The translations under genes were made by a program, and so were the position numbers. From positions 10,479 to 74,478 of the forward strand of contig PIYN01000014.1 in assembly GCA_003601775.1 (NCBI GenBank): a DNA stretch of 64,000 nt, read 5' to 3'. The notes under the pieces were generated by a model. The model was not told the DNA's origin, did no database searches, and was given only the letters and a program-made list of their open reading frames with translations. How positions within the stretch are numbered: the stretch's first letter is position 1; every line of letters starts with the position of its first letter. This document shows positions 1-64,000 of the stretch, one piece after another. Source of the stretch: Candidatus Bathyarchaeota archaeon (GTDB taxonomy: Archaea > Thermoproteota > Bathyarchaeia > TCS64 > PIYN01).

Positions 1-256
1 GGAAGGTGCGCTCATCCCCCGACCTCGCCGCTATCAGTATCCCCTCCAAGGCCTTGATGTATCCGGCTACGTACTCAAGGTTCTCCTGCCGCTTCCTCTT
101 CGACATGGACCTCCTCCGAGACGGCCTGTGGATCTTGGAGAAGATCAGCCCCAACTCGATGGAGGAGAGCATCCTCTCCGCATCGGCGAACTTCCTCCCC
201 AGGATGTTGTCGAAGAAGGCCACGATATCCTCCTGGGTCTTACCCGTCCCGAGCAT
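1..256 (-). CDS. hypothetical protein, only the N-terminal 85 aa in window (C-terminus lies beyond window start)
   Basis: ATG at 256..254 (minus strand), 4 nt after the radA stop codon. The frame stays open to position 1. Translation is MLGTGKTQEDIVAFFDNILGRKFADAERMLSSIELGLIFSKIHRPSRRR... It is absent from the ORF track because it runs off the window edge. Confidence 0.35.
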   Translation of the reverse strand, partial: MLGTGKTQEDIVAFFDNILGRKFADAERMLSSIELGLIFSKIHRPSRRRSMSKRKRQENLEYVAGYIKALEGILIAARSGDERTF

Positions 257-260
257 CCCC

Positions 261-1250
261 CTACATCACATCCTCGTCGCTCTCTACCCCCCTCTCCGTG
301 ATCCTTATCGGGACCTCCCCCTCGGGGAGGAAGGGGCTGACGGTGAGCCGCGCGATGCGGGTCTCCCCCCTACCCTTGCGGAGGAAGATCCGAGTATGGC
401 TCATATGACCCAGGATATGCCCCCCGACGGGCGCGACCATCTTAGCGAAGAAGACGTCGGGCTGGGCCATCACCTGATTCGTGACGACGGCACAGGCGTT
501 GAAGGCCCTCGCCAGCCGGATGAGCTTATGTAGGTGCTTGTTCAACATCTGCTGCCTCGCGGCCAGCATCTCCCTCCCCAGGTACTCGCTCCTGAAGTGG
601 GAGGTGAGGCTGTCGATGATGATGAGCCTGATGTTGTTCTCCTTGATCACCTCATCTGCATTCTCCAGGAGGATCATCTGGTGGCTGGAGGTATAGGCCT
701 CCGCGTATATGATCCTCTTCAGGGCCTCCTTGGGGTCGAGGCCGAACCTGGGGGCGATCTGCATGATCCTATCCGTCCTGAAGGTATTCTCGGTGTCGAT
801 GTAGAGGGCCCCCCCATCGAGGCCGCCCTTCTCCGGCGGGAGCTGAACAGTTAGGCAGAGCTGCTGGCAGATCTGCGACTTCCCGGTCCCGAACTCCCCG
901 TAGAACTCAGTGATGGACTGGGTCTCGATCCCCCCAGCGAGGAGCTTGTCGAGGGCGCCGCATCCGGTCGTCAGCCTCCGGACGTTGCTCCTCAACTTGA
1001 TGAGCTCATCCCCCCTCACGAAGGTGATCGCCATGGACTTCCTGGCGGCCTCTATGATCTTCGCGGCCGTCGCCTCCCCGATCCCCGCCGCCGTGACCTC
1101 CTGGACGGCGGCCGTCGCGAGGGACTCGACGGTCTTGAAGCCGATCTGCCTGAGCTTTGAGGCTGTGGCAGGGCCTACCCCTGGGAGGTCCTCCAGGGTC
1201 TTGTACTTCGCCCTATAGTAGTCCATACGCTCCGAGGCCATTTTTCTCAC
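261..1250 (-). CDS. radA: DNA repair and recombination protein RadA (archaeal RecA/Rad51 homologue)
   Basis: 329 aa with N-terminal HhH region (LEDLPGVGPATASKL) and Walker A GEFGTGKSQ. Full-length similarity pattern to archaeal RadA, with no intein insertion. Confidence 0.9.
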   Translation of the reverse strand: MRKMASERMDYYRAKYKTLEDLPGVGPATASKLRQIGFKTVESLATAAVQEVTAAGIGEATAAKIIEAARKSMAITFVRGDELIKLRSNVRRLTTGCGALDKLLAGGIETQSITEFYGEFGTGKSQICQQLCLTVQLPPEKGGLDGGALYIDTENTFRTDRIMQIAPRFGLDPKEALKRIIYAEAYTSSHQMILLENADEVIKENNIRLIIIDSLTSHFRSEYLGREMLAARQQMLNKHLHKLIRLARAFNACAVVTNQVMAQPDVFFAKMVAPVGGHILGHMSHTRIFLRKGRGETRIARLTVSPFLPEGEVPIRITERGVESDEDVM

Positions 1251-1270
1251 ACGAAAAGGGGTCTAAACCT

Positions 1271-1290
1271 TCTTTTTAACTTAACTATCT
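1271..1290 (-). promoter_or_regulatory. putative TATA-box/BRE region for radA (TTAAAAAG on minus strand about 25-40 nt upstream of the ATG)
   Basis: AT-rich hexamer in an otherwise GC-rich intergenic spacer upstream of radA start at 1250. Confidence 0.25.
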
Positions 1291-1350
1291 CGAATAGATC
1301 ATCTACTGTTACCCTGAGCCCTTCTCCTCTTCCCCTCCTCTACAGGCGCC

Positions 1351-1572
1351 CTATTCGCCTCTGCGTCCTTCCTCAGAGCCCTTCTCGTCGACCTCGACTA
1401 TAAGGTGCCCCCTGTAGCCACAGTCCTCACAGACGTAGATGGCAGGGAGAAACCCGAGACCCATCCTCTCCATACGAATATGGCTCTTACCGCATCTGGG
1501 ACAGACTTTAAGGCCACCTCTCCCACGCCTTATCTGCCTCAGGGCCTCGAGGAACTCCCTCAATGTCTTCAA
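1351..1572 (-). CDS. small C4 zinc-ribbon protein (CPRCG...CEDCG), function unknown
   Basis: 73 aa ORF with two CxxC pairs, tightly packed between radA and the SUI1 gene. Confidence 0.45.
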   Translation of the reverse strand: MKTLREFLEALRQIRRGRGGLKVCPRCGKSHIRMERMGLGFLPAIYVCEDCGYRGHLIVEVDEKGSEEGRRGE

Positions 1573-1575
1573 GTC

Positions 1576-1884
1576 CTACTGGACCTCTATATTCTCAGCT
1601 GGGAAACCCAGCTCGATGAGGATCTCCCTCACAGCCTCCCTGTGGTCTCCCTGGAGGAGGATCTTCTGGTTCTTCGCGGTCCCACCACATGCACACTTGG
1701 ACTTCAGCTTGGCCGCCAACTTGCTCAGCTTCATCTTCTTAGAATCGATCCCGTCGATGACCGTCATCGTCTTCCCCCACTTCCGCACCTCCAGCCTTAT
1801 ACGAATCCTCTGCTGCTCCTTCTCCATCTCCCCGCAGACACAAAGGTCCTTGGGCAGCCCGCAGACAGGACAGATCTCCGCCAT
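1576..1884 (-). CDS. translation initiation factor aIF1 / SUI1 homologue
   Basis: 102 aa with N-terminal CPVCGLPKDLCVCG zinc knuckle followed by a SUI1 fold region (IRIRLEVRKWGKTMTVIDGI...LQGDHREAVREILIELGF) typical of archaeal SUI1. Confidence 0.85.
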   Translation of the reverse strand: MAEICPVCGLPKDLCVCGEMEKEQQRIRIRLEVRKWGKTMTVIDGIDSKKMKLSKLAAKLKSKCACGGTAKNQKILLQGDHREAVREILIELGFPAENIEVQ

Positions 1885-1939
1885 TATCTGGAGAGGATGT
1901 ACCCATAGGGCTATTTAAGCTTTGACGCTAATTCTCCAG

Positions 1940-2560
1940 TTATGAGGGCTGGAAGTATCTCTGGAGGAGGGAGAAGGCCTCCAGGGCGTCCTTCGCGTCG
2001 AGGATGATGACCGTGTTGGTGAAGCAGGAGATGAACTCGAGGATGTTGATGTTCCTCCCCGCGAGGAGCTGGGTGATGAAGGCGACGAACCCAGGCGTCC
2101 TCTCGACCTCAGGCGGACTCGTCAGGATGAGGGCCACCAGGTTGCTCGTGACCTCGACGTCCTCCCCCAGTGCATCCTCGTCCTTTAGCTCCGTCTGGTC
2201 GACTATGTAGACGTGGCTATCCGTCAGGTGGGCGGTGAAGAGATAGGGGATCTTTAACTCCTCGCGGGAGATGATCACAGCTATCTTATCCTGTAGCCGG
2301 ACCTTCGTCCTCCGCAGCAGGTCTATCACCTTCTCCTCCTGCAGCCCCTTCCTCCGGGCCAGCTCATCCCTGACCCTGAGCACAGCAGCCTTAACGGCCT
2401 CGGGGCTCCCCCTCCCAATCTCCTCGTGCAGCATCCTGGAGAGGGCTGAGTAGTTCACTATGTTCAGCCTCAGCGCGTCGACGAGGAAGGGCCTCTTCTC
2501 CAGGATCTCCTTCACGAGTCGTGCGACCGATTTTGACTTATTTGAAACACTATTGCTCAT
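1940..2560 (-). CDS. putative amino-acid-responsive transcriptional regulator (N-terminal wHTH plus C-terminal ACT-like domain)
   Basis: 206 aa. The N-terminal helix-rich DNA-binding-like region and C-terminal beta-alpha-beta-beta-alpha pattern resemble archaeal ACT-domain regulators of amino acid metabolism. It is divergent from argG. Confidence 0.5.
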   Translation of the reverse strand: MSNSVSNKSKSVARLVKEILEKRPFLVDALRLNIVNYSALSRMLHEEIGRGSPEAVKAAVLRVRDELARRKGLQEEKVIDLLRRTKVRLQDKIAVIISREELKIPYLFTAHLTDSHVYIVDQTELKDEDALGEDVEVTSNLVALILTSPPEVERTPGFVAFITQLLAGRNINILEFISCFTNTVIILDAKDALEAFSLLQRYFQPS

Positions 2561-2576
2561 ATCTGCATTAAATATG

Positions 2577-2594
2577 TCATAAAATATATAAATT
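2577..2594 (+). promoter_or_regulatory. shared arg promoter motif TCATAAAATATATAAATT (copy 1, upstream of argG and of the divergent regulator gene)
   Basis: Identical 18-mer also at 5469..5486 upstream of argF. It contains a TATA-like ATATATAAA core about 45 nt upstream of the argG ATG. Confidence 0.45.
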
Positions 2595-2632
2595 TATTCC
2601 ATGATCCTTCTCTAAGCCTCTGGGAAGAGTGG

Positions 2633-3871
2633 ATGAGAATGGTGAAGAAGGTCGTCTTGGCCTATTCGGGCGGCCTGGACACGTCCGTCATGGTCAAGTG
2701 GATCCAGGAGCACTATGGGAGTGAGGTGGTGACCGTCACCCTCGACGTGGGGCAGGGGAAGGACCTGAAGGCGATCGAGGAGAAGGCCTGGATGCTCGGG
2801 GTCGTGAACCATTACTCCATCGACGCAAGGGAGGAGTTCGTGAACGACTACGTCGTCCCCGCCATCAAGGCGAACGCCCTGTACATGGATGCCTACCCCG
2901 TGAGCAGCTCCCTCTCCAGGCCCCTCATAGCGTCGAAGCTGGTGGAGGTCGCGGAGAAGGAGGGTGCCGACGCGGTGGCCCATGGGTGTACTGGGAAGGG
3001 GAACGACCAGGTGAGGTTTGATATCACGATAAAGTCGCTGAACCCTGACCTCAGGATAATTGCGCCGGTCAGGGAGTGGAATATGACGAGGGATAAGGAG
3101 ATCGAGTGGGCGAAGGAGCACGGCGTCCCCGTCCCAGTCACGGCGGACTCCCCCTACAGTATCGACCAGAACCTATGGGGGCGGTCCATAGAGTGCGGCA
3201 TCATAGAGCACCCCGACGTGGAGCCCCCCGAGGAGGTCTTCGAGTGGACTGCCCCCATAGAGGAGACGCCCGACGAGCCCGAGTACATCACCATAGGCTT
3301 CGAGGAGGGGGCGCCCGCCTCCCTCAACGGGGAGGAGATGACCCCCCTGGAGATCATCGAGGAGGTCCAGGGGATAGCCGGGAAGCATGGAGTCGGGCGC
3401 ATAGACCACATGGAGGATCGGATAGTCGGCCTGAAGTCCCGTGAGGTATATGAGGCCCCGGCCGCCACCGTCATCCTGAAGGCTCATGCCGATTTGGAGA
3501 AGATGGTGCTGACCCGCCACGAGAAGCTCTTCAAGAGGCACGTCGACCACGAGTGGGCCGTGCTGGTCTACACTGGGCTCTGGATGGACCCCCTCAAGGA
3601 GGCCCTCGACGCCTTCATAGAGAAGACCCAGGAGAGGGTGACGGGTGAGGTGACCGTCAAGCTCTTCAAGGGGAACGCCCAGGTGGTGGGGAGGTCCTCC
3701 CCCTCCTCCCTCTACGACCTCAGCCTCGCGACCTACGATATCACCACCACCTTCGATCAGACCGCTGCAATCGGGTTCATCGAGCTCTGGGGGCTGCCGA
3801 CCGTCACTTACTGGGCCCTGAAGAGGAAGCAGGGGCGGGTTCCTCTCCAACAGAGGACGGCGATACCTTAG
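2633..3871 (+). CDS. argG: argininosuccinate synthase
   Basis: PP-loop AYSGGLDTS near the N-terminus and the ArgG signature GCTGKGNDQVRF; about 410 aa. The start is possibly the second ATG at 2639 (MVKKVVLAYSGG). Confidence 0.93.
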   Translation: MRMVKKVVLAYSGGLDTSVMVKWIQEHYGSEVVTVTLDVGQGKDLKAIEEKAWMLGVVNHYSIDAREEFVNDYVVPAIKANALYMDAYPVSSSLSRPLIASKLVEVAEKEGADAVAHGCTGKGNDQVRFDITIKSLNPDLRIIAPVREWNMTRDKEIEWAKEHGVPVPVTADSPYSIDQNLWGRSIECGIIEHPDVEPPEEVFEWTAPIEETPDEPEYITIGFEEGAPASLNGEEMTPLEIIEEVQGIAGKHGVGRIDHMEDRIVGLKSREVYEAPAATVILKAHADLEKMVLTRHEKLFKRHVDHEWAVLVYTGLWMDPLKEALDAFIEKTQERVTGEVTVKLFKGNAQVVGRSSPSSLYDLSLATYDITTTFDQTAAIGFIELWGLPTVTYWALKRKQGRVPLQQRTAIP

Positions 3872-5371
3872 GTCGGGTCCAACGTCGATAGGTAGCCCTC
3901 AACAGCCTTCCTCAGGCGCCTCTTAGCCGCCTCCACGGCGGACCTCTTCCCCTCCAACTCGCCTCTACACGCCTCAAGCCTCTTCCGCCGGTCCCTGAGC
4001 ATCCTCTCCACCTCCTCCGGCCGTGGACCTCCTCGTGACCTCCTCCTCGAGAGGCTGGAGAGGGGGTCGGTCACCTCTCTGAGGAACCCCTCATCCACCT
4101 CGACCCGTCTCCCGAGGACCCTGAACGAGGCCTCCGCCACCTCATCCGGCTTGAGGTCGCGGAGGCTCCCGCCCTCCTCCAGCGTCTTCTTCACGAGGGC
4201 CGCGACGAGCCAAGGGGAGTCCCTTCTCCGCGACGAGGCCCTCCGCGACGTCGAGGGCGATGGCGAGGCTCCCCTCAACTGCCTCTCGCATCCGACCCTC
4301 CCTCACCTTCAGGGTGGAGATGATGCCCGTCATGACCTCGAGGCACGTCTTAACAGTGTCGAGGCACCTCCAGAGGGGGGGCTTCGTACCCTGCAGGTCC
4401 TGATAGTAGCCGCTGGGGACCCCCTTCACCATCGTCAGCAGCTCCATCAGGGCGCCGTAGACCTCCCCCGTCTTCCCTCGGATGAGCTCCAGGGTCGAGG
4501 GGTTCTTCTTCTGGGGCATGATGCTCGAGGAGGAGGAGTACTCGTCGGCGACCTCGACGTAGCCGAACTCCGCCGTGGACCACTCGATGAGGTCTGCGGC
4601 GACGCGGCTCAGATGGGACATGAGGATCGCGGAGACGGAGGCCGTCTCGATGGCCCAGTCCCTCCCACTCGTCGCGTCGATGGAGTTCTCGACGAGGCCG
4701 TCGAAGCCCAAGAGCTCCGTCGTCCTCCCCCTGTCGATGTTGATGCTGGTGCCGCCCACGGGCCCGGACCCGAGGGGGTTCCTGTTGACCCTGCCGTAGC
4801 AGTCCATGAGGCGCTGGAAGTCGCGGAGGAGGGCGTCGGCGTAGGCCATCAGGTAGTGGGCGAAGGTCCCGATCTGTGCATGCTGGCCGTGGGTATAGAG
4901 GATCATCACCGTCTCCCTGTGCCGATCTGCCTTCTCCAGGAGGGCCTCGACGAAGTCCAGGACTCTCTCACCCATCTCCAGGATCTCGTCCCTGACCCTG
5001 AGGCGTACGTCGACCATCACCTGGTCGTTTCGACTGCGTCCCGTGTGGAGCATCCCCCCCGCCTCTATGCCTATCTTCTTGATGACCCGGGCCTCGATGT
5101 ACTCGTGGATGTCCTCGAACTCCGCCCCTATCTCCACCTCACCCCTCCGCCACTCGCCCCGGATCTCCTCCAGCGCGGAGAGGATGAGCTTCAACGCCTC
5201 TAAGGGGATGACGCCCTGCTCGTGGAGCATGATGTCATGGGCCTCCGTCCCATCTATGTCGTCCTCGAAGATCCTGAGGTCCTCGACGACGGAGGTATGG
5301 AACCGGGCGGTCCTATCATCGAACCTCTTATCCAGCCTCGACCTGAACAAGCTGCCCGTCAGGGATACCAC
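3868..5371 (-). pseudogene. argH: argininosuccinate lyase, reading frame split by a frameshift near 4200-4240 (ORFs 4142..5371 and 3868..4278)
   Basis: The upstream ORF carries the fumarate-lyase signature GSSIMPQKKNPS and ends ...LVAEKGLP then reads out of frame. The remaining C-terminus (...LVAALVKKTLEEGGSLRDLKPDEV...) continues in another frame in the overlapping ORF. Confidence 0.8.
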
Positions 5372-5468
5372 CGAACACCTATAATCTTCTTACGACTAAA
5401 AAGCATACGGATCTGCCCATGAAGTCATCTCATATGTGACAGTTTTGAGTGCAATTGCAACATTCATA

Positions 5469-5486
5469 TCATAAAATATATAAATT
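5469..5486 (+). promoter_or_regulatory. shared arg promoter motif TCATAAAATATATAAATT (copy 2, between divergent argH and argF)
   Basis: Exact repeat of 2577..2594, about 55-70 nt upstream of the argF start. Confidence 0.45.
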
Positions 5487-5540
5487 CGTTGTAGGGTTTG
5501 TCCTCTGAAATCCTTGGAGAGAGGTTGAGTAGGTGATGGG

Positions 5541-6476
5541 GTGGACGAGGGGAGGCGAATGGTCAGGCATCTTTTAAGCGACTTCGACCTCAACAGGGAG
5601 GAGATCCTGGAGATCCTGGACCTCGCCGAGGAGATGAAAGGGGACCCGGGTAGATATGGGGATGCGCTCAGGGGGAAGACCCTGGTCATGCTCTTCGAGC
5701 TGCCGTCCCTCAGGACGAGGGTCTCCTTCGAGGCGGCTATGACCCAGATGGGGGGACACGCCATCTTCTACAGCATCGCCGGAGGGAGCTTCACGAGGGG
5801 CGAGACCCTGAGGGACGGCGTGAGGGTCCTGAGCAGGTACGCCGACTGCATCATGGCCCGGGTCTTGAGGCAGGAGGACATCGAGAGGATCGGGGAGGTG
5901 GCCTCCGTCCCCGTCATCAACGGGATGACGATGAAGTACCACCCCTGCCAGAACATCGCTGACCTCCTCACCATCAGGGAGAAGAAGGGGACCTTGAAGG
6001 GTCTGAAGATCGCCTACGTGGGAGACGGCGGGTGCAACACGGCCCACTCCACCATCATCGGCTGCAGCAACGTCGGGATGGACGTGACGGTCGTCTGCCC
6101 GGAGGGGGCGAGGTACAGCCCCGACCCCGAGATCCTGAGGAGGGCGAGGGAGCGGGCGTCGGGGAGGATAGAGGTCTGCCACGACCCCCTCGAGGGCGTG
6201 GAGGGGGCGGACGTCATCTACACGGATACCTGGATCAGCGCGGGAATGGAGGAGGAGAAGGAGGAGCGGATGAGGGTCTTCCCACCCTTCCAAGTCAACT
6301 CGGAGCTGGTGGGGAGGGCGAAGGAGGACTGCATCGTGATGCACTGCCTCCCAGCCCATAGGGGCTACGAGATCACGGACGAGGTGATGGACGCCCCCTA
6401 CTCCGCCGTCCTCGACCAGGCCGGGAACAGGATGCACACAGAGAAGGCGATCATCTACTGGCTCCTGAGGCAGTGA
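5541..6476 (+). CDS. argF: ornithine carbamoyltransferase
   Basis: Carbamoyl-phosphate binding motif SLRTR (within ...LFELPSLRTRVSFEAAMTQMGG) plus HPCQ and HCLP motifs; 311 aa. An alternative ATG at 5559 (MVRHLL) is preceded by GGAGG. Confidence 0.92.
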   Translation: MDEGRRMVRHLLSDFDLNREEILEILDLAEEMKGDPGRYGDALRGKTLVMLFELPSLRTRVSFEAAMTQMGGHAIFYSIAGGSFTRGETLRDGVRVLSRYADCIMARVLRQEDIERIGEVASVPVINGMTMKYHPCQNIADLLTIREKKGTLKGLKIAYVGDGGCNTAHSTIIGCSNVGMDVTVVCPEGARYSPDPEILRRARERASGRIEVCHDPLEGVEGADVIYTDTWISAGMEEEKEERMRVFPPFQVNSELVGRAKEDCIVMHCLPAHRGYEITDEVMDAPYSAVLDQAGNRMHTEKAIIYWLLRQ

Positions 6477-6558
6477 GGGAGTTCCATGGCGATCCAGGCG
6501 TTGGAGGCAGCCAGGGATGGGGTCCAGAGGGCTTCCCCCAGAGGAGGGGGAAAGGCCC

Positions 6559-7689
6559 ATGAAGCCTGTCTATAGGGCCGCCCTGGCGCTTGAGGACGGC
6601 TCGGTCTTTTTAGGATCCGGTTTCGGCTACCCCTGCGAGGTCTCAGGGGAGGTCGTCTTCAACACCGGGATGGTCGGCTACCCCGAGTCCCTGACCGATC
6701 CATCCTACTCCGGGCAGATCCTCGTCCAGACCTATCCCCTCATAGGGAACTACGGGGTCCCCTCCAGGGACATCGTGGACGGTTTCGGCCTGCCTCTGCA
6801 CTTCGAGTCCGATAGGATCCAGGTCAGGGGATACGTCGTCCACTCCCTCTCCCGGCATCCGAGCCACTGGTCCTCGAAGCGCCCCCTCAGCGAATGGCTC
6901 TACGAGGAGAGGATCCCCGGCCTCTCCGGGATAGATACAAGGAGATTGACGAAGAAGCTGAGGGTGAAGGGGACGATGCTCGGCGTCCTCAAGGTCGCCG
7001 AGGAGATCGACTTGGACGAGCTGGTCGGAAAGGTCAAGGAGGTCGAGGACCCGAATGAGGGGGACCTCGTCGCGGGCGTCACCGTCGAGGAGCCCGTCTT
7101 CCACGGGGCCGAGAGGTCCCCGAGGGTCGTCGTGATAGACTGTGGGGTGAAGTACGGGATACTGAGGGAGCTCCTGGCGAGGGGGGTGGGGGTGGTGAGG
7201 GTCCCCTACGACTACCCGCTCGACGGGATACTGGACCTCGACCCCTCAGGCATCGTGATCTCCAACGGCCCCGGGGATCCGAAGAGATGCGTCGAGACGA
7301 TAAGGACGGTGGAGGGGCTCCTTGAGACAGGCCTTCCCGTGATGGGGATCTGCCTTGGCAACCAGCTCCTCGCCCTCGCCGCCGGGGCCGATACCTATAA
7401 GCTCAAGTTCGGACATAGGGGGCAGAACCACCCCTGCCTCGACCTGTCCAGCGGCAGGTGCTACATCACGAGCCAGAACCACGGCTTCGCCGTTGACGCC
7501 GAGAGCCTGAGGGGGACGGGCTTCGAGGTCTCCTTCATCAACGCCAACGACAGGAGCGTCGAGGGGATCAGGCACGGGGAGAAGCCCGTCTTCGCGTCCC
7601 AGTTCCACCCAGAGGGGTCGCCTGGGCCCTACGACACGACCTTCCTCTTCGACGATTTCCTGAGGGAGGTGAGGGGATGCCGAGGTTAG
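6559..7689 (+). CDS. carA: carbamoyl-phosphate synthase small (glutamine amidotransferase) subunit
   Basis: CarA N-terminal domain (MKPVYRAALALEDGSVFLGSGFG) and class-I GATase catalytic motif GICLGNQLL. The ATG at 6559 is preceded by GGAGG. The ORF track extends it to 6517. Confidence 0.9.
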   Translation: MKPVYRAALALEDGSVFLGSGFGYPCEVSGEVVFNTGMVGYPESLTDPSYSGQILVQTYPLIGNYGVPSRDIVDGFGLPLHFESDRIQVRGYVVHSLSRHPSHWSSKRPLSEWLYEERIPGLSGIDTRRLTKKLRVKGTMLGVLKVAEEIDLDELVGKVKEVEDPNEGDLVAGVTVEEPVFHGAERSPRVVVIDCGVKYGILRELLARGVGVVRVPYDYPLDGILDLDPSGIVISNGPGDPKRCVETIRTVEGLLETGLPVMGICLGNQLLALAAGADTYKLKFGHRGQNHPCLDLSSGRCYITSQNHGFAVDAESLRGTGFEVSFINANDRSVEGIRHGEKPVFASQFHPEGSPGPYDTTFLFDDFLREVRGCRG

Positions 7690-10600
7690 AGTGGGTCAGG
7701 AAGGTCCTGATCCTGGGGAGCGGGGCGATAAAGATCGGGGAGGCGGGAGAGTTCGACTACTCGGGGGCTCAGGCCATTAAGGCCCTGAAGGAGGAGGGGA
7801 TCGAGGTCGTCCTCGTGAACCCAAATATCGCGACGATCCAGACGGATGAGAGGTTCGTCGACAGAGTCTACTTCGTCCCCATCACCCCCGAGTTCGTCGA
7901 GGACGTCATAAGGGAGGAGCGCCCCGACGGCATCCTCCTGGGCTTCGGGGGGCAGACGGCCCTCAACTGCGGGGTGGAGCTCGACGAGAGGGGCGTCCTG
8001 GAGAGGTACGGCGTGGAGGTCCTCGGGACGGGGATCGAGTCCATAAGGATCGCCGACGACCGCGACCGCTTCAGGGAGACGATGCTGAAGAATGGGGTGC
8101 CCATCCCCAGGAGTGGAAAGGCGACGAGCGTGGAGGAAGCCGTCGAGGTCGCCGAGCGGATCGGGTACCCCGTGATGGTGAGGGTCTCCTACACCCTCGG
8201 GGGGAGAGGGACGGGAGTCGCTGAGGATGAGAGGGACCTGAGGTACCTCGCCTGGAGGGGCCTCGCCCAGAGCAGGATAGGGCAGATCCTCGTCGAGGAG
8301 TATCTGGGGAAGTGGAAGGAGGTCGAGTACGAGGTGATGAGGGACTCCGCAGACAACTGCACCATCGTCTGCAACATGGAGAACTTAGACCCCATGGGCA
8401 TCCACACAGGGGAGAGCATCGTCGTCGCCCCCTCCCAGACCCTGACGAACAGGGAGTACCACCTCCTCCGTTCGACGAGTTTCAAGGTCGTGAGGGCCCT
8501 CGGCATCGTGGGGGAGTGCAACATCCAGTTCGCCCTCGACCCCGACGGCGAGGAGTTCAAGGTCATAGAGGTGAACTCCCGCCTCTCCAGGAGCTCCGCC
8601 CTCGCCTCCAAGGCGACGGGCTATCCCATCGCCTATATCGCCGCGAAGCTCGCCATAGGCTACACCCTCCCGGAGCTCATGAACAAGGTCACGGGGGTCA
8701 CGACGGCCTGCTTCGAGCCGGCCCTCGACTACGTCGTCGTCAAGATCCCGAGGTGGGACTTCCAGAAGTTCAGGCGGGTGGACCGGGAGATCGGGACGCA
8801 GATGAAGTCCGTGGGGGAGGTCATGGCCATCGGGAGGAACTTCAAGGAGGCGATCCAGAAGGCCGTCAGGATGCTCAACATCGGACGGGAGCTGACGGAT
8901 GAGGGGGAGGAAGAGAGCGAGGCCAAGATCCTCTACATGCTCAAGCACCCGACGGACGAGCGCCTCTTCTACATCATCAAGGCCCTGAGAAGGGGGATGA
9001 CCCCTGAGGAGATCCACAGACTGACGGGGATCGACCCCTGGTTCCTCCACGAGCTCAAGGAGATAGTGGAGCTCCACGAGTCTCTGAAGAGGAGCCCCCT
9101 GACGCCGGGGCTCCTCAGGAGAGCTAAGCAGCTGGGCTTCTCTGACAGGAAGATCGGGGAGCTGACGGGGAGGAGTGAGGGGGAGGTGCGCGAGATGAGG
9201 CGGTCCCTCGGCATCACCCCCGTGGTGAAGCAGATCGACACGCTGGCCGCCGAGTGGCCAGCCGTGACCAACTACCTCTACATGACCTATAACGGCGACG
9301 AGGACGACATAGACTTCAGGCCGGAGAGGAAGGTCATCGTCCTCGGCTCCGGCTGCTACAGGATCGGCTCGAGCGTCGAGTTCGACTGGTGCTGCGTGAA
9401 CATGGCCTGGGCCCTGAAGGAGCGGGGGGTCGAGGAGGTGATCATGGTGAACTACAACCCTGAGACCGTCTCGACGGACTACGACGTCCTGGACAAGCTC
9501 TACTTCGAGGAGCTGACCCTGGAGAGGGTGTTGGATATCGTGGAGAAGGAGAGGCCCCTGGGCGTCGTCGTCAGTGTCGGGGGGCAGATCCCCAACAACC
9601 TGGCCCTCGGCCTTGCGAGGAACGGCGTGAGGATCCTCGGAACCTCGGCGGAGGACATCGACAGGGCAGAGGACCGGTCAAAGTTCAGCAGGCTCCTGGA
9701 CGACCTCGGGATCGAGCAGCCCCCTTGGAGCAGGCTGGAGGACCTAGAGAGCGCTAAAGCCTTCGCCCGGGAGATCGGCTACCCCGTCCTGATAAGGCCC
9801 TCCTACGTCCTCTCAGGCTCCGCGATGAGGGTCGTCTTCGACGAGGAGCACCTGGAGGAGGCGCTGAGGGAGGCGGCGAGGGTCTCGAAGGAGTACCCCG
9901 TCGTCGTCTCAAAGTTCATCTTAGGGGCCAGGGAGGTGGAGGTCGACGCCGTCTCCGATGGGGAGCACGTCTTCATCGGCGCGATCATCGAGCATGTGGA
10001 GAACGCCGGCGTCCACTCTGGCGACGCGACGATGTCCATACCCCCGCTCTCACTCCCCGAGGAGGTAAAGGAGGAGATCCGGCGCTGCACCAGGAGGATC
10101 GCGAGGAGCCTGAGGATCAGGGGCCCCTTCAACATCCAGTACCTCGTGAAGGATGGGCGGATCTACGTCATAGAGTGTAACCTCAGGGCCTCGAGGAGCA
10201 TGCCCTTCGTCTCCAAGACCGTGGGCGTCAACCTCATGGAGGTGGCCGCCGACGCCATCCTCGGCCGGGGGGTCGTGGATGGGGAGGGGGAGCCCAGGAG
10301 GTGGGGCGTCAAGACCCCCCAGTTCTCCTTCATGAGGCTCGAGGGGGCGGACCCCGTGACGGGGGTGGAGATGGTCTCTACGGGGGAGGTCGCCTGCTTC
10401 GGGGAGGACTTCGAGGAGGCCTTCCTGAAGTCCCTCATCGCCTCCGGCATAAAGATCCCCGAGGAGGGAGACCCCATCCTCATCACCGTCGGGGGGGAGA
10501 AGGACAGGATCATCCCCCTGGCGAGGAGGCTCGCCGAGGCCGGGTTCAGGCTCTACGCGACGGAGCACACGGGGGAGGCCCTCCGGCGGGAGGGGGTGCC

Positions 10601-10883
10601 CTGCGAGGTCCTGAGGAAGGTGAGTGAGCCCGGGGACCCGAACATACTGGATTACCTCATGGAGGGCAAGATCAAGATGGTCATAAACATCCACGGCCTG
10701 AACGACGGACCCCTCTCGAGGCAGATACTGGAGGACGAGTACCTCATCAGGAGGAGGGCCGTGGAGTTCGGGGTCCCCGTCATCACAAACCTGGAGCTGG
10801 CCGACGCCCTCACGAGGATTCTCGTTAGTCGGAGGGGGAAGAGGTTAATAAAAGAGGTGGGGCATACTTCTCCCCGTCGATAG
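7677..10883 (+). CDS. carB: carbamoyl-phosphate synthase large subunit
   Basis: 1068 aa with duplicated ATP-grasp halves (KVLILGSGAIKIGEAGEFDYSG ... KVIVLGSGCYRIGSSVEFDW) and a C-terminal MGS-like domain; overlaps the carA stop. Confidence 0.95.
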   Translation: MPRLEWVRKVLILGSGAIKIGEAGEFDYSGAQAIKALKEEGIEVVLVNPNIATIQTDERFVDRVYFVPITPEFVEDVIREERPDGILLGFGGQTALNCGVELDERGVLERYGVEVLGTGIESIRIADDRDRFRETMLKNGVPIPRSGKATSVEEAVEVAERIGYPVMVRVSYTLGGRGTGVAEDERDLRYLAWRGLAQSRIGQILVEEYLGKWKEVEYEVMRDSADNCTIVCNMENLDPMGIHTGESIVVAPSQTLTNREYHLLRSTSFKVVRALGIVGECNIQFALDPDGEEFKVIEVNSRLSRSSALASKATGYPIAYIAAKLAIGYTLPELMNKVTGVTTACFEPALDYVVVKIPRWDFQKFRRVDREIGTQMKSVGEVMAIGRNFKEAIQKAVRMLNIGRELTDEGEEESEAKILYMLKHPTDERLFYIIKALRRGMTPEEIHRLTGIDPWFLHELKEIVELHESLKRSPLTPGLLRRAKQLGFSDRKIGELTGRSEGEVREMRRSLGITPVVKQIDTLAAEWPAVTNYLYMTYNGDEDDIDFRPERKVIVLGSGCYRIGSSVEFDWCCVNMAWALKERGVEEVIMVNYNPETVSTDYDVLDKLYFEELTLERVLDIVEKERPLGVVVSVGGQIPNNLALGLARNGVRILGTSAEDIDRAEDRSKFSRLLDDLGIEQPPWSRLEDLESAKAFAREIGYPVLIRPSYVLSGSAMRVVFDEEHLEEALREAARVSKEYPVVVSKFILGAREVEVDAVSDGEHVFIGAIIEHVENAGVHSGDATMSIPPLSLPEEVKEEIRRCTRRIARSLRIRGPFNIQYLVKDGRIYVIECNLRASRSMPFVSKTVGVNLMEVAADAILGRGVVDGEGEPRRWGVKTPQFSFMRLEGADPVTGVEMVSTGEVACFGEDFEEAFLKSLIASGIKIPEEGDPILITVGGEKDRIIPLARRLAEAGFRLYATEHTGEALRREGVPCEVLRKVSEPGDPNILDYLMEGKIKMVINIHGLNDGPLSRQILEDEYLIRRRAVEFGVPVITNLELADALTRILVSRRGKRLIKEVGHTSPRR

Positions 10884-10898
10884 GGAGTTGCTCTGCGG

Positions 10899-11210
10899 AT
10901 GTCTCAGGTAAGGGAACTCCTCGAGATAGTGGAGAGGTCGATGCCCTTCCCCCCGAGGGTCATCGCCGGCTATAGCAGGCTCAGCCAGGTCTTCACGAGC
11001 GGGGACCTGGCCCGGGTCTGCGGGATCCCCCCCTCCACGGCGAAGTTCTACGTGAGGAAGATGGTCGCCCTCAGGATGGTGACGAAGATACCCAACAGGA
11101 AGAAGTACCAGAAGTACGCCAACGCCAAAGAGTTCTCCAGCTGGCTCAAGGACCTCATAAGGCTCGTCATCGTCCCCCTGGAGCGGGGGGAGATCGAAGT
11201 CCCGGAGTAG
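10899..11210 (+). CDS. small winged-helix (HTH) protein, putative transcriptional regulator
   Basis: 103 aa; predicted HTH SGDLARVCGIPPSTAKFYVRKMVALRMV; 15 nt after carB and upstream of the hjc/lon pair. Confidence 0.4.
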   Translation: MSQVRELLEIVERSMPFPPRVIAGYSRLSQVFTSGDLARVCGIPPSTAKFYVRKMVALRMVTKIPNRKKYQKYANAKEFSSWLKDLIRLVIVPLERGEIEVPE

Positions 11211-11272
11211 GCGACCCCGAGGCGCCGGAGTCCGGATTAACGGGGACCGGCTATATTTTTAATCCTCAGATG

Positions 11273-11288
11273 CCGTCTTTATAGACGG
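11273..11288 (+). promoter_or_regulatory. perfect palindrome CCGTCT-TTAT-AGACGG directly downstream of a TATA-like CTATATTTTTAAT box, immediately before the hjc start
   Basis: 6-bp inverted repeat with 4-nt spacer, read directly; in a position expected to overlap the transcription start (operator-like). Confidence 0.3.
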
Positions 11289-11290
11289 GG

Positions 11291-11752
11291 ATGTCGCTGA
11301 GGGATCTGGCCCGCGGGGGGAAGGGAGGCGGGAGGCCCTATAGGAGGTTCCTGACCGCGAAGGAGGTGAGGAGGATGAGGAAGAGGGGCTACGACGCCGA
11401 GCGTGAGATCGTGGGGAGGCTCCGCGAGGCCGGGTTCATGGCCGTGAGGATCCCCGTCAGCGCCCCGAGCAACGAGCCCCTCCCCGACGTCTTCGCCGTG
11501 AAGGGCGACAGGATCCTGGCGATAGAGGTCAAGAGCCAAGGGAGGTACGCCTACTTCAAGAAGAAGCAGGTGGAGAAACTCTTCCAATTCCTGGAGATCC
11601 ACAGGATCTACAGCAAGAGGATGGCCGTCCTCGCTGCCAAGTTCAAGTGGGCGGGCTGGTCCCTCATCATCGCCGATGAGCCCCGGGACTACTCCATAAA
11701 GCGGGGTGAGGGGCTGAGCTTCGAGGAGTTCCTGAGGAAGTGTCTCGAGTAA
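11291..11752 (+). CDS. hjc: Holliday junction resolvase Hjc (archaeal PD-(D/E)xK nuclease)
   Basis: Core KRGYDAEREIVGRLREAGFMAVRIPVS...PDVFAVKGDRILAIEVKS carries the Hjc catalytic D...E-x-K arrangement. There is a 28-aa basic N-terminal extension if the start at 11291 is used; an alternative start is ATG 11375. Confidence 0.8.
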   Translation: MSLRDLARGGKGGGRPYRRFLTAKEVRRMRKRGYDAEREIVGRLREAGFMAVRIPVSAPSNEPLPDVFAVKGDRILAIEVKSQGRYAYFKKKQVEKLFQFLEIHRIYSKRMAVLAAKFKWAGWSLIIADEPRDYSIKRGEGLSFEEFLRKCLE

Positions 11753-11779
11753 CCCCTCTGCTGGGGGAGATAATCTTTA

Positions 11780-14194
11780 TTGTGGGGGAAGGGGAGTAAT
11801 TCTTTGAATGAGATGGTCGAGGAGTTATCCTACCAGCAGGTGCGGAGGTTCTGCTCCTTCGACTTCGGCTGTGAGACGACGGAGGAGGTCCCGTCTCTCA
11901 AGGGGATCATCGGCCAAGAGCGGGCGGTGAAGGCCCTCCTCTTCGGCCTCAACATCAAGGAGAGGGGCTTCAACATCTACGTCTCGGGCTACCCAGGGAC
12001 GGGGAGGAGGACGGCCTGCCTGAGGTTCCTGGAGGAGATCGCCAGGGACAAGCCCACCCCCTCCGACTGGTGCTATGTATACAACTTCGACGACCCCCAC
12101 CACCCGAAGGCCCTGGAGCTCCCCCCTGGGAAGGGGAGGGAGTTCAGGGAGGATATGAGGGCCTTCATAGAGAACGTGGGGAGGGCCCTCTCAAAGGCCT
12201 TTGAGAGCGAGGAGTACGGGAAGAGGAGGGCCTCCATCCTTGAGGAGGTGAACAGGGAGCGGGCGGAGCTCTCCCGGAAGCTCTCCCTGACGGCGAAGCA
12301 GCAGGGCTTCCTCCTCCAAAGGACACAGATCGGGGTTCTCCTCGTCCCGGTCATGGAGGGGCGGCCACTCAAGGAGGAGGAGTTCGCGAGGCTCCCCGAG
12401 GAGGTGAAGAGGGAGATACAGAAGAGGAGGCGCTACCTGGAGGAGGAGCTGAGGACGACGATGAGGGCCTTCAGGGAGCTGGAGAAGAAGGCCGACGCCA
12501 GGATCCAAGAGCTGAACCGGGAGGTCGCCCTCTACGCCATGGAGCAGTTGATGAATGGGATGATGGAGAAGTACGGCGACATCGAGAGGGTGAAGGAGTA
12601 CCTCGAGGAGGTCCGGGAGGACATCGTCAAGAACCTCAGCCTCTTCCTCGGGAAGCAGGAGGAGAAGCCGACCCCCTTCCCCTTCTCCCAGATGGCCCCT
12701 CCGCCCATGAGGAGATATGAGGTTAACCTCATCGTCGACAACTCCAAGACGAAGGGCGCACCGGTGATCATGGAGCTCAACCCGACGTATCCGAACCTCT
12801 CTGGGAGCATAGAGAAAGAGGCGCGCTTCGGGGCCCTCGTCACGGACTTCACCATGATCAGGGGTGGGGCCCTTCACAGGGCGAACGGCGGCTACCTCGT
12901 GATGTATGCTGAGGACCTCCTCGCAAACCCCCTCTCCTGGGAGACGCTGAAGAGGGCTCTCATGAACGAGCAGATAACCATAGAGGACGTCACGGCGAGG
13001 CTGGGGCTGATCGCGACGAGGTCCCTGAGGCCTGAGCCCATACCCTTCACCGGGAAGGTCGTCCTCATAGGGAACCCAGCCCTCTACTACTTGCTCTACC
13101 AGTTCGACAGGGACTTCAAGGAGCTCTTCAAGGTGAAGGCGGACTTCGACGTGACCATGGACCGGAACGAGAAGAACCTCAGGGACTACGCCTCCTTCGT
13201 CTGCACCCTCTGCAGGAAGGAGGGGCTGAAGCATCTGGACGCCGAGGCGTTGAGGGAGGTCGTCGAGTACAGCTCCCGGCTGGCGGAGGACCAGATGAAG
13301 CTCTCCACCCGCTTTGCCGAGATCTCCGACATCATCAGGGAGGCCTCCTTCTACGCCGAGCAGGAGGGGGCGGATTACGTCTCGAGGAGGCATGTGAAGA
13401 GGGCCCTGGAGGAGAAGGTCTACAGGTCGAACCTGATCCAGGAGAAGATCAACGAGATGATCGCCCGTGGGCAGCTCTTCATAGACACGGACGGGGAGAA
13501 GGTGGGGCAGGTGAACGGCCTCGCCGTCATCAGCCTCGGGGACTTCGAGTTCGGGAAGCCCTCCAGGATCACGGCGACCGTGGCCGTGGGGAAGGAGGGG
13601 GTGATAGACATCGAGCGCGAGTCGGAGCTGGGGGGGAGGATCCACACGAAGGGGGTCCTCATCCTCAGCGGCTACCTCTCGGGGAGGTACGCCCAGAACG
13701 CCCCCCTCAGCCTCTCGGCGAGGCTCGTCTTCGAGCAGAGCTACACAGGCGTCGAGGGTGACAGCGCCTCCAGCGCCGAGCTCTACGCCCTCCTCTCCGC
13801 CCTCTCGGGGCTCCCCCTCAAGCAGTACATAGCCGTCACGGGCTCGGTGAACCAGAAGGGGGAGGTCCAGCCCATCGGGGGCGTCAACTCTAAGATCGAG
13901 GGCTTCTTCGAGGTCTGCAAGAAGAAGGGCCTGACGGGGAAGCAGGGGATCATGATCCCCTACAGCAACGTCCAGAACCTCATGCTGAAGGACGAGGTGG
14001 TGGAGGCCATAAGGGAGGGGAAGTTCCACATCTACCCCGTGAAGACCATAGACGAGGGGATCGAGATCCTCACGGGCGTGAAGGCCGGAGAGAGGAGGCC
14101 TGACGGGACCTACGAGGAGGGGACTGTGAACGACCTGGTCCAGAAGAGGCTCCTGAAGATGGCCGAGAGGCTCAAGGAGTACACCACACCCTAA
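11780..14194 (+). CDS. Lon-like protease (LonC/COG1067-type): AAA-like domain with degenerate Walker A, long coiled-coil insert, C-terminal Lon S16 protease domain
   Basis: 804 aa; the P-loop position reads GYPGTGRRT (Lys replaced by Arg). The Lon protease domain has catalytic Ser in GDSASSAE and Lys in IGGVNSKIEG. There is no transmembrane insertion, unlike archaeal LonB. Confidence 0.85.
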   Translation: MWGKGSNSLNEMVEELSYQQVRRFCSFDFGCETTEEVPSLKGIIGQERAVKALLFGLNIKERGFNIYVSGYPGTGRRTACLRFLEEIARDKPTPSDWCYVYNFDDPHHPKALELPPGKGREFREDMRAFIENVGRALSKAFESEEYGKRRASILEEVNRERAELSRKLSLTAKQQGFLLQRTQIGVLLVPVMEGRPLKEEEFARLPEEVKREIQKRRRYLEEELRTTMRAFRELEKKADARIQELNREVALYAMEQLMNGMMEKYGDIERVKEYLEEVREDIVKNLSLFLGKQEEKPTPFPFSQMAPPPMRRYEVNLIVDNSKTKGAPVIMELNPTYPNLSGSIEKEARFGALVTDFTMIRGGALHRANGGYLVMYAEDLLANPLSWETLKRALMNEQITIEDVTARLGLIATRSLRPEPIPFTGKVVLIGNPALYYLLYQFDRDFKELFKVKADFDVTMDRNEKNLRDYASFVCTLCRKEGLKHLDAEALREVVEYSSRLAEDQMKLSTRFAEISDIIREASFYAEQEGADYVSRRHVKRALEEKVYRSNLIQEKINEMIARGQLFIDTDGEKVGQVNGLAVISLGDFEFGKPSRITATVAVGKEGVIDIERESELGGRIHTKGVLILSGYLSGRYAQNAPLSLSARLVFEQSYTGVEGDSASSAELYALLSALSGLPLKQYIAVTGSVNQKGEVQPIGGVNSKIEGFFEVCKKKGLTGKQGIMIPYSNVQNLMLKDEVVEAIREGKFHIYPVKTIDEGIEILTGVKAGERRPDGTYEEGTVNDLVQKRLLKMAERLKEYTTP

Positions 14195-15130
<936 letters not shown>

Positions 15131-15209
15131 AGAACTCCCCCCACCCCAAGCAGGAGGAACATCCATAACTTTATCTCATCCTAACTGGAACTTCTGATGG
15201 GGACTCCAG

Positions 15210-16481
15210 ATGGGAATCTTCGAGATAGAGGCCGTGAAGGCGAGGGAGATCCTGGACTCGAGGGGAAACCCCACCGTCGAGGTCGAGGTCCACACTGGAG
15301 GAGGGGTCGTCGGAAGGGCGGCGGTCCCAAGCGGGAAGTCTCGGGGAAGATACGAAGCGGTGGAGCTGAGGGATGGGGGACGACGCTACCACGGGATGGG
15401 CGTCCTCAACGCCGTGAGGAACGTGAACGAGGTCATAGGACCGAGGCTGAGGGGGATGGACGTCAGAGACCAGAGAGCCATCGATGAGACGATGATCCAA
15501 CTCGACGGGACGGAGAACAAGTCGAGGCTCGGCGCCAACGCGATCCTCGGCGTCTCCCTGGCCGCCGCTAAGGCCGCCTCCGCCGCCGAGGGCCTCCCCC
15601 TCTACCTCCACCTCGGCGGGGAAGGGGCGAAACTCCTCCCCATACCCTTCATGAACATCATAAACGGGGGGGAGCACGCCGGGAACGACCTCGACTTCCA
15701 GGAGCATATGGTGATCCCGCTGGGTGCGCGGAGCTTCTCCGAGGCGCTGAGGATCGGCGTCGAGGTCTACCAGGAGCTGAGGGCGATCCTCGTGAGGAGG
15801 TATGGGCGGGCCGCCGTGAACGTCGGGGATGAGGGGGGCTTCACCCCACCGATGAAGAGCTCTTCGGAGGCGCTGGAGGCGATCATGGAGGCCGTGGAGG
15901 AGATGGGGTATGAAGGGGAGTGCTCCCTTGGCTTGGATGTGGCGGCCTCCTCCCTCTACAGGGAGGGGAAGGGGTACCTGGTTGAGGGGAGGTACCTGAG
16001 CCGGGGGGAGCTCATCCAGCTCTACAGGGACTTGGCGGATGCGTATCCCATCGTCTCCATCGAGGACCCCTTGGAGGAGGGGGACTTCGAGGGCTTCGCC
16101 CAGGTGACGCGGGAGATGAGGAGCGTCCAGATCGTGGGGGACGACCTCTTCGCGACCAACGTTGGGAGGCTGAGGATGGGGATTGAGAGGGGGGCGGCGA
16201 ACTGCCTCCTCTGGAAGGTCAACCAGGTTGGGACCCTCACGGAGGCGCTGGAGGCGGCGGACCTCGCGAAGGAAAACGGCTACGCCGTCCAAGTCTCCCA
16301 CAGGTCTGGTGATACAGAGGACACCTTCGTCGCGGACCTCGCCGTCGGGATCTCCTCCGGCCAGATAAAGACGGGGGCGCCCTGCAGGGGGGAGAGGACG
16401 GCGAAGTACAATAGGCTCCTGAGGATCGAGGAGGAGCTGGGCGGCAGGGCGAGGTACCCCAGGGGGCTGAGGACCCCCTGA
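15210..16481 (+). CDS. eno: enolase (phosphopyruvate hydratase)
   Basis: N-terminal EIEAVKAREILDSRGNPTVEVEV and the enolase signature ...SHRSGDTEDTFVADLAV; 423 aa. Confidence 0.95.
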   Translation: MGIFEIEAVKAREILDSRGNPTVEVEVHTGGGVVGRAAVPSGKSRGRYEAVELRDGGRRYHGMGVLNAVRNVNEVIGPRLRGMDVRDQRAIDETMIQLDGTENKSRLGANAILGVSLAAAKAASAAEGLPLYLHLGGEGAKLLPIPFMNIINGGEHAGNDLDFQEHMVIPLGARSFSEALRIGVEVYQELRAILVRRYGRAAVNVGDEGGFTPPMKSSSEALEAIMEAVEEMGYEGECSLGLDVAASSLYREGKGYLVEGRYLSRGELIQLYRDLADAYPIVSIEDPLEEGDFEGFAQVTREMRSVQIVGDDLFATNVGRLRMGIERGAANCLLWKVNQVGTLTEALEAADLAKENGYAVQVSHRSGDTEDTFVADLAVGISSGQIKTGAPCRGERTAKYNRLLRIEEELGGRARYPRGLRTP

Positions 16482-16542
16482 GTTAAGGGATATATAGGAG
16501 TTCCCCAGGTAGGTTACTGTCCATCGATGAGGAGGGACCGGG

Positions 16543-17286
16543 TTGAGGAATGAGTTGAAGAGGAGGCTCAAGGCCGGGGAGAGGACCCTCGGCCTCTGGA
16601 TGAGCATCGAGAGCCCCATCGTCTCGGAGCTCCTCTCCGGGCTCGGCTTCGACTGGTTCGTCTTCGATCTGGAGCACAGCCCCCTGGACGTCTACACCGC
16701 CCAGACCCTGATGCAGGCGATGAGGGAGGAGACGACGCCCATCATCCGCGTCGCATGGAACGACCCCGTACTCATCAAGTTGGCGCTGGACGTCGGGACC
16801 TATGGCGTCGTCATCCCCTGGGTGAATAACAGGGAGGAGGCGAGGAGGGCCGTCGAGGCCTGTAAGTACCCCCCAGAGGGCATAAGGGGGTGCGGCCCGA
16901 GGAGGTCCGCCCTCTTCGACCCCGAGTACTTCGAGACGGCGAACGAGGAGATCCTCGTCATCGCCCAGATAGAGACGAGGGAGGCGGTGGAGAACATCGA
17001 GGAGATCGCCTCAGTGGACGGCATAGACGTCTTCTTCATAGGGCCCTACGACCTCTCGGCCTCCTACGGACATCTCGGCAGGCTCGAGGCCCCGCCCGTG
17101 CAGAGGGCCATAGAGAGGGTGTTGGAGGTCGCGAAGGAGGCGGAGGTCGCCCCTGGCATCTACGGGGGAGGAGGGAAGACACCGAGGGAGCGCTACGACG
17201 AGGGATTCCAGTTCATAGCCCTCGGAGAGGATCTGGATCTGCTTAGACGTGGGGCCAGGGAGGTGCTCAGGCCCTTCAGGGAGTAG
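16543..17286 (+). CDS. HpcH/HpaI family 2-keto-3-deoxy-acid aldolase
   Basis: 247 aa; TIM-barrel aldolase pattern (LGLWMSIESPIVSELL...VFDLEHSP...AQIETREAVENIEEIASVDGIDVFFIGPYDLS) typical of HpcH/HpaI/KDR aldolases. Confidence 0.75.
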   Translation: MRNELKRRLKAGERTLGLWMSIESPIVSELLSGLGFDWFVFDLEHSPLDVYTAQTLMQAMREETTPIIRVAWNDPVLIKLALDVGTYGVVIPWVNNREEARRAVEACKYPPEGIRGCGPRRSALFDPEYFETANEEILVIAQIETREAVENIEEIASVDGIDVFFIGPYDLSASYGHLGRLEAPPVQRAIERVLEVAKEAEVAPGIYGGGGKTPRERYDEGFQFIALGEDLDLLRRGAREVLRPFRE

Positions 17287-17302
17287 TTCAGGAGGAGCTA
17301 TC

Positions 17303-17503
17303 ATGCCCCGGAGGAAGAAGAACCTCTGCCCCAACTGCGGGACCGAGGTGAAGGAGCCCTACAAGACCTGGCAGCTCATCGCCCCCTTCCCGGATAAGAA
17401 GGGGAGGATCACCATCACCTCGATGGGGATGTACGAGTGCCCCAAGTGCGGGAAGAAGTTCAGGGGCGTGGTGGGAAAAATTAAGCTGGGCGTAGAGGAG
17501 TAG
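17303..17503 (+). CDS. small basic zinc-ribbon protein (CPNCG...CPKCG), possibly Elf1-like
   Basis: 66 aa from the ATG at 17303, which is preceded by GGAGG; basic N-terminus MPRRKK then C4 zinc ribbon. Confidence 0.45.
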   Translation: MPRRKKNLCPNCGTEVKEPYKTWQLIAPFPDKKGRITITSMGMYECPKCGKKFRGVVGKIKLGVEE

Positions 17504-17510
17504 GAGCCTC

Positions 17511-18716
17511 TTACTCGAACTCTATCGTCGCCGGCGGCTTCGGCGTGATATCGAAGTAGACCCCAGAGACCTTGGGACAGGCCTCGAGGATCTCCGCGGC
17601 GGTCGCCTTCAGGAGGGACCAGGGCGCCTCGGCCACCTCAGCCGTTATGAAGTCCTTGGTCTTCACCGCCCTGACGGCTATGAGATAGTCCCCCTCCTCT
17701 CTCCCATCGATCCGATATAGGATGTGTGTGAACTCCCGATGCCTCTCTTGTAGGGCCGACTGCAGACGTCTCATCCTTCCCCACTCCAACTCCAGCGTCC
17801 TCCCCTGGGGATCCTCCGCCGAGACCGTGAGGACGCTCCCATAGGCCCTCCTCCCCTCGAAGATCCCCGTCCCCCGATCCCTTAGGGTGCGGGCCCTCAC
17901 CCGGGTCGCTGGGATGCCGAGGATGGACGCCGCCTCCTCTTGGACCTCCCCTCCCTCCTCCTCGTAGGCCTCGTCGAAGATCGCGGCGAAGTACTGGGCC
18001 GCCCCGATCCCCTTGAGTCCCTCTTCCACCGCCGCCGTCGCCCTCTTGAGCTCCTCCAGCTTCTCAGCCCTTATCTCCCCGACGACCCTGACGGAGAGCC
18101 CCGGCCCTGGGAAGGGCTGCCTCTCCGAGACCTCGGGTGGGGCGCCAAGGTAGCGGGCGACCTCCCTGACCTGATGCTTATAGAGGGCTTTAACAGGCTC
18201 TATGACCTTGAAACCGAAGCGCTCCACGGGGTCTATCCCGATCTGCTCCAGGATGTTGTGCTGGGTCTTTATCCCTCCCACCGTCTCCACGATATCCGCC
18301 TTTATCGTCCCCTGGACCAGGTAGGTGCACCCCTCCCTCTCAGCCGTCTCCCCCAGCACCCGGTAGAAGGTCTCCCTGAAGGCCTTCCTCTTCTCCTCCG
18401 CGTCCCTCAGCCCCCTCAAGGCCTCCATGAAGCGCTCCCTCTCATCCAGCACCTTCACGGGGAGGCCTAGGGGCGGCGAGGAGAGGATCCTCTTAACCCG
18501 CTGGGGCTCCCCGAGCCTCATGAAGTTGTCGTCTATGAAGACGCAGATGAGGTTATCCCCGATCGCCCTATGGGTCAGGACGGCGGAGGTGGTGCTGTCG
18601 ACTCCCCCGGAGACGGCGATGAGGGCCTTGGCGTCCCCGACCGCTCTCCTTATCTCCTCCACCTGCCTCTCCACGAAGGCCTCTACATCAAAAACCTCAG
18701 ACATCGAAACCTCCAA
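17511..18716 (-). CDS. guaA: GMP synthase (glutamine-hydrolysing) subunit B (ATP pyrophosphatase subunit)
   Basis: PP-loop SGGVDSTTSA; C-terminus ...TPKPPATIEFE matches the GMP synthase dimerisation domain end. 401 aa, about 90 aa longer than typical archaeal GuaA-B because of an internal insert. Confidence 0.8.
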   Translation of the reverse strand: MEVSMSEVFDVEAFVERQVEEIRRAVGDAKALIAVSGGVDSTTSAVLTHRAIGDNLICVFIDDNFMRLGEPQRVKRILSSPPLGLPVKVLDERERFMEALRGLRDAEEKRKAFRETFYRVLGETAEREGCTYLVQGTIKADIVETVGGIKTQHNILEQIGIDPVERFGFKVIEPVKALYKHQVREVARYLGAPPEVSERQPFPGPGLSVRVVGEIRAEKLEELKRATAAVEEGLKGIGAAQYFAAIFDEAYEEEGGEVQEEAASILGIPATRVRARTLRDRGTGIFEGRRAYGSVLTVSAEDPQGRTLELEWGRMRRLQSALQERHREFTHILYRIDGREEGDYLIAVRAVKTKDFITAEVAEAPWSLLKATAAEILEACPKVSGVYFDITPKPPATIEFE

Positions 18717-18753
18717 TAAATACCTCCTGAAGTAGTGATATAAATAGGGTTTC

Positions 18754-19314
18754 TTACTTAAGCCCCTTCATCAGATCCTCCTCGAAGATGGGGCGGGCCA
18801 TCTCCCAGGCGTCCTCCCCATCCATGTAGTACCCCACAATCCTCCTCGTCTTCCTGAACCCCAGCTTACTATAGAGCCTCAAGGCAGGCTCGTTCGATAC
18901 CCTCACCTCCAAGAAGCACTCCGTTGCACCGTACTCCACCGCGGCGTTCCTCATAGCCCGGAGCATGAGGGCGGTCGCGATCCCCCTCCTCCGATAGGCC
19001 TCCATGACGGCTATGGAGACGACGTGGCAGAGCCTCGTCAGGCGTAGGGCCCTGAGCTTCGATAAACCCCTCTCGATACGGCACATGATGTAGCCCTGGA
19101 TCTCGTCGTCCGCGACGGCGACGAGGAAGGTCTTGGGGAACCTATTATATAGGTCGAGGTAGAAGAAGGTGCTGTAGTTCTCAGGCAGGCACCGGGTATT
19201 TATCTCGATGACCCTATCGAGGTCCTCCCGCCGGAAGGTCCTGATCTCGAACCCCTCCAAGATCAAGGGCGACGCCTTCAAACACTCTCTGTTAGAACCT
19301 TTAAAGGTTTTCAC
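18754..19314 (-). CDS. GNAT family N-acetyltransferase (Ard1/RimI-like N-terminal acetyltransferase)
   Basis: 186 aa with acetyl-CoA binding motif RRRGIATALM and conserved EVRVSNEPALRLYSKLGF. Confidence 0.8.
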   Translation of the reverse strand: MKTFKGSNRECLKASPLILEGFEIRTFRREDLDRVIEINTRCLPENYSTFFYLDLYNRFPKTFLVAVADDEIQGYIMCRIERGLSKLRALRLTRLCHVVSIAVMEAYRRRGIATALMLRAMRNAAVEYGATECFLEVRVSNEPALRLYSKLGFRKTRRIVGYYMDGEDAWEMARPIFEEDLMKGLK

Positions 19315-19382
19315 TATAAAACCTTCATGGAGTAAATGCCCTTTTAAATACTGAGAGAGGAAGATCCTCTGAGGGTCGAGAC

Positions 19383-20261
19383 ATGATCGTCATACCTGGG
19401 CCCTCCTCACCGGGGCTTGGAGAGAAGGTCGCAGAGGGATTGGGCGTCGAGGTAGTCCCTGTGGAGCATAGGCTCTTCCCCGATGGGGAGAGCTACATAC
19501 GTCTAAAGGGCTCGGTGAGGGGAGAGGAGGTCGTCATCGTCCAGACGACTTCGCCGCCCCAAGATAGGCACCTCATCCAGCTCTTCCTCCTGGCCCGGAC
19601 GGCGAAGGACTATGGGGCTGAGAAAGTCGTCGCCGTCGTCCCCTACCTCGCCTATGCCCGACAGGATAAGCGTTTTCTGGAGGGCGAGGCCCTAAGCATC
19701 GATGTCGTCATCCGCCTGATCGAGGCCTCGGGCGTCGATGCCCTATTGACCCTCGATATCCACTCCCCCGATGTCTTAGAAAGGTTCACGATACCGGTCA
19801 AGAGCCTCTCTGCCATCCCCCTCATCGCCGAGCACCTCAAGGCCAAGGGCTTCGAGGGAGCCTTCAGCCTCTCCCCCGATAAGGGGGCCATCGAATTGGC
19901 CAAGATGGGTGACGCCGTCCTCGGCGGAGGATACGACGCCCTGGAGAAGGCTCGGGATCGACACACGGGGGAGGTGAGGACAAGGGAGAAGAGGCTCCCA
20001 GTGGAGGGGAGGGACGTCATCATCTTCGACGACATGATCTCCACGGGAGGGACGATGGCCCTGGCTGTGGGCCTCGCGAAGAAGTGTGGGGCGAGGAGGG
20101 TCGTCGCCGCCTGCACCCACCCGCTGCTGGTGGGGAGGGCGGTGGAGAGGATCCTCGAGGCAGGGGCGGATGAGATCGTGGGGACCGACTCGGTCCCTGG
20201 GCCCCACAGCGTCGTCTCGGTCGCCCCTCTCATCGTCGAGGGACTGTCGGACCTCCTGTGA
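19383..20261 (+). CDS. prs: ribose-phosphate pyrophosphokinase
   Basis: PRPP-binding motif VIIFDDMISTGGT and the N-terminal Prs domain; 292 aa. Confidence 0.9.
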   Translation: MIVIPGPSSPGLGEKVAEGLGVEVVPVEHRLFPDGESYIRLKGSVRGEEVVIVQTTSPPQDRHLIQLFLLARTAKDYGAEKVVAVVPYLAYARQDKRFLEGEALSIDVVIRLIEASGVDALLTLDIHSPDVLERFTIPVKSLSAIPLIAEHLKAKGFEGAFSLSPDKGAIELAKMGDAVLGGGYDALEKARDRHTGEVRTREKRLPVEGRDVIIFDDMISTGGTMALAVGLAKKCGARRVVAACTHPLLVGRAVERILEAGADEIVGTDSVPGPHSVVSVAPLIVEGLSDLL

Positions 20262-20303
20262 GGGCAAGACATATCTGTCCCCTCTCCCACATCCTCCCCG
20301 GAG

Positions 20304-20654
20304 TTGGCTGTGATGAGTAGCAGGATACGCCTTAAGGTCGCTTCCGTGAGGGCCGTGAGGGACGTGGAGATGAGGGAATGCTACCAGATAGAGTTCGTGG
20401 AGGTGAGGGAGAGACCCCCCATGGTGATGATGACCCCTCCCGAGGTCCCAAAGGAGATCAGCGACATGATGATCGAGATCAGCAGAGGCGTTCAGAGGAT
20501 CCTCCCCGGCGCCCAGGTGAAGCAGTACGAGCTGAAGAAGATGACCCTCATACTCACAGCGGAGGAGCTGGAGGCCTTCAAACTGAAGCCCTACCCCAAC
20601 CAGACCTACGAACTCACAATAACGGAGGGAACCCTAAACTTCAAGGAGATATGA
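20304..20654 (+). CDS. hypothetical protein (116 aa), no recognisable domain
   Basis: ORF with host-like GC-rich codon usage between prs and sucC. Confidence 0.3.
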   Translation: MAVMSSRIRLKVASVRAVRDVEMRECYQIEFVEVRERPPMVMMTPPEVPKEISDMMIEISRGVQRILPGAQVKQYELKKMTLILTAEELEAFKLKPYPNQTYELTITEGTLNFKEI

Positions 20655-20803
20655 AACTTAGAGACCGCAGAGATTGAGAAAATTAACTATCTATGTCACC
20701 TATTCTGATTGGGATCTAAGGGAGAGGAGTTATGTGTTTGCTCACTCCTTTTTAAGCTGATGATCCCCATTCTGTCTTAGAAGGCTCTCGGAGTGGTTGG
20801 CGG

Positions 20804-21949
20804 TTGAATCTCCTCGAGTTTGAGGCTAAGGAGGTCTTCTCCAGGTATGGGATACCGGTCCCGCGGGGGGAGGTCGCCTCGACGCCCTCTCAGGCGGAGG
20901 AGGTGGCGGAGAGGCTTGGAGTGCCTGTGGCCGTCAAGGCGCAGGTGGCGGCTGGAGGGAGGGGGAAGGCCGGTGGGATCCTCTTCGCCGAGACGCCCCA
21001 GGAGGCGAGGGACGTGGCGGGGAGGCTACTGGGGAGCGAGATCCATGGCCTCAGGGTGAGGAAGGTCCTCGTGGAGGAGAGGCTCAGGATAAAGAGGGAG
21101 CTCTACTTCGGGATCACCGTGGATAGGTCGAGTAGGTGCTACGTCGCCATCGCCTCCTCTGAGGGCGGGGTCGAGATAGAGGAGGTCGCCGCCACGGCCC
21201 CGGAGAGGATCGTCAGGTTCCCCATCGATCCCCTCTATGGCCTCAAGTCCTACCATGCCCTACGGATCGCCAAGGCCCTGGGCTACAGCGGCAGACAGTT
21301 GAGGAGCCTCTCCTCCCTCTTCCATCGCCTATATACCTTGGCGGTGGAGCAGGACGCGGAGTTGACGGAGATCAACCCCCTCGTGGAGACCCCTGAGGGG
21401 GAGTTCATCGCGGCGGATGCCCGGTTGAACATCGACGACAACGCCCTCTTCAGGCACCCCGAGTTCAAGGAGAGGCTCTTCTCGGAGGAGCGGGGTGACC
21501 TCACGCCGGAGGAGCTGGAGGCGAGGAGGAGGGGGCTGGCCTACGTCAAGCTCGACGGGGAGATCGGCGTCATCGGGAACGGCGCTGGGTTGACGATGGC
21601 GACCCTCGACATGATCAGGCTGCAGGGAGGGAGGGCGGCGGACTTCCTCGACTTGGGGGGCGGGGCCTCCTCGGAGAGGATGTCCTCGGCCCTGAGCCTC
21701 CTCTTCTCCGACCCGAGGGTGAGGGTGGTCCTCATCAACATCCTCGGGGGGATAACCCGATGCGATGAAGTGGCCCGGGGCATCCTCGAGGTGAAGGAGA
21801 AGATGGGCTTCCGGAGGCCGATAGTGGTGAGGATGATAGGGACGAACGAGGAGGAGGGGAGGCGCATCCTCAGGGAGGCCGGCGTCGAGGTCCTGGAGAG
21901 CATGGAGGAGGCCGCCGAGAGGGCGGTGGAGATCGCGAGGAGGGAGTAG
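20804..21949 (+). CDS. sucC: succinyl-CoA synthetase beta subunit
   Basis: ATP-grasp N-terminus [20 protein letters not shown] and ligase-CoA domain [13 protein letters not shown]...[11 protein letters not shown]. Confidence 0.9.
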
Positions 21950-21950
21950 G

Positions 21951-22829
21951 ATGGGCATCTTCGTGGACAGGGAGACGAGGGCGATCGTCCAGGGGATCAC
22001 AGGGACCCAGGGGCGCTTCCACACCAGGCTCATGCTGGACTACGGGACGAAGATCGTCGCCGGCGTCACCCCGGGGAGGGGGGGGATGGAGGTCCACGGC
22101 GTGCCTGTCTACGACACCATCGAGGAGGCCCTCGGGAAGCACGAGGCGGAGGCCTCCATCATCTTCGTCCCCGCCCCCTTCGCCCTCGACGCGGCCCTCG
22201 AGGCTCTGGAGAACGGCCTCAAGACCATCGTCATCATAACGGAGGGCATCCCCATCAGGGACTCGATGGAGATCGTGGCCAGGGCCAAGCAGCGTGGCGC
22301 CACCATCATAGGGCCCAACACCCCAGGCGTGATAACTGTGGGGGAGTGTAAGCTCGGGATCATGCCCGCCCAGGTCTTCAAGGAGGGATCAGTGGGGGTC
22401 GCCTCCAGGAGCGGGACGCTGACCTACGAGATCGCAGCAGCCATCTCCCGTGGGGGCTTCGGTGTCTCGACCTGCGTAGGGATCGGCGGCGACCCCATCA
22501 CGGGCCTCAACTTCGTCGAGGTCCTGGAGCGGTTCAGGGACGACCCCTCCACGGAGGCGGTGATCCTCATAGGGGAGATCGGCGGGGACCTGGAGGAGAG
22601 GGCCGCAAGGTACATCTTGGAGCAGGGTTATCTGAAGCCCGTCGCGGCCTTCATCGCCGGGAGGAGCGCAGTGGCGGGGAAGAGGATGGGGCACGCGGGG
22701 GCGATCATCCAGGGGAGGGCTGGGACGGCTGAGAGCAAGATCCAAGCCTTGAGAGAGGCGGGAGTGGAGGTCGCTGAGAGGCCTGGGGAGATCGCTAAGA
22801 TCGTGGGAGAACTGCTGGGCAGAGATTAG
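21951..22829 (+). CDS. sucD: succinyl-CoA synthetase alpha subunit
   Basis: CoA-binding domain [21 protein letters not shown], with the phospho-histidine loop in SRSGTLTYE plus the MGHAGAI motif; translationally coupled to sucC. Confidence 0.9.
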
Positions 22830-22849
22830 GCAAAAAAGAGGGAAAAGCC

Positions 22850-23083
22850 CTACTTCATCGCCTTCAGAGCCCTTTGGAGGCTCCTCACCACCCCCTCCAT
22901 CCCCTCGACGGCCTCGGATAGATGAGCCGCGGCGGACGATAGACCCATCTCCTCCGCCCTCTCAGCCCACTCCCTGAAGCTCTCCCCGTGCTCTCGGCTG
23001 TGCTCGATCCAGTGCTCCAGGAGTTTCTCCAGTCTGAGCCTGTCTTCCTCCAAACCCTTAACCTCAGAGGATAGAGCCCACAT
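22850..23083 (-). CDS. small helical hypothetical protein (77 aa)
   Basis: ORF immediately downstream of 23096..23602 on the same strand. Confidence 0.3.
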   Translation of the reverse strand: MWALSSEVKGLEEDRLRLEKLLEHWIEHSREHGESFREWAERAEEMGLSSAAAHLSEAVEGMEGVVRSLQRALKAMK

Positions 23084-23095
23084 CTGGATATAAGC

Positions 23096-23602
23096 CTATC
23101 CGCCCTTCTCCACCCTCATCCTCACGAGGCAGGGCTCCTCAACCGAGGCCCTGTACCGTTCCAATAGGAGCCTCAGCCTCGGGTCGAACCTCCTGAGGAC
23201 CGCCTCTATGGAGGGGAGGGTGATGTGGGTGCAGAGGCCCTCCATCCAGAAGCCGCACTCGAGGCCTATATCGAGGTAGGCCTCGTAGATGGGGCACCTC
23301 CCCACCCGGATCAGGGCCCCCTCCTCTCCCTCCTTCTCCACGGTGAACTGGACGCCGAGGTCCCCCATGAAGCAGCGGTAGACCTCTAACCCCCTTTCCA
23401 AGGAGTCTGTCATCCCCTTAAGAGAGGATAACTCCTTCTCAACGATCTCCGCCTGGCGCTCCACAGCCCTTGAGAGGGACTCGAGGGCCCTATCAGTCCC
23501 CAGTCTCTCTATGACCTCCATGAGGAATAAAAAGCAGAGGGCGTAGACCCTACGGACGCCGTTGAATGGGTCCCTCTCCCCCAGGGGGCTTCCAGACCTC
23601 AC
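23096..23602 (-). CDS. Cys-containing hypothetical protein (168 aa), co-transcribed downstream of the acdA-type gene
   Basis: 4-nt overlap with the upstream gene stop. Conserved-looking segment GRCPIYEAYLDIGLECGFWMEGLC. Any assignment (for example ATC-hydrolase-like) is tentative. Confidence 0.4.
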   Translation of the reverse strand: MRSGSPLGERDPFNGVRRVYALCFLFLMEVIERLGTDRALESLSRAVERQAEIVEKELSSLKGMTDSLERGLEVYRCFMGDLGVQFTVEKEGEEGALIRVGRCPIYEAYLDIGLECGFWMEGLCTHITLPSIEAVLRRFDPRLRLLLERYRASVEEPCLVRMRVEKGG

Positions 23603-25026
23603 TCCTTCCCAGCCTTTTCCAGGTACTGCTTGTACCTCCAGAGGGCGCCCATCACCTCGGCGGCCCGTTCGGGGGTGATGTAGACGGGTACCCTCGCCTC
23701 CTCCAAGATCTTCGAGGCCTCGGGCTCTATATCCGCCGCGGGGTTGATGACGAGGACGGGCTTCTCATACTTCTTGTAGGTCGCAATCAGTTGGTCGTTC
23801 AGCCACTTGTAGATCCCCATGAAGTCCTCGGGCTTCACGTCGGGGAACATGGTGTGCATAACGGAGGTCCCAAGGCCGATAGTGATGAGGCCGTCGATCT
23901 CGGGGTCGCTGAGGACGATCTCAGGGACTCTGAGGAAGGAGTTCATGTTCAGCGAGGCGGTGAGGTCCACGGGGTTCCTGGGGTTCCCGAAGGGGGGTAT
24001 CACCTTCAGTATCTCCTTCTGCCGCTCCTCCGATAGCGTCGGGACGGTGAGGCCGTTCTGGACGAGGGAGTCCGTCGTCTCGACGCAGATCCCCCCGGAG
24101 TTCGAGACGACGCCGATCCTGTTCCCCTTCGGGAGGGGCGCGTAGAGGAAGCCCTTGATGATGTCGAACATCTGCGTCGCATCCCTGGCTCTTATGATCC
24201 CCGCCTGCTTGAACATCGCGTCGTAGAGCTTATCGGACCCCGCAAGGGCGCCGGTGTGCGACGCGGCGGCCCTCCCCCCCGCCTCCGTCGTCCCCACCTT
24301 GATAACGACGATGGGTTTCTTCTTCGTCACCTCCCTCGCCACCTCGAAGAACTCCCTCCCCCGCTTCAGGCCCTCGATGTACATCGCGATGACCTTGACC
24401 CTATCGTCCTCGCCGAAGTACCTGATGTAGTCGACCGCGGTCAGGTCGGCCTCGTTCCCGGAGCTGATGAAGGAGGAGATGCCGACGCCCATCGCCGAGG
24501 CGCGGAGGTAGAGTTGGAGGCCATATCCGCCGCTCTGTGAGATGAAGGCGACCTCTCCCTTCTCATGGAGGAAGGGTATCATGAGGGCGCTCAGTTTCGC
24601 CTCAGAGCTGCAGATGCCCATGCAGTTGGGCCCGATGAACCGCATCCCCCCCTTCCTCGCTATCTCGACGATCTCGTCTTGGAGACGCTTCCCCTCCTCT
24701 CCGGTCTCGCCGAAGCCTGAGGTGATGATGACGGCGCCCTTCACGCCCTTCTCGACGCAATCTCGCATCACCGTCGGGACGATCCTCGCCGGGACGACGA
24801 TGATCGCCATATCCACATCCTCGGGGACCTCCGTCACCCGCGGATAGACCTTCAGCCCCAGGATCTCCTTCTCCCTCGGGTTGATGGGGTAGAGCCGCCC
24901 CTCGTAGCCGCCCTTGATGATGGCTGAGAGGAGCATGTGCCCCCACTTGAAGGGGTCCTTAGAGGCGCCGATGACGGCTATGCTCGAGGGGTAAAGGATC
25001 TTGTCTAGGGCCTCTTTGGCTTCCAT
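23599..25026 (-). CDS. acetyl/acyl-CoA synthetase (NDP-forming) alpha subunit
   Basis: 475 aa; CoA-binding Rossmann SIAVIGASKDPFKWGH, succinyl-CoA-synthetase-like flavodoxin domain with GPNCMGI and ISQSGGYG motifs. Confidence 0.8.
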   Translation of the reverse strand: MEAKEALDKILYPSSIAVIGASKDPFKWGHMLLSAIIKGGYEGRLYPINPREKEILGLKVYPRVTEVPEDVDMAIIVVPARIVPTVMRDCVEKGVKGAVIITSGFGETGEEGKRLQDEIVEIARKGGMRFIGPNCMGICSSEAKLSALMIPFLHEKGEVAFISQSGGYGLQLYLRASAMGVGISSFISSGNEADLTAVDYIRYFGEDDRVKVIAMYIEGLKRGREFFEVAREVTKKKPIVVIKVGTTEAGGRAAASHTGALAGSDKLYDAMFKQAGIIRARDATQMFDIIKGFLYAPLPKGNRIGVVSNSGGICVETTDSLVQNGLTVPTLSEERQKEILKVIPPFGNPRNPVDLTASLNMNSFLRVPEIVLSDPEIDGLITIGLGTSVMHTMFPDVKPEDFMGIYKWLNDQLIATYKKYEKPVLVINPAADIEPEASKILEEARVPVYITPERAAEVMGALWRYKQYLEKAGKE

Positions 25027-25129
25027 CTCTCCTCAACTCCAAGCTTCCTCTCTAATGGGATGGGAATCTATATAAAAGTGGTCCCATAGACTTATAGGGA
25101 TTGCCCAAGAAGGGGTTAGGTGAGTTGGG

Positions 25130-25516
25130 ATGGTAAGGTTTCTGAGCGAGGAGTACTTCAAGCACGTCCAGAAGGTCGCGAACACCGACGAGGAGTTCCA
25201 GATAAAGGCGAGGGGCTTCACCGGCTCCTTCACCTTCAAGGTTACGGATAAGGAGGACCTCCCACCCATCTACGTGATGTTCGAGGATGGGAAGATCACG
25301 GAGGTCAGGGAGCTCAAGGAGGGGGAGGAGACGGACTACGCCCTCGAGGGACCCTATGAGATCTGGGTGAAGGTGAACAAGGGGGAGCTGGATGGGGCGA
25401 ACGCCATAATGACGAGGCAGCTGAGGTTCCTGGGGAGCATGAGTAGCATCATAAGGTATAGCAAGGCCTTCCTGAGGCTCTTCACCGTTATGTCAGAGGT
25501 GGAGGTCGAGTACTGA
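25130..25516 (+). CDS. SCP2 sterol-carrier-like domain protein
   Basis: 128 aa; C-terminal pattern GELDGANAIMTRQLRFLGSMSSIIRYSKAF resembles the SCP2 fold. Confidence 0.5.
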   Translation: MVRFLSEEYFKHVQKVANTDEEFQIKARGFTGSFTFKVTDKEDLPPIYVMFEDGKITEVRELKEGEETDYALEGPYEIWVKVNKGELDGANAIMTRQLRFLGSMSSIIRYSKAFLRLFTVMSEVEVEY

Positions 25517-25557
25517 CCTGAGGAATCGCACCCCTTCCTTTTTATAAAAATGGAGGT

Positions 25558-26778
25558 TTAGACCCTCTCCTTCAAGAGATCCCCGAGGATCTTGATGCCC
25601 TCGACGATGCCCTCCTTCGAGGGGAAGCTGTAGTTGAGGCGCATGTAGTTCGTCTTAGACGGGTCTGTGAAGAAGTTGGAGCCGGGTATGTAGGCCACAC
25701 CCCTCTCGACTGCCTCGAAGACCATCTCGGAGGCATCTACTCCTTCGGGAAGCCTCACCCAGAGGAAGAGACCCCCTCTCGGCCTGTTCCACTCGGCCTC
25801 CTTCGGGAAGTAGACCTCCATCGACTCGAGCATCAGGTCCCGCTTCTCCCGGTAGACGTCGGTCACCTTCCTGACCTGCCTCTCTACCACCCCCCTGCTG
25901 AGGAGCTCTGAGGCCACGTACTGGCTGAGGCCGTCGGAGCAGAGGTCTACGGCGCTCTTGGCTATGGCCAGCTTCTTCACGATCTCCTCCTCTGCTGCCA
26001 CCCACCCGATCCTGAGGCCTGGGGAGACGATCTTCGAGAAGGTGCTGAGGTAGATGACCCTCCCGCCCTCGTCGAAGGCCTTGATGGGTGTGGGTGGCTC
26101 CCCCTCGAAGGCTATGTACCCATAGGGGTTGTCCTCCACTATGAGGAAGTCATGCTCCTCCGCCATCTCGAGCAGTCTCCTCCTATTGGGCTGAGGCATG
26201 ACGACCCCCGTGGGGTTCTGGAAGGAGGGAACCACGTAGAGCATCTTCATGCCCTTACCCTCTCTCCTAAGCCTCTCCAGTTCCTCCTCCAGAGCTCCCA
26301 GATTGAGGCCTTCATCGCCGACGGGGATGGTGAGGAACCGGGGGGAGAACTGCTTGAAGGCGGAGAGGGCCGCCAGGTAGGTGGGTGAACCGACGCCTAT
26401 GATGTCGCCCTCATTTATGAAGACCCTGGAGATGAGGTCGAGGGCCTGCTGGGACCCCGTCGTCACGAGGACCTCCCTCTCCGGGTCCACGGTTATCTCA
26501 CTCCCCTTCATGAACTTTGATAGGGCATCCCTCAGCCTCCAATACCCTTGATTCGAGCCGTATTGGAGGATCTCCCTCCATGCAGTATCGGGGACCTCCT
26601 GGAGCACCTCCCTGATTTCGGCGACTGGCAGGGAGGGGGGGTCGTAGCTCCCTCCGGTGAGGGAGATGAGCTTCTTCCCCTTCTTCGCCATCTCGAAGGC
26701 CGCCAACACGATTTCCGTGATGATCCCGGGCTTGTAGCTCCTCCCGAGGTCTGAGAAGAACCTATCCTTCCCAACCAT
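25558..26778 (-). CDS. PLP-dependent aminotransferase, class I/II (2-aminoadipate/aromatic aminotransferase-like)
   Basis: Fold-type I pattern with PLP-Lys in STFSKIVSPGLRIGW and NPTG motif. The start is set at MVGKDRFF because the longer ORF (to 26901) would overlap the divergent porG. Confidence 0.75.
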   Translation of the reverse strand: MVGKDRFFSDLGRSYKPGIITEIVLAAFEMAKKGKKLISLTGGSYDPPSLPVAEIREVLQEVPDTAWREILQYGSNQGYWRLRDALSKFMKGSEITVDPEREVLVTTGSQQALDLISRVFINEGDIIGVGSPTYLAALSAFKQFSPRFLTIPVGDEGLNLGALEEELERLRREGKGMKMLYVVPSFQNPTGVVMPQPNRRRLLEMAEEHDFLIVEDNPYGYIAFEGEPPTPIKAFDEGGRVIYLSTFSKIVSPGLRIGWVAAEEEIVKKLAIAKSAVDLCSDGLSQYVASELLSRGVVERQVRKVTDVYREKRDLMLESMEVYFPKEAEWNRPRGGLFLWVRLPEGVDASEMVFEAVERGVAYIPGSNFFTDPSKTNYMRLNYSFPSKEGIVEGIKILGDLLKERV

Positions 26779-26862
26779 CTCCCGATGCTCTCCAACCCTT
26801 AAATCAAAAGCACTATATTTAACCCTTGGGACTCCCATAGGAGGCTTGAGGGTGGATCTCCC

Positions 26863-27423
26863 TTGATCGAGGAGATAAGGCTTCATGGGAGGGGTGGACA
26901 AGGCGTCGTCGTAAGCGGGGAGCTGATGGCCATAGCGGCCTCCTACGAGGGAAAGTTCTGCAGGGCCTTCCCCTTCTACGGGGCGTCGAGGAGAGGTGCA
27001 CCCGTCGTCGCCTTCGTCCAGATAGGAGACCCGGAGGAGGCGACGAGGGCCCAGGTCTACACGCCGAGGTACCTCTTCATCCTCGACCCGAGGATGGTCG
27101 GGGCCGCCGGCGTGATCAAGGGGCTGAAGGAAGGGGGGGTAGCCGTGGCGAACTCCGGTAAAGAACCTGAGGAGGTCGCGGATTCCCTCGGGGTGAAGCT
27201 CTCTAAGGTGGGTGTCGTCGATGCCACCGCAATAGGGATCGAGATCCTCGGGAGGCCGATCCCCAACACGGCCCTCTTAGGGGCCTTCGCTAAGACGACC
27301 GGCCTCCTCCGCCTGAACTCTCTGGAGAGGGCGATCAGGAAGAGGTTCCAGGGCGAGGCCGCCGAGCTGAACGTGAAGGCCGCCGAGATGGGTTATGAGA
27401 GGGTCAGAATCTGGGAGCCTTAG
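26863..27423 (+). CDS. porG: 2-oxoacid:ferredoxin oxidoreductase gamma subunit (cluster 1)
   Basis: IRLHGRGGQGVV N-terminus typical of POR/VOR gamma subunits; 186 aa. Confidence 0.85.
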   Translation: MIEEIRLHGRGGQGVVVSGELMAIAASYEGKFCRAFPFYGASRRGAPVVAFVQIGDPEEATRAQVYTPRYLFILDPRMVGAAGVIKGLKEGGVAVANSGKEPEEVADSLGVKLSKVGVVDATAIGIEILGRPIPNTALLGAFAKTTGLLRLNSLERAIRKRFQGEAAELNVKAAEMGYERVRIWEP

Positions 27424-27435
27424 GAGGTTGCCGTC

Positions 27436-27714
27436 TTGGTCTTGGCGAAGGGTGAGGTCTCCGAGGTGAAGGGGCTGATGCTCCGGGGAGGGAGGAGCGT
27501 CGGAGGGCGGTACGTCGCCGACTGGCGTACCTTCAGGCCGGTCGTCGATGCCAGTAAGTGTAGGAAGTGCTGGCTCTGCGTGATGTACTGCCCCGAGGGG
27601 GCGATAGGAAGGGGAGAGGAAGGGGCCGTCATTGACCTCCGCTTCTGTAAGGGCTGCGGCATCTGTGCCAATGAATGTCCCGCAGGGGCGATAGAGATGG
27701 TGAGGGAGGAGTGA
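27436..27714 (+). CDS. porD: 2-oxoacid:ferredoxin oxidoreductase delta subunit (2x[4Fe-4S] ferredoxin)
   Basis: Two ferredoxin cysteine motifs CRKCWLCVMYCP and CKGCGICANECP; TTG start preceded by GGAGG. Confidence 0.85.
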   Translation: MVLAKGEVSEVKGLMLRGGRSVGGRYVADWRTFRPVVDASKCRKCWLCVMYCPEGAIGRGEEGAVIDLRFCKGCGICANECPAGAIEMVREE

Positions 27715-27718
27715 GGAT

Positions 27719-29815
27719 ATGACCGAGTTCGACGTGATGCCGGGGAATAAGGCCGTCGCCTACGGCGTGAAGCTCTCAAGGGTCGAGGTAGTCCCGATCT
27801 ACCCCATCACCCCCCAGACCACCATCGTCGAGTACATAGGGGAGTTCATAGCCAACGGGGAGCTGGAGGCGGAGTACATCCAGGCCGAGGGGGAGCACAG
27901 CGCCATGGGTATGGCCATAGGCGCCTCCCTCGCCGGCGCCCGAGCCTTCACGGCCTCCTCCTCCCAGGGGGTCGCCTACATGCACGAGTGCATAGCCCAG
28001 GCCCCAGGCTACCGGACCCCCATCGTCATGGCGGTGGCGAACAGGACCCTCGGCTGGTACTGGGCCCTCGGCCCCGACTACTCGGATATCATGCCGGAGC
28101 TCAACCTCGGCTGGATCGTCCTCATGGCGGAGAGCAACCAGGAGTGCCTCGATACGGTCATACAGCTCTACAGGGTCGCCGAGGACCCCAGGGTCCTCCT
28201 CCCTGCGATGATGTCCCTCGACGGCTTCTACCTCTCCTACTCCTACGAGAAGGTGCTGATACCAGACCAGGAGGTCGTGGACGAGTTCCTACCCCCCTAT
28301 GTGGCGAAGTATCCTGTGGACCCGACCATAAGCGATAAGTGGCCGGCCCCGGGGCTCCCCCCTGCCCTCCACACGACCTACCGGAGGCTCTTCGAGGAGG
28401 TCCTGGGGGACGCGAAGAGGGTCATAAAGGAGGTGGACGAGGAGTTCAGGGAGATCTTCGGGAGGGGGTACGGCGGCCTCCTGGAGGAGTACAAGTGCGA
28501 GGGGGCCGAGGCCGTCCTGGTCACGATGGGGTCCATGACGACGGCGGCGAGGAGGGCTGTGGACAGGCTCAGGAGGGAGGGAAAGAGGATCGGCCTCGTG
28601 AAGCTGAGGGCCCTCAGGCCCTTCCCAAAGGAGGAGTTCAGGAGGATCGCTGAGGAGGTCAACGTCATAGGGGTGGTGGATAGGATGGTCCTCCATGGGA
28701 CGGGAGGCGGCGGGGTCTTCGCAGACCTGAAGTCGGCGCTCTATAGCCTCGAGGAGAGGCCGAAGCTCCTGAACTTCGTCGCTGGTATGGGCGGCGATGA
28801 TATCTCGGTGGAGGACTTCATGGCGATGGGGAGGAAGGTCCATAGGGTCCTGGAGACGGGTCGTGTGGAGAGGGAGGTCGAGTTCGTCGAGCACCCACTT
28901 CCGCCCTCCCGCGGCCCCGTGCCCATGGAGAAGATGCCCATCTACCCCTCGAGCGGCGGGTGCGCCGGCTGCGGTGCGAGCATCGCCCTCAGGAACATCC
29001 TGGACGTCCTGGGCCTCAACACAGTCGTCATAAACCCTCCGAGCTGTGCCACGGTCAACTACTCCGCGCAGGTCTCCGTCCCCTGGGTCCTGGCCAACTA
29101 TGCGGCGGGTCCCGCCTATGAGACGGGTGTCTTCCGCGCCTACAGGATCAAGGGGAAGACCGGCAGGATCGCCGTGATCGGCTTCTCGGGGGACGGGGGG
29201 ACGGTGGATATCGGCCTCCAAGCCCTCTCCGGGGCGGCTGAGCGGGGGGAGTCCATGATCTGGATCTGTTACGACAACGAGGCCTACATGAACACGGGGG
29301 TTCAGAGGAGCGGCTCCACGCCCCTCTTCTCGAGGACCACCTCCACGCCCGTGGGGAAGCTATGGAGGGGGAAGGGGCAGCGGCGTAAGAACATGGTCCT
29401 CATCATGGCCGCCCATAGGATACCCTACATCGCGACTGCCTCCATCGCCTACCTCCCGGACCTGAGAAGGAAGGTAAAGAGGGCGGCGGAGATCACCGCT
29501 GCCGGGAGGGGCCTCGCCTACATCCACATCCAACAGCCCTGTCCGACGGGCTGGTACTTCCCCGTGGATAAGACCGTGGAGGTCGCGAGGCTCGCCGTGG
29601 AGACAGGCGCCTGGCCCCTCCTGGAGATCGAGGAGGGAAGGCTGAGGATCAACTTTAAGCCGAGGAAACTAAAGCCCATCGGGGAGTACCTCAGGCTCCA
29701 GGGGAGGTTCAGGCACCTGACGGAGGAGGAGATCGCGGAGATACAGAGAGTCGTGGAGGAGGACTGGAGGTCCTGGCTCGAGCTGGAGAAGATGGGGAAG
29801 CTACCCTGGTACTGA
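27719..29815 (+). CDS. porA: 2-oxoacid:ferredoxin oxidoreductase fused alpha-beta subunit
   Basis: 698 aa. The N-terminal 400 aa align to the alpha subunit (YPITPQTTIVEY...). A Pro-rich linker HPLPPSRGPVP joins a complete beta subunit (MEKMPIYPSSGGCAGCG ... TPP-binding GDGG..NEAYMNTG). Separate alpha and beta genes exist in the paralogous cluster at 46833..49026. Confidence 0.85.
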   Translation: MTEFDVMPGNKAVAYGVKLSRVEVVPIYPITPQTTIVEYIGEFIANGELEAEYIQAEGEHSAMGMAIGASLAGARAFTASSSQGVAYMHECIAQAPGYRTPIVMAVANRTLGWYWALGPDYSDIMPELNLGWIVLMAESNQECLDTVIQLYRVAEDPRVLLPAMMSLDGFYLSYSYEKVLIPDQEVVDEFLPPYVAKYPVDPTISDKWPAPGLPPALHTTYRRLFEEVLGDAKRVIKEVDEEFREIFGRGYGGLLEEYKCEGAEAVLVTMGSMTTAARRAVDRLRREGKRIGLVKLRALRPFPKEEFRRIAEEVNVIGVVDRMVLHGTGGGGVFADLKSALYSLEERPKLLNFVAGMGGDDISVEDFMAMGRKVHRVLETGRVEREVEFVEHPLPPSRGPVPMEKMPIYPSSGGCAGCGASIALRNILDVLGLNTVVINPPSCATVNYSAQVSVPWVLANYAAGPAYETGVFRAYRIKGKTGRIAVIGFSGDGGTVDIGLQALSGAAERGESMIWICYDNEAYMNTGVQRSGSTPLFSRTTSTPVGKLWRGKGQRRKNMVLIMAAHRIPYIATASIAYLPDLRRKVKRAAEITAAGRGLAYIHIQQPCPTGWYFPVDKTVEVARLAVETGAWPLLEIEEGRLRINFKPRKLKPIGEYLRLQGRFRHLTEEEIAEIQRVVEEDWRSWLELEKMGKLPWY

Positions 29816-29834
29816 AGGCCCCCCTCTTTTTTAT
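29816..29834 (+). terminator. archaeal oligo-T terminator (C-run then TTTTTT) after porAB
   Basis: CCCCCCTCTTTTTTAT read directly downstream of the stop codon; a near-identical element follows the second POR cluster. Confidence 0.5.
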
Positions 29835-29860
29835 CAGAAGGCTCTAATATCTCCTCCAAG

Positions 29861-29879
29861 TATCCACCTTCGGTGGATA
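29861..29879 (+). promoter_or_regulatory. perfect 8-bp hairpin TATCCACC-TTC-GGTGGATA ending 1 nt before the start codon of the ThrRS-editing-domain gene
   Basis: Inverted repeat read directly; position suggests transcript-end stabiliser or translational control of the downstream gene. Confidence 0.35.
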
Positions 29880-29880
29880 T

Positions 29881-30294
29881 ATGAGGGTCCTACAGCTCCA
29901 CTGCTCGGAGTTCAGCTACTCCGTCAGGAGGGAGACGCCGGTCGCGGAGAGGCCGGCGGAGCCGAGGGAGGAGCGCCTCGAGAACGTCCTCGTCTGCCTC
30001 ATCTGCTTCGAGAAGGGGGATGAGCACCGCATCGAGGCGCTCATCGAGAGCTTCGTCGAGAGCCTCAGGGTCGATACCTCGCGCCTGGGGTGTAGGAGGC
30101 TCCTCCTCTACCCCTACGCCCACCTATCTAAGAACCTGGGCTCGGCCAGGTCGGCGAAGGAGTTCATGAAGAGGCTCAGGGACCGCCTTGTAGAGGAGGG
30201 CTTCGAGGCCCATAAGTCGCCCTTCGGCTGGTATAAGGCCTTCTCCCTCACCTGCCTCGGCCACCCCCTGGCAGAGGCCTACAGGGAGTTTTAG
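29881..30294 (+). CDS. free-standing archaeal ThrRS-type editing domain protein (tRNA-Thr_ED fold; DTD2-like D-aminoacyl-tRNA deacylase candidate)
   Basis: 137 aa. MRVLQLHCSEFSY..., ...LLLYPYAHLS... and ...SPFGWYKAFSLTCLGHPL match the hallmark blocks of the N-terminal editing domain of archaeal threonyl-tRNA synthetase. Confidence 0.6.
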   Translation: MRVLQLHCSEFSYSVRRETPVAERPAEPREERLENVLVCLICFEKGDEHRIEALIESFVESLRVDTSRLGCRRLLLYPYAHLSKNLGSARSAKEFMKRLRDRLVEEGFEAHKSPFGWYKAFSLTCLGHPLAEAYREF

Positions 30295-30299
30295 GGGAT

Positions 30300-31463
30300 T
30301 CAGAGGCGGGTGAGCTGCTTCTCCGCCTCCCCCACCGCCGTCCCCGCCTCGACAGGGTATCCGAGTTCCATCAGGGACATCTCCAGCGCCGCCAGCGTCG
30401 CGACCACGTCGTTCGCCGTCACCGTCCCCATGTGTCCGATCCTGAAGGTCCTCCCGGCCAGCCTCCCGAGGCCGCCGGCGACGATGACCCTGTACTTCTC
30501 CCTCATCAGCCTCCTCACCTCCTGCTCCGCCACCCCCTCAGGGGCCTCTGGGACGGTCAGGGAGTTGGCCCTGTACCCCTCCCTCGGGAAGAGGGTCAGC
30601 CCCAGGGATTGGACCCCCCTCCTGACGGCCTCGGCTATGACCTCGTGCCTCCTCCACCGCTCCTCCAATCCCTCCTCCATTACGATGCGGAGGGCCTCCC
30701 TCAGGGCCAGGAGCAGCGGGACGGAGGGGGTTGCGAAGTACCTCTGCGGGTTCTCCATCACGGGGAGCCACCTCCTCAGATCGGCGTAGTAGTCGGTCAC
30801 CGGCGTCTCCCTCCCCTCAACGACCCTCCAGGCATCATCGCTGAAGGTGAGGAGGGTGAGCCCCGGGGGAGCCCCTATCGCCTTCTGGCTCCCCGTGAGG
30901 CAGACGTCTATGCCCCACTCGTCCACCTTCACCGGCATCGCGCCTATGCCGCAGACGGTGTCGACGATGTATAGGGCATCGAAGTCCCTCGCCGCCTCGC
31001 CGACCTTATCGATGGGGTTCGCGATCCCCGTCGAGGTATCGACGTGCTCAACCGTCAAGGCCTTGTAGGGCTTCTCCTCCAACCTCTCCCTCACCAACCC
31101 CACGTCGACGGGCTCCCCCCACTCAAAGGTGAGGCGGTCCACCTCCCCTCCATGGGCCCTGACGAGGTCCTTGAACTTCTCGCCGAAGAACCCATTCTCC
31201 ACGCAGAGAACCCTGTCCCCCGGCTCGACGACATTAGCTATCGCCGCCTCCATCCCGAGGGTCCCCGACCCAGAGAGGATGAAGACCCTCCCCTCCGAGA
31301 GGAAGAGCCTCCTCGTGAGCTCAAGAGCCTCCCTGAAGGCCTCGACGAACTCGCCGCTCACGTGGCTCACAACGGGCTTCGCCATGACCCTCAAGACCCT
31401 CGGGGAGACCATGGTGGGACCGGGGATCATTAAGAGTTCACGTTCATCACCCATACTCAGCAC
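30300..31463 (-). CDS. class V aminotransferase (serine-pyruvate/alanine-glyoxylate aminotransferase family)
   Basis: 387 aa; N-terminal LMIPGPT, PLP-Lys in CLTGSQKAIGAPPG. Confidence 0.8.
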   Translation of the reverse strand: MLSMGDERELLMIPGPTMVSPRVLRVMAKPVVSHVSGEFVEAFREALELTRRLFLSEGRVFILSGSGTLGMEAAIANVVEPGDRVLCVENGFFGEKFKDLVRAHGGEVDRLTFEWGEPVDVGLVRERLEEKPYKALTVEHVDTSTGIANPIDKVGEAARDFDALYIVDTVCGIGAMPVKVDEWGIDVCLTGSQKAIGAPPGLTLLTFSDDAWRVVEGRETPVTDYYADLRRWLPVMENPQRYFATPSVPLLLALREALRIVMEEGLEERWRRHEVIAEAVRRGVQSLGLTLFPREGYRANSLTVPEAPEGVAEQEVRRLMREKYRVIVAGGLGRLAGRTFRIGHMGTVTANDVVATLAALEMSLMELGYPVEAGTAVGEAEKQLTRL

Positions 31464-31565
31464 CGATGAAATATCTCCGGATGGGGTAATTAACGTTTTT
31501 GAGAAGCCGTTCCCCTCGATCCTTCTGCTGGGGCAAATTAAATATAGGGACAGGTCGAGTCTCTA

Positions 31566-32831
31566 ATGGGGTTTCTCGCCTTGAAGAGGGTTGTCGTCCC
31601 TAACCTCGAGTGGTATGGCGATCAGCCGCTTGAGCTGCTCTTCCCGGAGCGATGGGAGGTCACGAGGTGTAGGATGGAGGGGGAGGGGAAGCGGGGGCTC
31701 CGGGACGAGGAGATCAGGGCGGCGCTGGAGAACCCCGTGGGGACGAAGCCCCTCTCCCGGCTGGCGGAGGGGCATGAGGAGGTCGTCATCCTCTTCGACG
31801 ACATGACCCGACCCACCAAGACATACAGGGTCCTCCCCTTTATCCTCGAGACCCTGGAGAAGGCGGGGATACCAGATGAGAACGTCCGCCTCATCATGGC
31901 GACGGGGTCTCACGGCCCCCATGGCCGCCTCGACTTCGTGAAGAAGCTGGGGGAGGAGGTCGTCGAGCGCTATCCCGTCTATAATCATAACCCCTACGAC
32001 AACCTCGAGGACCTCGGGGAGACAAGTAGGGGGACGCCTGTGAAGGTCAATGCGGAGGTGATGGGGTGCGACCTGAAGATCGGGATCGGCTCGATCCTCT
32101 TCCACAGGCTCATGGGCTTCAGCGGCGGAGGGAAGATCATCATGCCCGGCGTAGCGGGGATCGAGACCATCCAGCACAACCATGGGGATGTCGGCGGCTT
32201 CGGGGCTGGGAGGAGACCCCATCCCTCCACGGGGTACCTGAGAAACGAGGGGAACGTGATGCGCCTGGACGCGGAGGAGGCCGCGAGGATGGCGGGCCTC
32301 GACTTCAAGGTCGATATGGTTATAAACCTGAGGCGGGAGCCCATAGCCCTCTTCGCAGGGGACTTCGTCGAGGAGCAGAGGCTCGGGGCGCAGAGGGCCT
32401 ACAGGGAGCACGCGACGGAGACGCCGAGGGAGATGGACATAGTCGTCGTGAACGCCTACGCCCGGGCGAACGAGCCCCACATCGCGATGTGGGCCGCCTA
32501 CACCTCCGTGAAGGAGGACGGAACGATCGTCCTCATCCCCAACGCCCCAGACGGCGAGATCAACCACTGGATCTTCGGGCGCCACGGGAAATGGCATGGG
32601 GGGCGGCTCTGGGGACCCAGGCCCAGAAGACCGCTTCAGAGGGGGAGGAGGCTGATCATATACTCGCCCTACAGGGAGCGGACCCTCGAGATGAAGTTCG
32701 GCCTCCCGGAACAGGTCACTTGGGTGAAGACCTGGGTGGAGGTCCTGGAGGAGTTAAGGAACAACTATCCGGGGCGCGCCAGGGTCGCGGTCTACCCCGA
32801 TGCGACGCTCGGCTATCCGCGGACCGCCTGA
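31566..32831 (+). CDS. LarA-family (nickel-pincer-dependent lactate racemase-like) protein
   Basis: 421 aa; DUF2088/LarA N-terminal domain pattern with conserved His clusters (ATGSHGPHG, IQHNHGD). Confidence 0.7.
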   Translation: MGFLALKRVVVPNLEWYGDQPLELLFPERWEVTRCRMEGEGKRGLRDEEIRAALENPVGTKPLSRLAEGHEEVVILFDDMTRPTKTYRVLPFILETLEKAGIPDENVRLIMATGSHGPHGRLDFVKKLGEEVVERYPVYNHNPYDNLEDLGETSRGTPVKVNAEVMGCDLKIGIGSILFHRLMGFSGGGKIIMPGVAGIETIQHNHGDVGGFGAGRRPHPSTGYLRNEGNVMRLDAEEAARMAGLDFKVDMVINLRREPIALFAGDFVEEQRLGAQRAYREHATETPREMDIVVVNAYARANEPHIAMWAAYTSVKEDGTIVLIPNAPDGEINHWIFGRHGKWHGGRLWGPRPRRPLQRGRRLIIYSPYRERTLEMKFGLPEQVTWVKTWVEVLEELRNNYPGRARVAVYPDATLGYPRTA

Positions 32832-32907
32832 GCCCCGGGGACCCCGCCTCCTCCGATCTTCGAGCGGAGGCAAATGAGATAAGTCAGGTCGTGGGATTCC
32901 TCCGTGA

Positions 32908-33844
32908 GATGCCTGTCTCAGAGGAGGCCCGGGCCCATTCAGGGGAGCACGTCCTCTTCCAATCCCTATCGAGGGTCTTCAGGGGGATGGAGTCCGTAAA
33001 GGTCGTCCTGGGCCCTGGGAAGAAGCAGCTCTTCGTGAGATACAGCGGTGAGATCGACTGGGATGGGGTGTTGGAGGCGGAGAAGCTGGCGAACAGGGTT
33101 ATACGGGAGGACAGGAGGATAAGGGTCGTCGTCGGCGACAGGGAGGAGGTGAGGAGAAGATACGGGAGGAGGCTGAGGGGGAGGTGGGACCTGATCAAGG
33201 ATAAGCAGATCAGGATCGTCGAGGTCGAGAACTTTGACTACGTGGCCTGTAAGGGGGAGCACGTCCAGAGGACCGGGGAGATCGGCTTCATCGTCGTAAA
33301 GGGCTTCAGGAAGACCAGGAGGGGGGAGTACGAGATCCAGTTCGAGGTCGGGGAGAGGGCCTGGGAATACGCCCTGGAGTCGAAGAGGCTCGCCATGAGA
33401 CTCGTCGAGATCCTCGGGACGACCCCGGAGATCGCTGAGGAGACGGCGAGGAACCTCAGGGAGGAGGCCCAGAGGCTGAGGAGGGGGATGAGGGAGGCGA
33501 GTAAGAGGGCCTTGGAGAACCTGAAATATGAGGAGGTGAGAGGAGTACGGGTCTACTCCGGGGTCTTCGAGGGCCTCGATAGGAGGGAGCTGGTGAAGAG
33601 GGCGGCGGACCTGAGGAAGGAGGGGAATACCGTTGTGGTCCTCGGGGACCTCTCAGGCTTCCTCGTCATGGGGAGGAGCGACGACCTCGGCTTCAACGTG
33701 ATCCCCCTACTGGAGAAGGGCTGCCGCTTTCTCGGCGGGAGGTGTGGGGGGAGGGAGAAACTCGCCTTTGGAGGAGGGTTTAAGTCCAAGGACCTGAGGG
33801 AGGCCGTCGACCTAATAAAGAGAGAACTGACTAAGATCCTATGA
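32908..33844 (+). CDS. alaX: AlaX-like alanyl-tRNA editing protein (editing domain plus Gly-rich DHHA1-like C-terminal domain)
   Basis: Zinc-binding HxxxH (HSGEHV) and CxxxH (CKGEHV) motifs of the AlaRS/ThrRS second-additional domain; C-terminal GGRCGGREKLAFGGG glycine motif. The start is uncertain: the frame is open far upstream, and the first ATG after the LarA stop was used. Confidence 0.6.
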
Positions 33845-35061
33845 AGGGGGAAAGGAGGTATTGGATGTTCAAGACATCGATAAGCGGTCTCAGCCCTGAT
33901 GAGATCTGGGAGCGCGTCCAGGGCTTCTCCTCCTGGATCGAGGTGGACCTGGACAGTATCGGGCATAACCTCTCCCAGATCAGGGAGCTCGTGGGCGACC
34001 GAGGGATCATCCCTGTGGTCAAGGCGAACGCCTACGGACACGGCCTCATACCCATCGTCAGGTTCCTCATGGAGGAGGGGGTGGAGACCTTCCTCGTGGC
34101 GAAGCTGGAGGAGGCCCTCGCGATCCGGGGGGCGGGGCTCAAGTGTGGCGTCTTGAACATGGACCCCCTCTTCTCCGACCGACAGTTCAGGACCGTTGTC
34201 TCAGAGGAGATCGCCCAGACGGTCTTCACGTTAGAGGCGGCTGAGAGGCTCTCGAGGGCCGCTGAGGAGGTAGGAAAGCCGGCGAGGGTCCACGTTAAGG
34301 TCGATACGGGGCTCGGGAGGGTCGGGGTGAGGTACGACAGGGCAGCGGAGTTCGTCAAGCGGATTAGCGGGCTACCCGGGCTGGTCGTCGAGGGGCTCTT
34401 CTCCACCTTCACGGAGGCGAAGCCCTTCGACGAAGTCCAGCTCCGGAGGTTCCTGGAGGTAGACGCCTCCCTGAGGCGGTCCGGCGTCGAGGTCCCCCTC
34501 AGGCATATGGCGAGCAGCGACGCCCTCCTCTCCCTCCCGGAGGCCTACCTGGATGCCGTGAGGCCGGGGATCATCCTCTACGGTTACTACCCCTCTGAGA
34601 GGGCTGAGGAGGAGAGGAGGGTGGAGCTGAGGCCCGCGTTGAGGCTTAAGGCCCGGGTCGAGCTCGTGAAGTGGTTGGAGGCGGGGGACTCTGTCTCCTA
34701 CCTCAGGGCTTACATGGCGGAGAGGAGGATGAGGGTGGCGACGATCCACGTTGGGTACTCCGACGGCTACCCTCACACCCTCTCCAACAAGGGCTCGATC
34801 CTACTGGGAGACCGAGAGGCAGAGATCATCGGCCGGGTCTCCGCCAACCACTTCGTCGTGAGCCTCGACGGCCTCGGCGACGTGGAGGAAGGAGATGAGG
34901 CCCTCCTTCTGGGCGGCGATGGGGAGACATCCCTGAGTAGAGTCGCCTGGAAGGCAGGAACGTCCACCTACAAGGTCCTGATCGGCCTCAGCCCGCTCCT
35001 GCCGAGGGTCTACCTCAAGGGGGGAGCCCCTGTGGACCTCTGGCCCCCTCCCCTGTGGTAG
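33841..35061 (+). CDS. alr: alanine racemase (PLP-dependent)
   Basis: PLP-lysine motif VVKANAYGHG and the two-domain racemase organisation; 406 aa. Start is possibly MFKTSI at 33865. Confidence 0.85.
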   Translation: MKGERRYWMFKTSISGLSPDEIWERVQGFSSWIEVDLDSIGHNLSQIRELVGDRGIIPVVKANAYGHGLIPIVRFLMEEGVETFLVAKLEEALAIRGAGLKCGVLNMDPLFSDRQFRTVVSEEIAQTVFTLEAAERLSRAAEEVGKPARVHVKVDTGLGRVGVRYDRAAEFVKRISGLPGLVVEGLFSTFTEAKPFDEVQLRRFLEVDASLRRSGVEVPLRHMASSDALLSLPEAYLDAVRPGIILYGYYPSERAEEERRVELRPALRLKARVELVKWLEAGDSVSYLRAYMAERRMRVATIHVGYSDGYPHTLSNKGSILLGDREAEIIGRVSANHFVVSLDGLGDVEEGDEALLLGGDGETSLSRVAWKAGTSTYKVLIGLSPLLPRVYLKGGAPVDLWPPPLW

Positions 35062-35150
35062 GGGGGTGACGGCTGTTTCGGGTCGAGGGGGAGAGGGAGT
35101 CTTATAAAGCCTTTAAGGAGTGGATAACTTAAACCAGATCAAAATCGCCT

Positions 35151-37565
35151 GTGGTGAGAGTTTTCTTGTGGCCGGCTCCCTTGGGATGGGCTCTGAGTCT
35201 CGTGATGCTCCTCTTCCCAGGCATCCTCCTGACAAGGCTGCTCTTCAGAGGGGGTGATGTCGGGGCTATAGATTTCTCCCTCTCCGCCCTCGTCCTGGGG
35301 TCCGCCCTGACCGTGTTGCCCACGGCCCTTCTGGGCCCCTATCTAAGGGGCTTCCCCTCCCTCTACGCCAGGGTCCTCCTGCCGGGCATCTGGCTGGCGA
35401 CCGCCTTCCTCTTCGCCCTCGCCGTCGCCAGAAGAAGGGTTGAGGTGAGGTGGGATGAGATCAAAAGAGGGGTCAGGGCAAAGGTCTTAGGCGCCCTTAG
35501 GTTCGGCGGCCTCGAAGGACTGATATTCTTCGCGGTCCCCCTCTTCGTCTTCCTCTACTCCGCCCTGAACATCTTCGTCGTTGACGCCGTGGGGTGGACG
35601 GCCTGCAGCTACTACATACCCCTCGCCCGGATGATCTACCAGAGTGACCTCATCCCTGCCTACGACCCCTACTATAACCTCGGGGAGCCCGTGGCGAAGC
35701 CCCCCCTCCCCTCCCTCCTCTACTCAACCCTCTTCTTCCAGACCTCCAGCACGGATCACCGGGTCCTCGCCCTCATCCCCCTCCTCCTCGGCCTCGGCTC
35801 CACCCTCTGCGTCTACGCCATAGCCCGCATAGCCCTCGATAGGCGGACCTCCACCCTCTCAGCCGTCGTCTTCACCGCGACCCCCCTCTTCATGAAGTGC
35901 TTCGCCTTCTCCTATCTCTACTCCGCCGACCTCTTCGCCCTCTTCTTCTTCTCCACGGCCCTCTATACATACCATCTCTCCCAGAGGAAGGGAGACCACA
36001 GGATGGCGGTCGTCTCCGGACTCTCCTCCTCCCTGGCCATCCTCTCCCGTTCCTACTGCCTCTACGTCCTCCTCCTAACCCTCCTCCTCATTCACGCCAT
36101 CCTCTCGGGGGAGAGGAGACAACAGGCGATCTTGGTGGGTTTTATCGCCCTCTCAGTAGGCGTCTCGGGTCTCCTCATCGGGGGTGGGGGACTCCCCCTC
36201 TTGGCCCTCGGCGTCCTCGTGATGGCGGGGGTGCTCCTCATCAACCGGGATGCGGCCATGGATGAGGGCGCCGGGGGTAAGAGGCTTCGATCGTTGCTCA
36301 TCGTCCTCGCGTTGGCCTCCCTCAGCCTCCCCTGGTATCTCCGCAACTTCCTCCTCTTCGGCGACCCCGTCTACCCTAACCTCGGACCAATCTTCCACAC
36401 GAGCCCCCTCTCAGACGACTTCGTGGGGGACCTCTTCCATGAGATCTCCAAGGTCTACTGGAGGCCAGCTGGGGAGTCCTCCCACGTCGGGAGCCTCCTG
36501 AATACCGCCCTGGTCCCGCTCCTCTCCTTCGACTTCGGGATCTTCCTCTTCCTCTTCAAGGTCTCCGGCCTCCTCTCCCTCATCCGAGGGAGGAGCCCCC
36601 TAAACACTCTCCTCTCCCCCTGGGCCGCCGTGTCCTACGTCACATGGCTCCTCCTCTTCAACTACTCGACGAACTACCTCATCCAAGTTCTACCCCTCCT
36701 CTCCATCCTCTGCGCCGTCGGGATGATGAAGATCTACGGCAGACTGGAGGATTTCGTCGGCCACCTCTTGGGGGAGGACAGGGAGCCCAGGGTCTTCGTC
36801 TTGACCACTGTCTTCTCCCTCTTCGGATACTACCTCCTCTACTACCTGGACCTCTGGGGTCTGCTACCCCAGGCCCTCTCATCCCTCTATGTAAGGGCCC
36901 TCTACCTCAGCCTCCCCCTCTTAGAGGGCCTCGCCCTCTCCCTCCTCCCCCTCCTCATCCTCCCCCCCGCCCTCCTCTCCTCCATAGTCAAGGGGATTTG
37001 GGGGCACCATCTCCACCTGGGGATCGATGAGAGAAAGAGGACCCTGGCCTCGGCGGCCCTCCTGGGAGGACTCCTCATCACCTTCAGCCTCTACATAGCG
37101 CCCAGGGGGATAGTCGGGGTCTTCAAGGAGGCGGCTATTGGGGGAGTCTTCTCCTGGGAGGAGGCCCAGGGGCTGGGTGCCTTCATCGAACGCGAGGTCC
37201 CTCCGGGGGAGGTCGTCGTCTCCCTCACTCCCGAGCCGATGAGGCTGCTCATGGATCACGAGGTCCTCTACCTCTTCACCCCTGGAGGGCTATACGGCCT
37301 CAAGGACCTCCTCTTGACCCAAGACGAGGAGACGATCGTGAAGACTCTGAGGGAGAGGGGTATCACCTACTTCATCGTCCCAGAGCCCACCCAGGGAGGC
37401 GACACGGGTATAACGACCTATAAGGCCCTGAAACAGGAGATGATCTACAAGGCCTACCTTTTCCTCACCCAGAGGTTCAAGATCTTCAACCTCCTCCAGC
37501 GGGAGGGGGGTCCCTTCAGGGAGGTCTTCTCAAACGGGTCCTACGCTGTATACCACCTCTCGTAG
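35151..37565 (+). CDS. large polytopic membrane protein, GT-C-fold glycosyltransferase candidate (ArnT/PMT-like), no AglB WWDYG motif
   Basis: 804 aa; more than 12 hydrophobic segments in the N-terminal about 550 aa, then a soluble C-terminal domain; first gene of the GT cluster. Confidence 0.55.
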   Translation: MVRVFLWPAPLGWALSLVMLLFPGILLTRLLFRGGDVGAIDFSLSALVLGSALTVLPTALLGPYLRGFPSLYARVLLPGIWLATAFLFALAVARRRVEVRWDEIKRGVRAKVLGALRFGGLEGLIFFAVPLFVFLYSALNIFVVDAVGWTACSYYIPLARMIYQSDLIPAYDPYYNLGEPVAKPPLPSLLYSTLFFQTSSTDHRVLALIPLLLGLGSTLCVYAIARIALDRRTSTLSAVVFTATPLFMKCFAFSYLYSADLFALFFFSTALYTYHLSQRKGDHRMAVVSGLSSSLAILSRSYCLYVLLLTLLLIHAILSGERRQQAILVGFIALSVGVSGLLIGGGGLPLLALGVLVMAGVLLINRDAAMDEGAGGKRLRSLLIVLALASLSLPWYLRNFLLFGDPVYPNLGPIFHTSPLSDDFVGDLFHEISKVYWRPAGESSHVGSLLNTALVPLLSFDFGIFLFLFKVSGLLSLIRGRSPLNTLLSPWAAVSYVTWLLLFNYSTNYLIQVLPLLSILCAVGMMKIYGRLEDFVGHLLGEDREPRVFVLTTVFSLFGYYLLYYLDLWGLLPQALSSLYVRALYLSLPLLEGLALSLLPLLILPPALLSSIVKGIWGHHLHLGIDERKRTLASAALLGGLLITFSLYIAPRGIVGVFKEAAIGGVFSWEEAQGLGAFIEREVPPGEVVVSLTPEPMRLLMDHEVLYLFTPGGLYGLKDLLLTQDEETIVKTLRERGITYFIVPEPTQGGDTGITTYKALKQEMIYKAYLFLTQRFKIFNLLQREGGPFREVFSNGSYAVYHLS

Positions 37566-37645
37566 GTGTCAAGGCTGGAGGGGGTTTAATTATTAAGGAA
37601 TTGAACTCCTTTAAAGAAGGGTTGTAGGGTCCTGAGGGTGCTGGG

Positions 37646-38734
37646 TTGAAGATCGTCTATGTGACGCCGAGGTATCGCCCCTACCGCGGCGGTATCGAGA
37701 GGGCCGTGGAGGAGGTCGCCGTGAGGCTCTCAGCCAGGGGATACAAGGTCCTCGTCGTCACCACGGACCCCTCGGGGCGACTGCCGAGGCGGGAGGTCCT
37801 GGAGGGCGTGGAGGTGAGGCGCCTCCGCGCCCCCAGCGACTCCTATTACCTCTCGCTCGGCCTCTACAGGGAGTTGGAGAGAAGTGGGGGCGATATCCTC
37901 CACGCCCACAGCTTCCATGCCCTCCCCTCCCTCGTAGCGGCACGGGCGAAGGGGAGCAGGAGACTCGTGGTCTCCCCCCACTACCACGGCCACGCCCACA
38001 CACCCTTCAGGGAGACACTCTTCCAGGTCTACAAGAGGACCGCCCTCAAGACCATCGTCTCAGCCTCCGACAGGATCCTCTGCGTCTCAGAGTATGAGCG
38101 CATGCTGGTCCAGAGGGACTTCCCAGAATCCGCCCCCAAGACTCTCGTCATACCCAATGGCATAAACATGGAGAGGCTGAGAGGGGTCAAGTGGCACCCA
38201 AGAGCTGATGGACTGAAGATCCTCTACGTCGGCCGGATCGAGGCCTACAAGAACCTGGACAAGGCGATAGAGGCGGTCAGGGTGCTCAGGGAGAGGGGAT
38301 GGGACGTGAGACTGACCATCGTGGGCCGAGGACCCCACAAGCCTCAGCTGAGGAGGATGGCTGAGAGGATCGGGGTGGACGAACTAATAGAGTGGAAGGA
38401 GGATCTGACGGAGGAGGAACTCTACGAGGAGTACTCCTCCTCCAAGGTCTTCCTCCTCCTCTCCACGGACGAGGCCTTCGGGATCGCAGCGGTGGAGGCC
38501 ATGACCATCGGCCTCCCAACAGTCCTCGCGAGGGCCGCGGCCCTATCCACCTACGTCGAGGAGGGCCTCGCCCTTGGCGTCGACCCTCCCTTCGACCCAG
38601 AGGCCGTGGCCGACAGGATCCTCGAGGCCTCCTCGGGTTGGACGCCAGACAAGCGGCGTATCCAACACCGCTTCCTCTCATGGGATGAGGTGGTGGATCG
38701 GTTGGAGGAGGTCTACCAAACCCTGAGGGGATGA
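37646..38734 (+). CDS. GT4 family glycosyltransferase (GT-B fold)
   Basis: 362 aa; N-terminal MKIVYVTPRY...GGIERAV, C-terminal E-x7-E region FGIAAVEAMTIGLPTV. Confidence 0.8.
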   Translation: MKIVYVTPRYRPYRGGIERAVEEVAVRLSARGYKVLVVTTDPSGRLPRREVLEGVEVRRLRAPSDSYYLSLGLYRELERSGGDILHAHSFHALPSLVAARAKGSRRLVVSPHYHGHAHTPFRETLFQVYKRTALKTIVSASDRILCVSEYERMLVQRDFPESAPKTLVIPNGINMERLRGVKWHPRADGLKILYVGRIEAYKNLDKAIEAVRVLRERGWDVRLTIVGRGPHKPQLRRMAERIGVDELIEWKEDLTEEELYEEYSSSKVFLLLSTDEAFGIAAVEAMTIGLPTVLARAAALSTYVEEGLALGVDPPFDPEAVADRILEASSGWTPDKRRIQHRFLSWDEVVDRLEEVYQTLRG

Positions 38735-38740
38735 CCCGCC

Positions 38741-40684
38741 TTGTCTCCCCTAACCCCCCTTGAGGCCCTGTACTTCTCCCTCCTCTTCTTCCTCTCCCTC
38801 CTCTCCCTCGGCCGAGCCCTGAGGATCCTCGTCCGTGGACTCCTTGGAGGGGGGTCCCTGGGAGATCATGGGTTCCTCGATTCCCTGGGGATCGATCTCT
38901 CCCTCGGGACAGCCCTCATACCCCTCCTCACCCTCCTCCTCACCTCCCTCGGCCACCTGCTGAACAGGACCTCAGTCTATCTGCTCCTCCTCTCCTCCCT
39001 CGCCCTGGTGCTGCTCCACACCCTTCGAGAGAGGGGGGGAGGAGATGGACTCCGCGGCCTCTCCAGAGAGCTCCCCCTCCTCTCTATCCTTGTCCTCTCC
39101 CTCCTCCTCAGGCTCATCCCCTCCCTCGGCCTCTACGTCCACGGCGGCGATGACCCGAAGCTCTACTCCCTCCTCACGCTCAGGATCCTGGAGGAGGGGG
39201 GGTACACCCAGTCCTGGGGGCGCTACACCCTCCCCGGGTGGAACATCGTGAGGGATTCCCACCTCTTCATGGAGGGCTTCGAGGCCCTCGCAGCCTTCTT
39301 CCACCTCCTCACGGGTGTGGCGGTCCCGAAGGTCGTCCTCCTCACCACGATGCTCTACAGCGGCCTCACGCCCCTCTCCCTCTACGTCCTCGCCAAGAAG
39401 CTATATAGGGCGGGGCGGACGGCGGCCTTCTCCTCCCTCCTCATCGGCGTCGTCTCCCCGACCCCCCTCCTCTTCGCCGAGTGGGGTGGACATGGGGAGA
39501 TCGTCGCAGCCTACTTCCTCCTCCCCGCAACTCTCTCCCTGATGCTGAACATCCTCAGAGGTGGGCGGGGCCGTGAGGACCCGGTGCTCGCTTCCGTCCT
39601 GATGGCCGGGATGCTCCTCACCCAGGTCCTCTCAGTCGTTTACCTCCTGGCCTTCCTCCTCCCCATCCTCCTCAGGGTTCTCTTGAGACGTGATGTAAGG
39701 AGCCTGGGCATCTGCCTCCTGCCCCTCGCAGCCTCCATCCTCCTCGTCTCCCCCCTCTACGTCCCAGCCCTCCTCGAGTCCCTGGGCTCAACTGAGGTAC
39801 TCCCGCCCGGCATCTTCGGCTGGGGGGCCGCCGAGGAGTACACCTTCCTCAAGAGGTACGACCTCCCACACTCCCTCTTGGACCTCCCCCTCCTCTGCGC
39901 CCACCTCTGGAGCCCCACCATCACCCTTCTGGGACTATTGGGCCTCCTCTCCTCGTGGAGAAGGAACAGGGCCCAAGGGTTCTACCTCGCTTCTTGGTGT
40001 TTCCTCCTCTTCCTCATCAACGAGAACAACCCCTTCGGCCTCTACCACATCAAGTTCCCCCTCTGGAACCTCCTCTTCCCGGAGCGCTTCGCCCTCGCCA
40101 TGGTTCTCCCCCTTACCCTCCTGGGAGGCCTCGGCCTCAATAGACTCCAAGAGGCCCTATCGGGTTTCAAGCCCCGCTGGAGGAGTCTCTCCCTCGTGGT
40201 GGTCCTCCTGCTCCTCCTCCCCGATGCTGCGTATCGATGCGTCCAGATGAGCCGTGTCCCCCTGAGGGCCTCGCCCGTGACGGGGGAGGATATGGAAGCA
40301 TTCCTCTGGATAGGAAATCACACGCCGGAGGACGCCCTCTTCTTCGTCTCAGATGCCGATGCAGGGCAGTGGATCCCCGTCTTCACGGGGAGGAGGGTCT
40401 TCCCCTTGGAGACGGTCATGAATAACCCGGAGATGGTGATCCTGGGGCGGAACCTGACCCGGCTGTCTCTCCAGACCCCCTCCGACCCGAGGATCTATGA
40501 CCTCCTGAGGGAGAACGGCATCGACTACATATACATCGGCGCAAAGGCCATACTCGACAAGGAGAAGTTCAACGAGACCCACGTCCAAGCCCTCCTGGAT
40601 ACCGGTAGGTTCCGGGTCGTCTACCCGGAGGGGGATCACCCCACCCCCTCACCCGTAACGATTTTAGAGGTCTCATCCCCTTGA
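38741..40684 (+). CDS. second large polytopic membrane protein, GT-C-fold glycosyltransferase candidate
   Basis: 647 aa; multiple TM segments with a GGDDP acidic loop motif after TM1 (...LYVHGGDDPKLYSLL...) and a C-terminal soluble domain; lacks the AglB WWDYG motif. Confidence 0.5.
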   Translation: MSPLTPLEALYFSLLFFLSLLSLGRALRILVRGLLGGGSLGDHGFLDSLGIDLSLGTALIPLLTLLLTSLGHLLNRTSVYLLLLSSLALVLLHTLRERGGGDGLRGLSRELPLLSILVLSLLLRLIPSLGLYVHGGDDPKLYSLLTLRILEEGGYTQSWGRYTLPGWNIVRDSHLFMEGFEALAAFFHLLTGVAVPKVVLLTTMLYSGLTPLSLYVLAKKLYRAGRTAAFSSLLIGVVSPTPLLFAEWGGHGEIVAAYFLLPATLSLMLNILRGGRGREDPVLASVLMAGMLLTQVLSVVYLLAFLLPILLRVLLRRDVRSLGICLLPLAASILLVSPLYVPALLESLGSTEVLPPGIFGWGAAEEYTFLKRYDLPHSLLDLPLLCAHLWSPTITLLGLLGLLSSWRRNRAQGFYLASWCFLLFLINENNPFGLYHIKFPLWNLLFPERFALAMVLPLTLLGGLGLNRLQEALSGFKPRWRSLSLVVVLLLLLPDAAYRCVQMSRVPLRASPVTGEDMEAFLWIGNHTPEDALFFVSDADAGQWIPVFTGRRVFPLETVMNNPEMVILGRNLTRLSLQTPSDPRIYDLLRENGIDYIYIGAKAILDKEKFNETHVQALLDTGRFRVVYPEGDHPTPSPVTILEVSSP

Positions 40685-40696
40685 GTTCCTTGAAAG

Positions 40697-41845
40697 TTGG
40701 TCGCCTTGAGGATCGCCCAAGTCGTCCCCTACTGCTCAGCCGCCTTCGGTGGAGGGTACGAATACGAACTCTCGAGGGCCCTCGTGAAGCTGGGTCACGA
40801 GGTCACAATCTTCACCTCAGACAGGACGCCCTACAGATATAGGTTGAGTGTCGACGAGGAGGAAGCTCACCACAAAGTCCGCATCCGGAGGTTCAGGGCC
40901 CTCCTCGACCTGAGGGAGCTCCCGGTCCCTCCATCCATGCTCCCGGGGCTCCTCGATGAGGACCTCGACGTTATACAGACGAGCGAGCCCTTCCAGCTCT
41001 GCTCCCTCTACGCCGCCCTCGCCTCGAGGAGCCGGGGAGTACCCTTGGTGGTGAGCCAGCATCTGTATTATAAGCCCTGGGACCCCCTCAAGAGGCTCGG
41101 CCTACGCCTCTCCGAGGCCCTCTACGGACGCTTTGTGCTGAGCACCGCCAAGCGGATCATCGCCATCTCCACGGCGGCGAGGTCCTACTTGAAGGAGAAG
41201 GGCGTGGAGGAGGGGAAGATCGAGGTCATCCCCATCGGGGTGGACGCCGACAGGTTCACCCCCACGGCCGAACCCTATGGGCCGTTGATGGAGGAGGCCG
41301 AGGGGAGGAAGGTGATCCTCTTCGTGGGGCGCCTCACAGGGTACAAGGGGGTTAAATACCTCCTCCAAGCCTTCAGCCGCCTGCTGAAGGAGTACAGGGA
41401 GGTGGTCCTCTGCATCAGGGGGGACGGCCCCGAGAGGCCCTATCTCCTCCAACTTGAATCAAAGCTGGATCTGAGGGAGAGGATCCTCTGGCTCGGTTAC
41501 GTGGCGAACAGGGATATGCCCTCCCTATACACCTCGTCAAACCTCTTCGTCCTCCCATCCCTCATCGAGCCCTTCGGCATCTCCGCCCTGGAGGCCATGG
41601 CCTCCGGGAGGCCCGTGGTCGCCACCCGGGTGGGGGGGCTGGCAGACCTGGTGGAGGAGGGCGTGAACGGTTACCTGGTCCCCCCATGCTCCATCGAGGG
41701 GCTGGAGGAGGCGATGCTGAGGATACTGGAGGACGAGGGGCTGGAGAGGAGGCTCGGCAGGGAGGGGAGGAGGAGGGCGGAGAGGTACTTCAGCTGGGAC
41801 GTCGTGGCCCGGCGAATACTATCCCTCTACGGGGAACTCCTCTGA
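40697..41845 (+). CDS. GT4 family glycosyltransferase (GT-B fold)
   Basis: 382 aa; FVGRLTGYKGVKYLL and E-x7-E motif EPFGISALEAMASGRPVV. Confidence 0.8.
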   Translation: MVALRIAQVVPYCSAAFGGGYEYELSRALVKLGHEVTIFTSDRTPYRYRLSVDEEEAHHKVRIRRFRALLDLRELPVPPSMLPGLLDEDLDVIQTSEPFQLCSLYAALASRSRGVPLVVSQHLYYKPWDPLKRLGLRLSEALYGRFVLSTAKRIIAISTAARSYLKEKGVEEGKIEVIPIGVDADRFTPTAEPYGPLMEEAEGRKVILFVGRLTGYKGVKYLLQAFSRLLKEYREVVLCIRGDGPERPYLLQLESKLDLRERILWLGYVANRDMPSLYTSSNLFVLPSLIEPFGISALEAMASGRPVVATRVGGLADLVEEGVNGYLVPPCSIEGLEEAMLRILEDEGLERRLGREGRRRAERYFSWDVVARRILSLYGELL

Positions 41846-41908
41846 GACCATGTATATGAATCCTTCATCACCAAAGAATATAAGTAACATAAAGTAAAAC
41901 TCTCTAAG

Positions 41909-42658
41909 TTGGGGGCCATGACGGAAGAAGAAGACGGCGATCTGCTAATTCTAATACCTGCCTATGATGAGCCCGAGGGACTAAAGATGGTCCTGGGAGA
42001 GATCATGGAGAACATCGACCCACATATCCTCGTGGTGAGCCGCCCCCCAGGCCATGTCCAAGGGAAGATCGCCGAGGGCTTCGGGGCCGTAGTCTTCGAC
42101 CAGTGGAGCAGGGGGAAGGGGGCGGCCCTGAAGGAGGCCTTGGACTATATCGAGAAGAACCATTATTCCCCCAAGTACGTAGCCCTGATAGACGCGGATT
42201 ACACCTACCCCGTGAGGTACATCGACGAGATGGTGGAGATCCTGAGGAAGAACCCCAAGGTGGGGATGGTCACGGGGAACCGCTTCCCCACCTGGATCAA
42301 GGGCTTCAGGGACACCCTCAAGGCCCTCCTAAACCCCTATTACATTGGGAATAGGATCCTCTCAGTGCTCCATAGGTTTCTTAACGGCGTGCGTATGAAG
42401 GATCCCTTCACCGGCCTCCGGACCATTAGATATGATCTGATCAGGGGCTGGAGGCCGAGGTCGAGAAGCTTTGATATCGAATGCGAACTCAACGATCTCA
42501 TATTGAATGAGAGAAGGTATGAGGTCGTTGAGATACCTATAGAGTACAGGGAGAGGGTTGGAAAGAAGAAGCTCGGGTTGAGGCATGGCTTTATCATCCT
42601 CCTCAGGATCTGCGCCCTGGCCCTGGATCGTCTCTTAGGGAAGAGGACTCGGAGATAG
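41909..42658 (+). CDS. GT2 family glycosyltransferase (dolichyl-phosphate sugar synthase-like, GT-A fold)
   Basis: 249 aa; LILIPAYDE...IDADYTYP (DxD) pattern of DPM1/DPG-synthase-like enzymes. Confidence 0.7.
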   Translation: MGAMTEEEDGDLLILIPAYDEPEGLKMVLGEIMENIDPHILVVSRPPGHVQGKIAEGFGAVVFDQWSRGKGAALKEALDYIEKNHYSPKYVALIDADYTYPVRYIDEMVEILRKNPKVGMVTGNRFPTWIKGFRDTLKALLNPYYIGNRILSVLHRFLNGVRMKDPFTGLRTIRYDLIRGWRPRSRSFDIECELNDLILNERRYEVVEIPIEYRERVGKKKLGLRHGFIILLRICALALDRLLGKRTRR

Positions 42659-42660
42659 GG

Positions 42661-43410
42661 ATGGATCTCTTCTTCCTCGTCCTCGCGAGGGACGGGCGGG
42701 GGGTTGAGGAGAAGATCGAGGAACTCAACGCCCTGGGCGTCCCCTATATCATTGTCTGTGGGGAGCGGCTCTCCACCCCGAATACGGTGTATCGAAAGCC
42801 TCTGGGCAAGTATGATGCGATAAACTTCGGCGCCCGGCTCATCGGGGAGGCGGAGATCATCTGCCTGAACGACGTGGACACGAAGATCCACAACTTCTCG
42901 GAGGCCTTAAAGCCCCTTCAGGATGAGGAGGTCGGATTGGTCTATTGCAGAGTGGTCGTGGAGGGGGGGCCGCAGCCGAGGTTCTACCGTCTCCTCGACG
43001 CCATAAGGTCGAGGGTCCCAGTAGCGGCGAGCGGGGAGCTGATGGTCCTCCGCAGGGAGCTCTTTGAGAGGTTGATCCCCCTCAAGCCCTGCAGGGCTGA
43101 GGATACCTATATCCTCTTCAAGACCCTCGAGCTGGGCTACAGGGCGGTCTTCTGCAGGGATTGCTGGGTGACGACGACCCGCACCGAGACCCTGGAGGAG
43201 GAGGTCGCCTATAAGCGGAGGACGGTGGGGGGGATCTACCAGGCCCTCTCCTACACTCGACCCCCTCCCTTGGTCAGGGTCTTCTACCTCCTCCTACCCC
43301 TCGCCGCCCCCCTGCTCCTCGCCCTGGGGAGGGTCGGGTACTACTGGACGAGAGGCATAATAGAGGGGGCGGCCTCCCTCCTCAGGAAGGAGGAGAGGGG
43401 GCGTTTCTGA
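42661..43410 (+). CDS. GT-A-like glycosyltransferase with C-terminal membrane anchor
   Basis: 249 aa; IICLNDVDTK (DxD-like) and a hydrophobic C-terminal segment LLLPLAAPLLLAL; start codon overlaps the preceding gene stop. Confidence 0.5.
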   Translation: MDLFFLVLARDGRGVEEKIEELNALGVPYIIVCGERLSTPNTVYRKPLGKYDAINFGARLIGEAEIICLNDVDTKIHNFSEALKPLQDEEVGLVYCRVVVEGGPQPRFYRLLDAIRSRVPVAASGELMVLRRELFERLIPLKPCRAEDTYILFKTLELGYRAVFCRDCWVTTTRTETLEEEVAYKRRTVGGIYQALSYTRPPPLVRVFYLLLPLAAPLLLALGRVGYYWTRGIIEGAASLLRKEERGRF

Positions 43411-43459
43411 CGATAAGGATATTAGGGATCGGACGTTAGCATCATGGGGATGAAGGGTT

Positions 43460-43639
43460 ATGTGCGAGTTTAAGGTCTTCTTGGAGGGTAAGGAGATCTT
43501 CAGGGATGTCATCTACGCCAAGATGGTGGGCGAGGACTTGGTCTTGAGGGACGTGATGGGGGAGGTCCGGAGGTTCCCGAACTCGAGGATCGCTGAGATG
43601 GACGTAGCCTCTGCGAGACTCGTCATCGAGAGGGGTTGA
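43460..43639 (+). CDS. CooT-like small nickel-binding protein candidate (59 aa, begins MC)
   Basis: ORF below the 60-aa track cutoff, found by translating the gap after the GT cluster: MCEFKVFLEGKEIFRDVIYAKMVGEDLVLRDVMGEVRRFPNSRIAEMDVASARLVIERG. The N-terminal Met-Cys and the length match the CooT family. Confidence 0.4.
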   Translation: MCEFKVFLEGKEIFRDVIYAKMVGEDLVLRDVMGEVRRFPNSRIAEMDVASARLVIERG

Positions 43640-44132
43640 GTCCCTATCCTCTCAGGAGTTAGGCGATTTGGGGCGTAAAACCCTCCTTGAAGAGTGGAAG
43701 ATCGAGGAGACGATCAAGAGGTTGCAGAAGGAGACCTTCACGTCCTCGATTTCATAGAGGCGTTCCGGGAACTCTATCCATCTGATTGGCGAAAGCTGGT
43801 CGAGAGATTTGGCTTTTACGGCGAGAGACGGAGATACACTGTGAGTACCTATCTCCAACAGGCTCGATATTTATTCGCATAAGCCCTACTCCCTCCTACT
43901 CTCCTTCACGAGATGGAAGGAAAGGAGGGGGAAGAGACTATAGGAGGACCACTAAGGAGAAGAGGAGGCTCTTCGGGAGCCCCTGGATAGCAGTGTATCG
44001 GAAGAGGCCTCAGCACTGAGGAGTAAAGCCGATAACCATAGCCCGCGGAGATGAAAATTGGGGATTCTTTGATCAGAAACCCGTTGGTAGTTGCCATGGC
44101 GGTCAGTCTTGGAAACTTCATATAGGGGTTGA

Positions 44133-44924
44133 ATGGAGAATTCTCCGGTGGTAGAGATGTTTGTGGAGACCCATGGACACCTGGTGGGGGTCAGAGGGGA
44201 GCGTGACCTCGATGCGGTGGTCAGAAGGGCTGAGGAGGCGGGCGTCGTCCTCATCCTCACGGCCGGGATAGACCTCCCCTCCTCCGTAAAGGCGGTTGAG
44301 GTCGCCAAGAGATATGAGACGGTGAAGGCCTGCGTGGGGATACACCCCTGGTACGCGGACGAGTACGATGAGGAGGCGGAGAGGAGGCTGAGGGAGCTGG
44401 CCGGGGAGAGGGAGGTCGTCGCCATAAGCGAGATCGGCCTCGACTTCTTTGGGAGGATGACCCACAGCTGGAGTTTCACCTCAGAGTACATAGAGGAGGA
44501 GGTCCAGTATAGGACCCTCCGGGGGCAGTTGGGGCTCGCGAGGGAGCGTGGGCTCCCCGTCATCGTCCATGACCGGGCGAAGGGGTTCGAGACGCTGGAG
44601 ATCTTGGAGGAAGAGGGCGTCTCTGAGATCGGGGGAGCCATCCACGGCTTCTCCAGGGACCTCGACTACGCAAGGAGGTGCATCGACCTCGGTGTCTACC
44701 TCTCCGTATCCGACCGGGCGCTATCCAGGCCGGAGAACGAGGGCTTGAGGGAGGCCGTGAAGGAGATCCCCTTGGAGTGGCTGCTGACGGAGACGGATAC
44801 GGGGAACCCGGAAGGGGTCGTGAAGGCGGCCGAGAGGATAGCCGAGCTGAAGGGGTTGACCACGGAGGAGGTCGGGGAGGCGACCACCTCCAACTTGAGG
44901 AGGCTCCTCAAGATCCCGGACTAA
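44133..44924 (+). CDS. tatD: TatD family metal-dependent hydrolase/DNase
   Basis: 263 aa; N-terminal VETHGHL metal-binding motif and the TatD TIM-barrel pattern (ISEIGLDF, VHDRA). Confidence 0.8.
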   Translation: MENSPVVEMFVETHGHLVGVRGERDLDAVVRRAEEAGVVLILTAGIDLPSSVKAVEVAKRYETVKACVGIHPWYADEYDEEAERRLRELAGEREVVAISEIGLDFFGRMTHSWSFTSEYIEEEVQYRTLRGQLGLARERGLPVIVHDRAKGFETLEILEEEGVSEIGGAIHGFSRDLDYARRCIDLGVYLSVSDRALSRPENEGLREAVKEIPLEWLLTETDTGNPEGVVKAAERIAELKGLTTEEVGEATTSNLRRLLKIPD

Positions 44925-45029
44925 CCTCCATCTTTTTCCTCAGGGTTGAGATGCCTCACGGCGCCTCGATGCAAGCCTATTTAAGGCGTCCCGTCACAGA
45001 AGTCTTGAGGATTAGAGGGGAGAGCTGAG

Positions 45030-45911
45030 TTGGGTGAGGAGTTCCTTAGGAGATACTACGAACTCAGTAGTGAGAAGGAGAGTTTCCTCTGCGTCGGCCT
45101 CGACCCTGTCCCTCCCTCTGTGCGGGATAGGTTCGTGATCCCGAGGCACCTCATCGAGGAGCACGGCCTCAGGGAGGGGGTGAGGCGCTTCTCTCTGGAG
45201 ATCGTCGAGGCCGTAGCGCCCTACACGCCGATGATCAAGGTGAACGCCTGGTACGTCCTCCCCCTCCTCCCCTTCGAGGAGGTGGGGGAGATCGTCGACG
45301 CCGTGAAGGAGGCAGGGTGCCTCGCCCTCCTCGATGCGAAGATCACCGATATCGGGAGCACGAATGCCGTGAGCCTGCACTGGATCGAGGAGATGGGCTT
45401 CGACGCCGTGACCCTCAGCCCCTTCCCCGGGTATCAGGGGGGGACCGATGTGGTCTATAGGTGGGCCGAGGACACGGGTAAGGGCGTCTTCGTCCTCTGC
45501 AGGATGTCCAACCCCGGGGCCCGGGACTACCAGTCGAGGAAGGTCGAAGAGGAGCCCCTTTACAGGCTCATCGCGAGGGACGCTGCCATGCACGGTGCGG
45601 ACGGCTTCGTCGTGGGGTGCACAGCCGAGGAGGAGTTGGGGGAGGTGAGGGAGATCATCGGGGAGGAGAGGCTCATCCTCGCCCCAGGACTCGGCCCCCA
45701 GGGAGGCAACCCAGAGACCGCCTTCAGGCTCGGCGCCAACAGGAGGGGGGAGGGATTGATCGTCTCGGCCTCCCGGTCCATCGACTACGCCTACACAGTC
45801 CTGGGCTGGCCCGAGGAGAGGTACGCGGAGGCCGCCGCGGAGCAGGCGAGGAGGCAGAGGGACCGTCTTAACAAGATCAGGCGGCTGGTCATGGGAGGGG
45901 AGAGAAGTTAG
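45030..45911 (+). CDS. pyrF: orotidine 5'-phosphate decarboxylase (type 2)
   Basis: LCVGLDP and DAKITDIGST motifs; 293 aa. Confidence 0.8.
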   Translation: MGEEFLRRYYELSSEKESFLCVGLDPVPPSVRDRFVIPRHLIEEHGLREGVRRFSLEIVEAVAPYTPMIKVNAWYVLPLLPFEEVGEIVDAVKEAGCLALLDAKITDIGSTNAVSLHWIEEMGFDAVTLSPFPGYQGGTDVVYRWAEDTGKGVFVLCRMSNPGARDYQSRKVEEEPLYRLIARDAAMHGADGFVVGCTAEEELGEVREIIGEERLILAPGLGPQGGNPETAFRLGANRRGEGLIVSASRSIDYAYTVLGWPEERYAEAAAEQARRQRDRLNKIRRLVMGGERS

Positions 45912-45968
45912 TCGCTTCCAACGCTCCTGACCTTACAATAACTTTAATATTCAGTTGTAGTAAGACTT

Positions 45969-46550
45969 TTGGATGTCGAGGGGTGTGCTTTGGAGGAGAG
46001 ACTCATAGAGGTGAGGTTCCACGGGCGGGGAGGGCAGGGGGCGTGGACCGCCTCCCAACTCCTCGCCCTTGGAGGGCTGAAGGAGGGGAAGCACGTCCAG
46101 AGCTTCCCCACCTTTGGGCCGGAGAGGGCGGGGGCGCCGATCCAGGCCTTCACCCGCATAAGCGACAGGCCTATAAACCTCCACTCGAGGGTCTATGAGC
46201 CGGACATCGTGGTGGTCCTAGATCCAACCCTACTGGGACCCGGGGTCGCCGAGGGGGTGAGCCGGGGGACCCTCCTTGTGGTCAACACCGGCGAGGGCCC
46301 CCAAGAGGTGAGGAAGGTGCTCGGCCTGAAGGAGAACGAGGTCTGGGTGGTCGACGCCACGGAGCTCGCCATGAGGATCCTGGGACGCCCCATCACGAAC
46401 ACGGCGGTCCTCGGGGCCCTCCTGAGGGCGAGGGAGGTCATAAGCCTCGAGTCACTGCTGGAGGCCGTGAGGGAGAGGTTCCCCGGGAGGGTTGGAGAGC
46501 TGAACGTGAAGCTCGTCCAAGAGGCCTATAGGGAGGCGAGGAATAGATGA
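45969..46550 (+). CDS. porG: 2-oxoacid:ferredoxin oxidoreductase gamma subunit (cluster 2)
   Basis: VRFHGRGGQGAW N-terminus; paralogue of 26863..27423. Confidence 0.85.
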   Translation: MDVEGCALEERLIEVRFHGRGGQGAWTASQLLALGGLKEGKHVQSFPTFGPERAGAPIQAFTRISDRPINLHSRVYEPDIVVVLDPTLLGPGVAEGVSRGTLLVVNTGEGPQEVRKVLGLKENEVWVVDATELAMRILGRPITNTAVLGALLRAREVISLESLLEAVRERFPGRVGELNVKLVQEAYREARNR

Positions 46551-46831
46551 CGGGACAGAAGAGCGCACCCGGATGGAGGGAGCTGCCGCATGGGGCCGTT
46601 CCCTATAAGTCGAGCAGGGAGTATAAAACGGGGGACTGGGGGGTCCTCAAGCCCAAGATCGACTTTGGGAGGTGCACGAAATGCACCCTCTGCCATTTCT
46701 ACTGCCCCGAGGGAGCTATAAGGATGAGGGGGGACGGGTACCCTGAGGTCGACTATGACTTCTGTAAGGGCTGCGGCATCTGCGCCGCCGAGTGCCCCGT
46801 CAAGTGCATCGAGATGGTGAGGAGGGGCTGA
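46547..46831 (+). CDS. porD: 2-oxoacid:ferredoxin oxidoreductase delta subunit (cluster 2)
   Basis: CTKCTLCHFYCP and CKGCGICAAECP ferredoxin motifs. Confidence 0.85.
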   Translation: MTGQKSAPGWRELPHGAVPYKSSREYKTGDWGVLKPKIDFGRCTKCTLCHFYCPEGAIRMRGDGYPEVDYDFCKGCGICAAECPVKCIEMVRRG

Positions 46832-46832
46832 G

Positions 46833-48053
46833 ATGACAGTGGTAGAGCAGAAATTATTGGGACTCAACGGGGACGAGGCCGTCGCCTACGCGATAAAGCA
46901 GGTCAACCCAGACGTCGTCGCGGCCTACCCCATCACGCCCCAGACGATCATCGTCGAGAGGTTCTCCGAGTACGTCGCCGATGGGGAGGTGGAGACGGAG
47001 TTCATCGCCGTCGAGTCGGAGCACAGCGCCCTCAGCACCTGCATAGGGGCCGAGGCCGCCGGAGGAAGGGCCTTCACCTGCACCGCCGCCAACGGCCTCG
47101 CCCTGATGTGGGAGATGACCTACATAGCCGCCTCCCTGAGGCTACCCATCGTCATGGCCGTGGTCAACAGGGCGCTGAGCGCCCCCATCAACATCCACAA
47201 CGACCACAGCGACTCCATGGGGGCGAGGGACAGTGGGTGGATACAGCTCTACTGCGAGAACAGCCAAGAGGCCTACGATACCGCCATCCAGGCCTGGAGG
47301 ATCGGGGAGCACCCGGAGGTCCAGCTCCCCGTGATGATCTGCCTCGACGGCTTCATCCTGAGCCACACGCTGGAGAACGTCCTGACCCTGCCAGACGAGG
47401 TCGTCAGGGAGTTCATCGGGGAGAGATCCTTCCCGAGGGTCCAGGGGCACCTGGGTGAGGCGGAGTTCAGGCTCGACCCGGAGCACCCCATCACCATGGG
47501 CCCCCTTGACCTCTACGACTTCTACTTCGAGCACAAGAGGCCACAGGTGGAGGCGATGAAGAGGGCGCTCCCAGTGATAGAGGAGGTAGGAAGGGAGTAT
47601 GGGCGGATCTCGGGGAGGACCTACAGCCTCCTCCACCCCTACAGGCTCGAGGACGCGGAGATCGCCGTCGTCGGCCTCGGCTCAACGATGGGGACGGCGA
47701 GGGTTGTGGTAGACCGGCTGAGGAGCCGAGGCGTCAAGGCCGGTCTCCTGAGGGTCAGGGCCTTCAGGCCCTTCCCCGCGCACGAGATCCTGAAGGCTCT
47801 CTCCCACGTCGAGGCTGTGGGGGTGCTGGACAGATGCGCCAGCTTCGGCGCCCTTGGGGGCCCCCTCTTCATGGAGGTGAGGAACGCCTTCTACGACTCT
47901 GCGGAGCGTCCCATCATCTCCGACTACATCTACGGACTCGGGGGGAGGGATATGTCCATGGAGATGCTCGAGGAGGTCTTCAAGAGCCTGGAGGAGGACA
48001 GGAGGGCGGGGAGGCCTCTGGAGCTCGTCAGATACATCGGGTTGAGGGAGTGA
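46833..48053 (+). CDS. porA: 2-oxoacid:ferredoxin oxidoreductase alpha subunit (cluster 2)
   Basis: 406 aa; AYPITPQTIIVERF N-terminal block. Confidence 0.85.
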   Translation: MTVVEQKLLGLNGDEAVAYAIKQVNPDVVAAYPITPQTIIVERFSEYVADGEVETEFIAVESEHSALSTCIGAEAAGGRAFTCTAANGLALMWEMTYIAASLRLPIVMAVVNRALSAPINIHNDHSDSMGARDSGWIQLYCENSQEAYDTAIQAWRIGEHPEVQLPVMICLDGFILSHTLENVLTLPDEVVREFIGERSFPRVQGHLGEAEFRLDPEHPITMGPLDLYDFYFEHKRPQVEAMKRALPVIEEVGREYGRISGRTYSLLHPYRLEDAEIAVVGLGSTMGTARVVVDRLRSRGVKAGLLRVRAFRPFPAHEILKALSHVEAVGVLDRCASFGALGGPLFMEVRNAFYDSAERPIISDYIYGLGGRDMSMEMLEEVFKSLEEDRRAGRPLELVRYIGLRE

Positions 48054-48054
48054 G

Positions 48055-49026
48055 GTGGGTGAGATGAGTCTGAGAGAGATGGCCAAGCAGCCCGACCTCC
48101 TGGCCCCTGGGCACAGGCTCTGCGCCGGGTGCGGGGAGGCCGTCACTGCGAGGCTCGTCCTCAAGGCCGTGAGGGGTCCGACGATCGTGACGGCGGCGAC
48201 AGGGTGCCTCGAGGTGGCGACGACCATCTTCCCCTACACCGCCTGGGACCTGCCCTGGATACACACCGCCTTCGAGAACGCCGCGGCGAACGCCAGCGGG
48301 ATAGAGGCCGCCTTCAGGGCCATGAAGAGGAAGGGGCGTGGGCCCCTGGCGAAGTACGAGCACATAGACGTCATCGCCTTCGCGGGTGACGGGGGGACCT
48401 ACGACATCGGCCTCCAGGCCCTCAGCGGGGCCCTTGAGCGGGGACACGACTTCGTCTACGTCCTCCTCGACAACGAGGCCTACATGAACACGGGGATCCA
48501 GAGGAGCGGGGGGACGCCTCGATGCGCGGCGACGACGACGAGCCCCGCGGGGAGGGTCATCCCAGGGAAGAGGGAGTGGAAGAAGCCCATAGATGAGATC
48601 GTCGTGGCCCATGAGATACCCTACGTCGCCACCGTGAGCGCCTCCTACCCCACTGACCTTATCCGGAAGATGCGATGCGCCCTGGAGGCCGAGGGACCCG
48701 CCTTCATCCATGCCTTCGTCCCCTGCCCCAGAGGGTGGCGATTCCCCTCTGAACAGACGATAGCCCTGGGACGCCTCGCCGTCCAAACCTGCCTCTTCCC
48801 CCTCTGGGAGTGCAGGCTGGAGGAGGGGAGGCCGAGGTACACGCTCTCGAGCCCCAGCCTCTCCATCGCAAAGAACCCGGAGAGGAAGAGGCCAATAGAG
48901 GAGTACCTCGAGAAACAGGGACGCTTCAGGCACCTCTTCAGGCCCGAGAGGAGGGACGACCTCATCAAGGAGATACAGGAGTGGGTCGACCTTAAGTGGG
49001 AGAGACTCCTGGAGAAGGCCCTCTAA
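48055..49026 (+). CDS. porB: 2-oxoacid:ferredoxin oxidoreductase beta subunit (TPP-binding, cluster 2)
   Basis: CAGCGEAV Fe-S cysteines and TPP motif GDGGTYDIG...NEAYMNTG. Confidence 0.85.
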   Translation: MGEMSLREMAKQPDLLAPGHRLCAGCGEAVTARLVLKAVRGPTIVTAATGCLEVATTIFPYTAWDLPWIHTAFENAAANASGIEAAFRAMKRKGRGPLAKYEHIDVIAFAGDGGTYDIGLQALSGALERGHDFVYVLLDNEAYMNTGIQRSGGTPRCAATTTSPAGRVIPGKREWKKPIDEIVVAHEIPYVATVSASYPTDLIRKMRCALEAEGPAFIHAFVPCPRGWRFPSEQTIALGRLAVQTCLFPLWECRLEEGRPRYTLSSPSLSIAKNPERKRPIEEYLEKQGRFRHLFRPERRDDLIKEIQEWVDLKWERLLEKAL

Positions 49027-49040
49027 CCCCCTTTTTTTAT
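49027..49040 (+). terminator. archaeal oligo-T terminator (CCCCC TTTTTTT) after the second POR operon
   Basis: C5-T7 run read directly after the porB stop. Confidence 0.5.
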
Positions 49041-49093
49041 CGCTTAACTTAAAGCCCCGGCGCCCGATTGTTTAACAGGGGAGGATCTCACTA

Positions 49094-49837
49094 ATGGATG
49101 AGCATAGATCTCTTAAGGAACTCATAGCCAGGAGGATCGCCGGGGAGATCGTCCTCTCCCCCAACCCCGGCCTCGCAATGAGGAAGTGGAGGACCCTCTT
49201 CGGGGTAACTCAGGTACAGATGGCCTCTGAGATGGGGCGCTCCCCCTCCGTGATCAGCGACTACGAGGCCGGGAGACGACGGTCTCCCGGCGCCGCCTTC
49301 ATCAGGAGGTTCGTGGAGGCCCTCATCGAGATCGATGAGAGGACGGGAGGCCACTACATCCAGAACCTCGCCAGGATGACCCTCGCCCCCAGCGACGCCT
49401 TCATCGATATCCGGGAGTTCACCATACCCGTGAAGGTGCGTGAGATCTGCGAGGCCGTAGAGGCGGATGTCCTCGTCGGTGAGGAAGAGATGGACCTCGA
49501 CATCTTCGGCTACACCATCATAGACAGCCTCAAGGCCATCCAGACCCTCTCAGGCCTCGACTTCTACAGGCTCTTCGGCTCCACCAGTGAGAGAGCCCTC
49601 ATCTTCACAGGGGTGACGAGGGGAAGATCACCGATGATCGCCATAAAGATCAGCCCCTTCAAGCCACGCCTCGTCGTGCTCCACGGCAAGATCGAGAAAG
49701 TAGACGACCTCGCCGTGATGCTCGCCAGACACGAGAACGTCCCCTTAGCCCTCTCGAAGAAGCCCTCGGTAGAGGAACTGGTGGACGCCCTTGATCGACT
49801 ATACAAGAGGGCACTATCTCAAACTGCAAAAAAATGA
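49094..49837 (+). CDS. archaeal XRE-type HTH transcriptional regulator with conserved C-terminal domain
   Basis: 247 aa; HTH_3-like segment LFGVTQVQMASEMGRSPSVISDYEAG followed by an about 170-aa domain. Confidence 0.6.
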   Translation: MDEHRSLKELIARRIAGEIVLSPNPGLAMRKWRTLFGVTQVQMASEMGRSPSVISDYEAGRRRSPGAAFIRRFVEALIEIDERTGGHYIQNLARMTLAPSDAFIDIREFTIPVKVREICEAVEADVLVGEEEMDLDIFGYTIIDSLKAIQTLSGLDFYRLFGSTSERALIFTGVTRGRSPMIAIKISPFKPRLVVLHGKIEKVDDLAVMLARHENVPLALSKKPSVEELVDALDRLYKRALSQTAKK

Positions 49838-50158
49838 ACCTCTCCTCATCTTATCCTTCCCTTTCTCATACCTGAACGGAGATCCTAAAAGGGTGACTGA
49901 GGGGATCAAGGAAGGTAATAAATCAAATCTAGAGATGGTCTGTAGAAGAACCATCAAATGAGGGATAGACCCCCTAAAGTCATGAGGCGCTCTGTCACCC
50001 TTAAACGATAGGTCAAGGATTTTATTTTAATTGAATATTTGAAATTTGAGAAGAATTCAACGATATAAGTCGAACTAAGAATTTAAATGGTTAAATTTAT
50101 ATATCAAACACCCTCCTTAAGTTAGGATTGATAGGTTAAATAAAATAGGTGGATCTGG

Positions 50159-50335
50159 ATGGGAGAGGAAGAGAAGGAGGACTATACAGTCCCTGTGTAC
50201 ATCGGCCTGAAACACTCAATCGTCGTCGAGTTGGACAATATCGCCGCCGAGTGGGGAACTACAGTGAGCAGGGCTTGTCAGAGGATCATAACAGAGTACG
50301 TGAAGAACTGGGTTAGCGAAAAGGAGAAGAAATAG
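50159..50335 (+). CDS. ribbon-helix-helix (CopG/Arc-like) small DNA-binding protein candidate (58 aa)
   Basis: Sub-threshold ORF in the AT-rich spacer: MGEEEKEDYTVPVYIGLKHSIVVELDNIAAEWGTTVSRACQRIITEYVKNWVSEKEKK, showing a beta-strand then two helices characteristic of RHH proteins. Confidence 0.4.
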   Translation: MGEEEKEDYTVPVYIGLKHSIVVELDNIAAEWGTTVSRACQRIITEYVKNWVSEKEKK

Positions 50336-50341
50336 CATCAC

Positions 50342-50551
50342 TCATCGAGGATCATCCCTTTTTGCCGTTGTTCCAAATCGAAGTTTATAATACATCACAA
50401 GGATGAAGACGCCCACAAAAGAGAGAATTAAAGTGTATAATGCGACCATTGCGGGGCCGACTTCTTCAATCAATCTTCCCAAAAAATGGGCCGCGAAGGT
50501 GATAAGTACCATCAAAAGAGTTGCGATTATCATCTGTTTACGCGTTAACAT
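50342..50551 (-). CDS. small membrane protein (2 predicted TM helices, 69 aa)
   Basis: Hydrophobic segments IIATLLMVLITFAAHFL and ALYTLILSFVGVFILVMYY; AT-rich codon usage. Confidence 0.35.
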   Translation of the reverse strand: MLTRKQMIIATLLMVLITFAAHFLGRLIEEVGPAMVALYTLILSFVGVFILVMYYKLRFGTTAKRDDPR

Positions 50552-50624
50552 AGGGTCCCTTTGTTAGTGGACTTAACGGCCATATATTAAAATATTGATG
50601 AAATATATTGTTTCTTGACGGGGA

Positions 50625-52082
50625 TTGGATAGGATGTTGAGTTTACGATATTACATTGATACGGAACTTCAAGAAGAGGCCTTTGGGGCTTTGTTTGATT
50701 TCATCATGAAGTACTATCTCTACCGAAATCCCCAGTATTATAAAGATATCAGGAGGACGCGGGTGGGGGATGTCGAGGTATTGGAGTTCACGGCTATCCC
50801 GAGGCATAAGAAGTGGTCTATGGAGGTCGAGGTGCGGGGAGTTAAGCCTCTCGAGGTGAGGATGAGGCCCAGCAACAGGCTCGTGCCTATGACCGTCATT
50901 AATAGGATAAGGACCCATCTATTGATGGGGGTCATCACCTTCGAGGAGAGCGTCGCGAGGGGCAGAACTTACTTTGCATGGGTTGGTAGGGGGAAGGCGA
51001 TCGACGAGAGGGAGCTGAGTCGAGGCAAGAAGATGATATATGCGCTCTTCACGGGGAACATGATGCTCTCTTACCTCACCTTCATCTTAGCAAGTTCCCT
51101 ATTCCTCCCGGTCTTCAAATTTTACATCCCAATAGCCTTCCTACTCTTTCAATTCGTATTAATGATTTTGTCTCACAGGATACTCATACTATCCGGAGAC
51201 TGGATAGTAGACCAGGAGAACTCCACCGTTCACATCCTAAAGTTTCACATCCCCACGAGGGTCTTGATGGAGATCCCCGCCGAGATAGGGATCAGGAGCT
51301 TGATGGAGATAAGGGAGGAGATCTACAGGAGGACCCTCAAGGTCGGGAGGAGCATAGATCGCCAGACGGCTCTTGAGGTCTTCTCAATGTATGGGATAGA
51401 CGTCGTCCCTGAGGAGACCGAGGCCAAGGCCGTGAACATCTATGAGTTGACTAAGTCTGCTGTGGAGAGGTTTCACCTCCCGATGCCGAGGTTAGCGGTG
51501 GTGAACACCGTCGTACCAAACGCCCTCTCGGCAGGTCCCAGCCCGCGGTTAGGCACGATCCTCATATCCACAGGCCTATTGGCTAGACTCGATGAGGATG
51601 AGTTACTCGGGATTCTGGGACATGAACTCAGTCACCTCAAGAACAGGGACTCCCTCGTTCTATTCATATTCTCATCGATCGCCTATCTTCTCCAGCTACG
51701 CCTATTTCCACTCCTTCTCTGGTTCTTCTGGTTCACCTTCTTCCCCTACCTCTATATCTACCTATTCATGGCCCTGATCATGGGGGGCGTCTACTTCGTA
51801 TCTAAGATCCTTGAGGCCAGGTGTGACCTCGAGTCGGCGATCTACGTAGGGAAGCCCGATGCCCTCGCAAGGGCCCTGAAGAAGCTGGGCTTTCAGAAAT
51901 TCAGATTTGAGAAGATATCCGGCATAAAGATCCAGGACTGGTTCCGATTAGAGCCTCATCCTCCAATCAGTTTCAGGATCTCCCGTCTGGAGGCCCTGGA
52001 GTCGCCGGGGAAGATCAGGTCCCCCCTCATCCAATCCATGAGGGACTGCCTCTCAGGTTTCTTCTCCTCGCTTAGAATATAA
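50625..52082 (+). CDS. membrane zinc metallopeptidase, M48 (HtpX/Ste24-like) with about 170-aa N-terminal extra domain
   Basis: HExxH in LGILGHELSHLKNRD flanked by hydrophobic helices; lower GC and A/T-ending codons compared with neighbours. Confidence 0.7.
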   Translation: MDRMLSLRYYIDTELQEEAFGALFDFIMKYYLYRNPQYYKDIRRTRVGDVEVLEFTAIPRHKKWSMEVEVRGVKPLEVRMRPSNRLVPMTVINRIRTHLLMGVITFEESVARGRTYFAWVGRGKAIDERELSRGKKMIYALFTGNMMLSYLTFILASSLFLPVFKFYIPIAFLLFQFVLMILSHRILILSGDWIVDQENSTVHILKFHIPTRVLMEIPAEIGIRSLMEIREEIYRRTLKVGRSIDRQTALEVFSMYGIDVVPEETEAKAVNIYELTKSAVERFHLPMPRLAVVNTVVPNALSAGPSPRLGTILISTGLLARLDEDELLGILGHELSHLKNRDSLVLFIFSSIAYLLQLRLFPLLLWFFWFTFFPYLYIYLFMALIMGGVYFVSKILEARCDLESAIYVGKPDALARALKKLGFQKFRFEKISGIKIQDWFRLEPHPPISFRISRLEALESPGKIRSPLIQSMRDCLSGFFSSLRI

Positions 52083-52183
52083 TCTTCTACTGTTCCCTGG
52101 GGTCCATCTCCCAGTTCCTGTAGGCTATGATCGATTCTCTTAAAAGATTAAAATAGTTAGGGACGTTATATTATCGAGTAGAT

Positions 52184-52497
52184 ATGGCTGAGAGGTATAG
52201 GGTGAAGATAACGGTCTTGAAGAGGTCGAGGCCGGAGGAGGTCTTCAGGGAGTCGCCTATCAAGGGTGGGCCGACCCGGGCCTGTGAGGGCTTTAGGAGT
52301 TCATCGTCGATGAGTCGGGGAGGATGCCGGAGGGTTTCTGCTCCTGGGCCTGGGATGATATATCCAAGGTGGTGAACGTCCTCCGCTTCGGCGGGAACTT
52401 CCCCTGGTTCGAGGAAGAAGGCATCTCCATAAACTGCTGCACCGATGGGCTTAGACCAGTCATCTTCAAGATAGAGCGCATCCAAGCGGGGGATTAA
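52184..52497 (+). pseudogene. TIGR04076-like small protein gene interrupted by a frameshift near 52295
   Basis: N-terminal part MAERYRVKITVLKRSRPEEVFRESPIKGGPTRACEGF (track ORF 52184..52375) continues in another frame as EFIVDESGRMPEGFCSWAWDDISKVVNVLRFGGNFPWFEEEGISINCCTDGLRPVIFKIERIQAGD, ending at 52497. Confidence 0.45.
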
Positions 52498-52531
52498 GGA
52501 TAGGATCCCGGGACGGACAGAGGAGTCTGAC

Positions 52532-53671
52532 TTGAGAGTCCTCGTCTTAGGCTGCGGTAATATAGGGTCCGTCATCGCAAGGGACTTCGCCGAGTCCATG
52601 GAGGAGTCTCAGATAGTCGTCGCTGATAGGGAAGAAGAGAGGGCCAAGAAGGTAGCTTCGAGCATAGAGGATGCAGCCTGGATCACTGTAGACGCGACGG
52701 ACTACGCTGGATTAGTGGAAGTTCTCAGGGGATTCGACTTAGTCATCGGGGCGCTCCCCGGCGACTACGGCTACCAGGCCCTCAAGGCCGCCATAGAGGC
52801 GGGAGTCGATATGGTGGATGTCTCCTTCACCCCCGAGGACCCCCTTGAATTGGACAGGGCGGCAAAGGAGGCGGGGGTCACCATCATCCCCGACTGCGGT
52901 GTAGCCCCCGGCCTCTCCAATATGCTGGTGGGGTACGCCTCAGCCAAGCTCGACCGGGTTCTGGAGGCCCACATCTTGGTCGGGGGTCTTCCAGAGCATC
53001 CCGTCCCTCCACTGGGGTACACTGTCACTTGGTCGGCGGAGGGACTCATCGACGAGTACATGAGGGATGTACGCATCGTCGAGGGTGGGCGCCTCACCAT
53101 CGTCCCCGCCCTGAGTGGATTGGAGGAGATCGACTTCCCCGGCGTGGGGAGGCTCGAGGCCTTCTACACCGATGGCCTCCGGACACTTCTCCACACCCTG
53201 AGGGGGGTGGAAAGTATGTGGGAGAAGACCCTCAGGTATCCGGGTCACGTGGAGAAGATAAGGCTCCTCAAGGCACTGGGCTTCTTCGACGAGGAGCCTG
53301 TGACCGTCGGGAGGGTTGAGGTCTCTCCCCGCCTCGTGACCGCCAGGCTCTTGGAGAGGAGCCTGAGGAGGCCTGAGGTCGGCGATCTCCTCGTGATGAG
53401 GGTCGAGGTGGCCGGTGAGAGGGGGGGTGAGGAGGTTCGGTTTAGGTATTACCTCCTTGATCGATACGATAGGGAGAGGGGAGTGACGGCGATGGCGAGG
53501 ACCACGGCATACACAGCATCCATCGTCGCTGGTAAGTTGGCACGGAGCATCATCAAGGAGAGAGGGATAGTCCCGCCGGAGAGGCTCGGCATGGACGAGG
53601 GCCTCTTCAAGGAGATCCTATCGGCTCTCAGGGATAGAGGGGTAAGGGTCGAGGAGTTCCATGTAGAATAG
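52532..53671 (+). CDS. saccharopine dehydrogenase family NAD(P)-dependent oxidoreductase (paralogue 1)
   Basis: N-terminal Rossmann motif VLVLGCGNIGSV and the Sacchrp_dh C-terminal domain; 379 aa; TTG start. Confidence 0.75.
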   Translation: MRVLVLGCGNIGSVIARDFAESMEESQIVVADREEERAKKVASSIEDAAWITVDATDYAGLVEVLRGFDLVIGALPGDYGYQALKAAIEAGVDMVDVSFTPEDPLELDRAAKEAGVTIIPDCGVAPGLSNMLVGYASAKLDRVLEAHILVGGLPEHPVPPLGYTVTWSAEGLIDEYMRDVRIVEGGRLTIVPALSGLEEIDFPGVGRLEAFYTDGLRTLLHTLRGVESMWEKTLRYPGHVEKIRLLKALGFFDEEPVTVGRVEVSPRLVTARLLERSLRRPEVGDLLVMRVEVAGERGGEEVRFRYYLLDRYDRERGVTAMARTTAYTASIVAGKLARSIIKERGIVPPERLGMDEGLFKEILSALRDRGVRVEEFHVE

Positions 53672-53877
53672 GCTGACGGACGGCACCTCCGCGTTTCCAT
53701 GAGTAGAGGGTAAGTAAACGTAACTTTTTTCTAAATACTCGCCCCATTCAACTTAGATAGCGAGGGTGGGGGTTATAGAGGAGAGAGAAGTCTTCTTATG
53801 TCCCTTCTGCGGTGCCCCCTTCAGGGAAGTTATCCCCGCTGGCGTGACTCAGGTGAAATCACCCCGACGTCCTCGCC

Positions 53878-54264
53878 GTGGGGTTATGCACGAGCTGTGG
53901 GAGGAGCTACTGCGCCCGTTGCCTCCATATCATGAGGGTTACTGAGAAGACTTCTGGGCAGCTTCTATACTCCTACATCTGTCCGAGTTGCCTTGAGGAG
54001 ATCAACGCCAAGCGTGTCAGAAACTACCGTGTATGGGGCCTCCTATATCTGGCCTTCGGCTTCTTCCTCCTCCTATTTCTCGGGTTTAAGAGCGAGGAGG
54101 CCGCAGGCCTATTGGTGTGTAGTTTCATCTGTTGGGTGTTTGGGGTTGGATTCCTGGGTTATAGTGAGTACAGGAAGAGGTATCCCTGGGAGGCGCCTGA
54201 GACCGTCTACGAAAGGAACCTGAGGAAACAGGCGTTACAGAAGATGGACGTTGAGGAGGTTTAA
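53878..54264 (+). CDS. zinc-ribbon membrane protein (CTSCG..CARC / CPSC followed by two TM helices)
   Basis: 128 aa. An upstream overlapping frame (from about 53766) encodes another CPFCG zinc-knuckle, so the gene may be longer and frameshifted. Confidence 0.4.
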   Translation: MGLCTSCGRSYCARCLHIMRVTEKTSGQLLYSYICPSCLEEINAKRVRNYRVWGLLYLAFGFFLLLFLGFKSEEAAGLLVCSFICWVFGVGFLGYSEYRKRYPWEAPETVYERNLRKQALQKMDVEEV

Positions 54265-54330
54265 AGGGAGATATTAAAGTCTCCCGAGTTCTGGTCCAGG
54301 GAACGCCTGGAGAGGAAGATAAAGGGATAC

Positions 54331-55032
54331 ATGCTCGAACGGGGGCTGAGCCGCGAGGAGGCGATCAGGGAGATAGCGCTCGAGGTGGGGCTGCCTAAGC
54401 CTCCGCCGAAGCCTCCCTCTCCTGAGGAGATCGTGGCGGCGGAGAGGCGTGCGAGATTCTATGGAAAGATTACGAGGGTGGCCGCCCTCCTCCTCGGGGT
54501 CGCTACCATACTGGGAATAGCCGGCGCGGTATACACTCATGGGGTGGAGATCGGCACCGCTGAGTGCAATTGGGACGCCCTGGGTCCAGTCAGCCCGGGT
54601 ATCCACGTGATGATAACGCCCAGTGATCCGAGGACGATGAATAAAAGAGGGTTTGGGAGATACTTCGTCAATCAGGGGTCGTCAGATAACTTCGTGAGCC
54701 TGGTTATATGTGGAGGAGGTCTCTGCGATATCGAGTTCAAGGGAGCCACCCTCCACCCATTTATGAAAAAGATCAAGGTAAAAGTCACGTTCTATACCTG
54801 CGGGCGCTGTCACTCATTCCTTTTTGGTGGCTCAGCCTGCGGAGAACCCCACCGTGAGACAGTTACGGTGTTCTTGGGGAAGCTACCCCCAGGCAGTTAC
54901 CATGTGGTCGTCGATATCTACTATGGGGGCGCTGTTTATTGGGTGGAATTCAACGGGGAATGGTATCGACAGACGGAGTCGGGGACGTCTGGGGGGAGGG
55001 AGACCCTCCATGCATTCTTCACTATATACTAA
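54331..55032 (+). CDS. membrane-anchored Cys-rich protein (1 TM then 8-Cys extracytoplasmic domain)
   Basis: 233 aa; TM segment VAALLLGVATILGIAGAV; Cys pattern CNWD...CGGGLC...CGRCHSFLFGGSACGEPH. Confidence 0.4.
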   Translation: MLERGLSREEAIREIALEVGLPKPPPKPPSPEEIVAAERRARFYGKITRVAALLLGVATILGIAGAVYTHGVEIGTAECNWDALGPVSPGIHVMITPSDPRTMNKRGFGRYFVNQGSSDNFVSLVICGGGLCDIEFKGATLHPFMKKIKVKVTFYTCGRCHSFLFGGSACGEPHRETVTVFLGKLPPGSYHVVVDIYYGGAVYWVEFNGEWYRQTESGTSGGRETLHAFFTIY

Positions 55033-55113
55033 CTCCTCCCCTTCGCCCTCAGCCCTTAATCTGAGCAATAGTTTAAATATATAGTGAATCAACAGTAGGA
55101 TGGGTGAAGGTGG

Positions 55114-56286
55114 ATGAAGGTCGCCGTTCTGGGGGCTGGGCTTATGGGTCCAGCCCTCGCTTGGGACTGCACTGAGAGCGATGAGGTCTCGGAGGTTCTG
55201 CTCTGCGATATCGACCCCGTGAAGCTGGAGAGGGCCGCAGGGTGGATGGGGAACCCCGAGAAGCTCTCGACGAAGCGGCTGGATGTAACGGATAGGGAGG
55301 CCCTCGTCGAGACCTTGAGGGACTACGACGTCGTGGGCATCGCCCTCTTGAGGTGGCTGAACGTGGAGGCGATGAGGGGGGCCATCGAGGCAGGAGTAAG
55401 CGCCGTCGACTTGGCATCCCCCCCAAGGGATGCCTGGTCCGAGATCGACGGGCTCGCGAAGGAGGCGGGCGTCACGGTGATCCCGGGGTGCGGCGTCGAG
55501 CCGGGCCTCAGCGACCTCCTCGCCGCCTATGGTATGGACCAGTTGGACGAGGTTGAGGCAGTGGATATCTGGTGCGGGGGGATACCCCAAGACCCGAAGC
55601 CACCTCTGGATTACAAGATCGTGTTCGGCGGACCCTATCTCCCGCTGCGGCCTGGGATGGTGAAGGTCATCGAGGATGGGGAGGAGAGGGAGGTGAGGAG
55701 GTATACCCTCGGCGAGCCCATCGAGTTCGAGGGTATCGACAGGCCTCTGGAGTGCTTCTATGACGGCTTCCCCGAGACCCTCTATGAGCATGAGAAGTTC
55801 AAGAGGGTGAAGCGGTGCACCGAGAAGACGGTGAGATACTCGGGGTACTGTGAGAAGGTCAACTTCCTGGATCAGTGCGGCCTCCTGAGTCGGGAGCCTA
55901 TAGAGTTCAAGGGACAGAAGATCGTCCCCTTCGAGGTCTTCAGCAAGATCATCTACCCGAAGGTGAGGATGGAGGAGGGTGAGAAGGACCTCACCGTCCT
56001 GAGGGTCGTGGTGGAGGGGAGGAAGGACGGGAGGGAGACCGTATACAGGTTTGAGATGGTGGACTACTACGACGAGGAGAGGAGGATGACCTCCATGGCC
56101 CGTACGACCAGCTATACCGCTGCCATAGTCGCGCGGATGATCGGGAGGGGGGAGATCGCTGAGAAGGGGCTTGTCCCACCGGTGAGGGTCATCAGGGGGA
56201 GGCTCTTCGAGAGGCTCATGGCTGAGCTCGCAGAGAAGGGGGTCGTCATAAAGGAGAGCGTAGAGGTGAGGAGGACCCTCCCATAG
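55114..56286 (+). CDS. saccharopine dehydrogenase family NAD(P)-dependent oxidoreductase (paralogue 2)
   Basis: MKVAVLGAGLMG Rossmann start; same domain order and many shared blocks with 52532..53671 (for example MARTT(A/S)YTA(S/A)IVA). Confidence 0.75.
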   Translation: MKVAVLGAGLMGPALAWDCTESDEVSEVLLCDIDPVKLERAAGWMGNPEKLSTKRLDVTDREALVETLRDYDVVGIALLRWLNVEAMRGAIEAGVSAVDLASPPRDAWSEIDGLAKEAGVTVIPGCGVEPGLSDLLAAYGMDQLDEVEAVDIWCGGIPQDPKPPLDYKIVFGGPYLPLRPGMVKVIEDGEEREVRRYTLGEPIEFEGIDRPLECFYDGFPETLYEHEKFKRVKRCTEKTVRYSGYCEKVNFLDQCGLLSREPIEFKGQKIVPFEVFSKIIYPKVRMEEGEKDLTVLRVVVEGRKDGRETVYRFEMVDYYDEERRMTSMARTTSYTAAIVARMIGRGEIAEKGLVPPVRVIRGRLFERLMAELAEKGVVIKESVEVRRTLP

Positions 56287-56363
56287 GTCGGCACATCTTC
56301 CCTATTTTTAGGTAAATAGAGTCGAAACCCCTAAAACCCCTCTGAGGGAGATTATAACGGGAG

Positions 56364-57311
56364 TTGTTATCTATGTCCGCGGCCTTTCACGGTGCAGAGT
56401 ATTGTTGGATGAATGGCGAGGTCATCAGGACGGAGGAGGCCCTCGTCTCGGTGATGGAGCCCATCTACCTCGGGATCTTCGAGGGGATAAAGGCCTATGT
56501 GGAGGGGGATATCCTCGGCGAGGGGCGTCTAAACATCTTCCAGTGGAAGCCCCATATAGACCGGCTGTGGAGGAGCGCCGCCGTCTGCGGGATAAAGATA
56601 CCCTACACGAAGGAGGAGCTCCTGGAGACGACGAGGGAGACGATCAGGGCCAACGGCTTCAGGACGAACGTCTACATCCAACCCCGGATCTGGCCCAAGG
56701 CGGGGACGGGGCGCTACCTTGCGGAGGAGTTCCACGTCGTCATCCCCGTATGGAGGTTCGAGACCCGCCTGGGGAGAGATAACCCCCGGTTCAGCCAGGA
56801 ACGCAGGTTCATGGTCAGCTCCTGGAGGCGCATCTCCTCCGATGCCCTACCCCCACAGGCGAAGGCCTGGGCGAACTATGCGAACTCCGGCCTCGCGGCG
56901 AGGGAGGCGAGGAGGCTCGGCTACGACGGTGCGATCTTCCTGGATCGCAGGGGCTTCGTCAGCGAGGGGACGGGCGCCTGCCTCATGATAGTGAGGGATG
57001 GGAAGGTCATCACTCCGCCGGTCACCGCCTCCATCCTCGAGAGCATCACCAGGGGGACCTTCCTGAGGATGCTGCCGGAGGACCTGGGCATCCCCGTCGA
57101 GGTGAGAGATATTACACGCGTGGAGCTCTACGCCTCAGATGAAGCCTTCCTCTGTGGGACAGGGGCGGAGGTCACTCCAATAACGAGCGTGGAGGACATC
57201 CCCCTGGGAGAGGAGTACCCCGGGCCCATAACGAGGCGGATAGCGGAGTACTACGCCGAGGTCCTGGCCGGGAACGTGGAGAAGCGCAGGGGATGGCTGA
57301 CGCCCGTATGA
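56364..57311 (+). CDS. ilvE: branched-chain amino acid aminotransferase (PLP fold-type IV)
   Basis: 315 aa; fold-type IV pattern with EGTGACLMIV and the N-terminal WMNGEV region. Confidence 0.8.
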   Translation: MLSMSAAFHGAEYCWMNGEVIRTEEALVSVMEPIYLGIFEGIKAYVEGDILGEGRLNIFQWKPHIDRLWRSAAVCGIKIPYTKEELLETTRETIRANGFRTNVYIQPRIWPKAGTGRYLAEEFHVVIPVWRFETRLGRDNPRFSQERRFMVSSWRRISSDALPPQAKAWANYANSGLAAREARRLGYDGAIFLDRRGFVSEGTGACLMIVRDGKVITPPVTASILESITRGTFLRMLPEDLGIPVEVRDITRVELYASDEAFLCGTGAEVTPITSVEDIPLGEEYPGPITRRIAEYYAEVLAGNVEKRRGWLTPV

Positions 57312-57339
57312 TCCCCCCTATTTTTTACCTGGGTACGCC

Positions 57340-58025
57340 TCAGGGGGACTGATGAAAGCGGACGACGAGGACCCTCACAAGGTCGGAGGTGTTCTCACAC
57401 CAGTCGGCGACCATCTCGAGGGCGTCGAAGAACATGTTGAGAAGAATCAAGAAGGGCGTCTCGAAGCCGCTGAAGTCCAGGGTGAGGAAGAGCCTCCGCG
57501 CGTCGGCATACATCTCATCAATCTCCTCCTCGATATCCTCCACCTTATAGGCGAGCTTCAGGGAGACCTCCGGGTCTATCGTGAGGCTGTTTATGCTCTT
57601 CCTCAAGGTGAGGACACACCCCTTTAACTCCCCGGCCATCCTCTCCGCCGCCCTCTTCATCTCCTCCGGGATCTTCTCGAACTCGAGGAGGTCCAAGATC
57701 CTCCCTGCCTCCTTCGCCCAGTCTGCCACCCAGTCCATAGCCCTGACGAGCTCCATGAGGTCCTCCCTGACGGTGGGCGGAAGAGTTCCCTTGGTCAGGA
57801 GGCTCTCGGCCAGCGTCCTCCTCACCCCGTCGGCCTCGCTCTCCATCCTGGAGAGCCTCTTAAAAGATGCCTCCTTCTCCTCTAAGTCCCCTCTTGATGC
57901 AGCCTTGATCATCCTCTCCAGTTCTACAACACAATCCTCCGTCAGTCCCAGGTGCTTATTCACGTTCTCGAGGACCTGCCTCTCCCTCCGGGAGCTGAAC
58001 CAGTCGAGGAGCCTCCTGCTCATAG
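57340..58025 (-). CDS. DUF47 (PhoU-like) family protein
   Basis: Helical protein with a PhoU-like two-repeat architecture. The ATG at 58025 directly abuts the stop of the upstream ABC ATPase gene; the longer track ORF (to 58098) would overlap it. Confidence 0.55.
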
Positions 58026-59102
58026 GGATTCCTCCTTCTCGAAGAGGTAGACCTTCTCCGGGGCGAAGGTGATGGAGACGGCCTCTCCTACCTCCCAAAT
58101 CCTCTCTGACATCATCAAGGGCACCTCCACGATGAACTCCTGCTTGGTCTCCAACTCAATTAGATATTCCATGAATCCCAGTAAAAACATCTTCTCCTTC
58201 ACAATTCCATGAAGGTTGTTCACGGTCTCCTCGGTCCTGGGCAGGATGTCGGCGTCCTCAGCCCTCACAACGACGTGGACCTCTGAGCCTGGGGGCATCG
58301 TCCTCCTCGAGGAGCGAAAGGTGAAGCCCTCCGGCGTCGTGACCTCCGTGAAGCCCCCGTCGGCTCGAGTCACCTCCCCGCTGAAGAGGTTGATGTCGCC
58401 CATGAAGTCCATGACGAAGAGGGTCCTCGGGTTCTCGTAGACCTCCCTCGGGGTCCCCACCTGCTCCACCGACCCCCTATGTAGGACCGCTATGCGGTCG
58501 GAGATCGTCATCGCCTCCTCCACGCTGTTAGTCACATGGATAGCCGTCAAACCCAGGTCCTTCACGATCCTCCTGAGGTCATGGGCGAGGGCGGTCCTTA
58601 TCTTCGCGTCCAAGGCCCCGAGGGGTTCGTCGAGGAGGAGGATCCTCGCCCCGGAGGTAAGGGCCCTGGCGAGGGCGACCCTCTGCTTCATCCCCCCGCT
58701 GAGCTCGTCCGGGAGCGCGTCTGGGCGGTCCTCGAGGAGGACCATCTCCAGCATCTCCTCGGCCACCTTCCTCGTCGCCTCCGGGTCCTCCCCCCTGACC
58801 CTCGGCCCGTAGCAGACGTTCTCCCAGACGTTGTAGTGGGGGAAGAGGGCGAAGGTCTCGAAGACGAAGCCGACCCTCCGATCCTCGGGTGGGACGCCCC
58901 TCATGGGCCTGCCGTCGAAGTAGATCTCCCCCTCATCGGGTTCGAGGAGCCCGGCGATGAGCATCAGGGTCGTCGTCTTCCCGCTCCCTATGGGGCCAAG
59001 GAGGGTGAAGTACTCGCCGTCACGTATCTCGAGGGAGAGGTCCCTCACGGCCACGACCTCGCCGAACCTCTTCGTCACCCCCTCCAACCTGATCTCAGGC
59101 AT
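58020..59102 (-). CDS. ABC transporter ATP-binding protein with C-terminal TOBE domain (PotA/FbpC/ModC-like), copy 2
   Basis: Walker A GPIGSGKTT, signature LSGGMKQR, Walker B LLLDEPLGALD, then about 120-aa beta-rich TOBE region. Confidence 0.85.
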   Translation of the reverse strand: MPEIRLEGVTKRFGEVVAVRDLSLEIRDGEYFTLLGPIGSGKTTTLMLIAGLLEPDEGEIYFDGRPMRGVPPEDRRVGFVFETFALFPHYNVWENVCYGPRVRGEDPEATRKVAEEMLEMVLLEDRPDALPDELSGGMKQRVALARALTSGARILLLDEPLGALDAKIRTALAHDLRRIVKDLGLTAIHVTNSVEEAMTISDRIAVLHRGSVEQVGTPREVYENPRTLFVMDFMGDINLFSGEVTRADGGFTEVTTPEGFTFRSSRRTMPPGSEVHVVVRAEDADILPRTEETVNNLHGIVKEKMFLLGFMEYLIELETKQEFIVEVPLMMSERIWEVGEAVSITFAPEKVYLFEKEESL

Positions 59103-59110
59103 AGCACCAC

Positions 59111-60226
59111 CTACCTCAGGGCGAGCTCGTACCGCAGGTCCTCAGGGTAGGGATAGACCAACACCTTCTCGGCGGGGAAGATTAGGTAGACCCTCTCCCC
59201 CTCCCCGAAGAACCTCCCCAACCTCGTGGGCTGCTTCACCTCCACGAGGTCCCCGTTGTCCAACTCGACCCTATACCTTATGATCTTCCCGAGGAAGGCC
59301 GCCCTGATCACACGCCCCGGCAGGGCGTTCAACCCCTCCGCCTTCCCCTCTTCGAGGAGTATGTTCTCACGCCTCACCCCGATGACGACCCTCGACCCGG
59401 CCCTCAGGTTCGATCCACCGGCCTCGATGAGTAGGTCCCCCCTCAGCCTCACGAGGGATCTCTCCCCGCTCCTCTCGATGACCCCCTCGAGGAAGTTCGT
59501 CTCCCCCACGAAGTTCGCGACGAAGATGGAGGCGGGCCGCTCATAGAGCTCCATGGGCGTGCCGACCTGGAGGACCCTCCCCCTCCTGAAGACTGCGATC
59601 CTGTCCGCTATCGCCATCGCCTCCTCCTGGTCGTGGGTCACGTGGATCGCGGTGAGCCCCCGGCCCTTCACCAAGCTCCTGAGGGTGAAGCGGAACCTCT
59701 CCCGCGTCTCAGGGTCCAGGGAGCCGAGGGGCTCGTCCAAGAGGAGGAGCCTCGACCCCTTCGCGAGGGCGCGGGCGATGCTGCACCTCTGGAGCTCCGG
59801 GGCGCCCAGCTCCTCAGGGTACCTATCGGCGACCTCGTTCAGTCCGGCGACCTCCAGGGCCTGGTAGACCCTCCTCTCGATCTCCTCCTCGTCCAGCCCC
59901 TGGATCATCAGGCTGTAGGCGACGTTCTCGTAGACGGTCATGAAGGGGAAGATCTCGAAGTGCTGGAAGACGAGCCCGATGTTCCTGTCCTCCGGGGGGA
60001 TTCCGGAGACGTCCCTCCCATCGATGTAGACCCTCCCCTCATCGGGCTTCGTCAACCCTGCTATGATGCGCAGGGTCGTGGTCTTCCCGCAGCCCGAGGG
60101 GCCGAGGAGGACGAAGTACTCCCCGTCCCTCACGTGGAGGTTCAGACCCTCCACTGCTATGACCCTGCCATACCGCTTCGTCACGTTCACGAGCCTCACA
60201 TCGGGCATCTCTTCACTCCCACCCAA
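59111..60226 (-). CDS. ABC transporter ATP-binding protein with C-terminal TOBE domain, copy 1
   Basis: Walker A GPSGCGKTT, signature elements and Walker B LLLDEPLGSLD; paralogous to the adjacent ATPase. Confidence 0.85.
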   Translation of the reverse strand: MGGSEEMPDVRLVNVTKRYGRVIAVEGLNLHVRDGEYFVLLGPSGCGKTTTLRIIAGLTKPDEGRVYIDGRDVSGIPPEDRNIGLVFQHFEIFPFMTVYENVAYSLMIQGLDEEEIERRVYQALEVAGLNEVADRYPEELGAPELQRCSIARALAKGSRLLLLDEPLGSLDPETRERFRFTLRSLVKGRGLTAIHVTHDQEEAMAIADRIAVFRRGRVLQVGTPMELYERPASIFVANFVGETNFLEGVIERSGERSLVRLRGDLLIEAGGSNLRAGSRVVIGVRRENILLEEGKAEGLNALPGRVIRAAFLGKIIRYRVELDNGDLVEVKQPTRLGRFFGEGERVYLIFPAEKVLVYPYPEDLRYELALR

Positions 60227-61940
60227 GGACGTACCTGAGGATGAGGAGGAGGGTGAGGGAGATGGCGATGAGGAGGACGCAGGCGAAGGCCGCCGCCGGC
60301 AGGGCGAGGGACTCGACCCACTGGACGATGAGGACCGGGACCGTCCTCGAGAGGCCCATGACGACGATGGTCGCCCCCGTCTCCCCCAGGCTCCTCGTGA
60401 AGGCCATGATCGCCGCCGCGAGGATCCCCTCCCTCATGGAGGGGAGGATGACAGTCCTGAAGACCGTCAGGGGCGGAGCCCCGAGGGTCCTCGCGGCCTC
60501 CTCAAGGTGGGGGTCGAGGCCCTCAACGACGGCGGTGAGGGGGCGGACGACGTAGGGGTAGGTGAAGCCGATGTGGACGAGGACGACCATCCAGAAGCCG
60601 GGGCCGAGGAGGTTGAGGCCCTTCGTTCCCCAGAAGAGGAAGAAGGAGAAGCCGAGGGCGGAGGTGGGGACCGTCAGGGGGATATCCACCAGGGCGTCGA
60701 GGAGGCCCCTGAGTCGGCCGAGGTTCTTCCTCACGAGCAGGAAGGCCATGGGGAGGCCCGCCAGGATGTTGACGCCTGTCGCGAGGGCCGCGACCTTGAA
60801 GGAGGTGATGATGCTGGATTGAAGGGCGGGCCACTTCTTGTCAGGGGCCAGGAAGACCTGGTAGAAGGCGCCGAGGTTGGGGTTGCCTGTGTAGGGGCTC
60901 CCTCCCCACCATCTGATGAGGTAGGTGAAGATGAAGGAGGAGGGGATGAGGATGAGGAGGACGAAGAAGGAGAAGGTCATGAGGTCCCGGAGGTGCCTCT
61001 GAGCCCGCCCGCTGAGGAGCCGCTCAGCCCTCGGCCAGGCCTCCTTGATGGGGAGGCCGAACCTCTCGGCCGAGAAGCGGAGTAGGGCGAGGAGGAAGGC
61101 TGAGATGGAGACAAGGATCATGGAGAGGAAGGCGGCGGGGGGGATCATGAGCAGCTGACGGTACTCGACAACAAGGAGGGGGGCCGTGTAGAAGGCCCCC
61201 GCGACGATGAGGGTGGCCCCAGTCTCCCCCAGGCTCCTCGTGAAGCAGAGGATGGAGCCGGCCAGGAGGCCGCTCTTTATCAGCGGCGCCGTCACCGTCC
61301 TGAAGACAGTGAAGGGGGGTGCCCCGAGGGTCCGGGCAGCGTGCTCGAGGGTCTGATCCACCGACTCTATGATCTCCTTCAGCGACCTCACGATGTAAGG
61401 GTAGGAGAAGGCGACGTGGGTGAGGATGATGAGGAGGGGGCCCCGGGAGAACAGCCCGCCCTCGAGGCCGAGAAGGCCGCCGATGCCGTCGATGCTCCCC
61501 CAGAAGAGGTAGAGGGAGAAGCCCAGGGCCGCCGTCGGGACGGCCATGGGGAGGTCGACGAGAGTGTCGACGAGGCGTTTCCCCCTGAAATCGTACCGGG
61601 CGAGGATGAGGGCCATGGGGAGCCCTATGAGGACGTCTATAAAGGTGACCACGGCCGCGATCTCGAAGGACCTGAGGAGGCCCCTCTGGATCATGTTCCA
61701 TCTGAGGGCCCCCTGCCCGATCTGGGCGAAGAAGGGATCCGCGAAGACGGTCTGGTAGACCTCACCCCAGCTCCTAAGGACCAAGAGGAAGATGGATAGG
61801 GGAGGGCCGACAACGAAGATGAGGAGGAAGAGGAGGACTAAGGCATCCCTCAGGAGGCTGAACCCCCTGCTCGAGAGCCTCCTCTCAACCCGCACCAAGA
61901 GCCTTCTCCAGCTCATCCCCCAGGCCTCGATATCAGCCAT
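60213..61940 (-). CDS. ABC transporter fused double permease (two tandem 6-TM domains)
   Basis: 575 aa with two repeats each carrying the EAA-like loop (...ARTLGAPPFTVFRTV... and ...ARTLGAPPLTVFRTV...). Confidence 0.8.
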   Translation of the reverse strand: MADIEAWGMSWRRLLVRVERRLSSRGFSLLRDALVLLFLLIFVVGPPLSIFLLVLRSWGEVYQTVFADPFFAQIGQGALRWNMIQRGLLRSFEIAAVVTFIDVLIGLPMALILARYDFRGKRLVDTLVDLPMAVPTAALGFSLYLFWGSIDGIGGLLGLEGGLFSRGPLLIILTHVAFSYPYIVRSLKEIIESVDQTLEHAARTLGAPPFTVFRTVTAPLIKSGLLAGSILCFTRSLGETGATLIVAGAFYTAPLLVVEYRQLLMIPPAAFLSMILVSISAFLLALLRFSAERFGLPIKEAWPRAERLLSGRAQRHLRDLMTFSFFVLLILIPSSFIFTYLIRWWGGSPYTGNPNLGAFYQVFLAPDKKWPALQSSIITSFKVAALATGVNILAGLPMAFLLVRKNLGRLRGLLDALVDIPLTVPTSALGFSFFLFWGTKGLNLLGPGFWMVVLVHIGFTYPYVVRPLTAVVEGLDPHLEEAARTLGAPPLTVFRTVILPSMREGILAAAIMAFTRSLGETGATIVVMGLSRTVPVLIVQWVESLALPAAAFACVLLIAISLTLLLILRYVLGWE

Positions 61941-63040
61941 AGGTCCGTTATGCTCTGGAGCACCCTCCCATCCTCCGGTGCCTCCAAGATCGGGGAGAGG
62001 ATCTCCGCTGAGACCCCGTTCTCGACGCTGAAGACCTCGGGGTCGAGGTCGACCTCGGGGTTCACGGGCCTGAATCCATGCTCCATCGCGATCCTCTGGA
62101 TCTCAGGGAGCACCAGGAAGTTGTAGAACTCCTCGGCCGCCTCCCTCTGCTCCTCTGAGACCCAGGGGGCGTTGAGGATACAGAAGGGGTGGTCGCTCAT
62201 GAGGACCCCCTCCTCGGGGTAGACGACGACGAGCCTCTGGCCCCACCTCGCCATGGGCTCCCCCTGACGATTCTTCTCTATGACGAGGTTCTCGTAGACG
62301 ATGAAGACGTTGAGGCCGGAGGGGCCACTGTTCGTCGCCTGATCCGCGAGGAAGCCGGTGCTCTCCCCATACATTACGGACCTTCCCTCGATGTCCCTCA
62401 GCCAGAGCCTCACATCCTCCCTCAACAGGTCCTCGTAGGTCAGGTTCTGGGTTGGGCATCCGGCGGCGGCGGAGACCTCCATGAGGAGGGCCATGAAGCC
62501 CGAGTTTGAGAGCTGTGGATCCGTGTGGGCGAACTTGAGGTCCGAGTCCGGGGAGACTGCCAGCCGGTGGACGGAGTCCCATCCCGTGATGTTGTGTTCC
62601 TCGGCGTATCGCTCCCACGTGGCTATGACGACTGGGGAGGCGACCAACGGCCTCCAGGACTCGACGAGCACACTCTTACCGCCGTACTCCTCCCTCCACA
62701 TGTAGTTCGCGAGGGGGATCCAGACGGAGGAGGCGGGGCTCCAGATGACGGGCTTGACCCAGCCGAGGATAATCTGATTCATCGACTCCCTCGACCCCAG
62801 GGCGATGAAGTGGATCTCCAAGGTCCTATTTGGGTGATGCTCCCTCCACCATTTCTGGAAGAGGGGGGTAACGGCCTCGATCCACCCCCTCTTCTCAGAA
62901 CCATAGACCATTGTAAGAACGACCACGTTTCCCTCCGTGGGGGCAGAGGGGAGGATCAAGAGAACCGCGAGGATGAGGAGGAGGGAGAGGAGACCCAAGT
63001 TCCTGAACCTCCTAAGCCTTCTCCTCCTCAAACGCTGCAT
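61913..63040 (-). CDS. ABC transporter substrate-binding protein (family-1 solute-binding protein), N-terminal signal/anchor
   Basis: 375 aa; basic N-terminus then hydrophobic LGLLSLLLILAVLLIL; type-II periplasmic binding fold pattern. Confidence 0.65.
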   Translation of the reverse strand: MQRLRRRRLRRFRNLGLLSLLLILAVLLILPSAPTEGNVVVLTMVYGSEKRGWIEAVTPLFQKWWREHHPNRTLEIHFIALGSRESMNQIILGWVKPVIWSPASSVWIPLANYMWREEYGGKSVLVESWRPLVASPVVIATWERYAEEHNITGWDSVHRLAVSPDSDLKFAHTDPQLSNSGFMALLMEVSAAAGCPTQNLTYEDLLREDVRLWLRDIEGRSVMYGESTGFLADQATNSGPSGLNVFIVYENLVIEKNRQGEPMARWGQRLVVVYPEEGVLMSDHPFCILNAPWVSEEQREAAEEFYNFLVLPEIQRIAMEHGFRPVNPEVDLDPEVFSVENGVSAEILSPILEAPEDGRVLQSITDLWLISRPGG

Positions 63041-63203
63041 CTCTAAGGCCCCCGGAGATGGATGGGGAAGGGATGGACCATTTCCTTCTATATTTCTCCT
63101 CTAAGGAGATATAAACATTCAACCTTAAAGAACCCATAAGAAGCCTACCCATCCTCAAAGCGTTTATTTTAAATAGCCTCATAATATTTAATCGGTGTAT
63201 CGG

Positions 63204-64000
63204 ATGGAGAAGGTCAAGTCTCCCCGGATCATCACAGAGATACCCGGGCCGAAGACTAGGGAGTTCTTGAAGGAGCTGGGATTGCCGGTCGAGTATGCGC
63301 GCATCTACCCCATGCCCGTCGAGGCTGAGGGGATCTGGATGAAGGACCTCGACGGCAACATCTTCATCGACTTCATCTCCGGGAGGTGCGTCGTCAACGT
63401 AGGTCACCGGCACCCGAAGGTCGTCCAAGCGATAAAGGAACAGGCCGATAGGATCATCCATGGGACCGGCCTCCTCAGGGCGAAGCTCACGAAGCGCCTC
63501 GCCGAGGTCACCCCCGGGGACTTCCCCAAGAACGTCGTCTTCCCCCTCTCCGGCTCAGGGACCAACGACGCGGGGATAAAGCTCGCCCGATGGTCGAGTA
63601 GACGCCCCTACATCATCGCCTTCACGGGCGCCTACCACGGCGTGACCTACGGCGCCCTCTCTGTCTCCTCCTACCTCCCGAGGATGGTGAAGGGCTACGG
63701 ACCCAACCTCCCAGGCATATACCACATGCCCTACCCCTACTGCTACCGATGCCCCTTCAGGCTCGAGCACCCCGACTGCGACCTCCAGTGCCTCAGGTAC
63801 ATGGAGGACTACGCCTTTAAGAGCTACCTCCCGCCAGAGGAGGTCGCGGCCGTCCTCTTCGAGCCCATCGAGGGGGACGCGGGGTGGATCGTCCCACCCG
63901 ACGACTGGCTCCCCACTCTGAAGAGGATCTGCGATGACCATGGCATCCTCCTCATCGCCGAGGAGGTGCAGACGGGCTTCGGGCGCACCGGGAAGTGGTT
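63204..64000 (+). CDS. class III aminotransferase (4-aminobutyrate/acetylornithine/diamine aminotransferase family), 3'-truncated by window end
   Basis: ATG at 63204; MEKVKSPRIITEIPGPKTREFL...GSGTNDAGIKLAR...EPIEGDAGWIVPPDDWL...AEEVQTGFGRTGKW matches the class-III signature region; open to the window end. Confidence 0.8.
   Translation, partial: MEKVKSPRIITEIPGPKTREFLKELGLPVEYARIYPMPVEAEGIWMKDLDGNIFIDFISGRCVVNVGHRHPKVVQAIKEQADRIIHGTGLLRAKLTKRLAEVTPGDFPKNVVFPLSGSGTNDAGIKLARWSSRRPYIIAFTGAYHGVTYGALSVSSYLPRMVKGYGPNLPGIYHMPYPYCYRCPFRLEHPDCDLQCLRYMEDYAFKSYLPPEEVAAVLFEPIEGDAGWIVPPDDWLPTLKRICDDHGILLIAEEVQTGFGRTGKW

Follow-up and report, generated by a model that had tools for sequence, protein, structure and literature searches.

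The low-GC stretch that follows an XRE-type regulator gene in the 64-kb window (the whole stretch of Bathyarchaeia DNA that was analysed) appears, on balance, to be the extreme part of an accessory-like, non-core patch of about 5 kb which was reshuffled or imported at some time in the past, and not a recent mobile insertion. As far as donor and timing can be inferred, the source would probably be lower-GC members of the same class, and the patch would have yet to equilibrate with a host lineage whose GC content is unusually high. Its most extreme part would contain one solid gene, which encodes an M48 protease, and two doubtful ones, ORFs of 58 and 69 amino acids located in AT-rich spacers that carry putative promoters.

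The mean GC content of the window is 61.2%, and the lowest of its 1-kb bins, at 50001-51000, has 43.4% GC. In a scan of the whole window, the GC content computed over 500 bp falls below 50% solely at 49541-52231; it is 31.5% at 50000-50199 when 200-bp windows are used, and reaches a minimum of 24.7% within 49790-50243 when 150-bp windows are used. Codon usage, evaluated against a reference set of 44 genes (GC3 0.861 +/- 0.038), deviates in the same region, with a GC3 of 0.695 in the 58-aa ORF (z = -4.4; CAI-like z = -4.0), 0.429 in the 69-aa ORF (z = -11.5; CAI-like z = -9.1) and 0.700 in the M48 gene (z = -4.3; CAI-like z = -4.2). Six adjacent ORFs are deviant relative to the reference genes, with GC3 z values from -2.7 to -11.5, which is the kind of deviant composition that marks a genomic island, and outside the patch a single glycosyltransferase is the only other window gene with a GC3 deficit. 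The sliding-window and codon statistics are thus not uniform, and the contrast is statistically strong. The initial annotation had described a single extended low-GC stretch ending with the M48 gene; the unique 500-bp trough and the strong GC3 deviations bear this out, but the anomaly is wider than claimed, extending from about 49.8 to about 55.0 kb, with a right edge which is not sharp because a saccharopine-dehydrogenase-like gene and a 444-aa orphan further downstream are deviant too. The accompanying mention of oligo-T terminators needs correction: no oligo-T run follows either the XRE gene or the M48 gene; a T7 run is found after porB, and a T5 run 24 nt past the 58-aa ORF.

The gene directly downstream of the M48 gene is a TIGR04076-family gene (52184..52497, forward strand), which had been overlooked when the saccharopine-dehydrogenase-like gene was named as the right-hand neighbour. 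The latter comes next, at 52532-53671 (forward strand; GC3 0.76, z = -2.7), and is followed by the 444-aa zinc-ribbon/TM orphan at 53766-55032 (forward strand; GC3 0.66-0.68, z about -5). In the window the TIGR04076 gene is frameshifted by a 10-nt deletion after 52294, which is peculiar to the window in a comparison with 10 conspecific contigs, and an intact 107-aa orthologue (L002) reaches 84.7 bits, the cutoff being 33. The gene forms part of the wider zone of low GC3. The 444-aa orphan has lost about 70 nt in the window and carries a TAT>TAA change there, which together disrupt it, and both of these genes are decaying in the window strain.

The same composition could be produced without any transfer if the genes were native and subject to weak expression or relaxed codon selection, with hydrophobic composition and AT-rich archaeal promoter spacers accounting for the remainder of the dip and with the position after XRE being simply a rearrangement breakpoint; this explanation is considered unlikely, if well short of negligible. 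The GC dips within the M48 gene fall at TM segments, and other intergenic spacers of the window reach 36-41% GC too, both of which are in keeping with native genes, as is the lack of mobility signatures. Hydrophobic composition alone is, however, not the cause of the dip, because an ABC permease of 575 aa elsewhere in the window (60213-61940), which serves as a membrane-protein control, keeps a GC3 of 0.91, and the native reading must also contend with a GC3 deficit (z from about -4 to -11) that is shared by five or six neighbouring genes of unrelated function. The M48 gene itself provides evidence in both directions. HtpX has been reported in all Bathyarchaeia MAGs (PMC8407382). The M48/HtpX gene is a core gene of the class, and in other genomes its GC3 equals or falls slightly short of the neighbouring values (0.51 versus 0.53-0.63 in L012, and 0.50 versus 0.45-0.68 in L013), as would be expected of native genes; against this, the window M48 is an outlier on a long branch, with a mean identity of 37.6% compared to 54% among the other family members, and a sister lineage carries another low-GC orphan set in the same slot. 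The low-GC state must be older than the species, because the closest relative of the window M48 (L021, 85% aa identity, located on a 1.2-kb contig from Logan run SRR14241346 without genomic context) also has a GC3 of 0.65. A donor lineage for the M48 gene was not found, every M48 relative coming from the same class, and wholly vertical descent with lagging GC or weak codon selection may also account for the composition.

The left boundary of the segment is formed by the gene for the XRE-type HTH regulator (49094..49837, forward strand; 247 aa; Pfam HTH_31/HTH_3; GC3 0.79), which is the final gene of an OMPdc-porGDAB-XRE block and lies outside the low-GC patch. Dozens of GTDB species conserve this block, its XRE homologues show graded identity from 97% to 60% across Bathyarchaeia, and the segment begins exactly where the block ends. 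The segment is present with the same arrangement in all 14 of the 14 conspecific contigs, at 97-99.8% nucleotide identity; these contigs occur in hydrothermal sediments of Guaymas or Pescadero. It does not follow XRE in the relatives (71-82% XRE identity) or in about 60 GTDB species, where everything downstream is different: three low-GC orphans come after XRE in the sister lineage L016, L107 has an HD gene, L019 has DUF1177-FmdE, and L018 and L105 have CBS directly. When these post-XRE genes were searched for with tblastn, none was found anywhere in the 64-kb window. The low-GC orphan sets in the post-XRE slot differ between two related species. As for the locus in a sister species, a scan for M48 in the genome contigs of a collection from which this species is absent gave no match, and a scan of metagenome contigs, using an alignment of the window and P0002, returned conspecific contigs only.

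The post-XRE segment is therefore missing at the equivalent position in every relative examined, a result which is compatible with either acquisition or rearrangement. The horizontal acquisition that had been suggested from composition is in keeping with the compositional contrast and with the absence of the segment from relatives, but it lacks the signs of a mobile element and may represent an old transfer within the class. A bolder proposal, in which the post-XRE slot is a recurrent site of capture of low-GC foreign DNA in high-GC hydrothermal Bathyarchaeia and an RHH-like 58-aa protein with an operator-like GGTTAAAT regulates a divergent, xenologous M48, is judged improbable.

Features associated with mobility are lacking at several levels. 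No integrase, transposase or other mobility gene is present among the ORFs at 49-56 kb, the window contains no tRNA, and the proposed examination for flanking repeats and att sites yielded just short chance-level repeats and no att sites. The search against PHROGs gave a weak match only, to an M48-like family of unknown function. A viral origin was considered and rejected on the basis of that weak match, the lack of an IMG/VR relative of the 58-aa ORF, and the one viral match of the 69-aa ORF, which is weak, covers 33 TM residues and was judged spurious; a defence system was likewise rejected, with no PADLOC matches. The segment resembles a genomic islet or integration hot spot in its deviant composition, its site at a block boundary, the varying cargo in each relative, its orphans and the decaying pseudogenes beside it, but differs in having no integrase, tRNA, att site, direct repeats or strain-level presence/absence polymorphism.

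These results bear directly on the suggestion that an RHH regulator and a membrane peptidase form a small mobile or stress module. In its most explicit form, this would be an acquired module in which the M48 protease is under the control of an RHH repressor, or processes it, in the style of BlaI/BlaR1 or ImmR/ImmA, with the 2-TM protein as an accessory. The strong compositional deviation, the location at a synteny breakpoint, the adjacency of the three ORFs, the repeated GGTTAAAT in the promoter of the 58-aa ORF, which is a candidate operator, and the “M56 family” names given to some members at NCBI can all be read in its favour, and the juxtaposition of a small putative DNA-binding ORF with a membrane or zinc metalloprotease is reminiscent of BlaR1/MecR1-BlaI/MecI, ImmA/ImmR and IrrE/DdrO. 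The protease, however, scores only 19.1 bits against the cutoff of 31 for Pfam Peptidase M56 (PF05569), and its structure model has no sensor domain, in contrast to the extracellular sensor domain of BlaR1/MecR1; the 58-aa ORF, a putative RHH protein without a match to an RHH model or structure and without a homologue outside the species, is not a winged helix of the BlaI type. The distant M48 homologues examined have unrelated housekeeping surroundings in which no RHH neighbour was called, so the pairing is not conserved in other genomes examined, and the arrangement, which is devoid of mobility hallmarks, is fixed among the conspecific strains. The module is accordingly regarded as quite improbable, and nothing ties either small ORF functionally to the protease.

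The one solid gene of the segment (50634..52082, forward strand) encodes a long-form HtpX-like M48 zinc metalloprotease of 482 aa, or 485 aa if translation were to begin at TTG 50625; ATG 50634 is probably the true start, and 482 aa is the length in most of the conspecific contig calls. The assignment to an HtpX/Ste24-like M48 peptidase with a HELSH motif is confirmed by a Pfam PF01435 score of 71.4 bits (cutoff 20.3; residues 271-458) and by the presence of HELSH at residues 333-337 (485-aa numbering). In a family alignment of 37 sequences, no variation is seen at H333, E334 or E397 and next to none at H337, E397 being the downstream Glu ligand. Using the same numbering, the protein consists of an N-terminal alpha/beta domain at approximately 1-130, two TM helices, an insert of about 75 aa and the HELSH catalytic domain, after which there are two long hydrophobic helices and then the Glu ligand (FxEARxDLES), so that the catalytic fold is embedded between hydrophobic helices. 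A cytoplasmic orientation is predicted for both the HExxH...E site and the N-terminal domain, which are anchored by 2 + 2 hydrophobic helices. No Pfam model covers the N-terminal domain, whose fold is TBP/KA1/Bet-v-1-like and which may be a lid that binds a substrate, a lipid or a regulator. It had been described as an unusual domain of 170 aa, but its soluble part spans about 130 aa, and such a domain is standard in a Bathyarchaeia-wide family, the homologues from Bathyarchaeia and Thermoproteota aligning over 98-100% of their length with the N-terminal domain included.

With the membrane quality-control protease HtpX (M48B), the window M48 shares the HExxH motif and downstream Glu ligand, a PF01435 score above cutoff, two N-terminal TM helices and two hydrophobic helices past the motif, but it is about 190 residues longer, TM1 being preceded by the extra cytoplasmic domain (about 130 aa) and TM2 being separated from the catalytic core by the insert (about 75 aa). 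In Ste24p/ZMPSTE24 (M48A), seven TM helices build a closed chamber, and the substrates processed are prenylated. The window M48 differs from it in having approximately four hydrophobic helices and 16-21% identity, and no CAAX pathway is implied. All eight of the NCBIfam HtpX equivalog models score far below their cutoffs (best 74.3 bits versus 341), and the window M48 is therefore best treated as a member of an HtpX-related subfamily and not as an equivalog. NCBI labels some members of the family “M56 family”. By analogy with HtpX, the most likely function of the protease is the degradation of misfolded or damaged membrane proteins. The architecture of about 480 aa points more securely to an uncharacterised, Bathyarchaeia-wide protease subfamily than the post-XRE data point to a capture site.

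The spacer between the XRE gene and the 58-aa ORF (49838..50158) is, as had been stated, 320 bp in length and very AT-rich, its GC content dropping to 25-31%. Its distal half contains a consensus archaeal TATA box, TTTATATA, at 50096-50103, and two copies of GGTTAAAT occur in it, at 50089 and 50134; TTTAWATA occurs 7 times in the window compared to an expected count of 0.17, and GGTTAAAT 4 times compared to 0.19. An AGGTGG Shine-Dalgarno-like motif lies immediately 5' of ATG 50159. A scan for bacterial-type promoters and terminators gave results at chance level, these models not being applicable to archaea. Other roles for the spacer were considered and rejected: an ncRNA (no Rfam match at the gathering threshold or at E<=1, and folding z values of -0.55 and +0.79, which indicate no excess structure), a replication origin or repeat element (direct and inverted repeats of note are lacking), and remnants of the ancestral neighbours CBS, FBPase, TopoI, S-Me-THD, HD and DUF1177 (no tblastn match in the spacer or the window). 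The spacer shows no similarity to the post-XRE spacers of the relatives.

The 58-aa ORF (50159..50335, forward strand) is a species-restricted orphan whose protein is identical in 14 conspecific contigs, the sole substitution being synonymous, and its GC content follows a coding-like order over codon positions (GC3, at 0.69, > GC1 > GC2). It is probably expressed, as judged from the consensus TATA box and the Shine-Dalgarno-like motif. The ORF is present as the initial annotation described it, but the RHH assignment finds no support from profiles, structures or homologues. A word-indexed collection of 5.8 billion proteins contains no true homologue, and the matches returned by an exhaustive phmmer search of 1.84 billion cluster representatives, short stretches in giant repeat proteins, were rejected as spurious. 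No RHH or other family was found in Pfam (to E<=10) or NCBIfam (to E<=0.1), nor was there any match in PHROGs or PADLOC or a relative in IMG/VR; phmmer against the PDB gave designed helical-repeat proteins only and no natural RHH protein, and Foldseek found no structure at E<=0.001 for the model. The resemblance to the CopG/Arc/MetJ type of RHH protein is one seen by eye, in the hydrophobic alternation of VPVYIGL, a helix, G-T-T, a second helix and a fitting size. An AF2 single-sequence monomer model (pLDDT 79) has helices at 10-31 and 38-57 and no N-terminal strand, although an RHH strand may need the dimer. The protein is thus predicted to be a helix-turn-helix hairpin with an RHH-like pattern, a putative RHH, and it might serve as a small DNA-binding protein or a helical-hairpin protein.

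The opposite-strand ORF of 69 aa (50342..50551, reverse strand) with its two hydrophobic helices is likewise present as described, convergent with the 58-aa ORF, from which it is separated by 6 nt between stops, and divergent from the M48 gene. It is, on sequence evidence, a species-restricted orphan, and its status as a genuine gene is uncertain: it is called by some annotators and not by others, its family matches are all sub-threshold, and its one substitution among strains is nonsynonymous (R65S). The two small ORFs might alternatively constitute a toxin-antitoxin-like or antisense-regulated pair, a membrane toxin with a DNA-binding antitoxin, unrelated to the protease. The convergent arrangement, the basic ends that flank the helices of the 69-aa product, the placement of the T5 run 3' of the 58-aa ORF within the 3'-terminal part of the 69-aa ORF, and the orphan status of both in an AT-rich patch would suit such a pair, but TA, PADLOC and Pfam families gave no match to either ORF, the GC3 of the 69-aa ORF (0.43) carries no coding-like signal, and comparative support is absent, which makes this the least credible of the explanations, at very long odds. 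The divergent spacer between the 69-aa ORF and the M48 gene (50552..50633; 36-41% GC) contains TATA-like boxes, TTAAAATA, about 40 nt 5' of ATG 50634, at a spacing like the other TATA-to-start distances of the window, and these may act as a promoter.

Taken as an old accessory-like patch, the compositional trough in this archaeal MAG comprises a lineage-typical protease and orphan ORFs and no mobile module, and its significance is mainly one of annotation housekeeping; the “RHH” label of the 58-aa ORF in particular should not be passed on. Where the OMPdc-por-XRE block ends, the genome behaves like a hot spot of gene turnover. Bathyarchaeia MAGs have been reported to have 31-53% GC (PMC8407382), and the loci of the relatives have 48-54% GC; the clade of the window, at 61% GC, lies far above the reported range of the class and is of potential use in studies of GC evolution and amelioration in uncultured archaea. 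The long-form M48 family is conserved across Bathyarchaeia, is annotated just as “M48/HtpX” and has no characterised member, and its N-terminal domain could couple the sensing of lipids or other ligands to membrane proteolysis.

The low-GC zone between about 49.8 and 55.0 kb departs from the rest of the window (mean GC 61.2%), and computed GC, GC3 and CAI-like statistics bear out the extended low-GC stretch with deviant codon use that the initial annotation had seen by eye. The lowest of the 64 1-kb bins is 50001-51000 (43.4% GC), the minimum is 31.5% at 200-bp resolution (50000-50199) and 24.7% at 150-bp resolution, and across the whole window the 500-bp GC falls below 50% at 49541-52231 only, the remaining low-GC places being isolated spacers of about 200 bp each. 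Scored against 44 reference genes (GC3 0.861 +/- 0.038), the 58-aa ORF (50159-50335, plus strand) has z values of -4.4 for GC3 and -4.0 for a CAI-like index, the 69-aa ORF (50342-50551, minus strand) has values of -11.5 and -9.1, and the gene for the M48 zinc metalloprotease (50634-52082, plus strand) has values of -4.3 and -4.2. Membrane-protein composition does not explain the deficit of the M48 region, because a 575-aa ABC permease in the window, used as a control, has a GC3 of 0.91. While the low-GC core stands, its right edge had been placed too early, at 52170: the GC3 deficit runs on through the Sacchrp_dh gene at 52532-53671 (GC3 z -2.7) and through 53766-55032, where a 444-aa orphan has a z of about -5, and the second Sacchrp_dh gene (GC3 0.84) is the first beyond it. 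The oligo-T terminators ascribed to the flanking genes were found neither after XRE, the gene for a 247-aa HTH regulator (49094-49837, plus strand), nor after M48; instead, porB is followed by a T7 run, and the 58-aa ORF, at a distance of 24 nt, by a T5 run. Outside the zone, GC3 is clearly low in one further gene of the window, a family-2 glycosyltransferase gene at 41909-42658 (GC3 0.75), which ranks last of the reference genes in CAI-like value.

Exact copies of the 58-aa, 69-aa and M48 proteins are encoded by a number of Candidatus Bathyarchaeota MAGs and metagenome contigs. All conspecific contigs (97.4-99.8% nucleotide identity to the window) have the order por-XRE-58aa-(69aa)-M48-TIGR04076-Sacchrp_dh-444aa-Sacchrp_dh, with no presence/absence polymorphism of the segment among these strains. 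The gene next after M48 is not Sacchrp_dh, as had been supposed, but an overlooked TIGR04076-family gene (52184-52497), whose unbroken 107-aa orthologue reaches 84.7 bits (cutoff 33); it is intact in 10 of 10 conspecific contigs, and a 10-nt deletion after 52294, private to the window, breaks it into two ORFs. In the window the 444-aa zinc-ribbon/TM orphan has lost about 70 nt at 53855, and at 54264 its TAT has become TAA; elsewhere it is intact in the loci L003 and L004, split in L002 and 418 aa long in L007. Both genes are decaying in the window's strain, and the orphan appears to be a fast-decaying accessory gene of the low-GC3 zone. Intraspecific changes in the small ORFs (one synonymous in the 58-aa ORF, one nonsynonymous in the 69-aa ORF) are too few for a selection test.

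The AT-rich segment starts exactly at the 3' end of XRE, the last gene of a block, TatD-OMPdecase-porG-porD-porA-porB-XRE (44133-49837), whose order is kept across dozens of Bathyarchaeia species (loci L016-L071), which suggests a functional link between the XRE/HTH protein and pyruvate:ferredoxin oxidoreductase or pyrF. Relatives of XRE are graded in identity (97, 82, 76, 75, 73, 71, down to 60%), and their contigs keep the upstream TatD-OMPdc-(porGDAB)-XRE genes. What follows XRE differs by lineage: three minus-strand orphans, then S-Me-THD, CBS ... FBPase and TopoI in L016 (XRE 82%); an HD gene, then S-Me-THD in L107 (76%); CBS directly in L105 (75%) and L018 (73%); and DUF1177, FmdE ... 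CBS and FBPase in L019 (71%). About 60 more GTDB Bathyarchaeia species keep the OMPdc-por-XRE block, and none has the window's downstream genes within 10 kb of it; none of the relatives' post-XRE genes occurs anywhere in the window. The segment is thus absent after XRE in relatives, but there the whole downstream content differs; the XRE 3' end is therefore a recurrent breakpoint or gene-turnover site. The L016 orphans (190, 285 and 154 aa; L016:9784-11729) occupy the same slot as the AT-rich segment and have GC3 values of 0.47, 0.34 and 0.65 compared to about 0.75 in adjoining genes; the 154-aa orphan has a weak HTH match, and none has a Pfam, PHROG or PADLOC assignment. The spacers downstream of XRE at L018:~3130-3300 and L019:~7450-7620 share 174 nt at 80% identity despite different next genes. 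Nothing in these two loci reaches Rfam gathering thresholds, and the shared stretch may be an unannotated small gene or ncRNA; the window has no counterpart.

The assignment of the 482-aa protease to the M48 (HtpX/Ste24-like) peptidases is solid (Pfam PF01435, 71.4 bits against a cutoff of 20.3), and scores against the NCBIfam HtpX equivalogs are far under their cutoffs. A query of 5.8 billion proteins returned 392 matches; nearly all of the best 120 are about 470-490 aa long, with 96-100% query coverage and 35-42% identity for the full-length matches (P0002, truncated to 389 aa and with 79% coverage, stands apart), and their sources, where named, are Bathyarchaeota/Bathyarchaeia/Thermoproteota. 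In a 37-sequence alignment H333, E334, E397 (485-aa ORF numbering) and a WxxxxPHPP motif are invariant, and the N-terminal region is conserved together with the catalytic core, T13, E14, W64, P88 and a YFAW motif being among its nearly invariant features. The 170-aa N-terminal domain, initially thought unusual, is therefore the family norm, and may serve to bind a substrate, a lipid or a regulator. HtpX has been reported "across all Ca. Bathyarchaeia MAGs" (PMC8407382). Within this uncharacterised subfamily of long-form HtpX-like proteins, which spans the Bathyarchaeia, the window's protein is nothing out of the ordinary; by analogy with HtpX, we infer a putative role as a cytoplasm-facing membrane-protein quality-control protease.

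The ribbon-helix-helix (RHH) identity proposed for the 58-aa ORF fits the sequence by eye, which is compatible with beta-alpha-turn-alpha, but no profile, homology or structure search supports it. Neither Pfam nor NCBIfam gives a match at E<=0.1, and Pfam gives none even when the threshold is relaxed to E<=10; the database search for homologues returned only the ORF itself; exhaustive phmmer against 1.84 billion representatives found only short stretches in giant repeat proteins; and phmmer against the PDB found only designed helical-repeat proteins, which have an "AAELGTTVEEA" helix-turn-helix hairpin in common with the ORF, the individual stretches being insignificant. From the single sequence AF2 predicts a hairpin of two helices (pLDDT 79), for which Foldseek finds nothing similar at E<=0.001; the strand of an RHH might form in the dimer only. 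The ORF is favoured as a real gene because it has a perfect TTTAWATA box (50096) 56 nt upstream, an AGGTGG motif just before its ATG, and codon-position GC in the order GC3 > GC1 > GC2. This archaeal TATA consensus occurs 7 times in the window (2585, 5477, 19343, 25069, 50096, 55072 and 63168) against 0.17 expected by chance, and most copies compared with ORF starts lie about 25-56 nt upstream of the start codon (about 100 nt for 5477; 63168 is unassigned), so that these positions could help transcription-unit annotation in the MAG. A further feature in favour of the 58-aa ORF is the octamer GGTTAAAT, of which one copy (50089-50096) stands before and another (50134-50141, 45 nt away) after its TATA box and presumed transcription start. 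The octamer occurs 4 times in the window (0.19 expected) and, speculatively, may be an operator or BRE-like element. The 69-aa ORF does have the two hydrophobic helices of the membrane mini-protein described, but its status as a gene is uncertain: its GC3 of 0.43 is no enrichment, family searches gave no match, gene callers are inconsistent, and the one weak viral match covers a 33-residue TM segment.

The suggestion that an RHH regulator and the peptidase form a mobile or stress module finds no support in gene neighbourhoods. The three distant M48 homologues inspected on long contigs all lie amid unrelated housekeeping genes (RIO kinase/LSM/NrdD in L012, purine-synthesis genes in L013, MCM/GINS/RFC in L014), and no small regulator is called beside any of them; since the pairing of small ORF and M48 is confined to one species, nothing supports it as a functional unit. 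Hallmarks of mobile elements are also absent: there is no tRNA, no integrase in the ORF/profile survey, no phage or defence family and no Rfam element, the check for flanking repeats found no significant ones, and the AT-rich spacer has no excess RNA structure.

Bathyarchaeia MAGs are reported at 31-53% GC (PMC8407382), and the window's lineage is unusually GC-rich for its class (61% GC, GC3 about 0.86); the relatives' loci nearest by XRE identity have only 48-54% GC, a sign that GC rose recently and in this lineage specifically. Strictly vertical descent, with composition lagging behind, is possible. The window's M48 is an outlier: its identity to other family members averages 37.6%, whereas these share 54% with one another, and its sole closer relative (85% amino acid identity, on a 1.2-kb contig) has a GC3 of 0.65. 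Post-XRE turnover, the outlying M48 with its GC3 0.65 relative, the GC-rich host and the decaying genes fit together if the patch is non-core DNA that would have been imported or reshuffled before the species split from its sister, probably from lower-GC members of the same class. That the patch was long ago acquired from within the class, or rearranged, at a hot spot is plausible but not proven. The main points of interest are the unannotated N-terminal domain of the M48 family and the hot spot where the por-XRE block ends.

Follow-up and report, generated by a model that had tools for sequence, protein, structure and literature searches.

Two oxidoreductase genes of the saccharopine dehydrogenase family, here called SDH1 and SDH2, lie close together in a metagenome-assembled genome of Candidatus Bathyarchaeota, within the stretch of 64,000 nucleotides that was analysed (the window; locus tags CW700_045xx). 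The question is what reactions they catalyse and whether their proximity means that they work together. The initial annotation had tentatively placed them outside lysine metabolism, in a pathway of opine or polyamine type. Taken as a whole, the data are best explained if SDH1 and SDH2 are neither recent duplicates nor a conserved two-gene system, but two old orthologous groups of the L-lysine 6-dehydrogenase (LysDH) branch, a reading that we consider reasonably probable. The locus itself is ordinary.

Two paralogues and their neighbourhood

Both ORFs were present on the + strand exactly where they had been placed: SDH1 at 52532-53671 (TTG start, 379 aa, GenBank RJS89402.1) is an L-lysine-6-dehydrogenase-like NAD-type oxidoreductase, and SDH2 at 55114-56286 (ATG start, 390 aa, RJS89405.1) is a second, anciently diverged enzyme of the same LysDH-like NAD type. 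Each carries the domains Sacchrp_dh_NADP (84 bits in SDH1, 50 in SDH2) and Sacchrp_dh_C (155 bits in SDH1, 141 in SDH2), with scores well over the Pfam cut-offs, and the paralogy claimed for them was supported by BLASTP, with 39% identity over the full length at an E-value of 2e-72, far above chance.

About 1.4 kb separates SDH1 from SDH2, in this species-level lineage only, and among the loci compared their juxtaposition is confined to the window and two further contigs, L001 and L067. Outside the lineage, no SDH2 was found within 8-10 kb of any of 80 SDH1 loci and no SDH1 within the same distance of any of 60 SDH2 loci, while each group on its own is widespread in Bathyarchaeia (57-80% identity). 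The ilvE gene predicted downstream, a class IV branched-chain amino-acid aminotransferase (56364-57311, + strand; Pfam Aminotran_4), scores 267 bits with TIGR01122, for which 246 are required, but none of the other ~140 SDH loci has a homologue, and ilvE is thus a neighbour of the SDH genes and not a conserved partner. With neither the pairing nor ilvE recurring elsewhere, the neighbourhood is not conserved, an outcome that the initial annotation had named beforehand as refuting its proposal.

Directly 5' of SDH1 lies a small gene of the TIGR04076 family (52184-52497, + strand), and as its stop precedes the SDH1 start by 35 nt containing GGAG, we infer that the two are probably co-transcribed. 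A TATA-like box, TTTAAATATATA, was read by eye at 55072-55083 (+ strand), ~30 nt 5' of the SDH2 start, and A/T boxes like it lie 5' of the TIGR04076 gene (52140-52159), the gene between the paralogues (MID, 53725-53737) and ilvE (56305-56318). These putative archaeal promoters suggest that SDH1 and SDH2 belong to separate transcription units.

It is unlikely that SDH1 and SDH2 cooperate, as a heteromer or in consecutive pathway steps, and that their adjacency was selected rather than accidental. Three independent assemblies from the lineage show the same-strand adjacency, enzymes of the family are dimeric (BfCASDH, PMC10413350), SDH2-type paralogues occur in tandem in L002/L004 and in the Chloroflexota loci L028/L029, and the pairing of one MttB methyltransferase orthologue with SDH1 or SDH2, depending on the lineage, suggests related roles. 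However, the other type was absent within 8-10 kb at all 80 and 60 loci outside the lineage, the two are separated by an unrelated gene, which like SDH2 is preceded by a TATA-like box of its own, and the NAD-binding and motif sets are complete in both, therefore neither looks non-catalytic.

A decayed membrane protein gene between the paralogues

The region between SDH1 and SDH2 had been read as two genes, a zinc-ribbon protein with two transmembrane segments (53878-54264) and a membrane-anchored 8-Cys protein (54331-55032). Instead of two genes, these are the middle and the C-terminal portion of a single one, MID, which in the window is a pseudogene (53766-55032, + strand) in three ORF fragments (53766-53945, 53878-54264 and 54331-55032), annotated by NCBI as hypotheticals of 110 and 233 aa. 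Contig L001, which is 98-99% identical, has a single intact ORF of 444 aa at this position, and MID is 443-444 aa long in at least five assemblies besides. When intact, the protein consists of a double zinc ribbon at the N-terminus, two transmembrane segments, a helical linker, one more transmembrane segment and a Cys-rich C-terminal domain.

Compared to L001, the window has lost 68 bp at ~53857/53858, which removes CRYCG...CPN and confirms the suspicion that a further CPFCG knuckle, from about 53766, had been put in another frame by a frameshift. The deletion takes out C32, Y34, C35, G36, V41-P43 and C52-N54, invariant in all six homologue clusters, and a TAA at 54262-54264, where L001 has TAT, splits the remainder of the gene. 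The independent contig L067 carries both lesions, and they are therefore not assembly errors of the window record. The MID protein has no match in Pfam or NCBIfam, and its family is tiny: searches of 5.8e9 and 1.84e9 proteins gave 6 clusters and 8 representatives, respectively. MID is a rare, lineage-restricted membrane zinc-ribbon gene and a pseudogene in the window strain.

The TIGR04076 gene is also broken in the window, where a deletion of 10 bp at 52294/52295 has left two overlapping ORFs in different frames; in a gapped alignment it is 10 bases short compared to L001, where an intact ORF of 107 aa (4993-5316) exceeds the TIGR04076 cut-off of 33 with 84.7 bits, and it is intact in L067 as well. 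That this frameshift and the MID lesions are assembly or sequencing artefacts, and that the locus would encode an intact 444-aa protein, seems distinctly improbable. It is true that the window comes from a metagenome-assembled genome, that further frameshifts were hinted at in the initial annotation and that the 10-bp deletion is confined to the window record. Nevertheless, the 68-bp deletion and the TAA also occur in L067, an independently assembled JGI contig with 30 other differences from the window, the same 110-aa fragment of MID is found in another JGI record, and a loss of 68 bp together with a point nonsense mutation is atypical of homopolymer error.

Family placement and the pathways proposed

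The closest characterised relative of SDH1 and SDH2 by sequence, tree and fold, and the one that speaks against a reading outside lysine metabolism, is the L-lysine 6-dehydrogenase PH1688 of Pyrococcus horikoshii (3ABI, EC 1.4.1.18), which has the same two-domain architecture, a chain of similar length (365 aa) and the same NAD-type Asp following beta-2. SDH1 reaches 266 bits with 3ABI, shows 42% identity to it in the Foldseek alignment, and has 3ABI as the top PDB match of its AF2 model (pLDDT 90, TM 0.87/0.94). SDH2 is only 29% identical to PH1688, yet scores 125 bits against 3ABI compared to 64 for the carboxyspermidine-type enzyme BfCASDH and 58 for saccharopine reductase, and 3ABI is also the top match of its model (pLDDT 93.5, TM 0.80/0.89). 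A neighbour-joining tree was built from 147 locus sequences and four references (BLOSUM62, without support values, with CASDH chosen as the root); the references were partial sequences, with bacterial LysDHs and homospermidine synthase (HSS) not among them. In this tree PH1688 is the sister of the SDH1 clade, the SDH2 clade stands apart (Bathyarchaeia orthologues 57-78%, Chloroflexota homologues 40-47% identical), and neither paralogue clusters among the saccharopine reductases, which branch outside both clades.

The motifs agree with this placement. SDH1 has GxGxxG and Asp32 as PH1688 does, and as it keeps nearly all of the PH1688 motif blocks (GALPG, DVSF, APGLSN, TWS..LI.EY, DGLR and TLR.PGH), it is the better candidate of the two for a true lysine 6-dehydrogenase. 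In SDH2, the TWS..LIEEY and DGLR loops of PH1688 are replaced by IVFGG..PLRPG and DGFPE, and its particular motifs are IALLRW, PGCGVEPGL, KIVFGG..PLRPG, DGFPE and TVRY.GY. Because its substrate-loop signature differs, SDH2 probably uses a substrate different from, yet related to, that of SDH1, and with 29% identity to PH1688 and different pocket-lining loops, "lysine" may be the wrong name for it. Both paralogues have an insertion of ~10-20 residues around positions 257-280 that PH1688 does not have.

The L-lysine epsilon-dehydrogenase of G. stearothermophilus (LysEDH) belongs to the same reaction class as we propose for SDH1 and SDH2. Its published pocket residues V130, V172, F173, T240 and R242 (PMC6697735) coincide, matched by numbering only and with an offset of 1-2, with V128, V170, F171, T239 and R241 of SDH2, and the IVF motif of the SDH2 type may thus occur in a characterised bacterial LysDH; LysEDH H181 and Y238 have no obvious SDH2 equivalent (R179 and E237 by numbering).

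A polyamine or opine pathway, in which a pair resembling CASDH/carboxynorspermidine dehydrogenase or HSS would act alongside the downstream ABC transporter and class-III aminotransferase, is very unlikely. The superfamily does include CASDH and HSS, BfCASDH (8DEB) shares the fold (TM ~0.8) and the general chemistry at the CH2-N carbon, and SDH2 has a weak partial match to the carboxynorspermidine synthase model NF043000 (45 bits) and 64 bits to BfCASDH. ABC ATPases of the PotA-type family follow downstream, and the predicted class-III aminotransferase was found, beginning at 63204 and extending past the window end. However, identity to BfCASDH is 18-22%, the NF043000 cut-off is 800 bits (SDH1 scores 21), and in place of the His228-Glu229-Glu230 triad called central in CASDH (PMC10413350), SDH1 has TDGLRT and SDH2 has DGFPET. 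After beta-2, both have Asp32 instead of the Ser-Arg or Cys-Arg of saccharopine reductase and CASDH, which are NADPH-dependent (cofactor use of CASDH from PMC10413350). HSS gave no sequence match at E<=1e-3 and a weak fold match (E 1e-9, TM ~0.6). The "polyamine/iron-type" label of the transporter did not hold either, as its fused permease clears the NCBIfam thresholds of two molybdate/sulfate/tungstate-type models, ModB and TIGR01581, and falls far under those for Pot (PotB/C), and a PhoU_div gene adjoins it. No decarboxylase was seen among the window ORFs examined (35-64 kb), and the window neighbours recur in 0 of ~140 related loci.

It is also very unlikely that the two are bona fide saccharopine reductases/dehydrogenases of the alpha-aminoadipate lysine pathway: the Pfam family names, scores of 58-78 bits with saccharopine reductase domains from fungi and humans, and a common TLRY.G motif favour it, but those enzymes lie outside both clades, the scores are 2-3.4 times lower than the LysDH scores, the chains have 379 and 390 aa vs 450-497 aa in solved saccharopine reductases, Asp32 stands in place of the Arg of NADPH-dependent enzymes, and no LYS1-type partner was found among the window ORFs examined (35-64 kb). 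Of the initial annotation, the family, the paralogy and the suspected frameshift stand, and the polyamine/opine reading, the two middle genes and the transporter label do not.

Proposed reaction and linkage to methyltransferases

As two old LysDH-branch enzymes, SDH1 and SDH2 would, by family chemistry, each bind NAD+ via GxGxxG and Asp32 and take a hydride from the terminal CH2-N carbon of an amine that bears a carboxylate. The T-x-R motif is kept in both alignments, and the conserved Thr-x-Arg of the TLR motif is the predicted carboxylate holder; in LysEDH, R242 and T240 have been proposed to bind the alpha-carboxylate and alpha-amino groups of lysine (PMC6697735). The products would be an aldehyde and ammonia or an amine, from L-lysine 2-aminoadipate 6-semialdehyde (piperideine-6-carboxylate), and the role would be catabolic, with fermentation supplied with carbon and nitrogen of the amino-acid type. 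Neither an aminoadipate-semialdehyde dehydrogenase nor another obvious next step was seen among the window ORFs examined (35-64 kb).

Orthologues of SDH1 and SDH2 often lie in operons with MttB methyltransferase genes. Of 73 unbiased SDH1-type loci, 19 have the SDH1 gene directly 3' of a non-pyrrolysine MttB gene, often also with a corrinoid protein, MtrH and RACo, and the spacing can be tight (in L065, MttB and SDH1 are 2 nt apart and SDH1 overlaps MtrH by 7 nt). The MttB of these clusters is an uninterrupted ORF of 481 aa that scores 266 bits against glycine betaine methyltransferase (2QNE/9YCE). The MttB of SDH1 also accompanies one subclade of SDH2, and the MttB found with SDH1 in some lineages and SDH2 in others is one orthologue (~870 of 1081 bits). 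No part of the MttB/corrinoid/MtrH/RACo system was found within the 64-kb window. The composition of the SDH1 clusters is that of the non-pyrrolysine quaternary-amine demethylase systems with MttB, corrinoid protein, MtrH(MtgA) and RACo (MtgB, MtcB, MtpB, MtyB); uncharacterised MttB-type clusters have been reported from TACK and Asgard archaea (PMC9723716; bioRxiv 10.1101/2023.11.21.568159). In contrast to the SDH1 clusters, none of these described systems has an embedded Sacchrp_dh-family dehydrogenase, and in the literature searched we found no description of such a pairing, LysDH in MttB operons included.

This partnership in related genomes suggests that SDH1 and SDH2 orthologues are amine dehydrogenases whose substrates are lysine-like and demethylated; a methylated lysine-like amine may thus be demethylated first and the product then serve as their natural substrate. 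The lead thus reaches beyond the window, to LysDH-like enzymes within the methyl-amine demethylase operons of related archaea.

Identity of the two oxidoreductases

The presence of two paralogous oxidoreductases of the saccharopine dehydrogenase family, reported in the initial annotation, was confirmed together with their coordinates. The first gene (SDH1, 52532-53671, plus strand) starts with TTG and encodes a protein of 379 aa identical to RJS89402.1, and the second (SDH2, 55114-56286, plus strand) starts with ATG and encodes a protein of 390 aa identical to RJS89405.1; the locus tags of the two database proteins are of the form CW700_045xx, from a Candidatus Bathyarchaeota MAG. Both contain the Pfam domains Sacchrp_dh_NADP and Sacchrp_dh_C with scores far above gathering, and in pairwise alignment they are 39% identical from end to end (E 2e-72). 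The G+C content of the window is about 0.62.

Among all PDB sequences, the best match of SDH1 and SDH2 was PH1688 (PDB 3ABI), the L-lysine 6-dehydrogenase (LysDH) of Pyrococcus horikoshii, with 266 and 125 bits, respectively. Both proteins have the LysDH-type architecture, with the two domains in about 350-390 aa, and are shorter than the saccharopine reductases (SRs); the 3ABI chain has 365 aa and SR chains have 450-497 aa. AlphaFold2 models built on 25-sequence alignments reached a pLDDT of 90 (SDH1) and 93.5 (SDH2), and with both models 3ABI took the top rank in Foldseek (TM 0.87/0.94 and 42% identity for SDH1, TM 0.80/0.89 and 29% identity for SDH2), followed by carboxyspermidine dehydrogenase (CASDH) and SR and then, far behind, by homospermidine synthase (HSS). 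In a neighbour-joining tree without support values, made from 147 homologues from the fetched comparison loci together with PH1688, two SRs and the CASDH reference BfCASDH (reference sequences partial), the SDH1 clade was sister to PH1688, and SDH2 was placed in a clade of its own with Chloroflexota homologues, which joined PH1688 and SDH1 before the SRs. Judging from this tree, which lacks branch supports, SDH1 appears to group with the characterised LysDH, apart from SR and CASDH.

The nucleotide-binding site is of the NAD type in both proteins, with G7-C-G-N-I-G12 and D32 in SDH1 and G7-A-G-L-M-G12 and D32 in SDH2. Asp32 is invariant in both 25-sequence alignments and PH1688 also has Asp, whereas the position is occupied by Arg in SR and CASDH, which depend on NADPH. 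The PH1688 blocks GALPG, DVSF, G.APGLSN, TWS..LI.EY.R, DGLR and TLR.PGH are kept in SDH1, both in the clade consensus and in the window sequence. From SDH2 the blocks TWS..LIEEY, DGLR and GALPG are absent, T-x-R and G.xPGL alone being retained, and its clade has a motif set of its own (IALLRW, PGCGVEPGL, KIVFGG..PLRPG, DGFPE and TVRY.GY). Both clades keep Thr-x-Arg of the TLR motif without exception. For the lysine dehydrogenase LysEDH of Geobacillus stearothermophilus, it has been proposed that T240 and R242 bind lysine by its alpha-amino and alpha-carboxylate groups (PMC6697735). By numbering only, with an offset of 1-2, V128, V170, F171, T239 and R241 of SDH2 correspond to V130, V172, F173, T240 and R242 in the pocket of LysEDH, which raises the possibility that this characterised enzyme from a bacterium belongs to the SDH2 type. 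A tblastn search of SDH2 against plasmids gave only matches of at most 32% identity with generic annotations; relatives were found by a genome scan with an alignment as query, a single-sequence query giving none.

Of the other identities considered, SR of the LYS9 type gave 55-78 bits with SDH1 and SDH2, against 125-266 bits for LysDH. It was rejected on the basis that SRs branch outside both clades in the neighbour-joining tree and that both proteins have the Asp in place of the NADPH-type Arg. A clustering with lysine-pathway saccharopine dehydrogenases, which the initial annotation had named as a refuting result, was not seen. CASDH scored 39-64 bits in the PDB sequence search. A His-Glu-Glu triad (BfCASDH 228-230) has been described as central to CASDH catalysis (PMC10413350), and it is absent here, YHEELE of BfCASDH being aligned to TDGLRT in SDH1 and DGFPET in SDH2. 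Likewise, carboxynorspermidine synthase was rejected with scores of 21 bits (SDH1) and 45 bits (SDH2) to the NCBIfam equivalog NF043000, for which the cut-off is 800. A carboxy(nor)spermidine decarboxylase was not seen among the examined ORFs at 35-64 kb or the recurrent neighbours in about 140 related loci. HSS was dismissed, with no chain among the PDB sequence matches of either protein at E<=1e-3 and a fold match for SDH2 only (Foldseek E 1e-9, TM 0.57-0.65, 12-13% identity).

Conservation of the neighbourhood

The orthologous group of each paralogue is widespread in Bathyarchaeia (57-80% identity), but in the sampled loci outside the lineage of the window the two were not found together. 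No SDH1-type gene was present within 10 kb in any of 60 genome loci anchored on SDH2-type genes, and no SDH2-type gene within 8 kb in any of 80 metagenome loci anchored on SDH1-type genes. The order of SDH1, the middle gene and SDH2 is complete only in the window and in L001, a contig of the same species-level lineage; a second such contig, L067, ends inside the middle gene and has the same arrangement as far as it runs. As for the genes further downstream, ilvE adjoins neither SDH gene elsewhere in the 60 and 80 loci, and the class-III aminotransferase recurs only sporadically, so that both were rejected as conserved partners. The window locus is therefore not a conserved operon, and the grouping of SDH1 and SDH2 is a lineage-specific accident. 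The initial annotation had named a neighbourhood without conservation as refuting its opine or polyamine-type pathway; by this standard the reading fails, and it is unsupported, the CASDH triad and a passing NF043000 score being missing as well.

The ABC system downstream of the pair (57340-63040, minus strand) had been labelled as polyamine/iron-type, which was not borne out. It consists of two ATPases, a fused double permease of 575 aa and an SBP_bac_11 protein, with a PhoU_div/TIGR00153 gene adjoining. The fused permease scores above the NCBIfam cut-offs for ModB and TIGR01581, and the system, which is not Pot-type, has the look of an importer for oxyanions (Mo/W/sulfate-type) and not for polyamines or iron. 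Upstream of the pair are genes for an M48 peptidase, an HTH regulator, subunits of a 2-oxoacid:ferredoxin oxidoreductase, OMP decarboxylase, TatD and glycosyltransferases. At 50001-52000 the G+C content falls to 0.47, compared with 0.57-0.65 elsewhere, and the dip spans the gene of the M48-peptidase membrane protein (50625-52082) and a small ORF with two transmembrane segments (50342-50551, minus strand); this segment may be a foreign insertion.

TATA-like A/T-rich boxes were found 25-40 nt upstream of a small TIGR04076-family gene (52140-52159), the middle gene (53725-53737), SDH2 (55072-55083) and ilvE (56305-56318), which suggests separate transcription units for these four genes. There is no such box directly before SDH1, where the stop of the TIGR04076-family gene is 35 nt upstream and a GGAG is present.

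The middle gene is a single pseudogene

Between the two oxidoreductases, a zinc-ribbon protein with two transmembrane segments and a membrane protein with eight cysteines had been annotated as two genes. These turned out to be fragments of one pseudogene at 53766-55032, the remains of a rare membrane zinc-ribbon protein. In L001 (ERZ650341), the DNA of which is 98-99% identical to the window, a single ORF of 444 aa lies between the oxidoreductases. Compared with L001, the window lacks 68 bp at about 53857/8, by which the frame is shifted and CRYCGAIILVPPRLGGPVQRCPN deleted, and TAA replaces TAT at 54262-54264. The CPFCG knuckle suspected in another frame is thus the true N-terminus of the protein, separated from the rest by the 68-bp deletion. 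In a set of 5.8e9 proteins six homologue clusters were found, and in none of them do the lost residues vary; the form of 443-444 aa is present in at least five other assemblies. Since both lesions are present also in L067, an independently assembled JGI contig with 30 mismatches to the window, they are real alleles and no artefact of the window record.

Neither Pfam nor NCBIfam gave a match to the intact protein, and of its C-terminal domain no more than eight representatives were found in 1.84e9 proteins. The idea of a conserved linker joining the SDH genes was rejected: because a homologue of 59% identity is in another context with no SDH gene nearby, the protein is not a functional partner of the oxidoreductases. 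This homologue (L147, 4703-6028), the only distant one of full length, has SelA/DgaE-like PLP enzymes and an SBP_bac_11 gene on one side and a class-III aminotransferase on the other, and the same families are found within a few kb of the middle gene in the window. These flanks hint that an older synteny was in place when the SDH2-ilvE block was inserted there.

The TIGR04076-family gene upstream of SDH1 (52184-52497) is also frameshifted, by a 10-bp deletion at 52294/5, and is unbroken in L067 and in L001 (107 aa, 84.7 bits). With the two lesions of the middle gene, this makes three disruptions in about 2.1 kb. The TIGR04076-family gene was rejected as a conserved partner of SDH1, being near it in a few loci only and at a varying distance.

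Linkage to MttB operons elsewhere

In other loci, SDH1 orthologues are part of operons for methylamine demethylase-type systems. In L064 and L065, where the orthologues are 78% and 68% identical to SDH1, the order is corrinoid protein, MttB, SDH1 and MtrH, with RACo alongside; the operons cover 5829-11676 in L064, 6487-10027 in L065 and 4919-15569 in L103. The spacing is tight in L065 (a gap of 2 nt between MttB and SDH1 and an overlap of 7 nt between SDH1 and MtrH) and similar in L103, L129 and L142. The non-pyrrolysine MttB of these operons (PF06253) is uninterrupted and 481 aa long; its score to glycine betaine methyltransferase (2QNE/9YCE) is 266 bits, and it stays below the NCBIfam cut-off for TMA methyltransferase. 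In an unbiased sample of 80 SDH1-type metagenome loci (L067-L146), MttB was immediately upstream on the same strand in 19 of the 73 loci with an upstream flank, and in 15 of 53 when a flank of at least 1.5 kb was required; some part of the methyltransferase system was present in 22 of the 80.

In the neighbour-joining tree, the MttB-linked members are spread over several SDH1 subclades, including one nearest the window. The nearest SDH1 relatives with other synteny, in L064 and L068 (78-80% identical), have MttB-type linkage. Identities of SDH1 and MttB co-vary over 17 gene pairs (r = 0.96, range 52-97%), which would fit a linkage of long standing; a correlation would, however, also arise between any two genes that are inherited vertically. 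Two or three MttB paralogues are found in L100 and L103 together with class-I/II and class-III aminotransferases, an M20 deacylase, Amidohydro_3 and MFS transporters. In the window itself, phmmer and tblastn (E<=10, noise only) gave no gene or remnant of MttB, corrinoid protein, MtrH or RACo, and SDH1 of the window is outside the subgroup linked to MttB operons, with no MttB upstream and no corrinoid protein, MtrH or RACo nearby.

MttB is found beside SDH2-type genes as well. In one bathyarchaeial subclade (L013, L015, L016, L041 and L061) it is divergently upstream of SDH2 and is an orthologue of the SDH1-linked MttB (about 870 of 1081 bits). In the Chloroflexota loci L028 and L029, three SDH2-like genes stand in tandem and are adjoined by a DDAH/ADI-like gene, a divergent MttB with M20, and an amino-acid permease. 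Further contexts of SDH2 include acyl-CoA dehydrogenase, ETF and beta-oxidation genes in Bathyarchaeia, and Opp-type ABC genes with Amidohydro_3 in Chloroflexota. In L002 (8001-10428) and L004 (9935-12427), a third paralogue of 388 aa, which branches deeply, comes directly after the SDH2 orthologue in tandem, and the flanks hold acyl-CoA dehydrogenase, ETF alpha/beta, SIR2, a polysaccharide-deacetylase-like gene, 3-hydroxyacyl-CoA dehydrogenase, enoyl-CoA hydratase and thiolase. Such a setting would be suited to breaking down lysine carbon by way of glutaryl- or crotonyl-CoA.

Proposed function and meaning

SDH1 and SDH2 are best regarded as LysDH-like paralogues which stem from distinct old clades and came together in one lineage. 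Both would oxidise, with NAD+, the terminal CH2-N carbon of a carboxylate-bearing amine to an aldehyde and ammonia or an amine. The substrate of SDH1 is probably L-lysine or a close analogue, and that of SDH2 is probably related but different.

Published accounts of mtrH-mttB-corrinoid clusters in archaea do not settle the substrate and make no reference to a dehydrogenase (PMC9723716; bioRxiv 10.1101/2023.11.21.568159), and in the searchable literature we found nothing on MttB paired with saccharopine dehydrogenase, lysine dehydrogenase or trimethyllysine. We tentatively consider that SDH1-type enzymes and one SDH2 subclade could be the missing oxidative partner of the non-pyrrolysine MttB/corrinoid/MtrH/RACo system, a role that we would rate as rather unlikely but worth keeping in sight. 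In such a route, one to three MttB paralogues would take methyl groups off a methylated omega-amine in a compound resembling an amino acid, with H4MPT or H4F as the acceptor; the simplest guess for the substrate is N-epsilon-methylated lysine. The LysDH-like enzyme would then use NAD+ to oxidise the CH2-N carbon, whether freed or dimethylated still, yielding an aldehyde and ammonia or an amine, and the recurrent aminotransferases, M20 deacylases and MFS transporters would finish the route. Likewise speculative, and in our view a doubtful possibility, is that the SDH enzymes naturally act on what arises when methylated lysine-like amines are demethylated with the help of MttB. The window would then hold two orphaned members of a demethylation-oxidation route.

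For the window itself the result is mainly corrective: the locus is no operon for polyamines or opines, the supposed pair of Cys-rich proteins comes from a single dead gene, and the finding is real yet ordinary. The LysDH-like genes inside MttB operons are the wider lead and deserve follow-up. If the proposed partnership is true, the dehydrogenase would give a direct handle on the substrate of an MttB clade reported across TACK and Asgard archaea. With an amine dehydrogenase of known chemistry tightly coupled in a quarter of the SDH1-type loci, the range of candidate substrates narrows to lysine-like omega-amines. Since Bathyarchaeia rank with the most abundant archaea in sediments, a sink for methylated amines that does not involve methanogens would be of consequence for the cycling of carbon and nitrogen.
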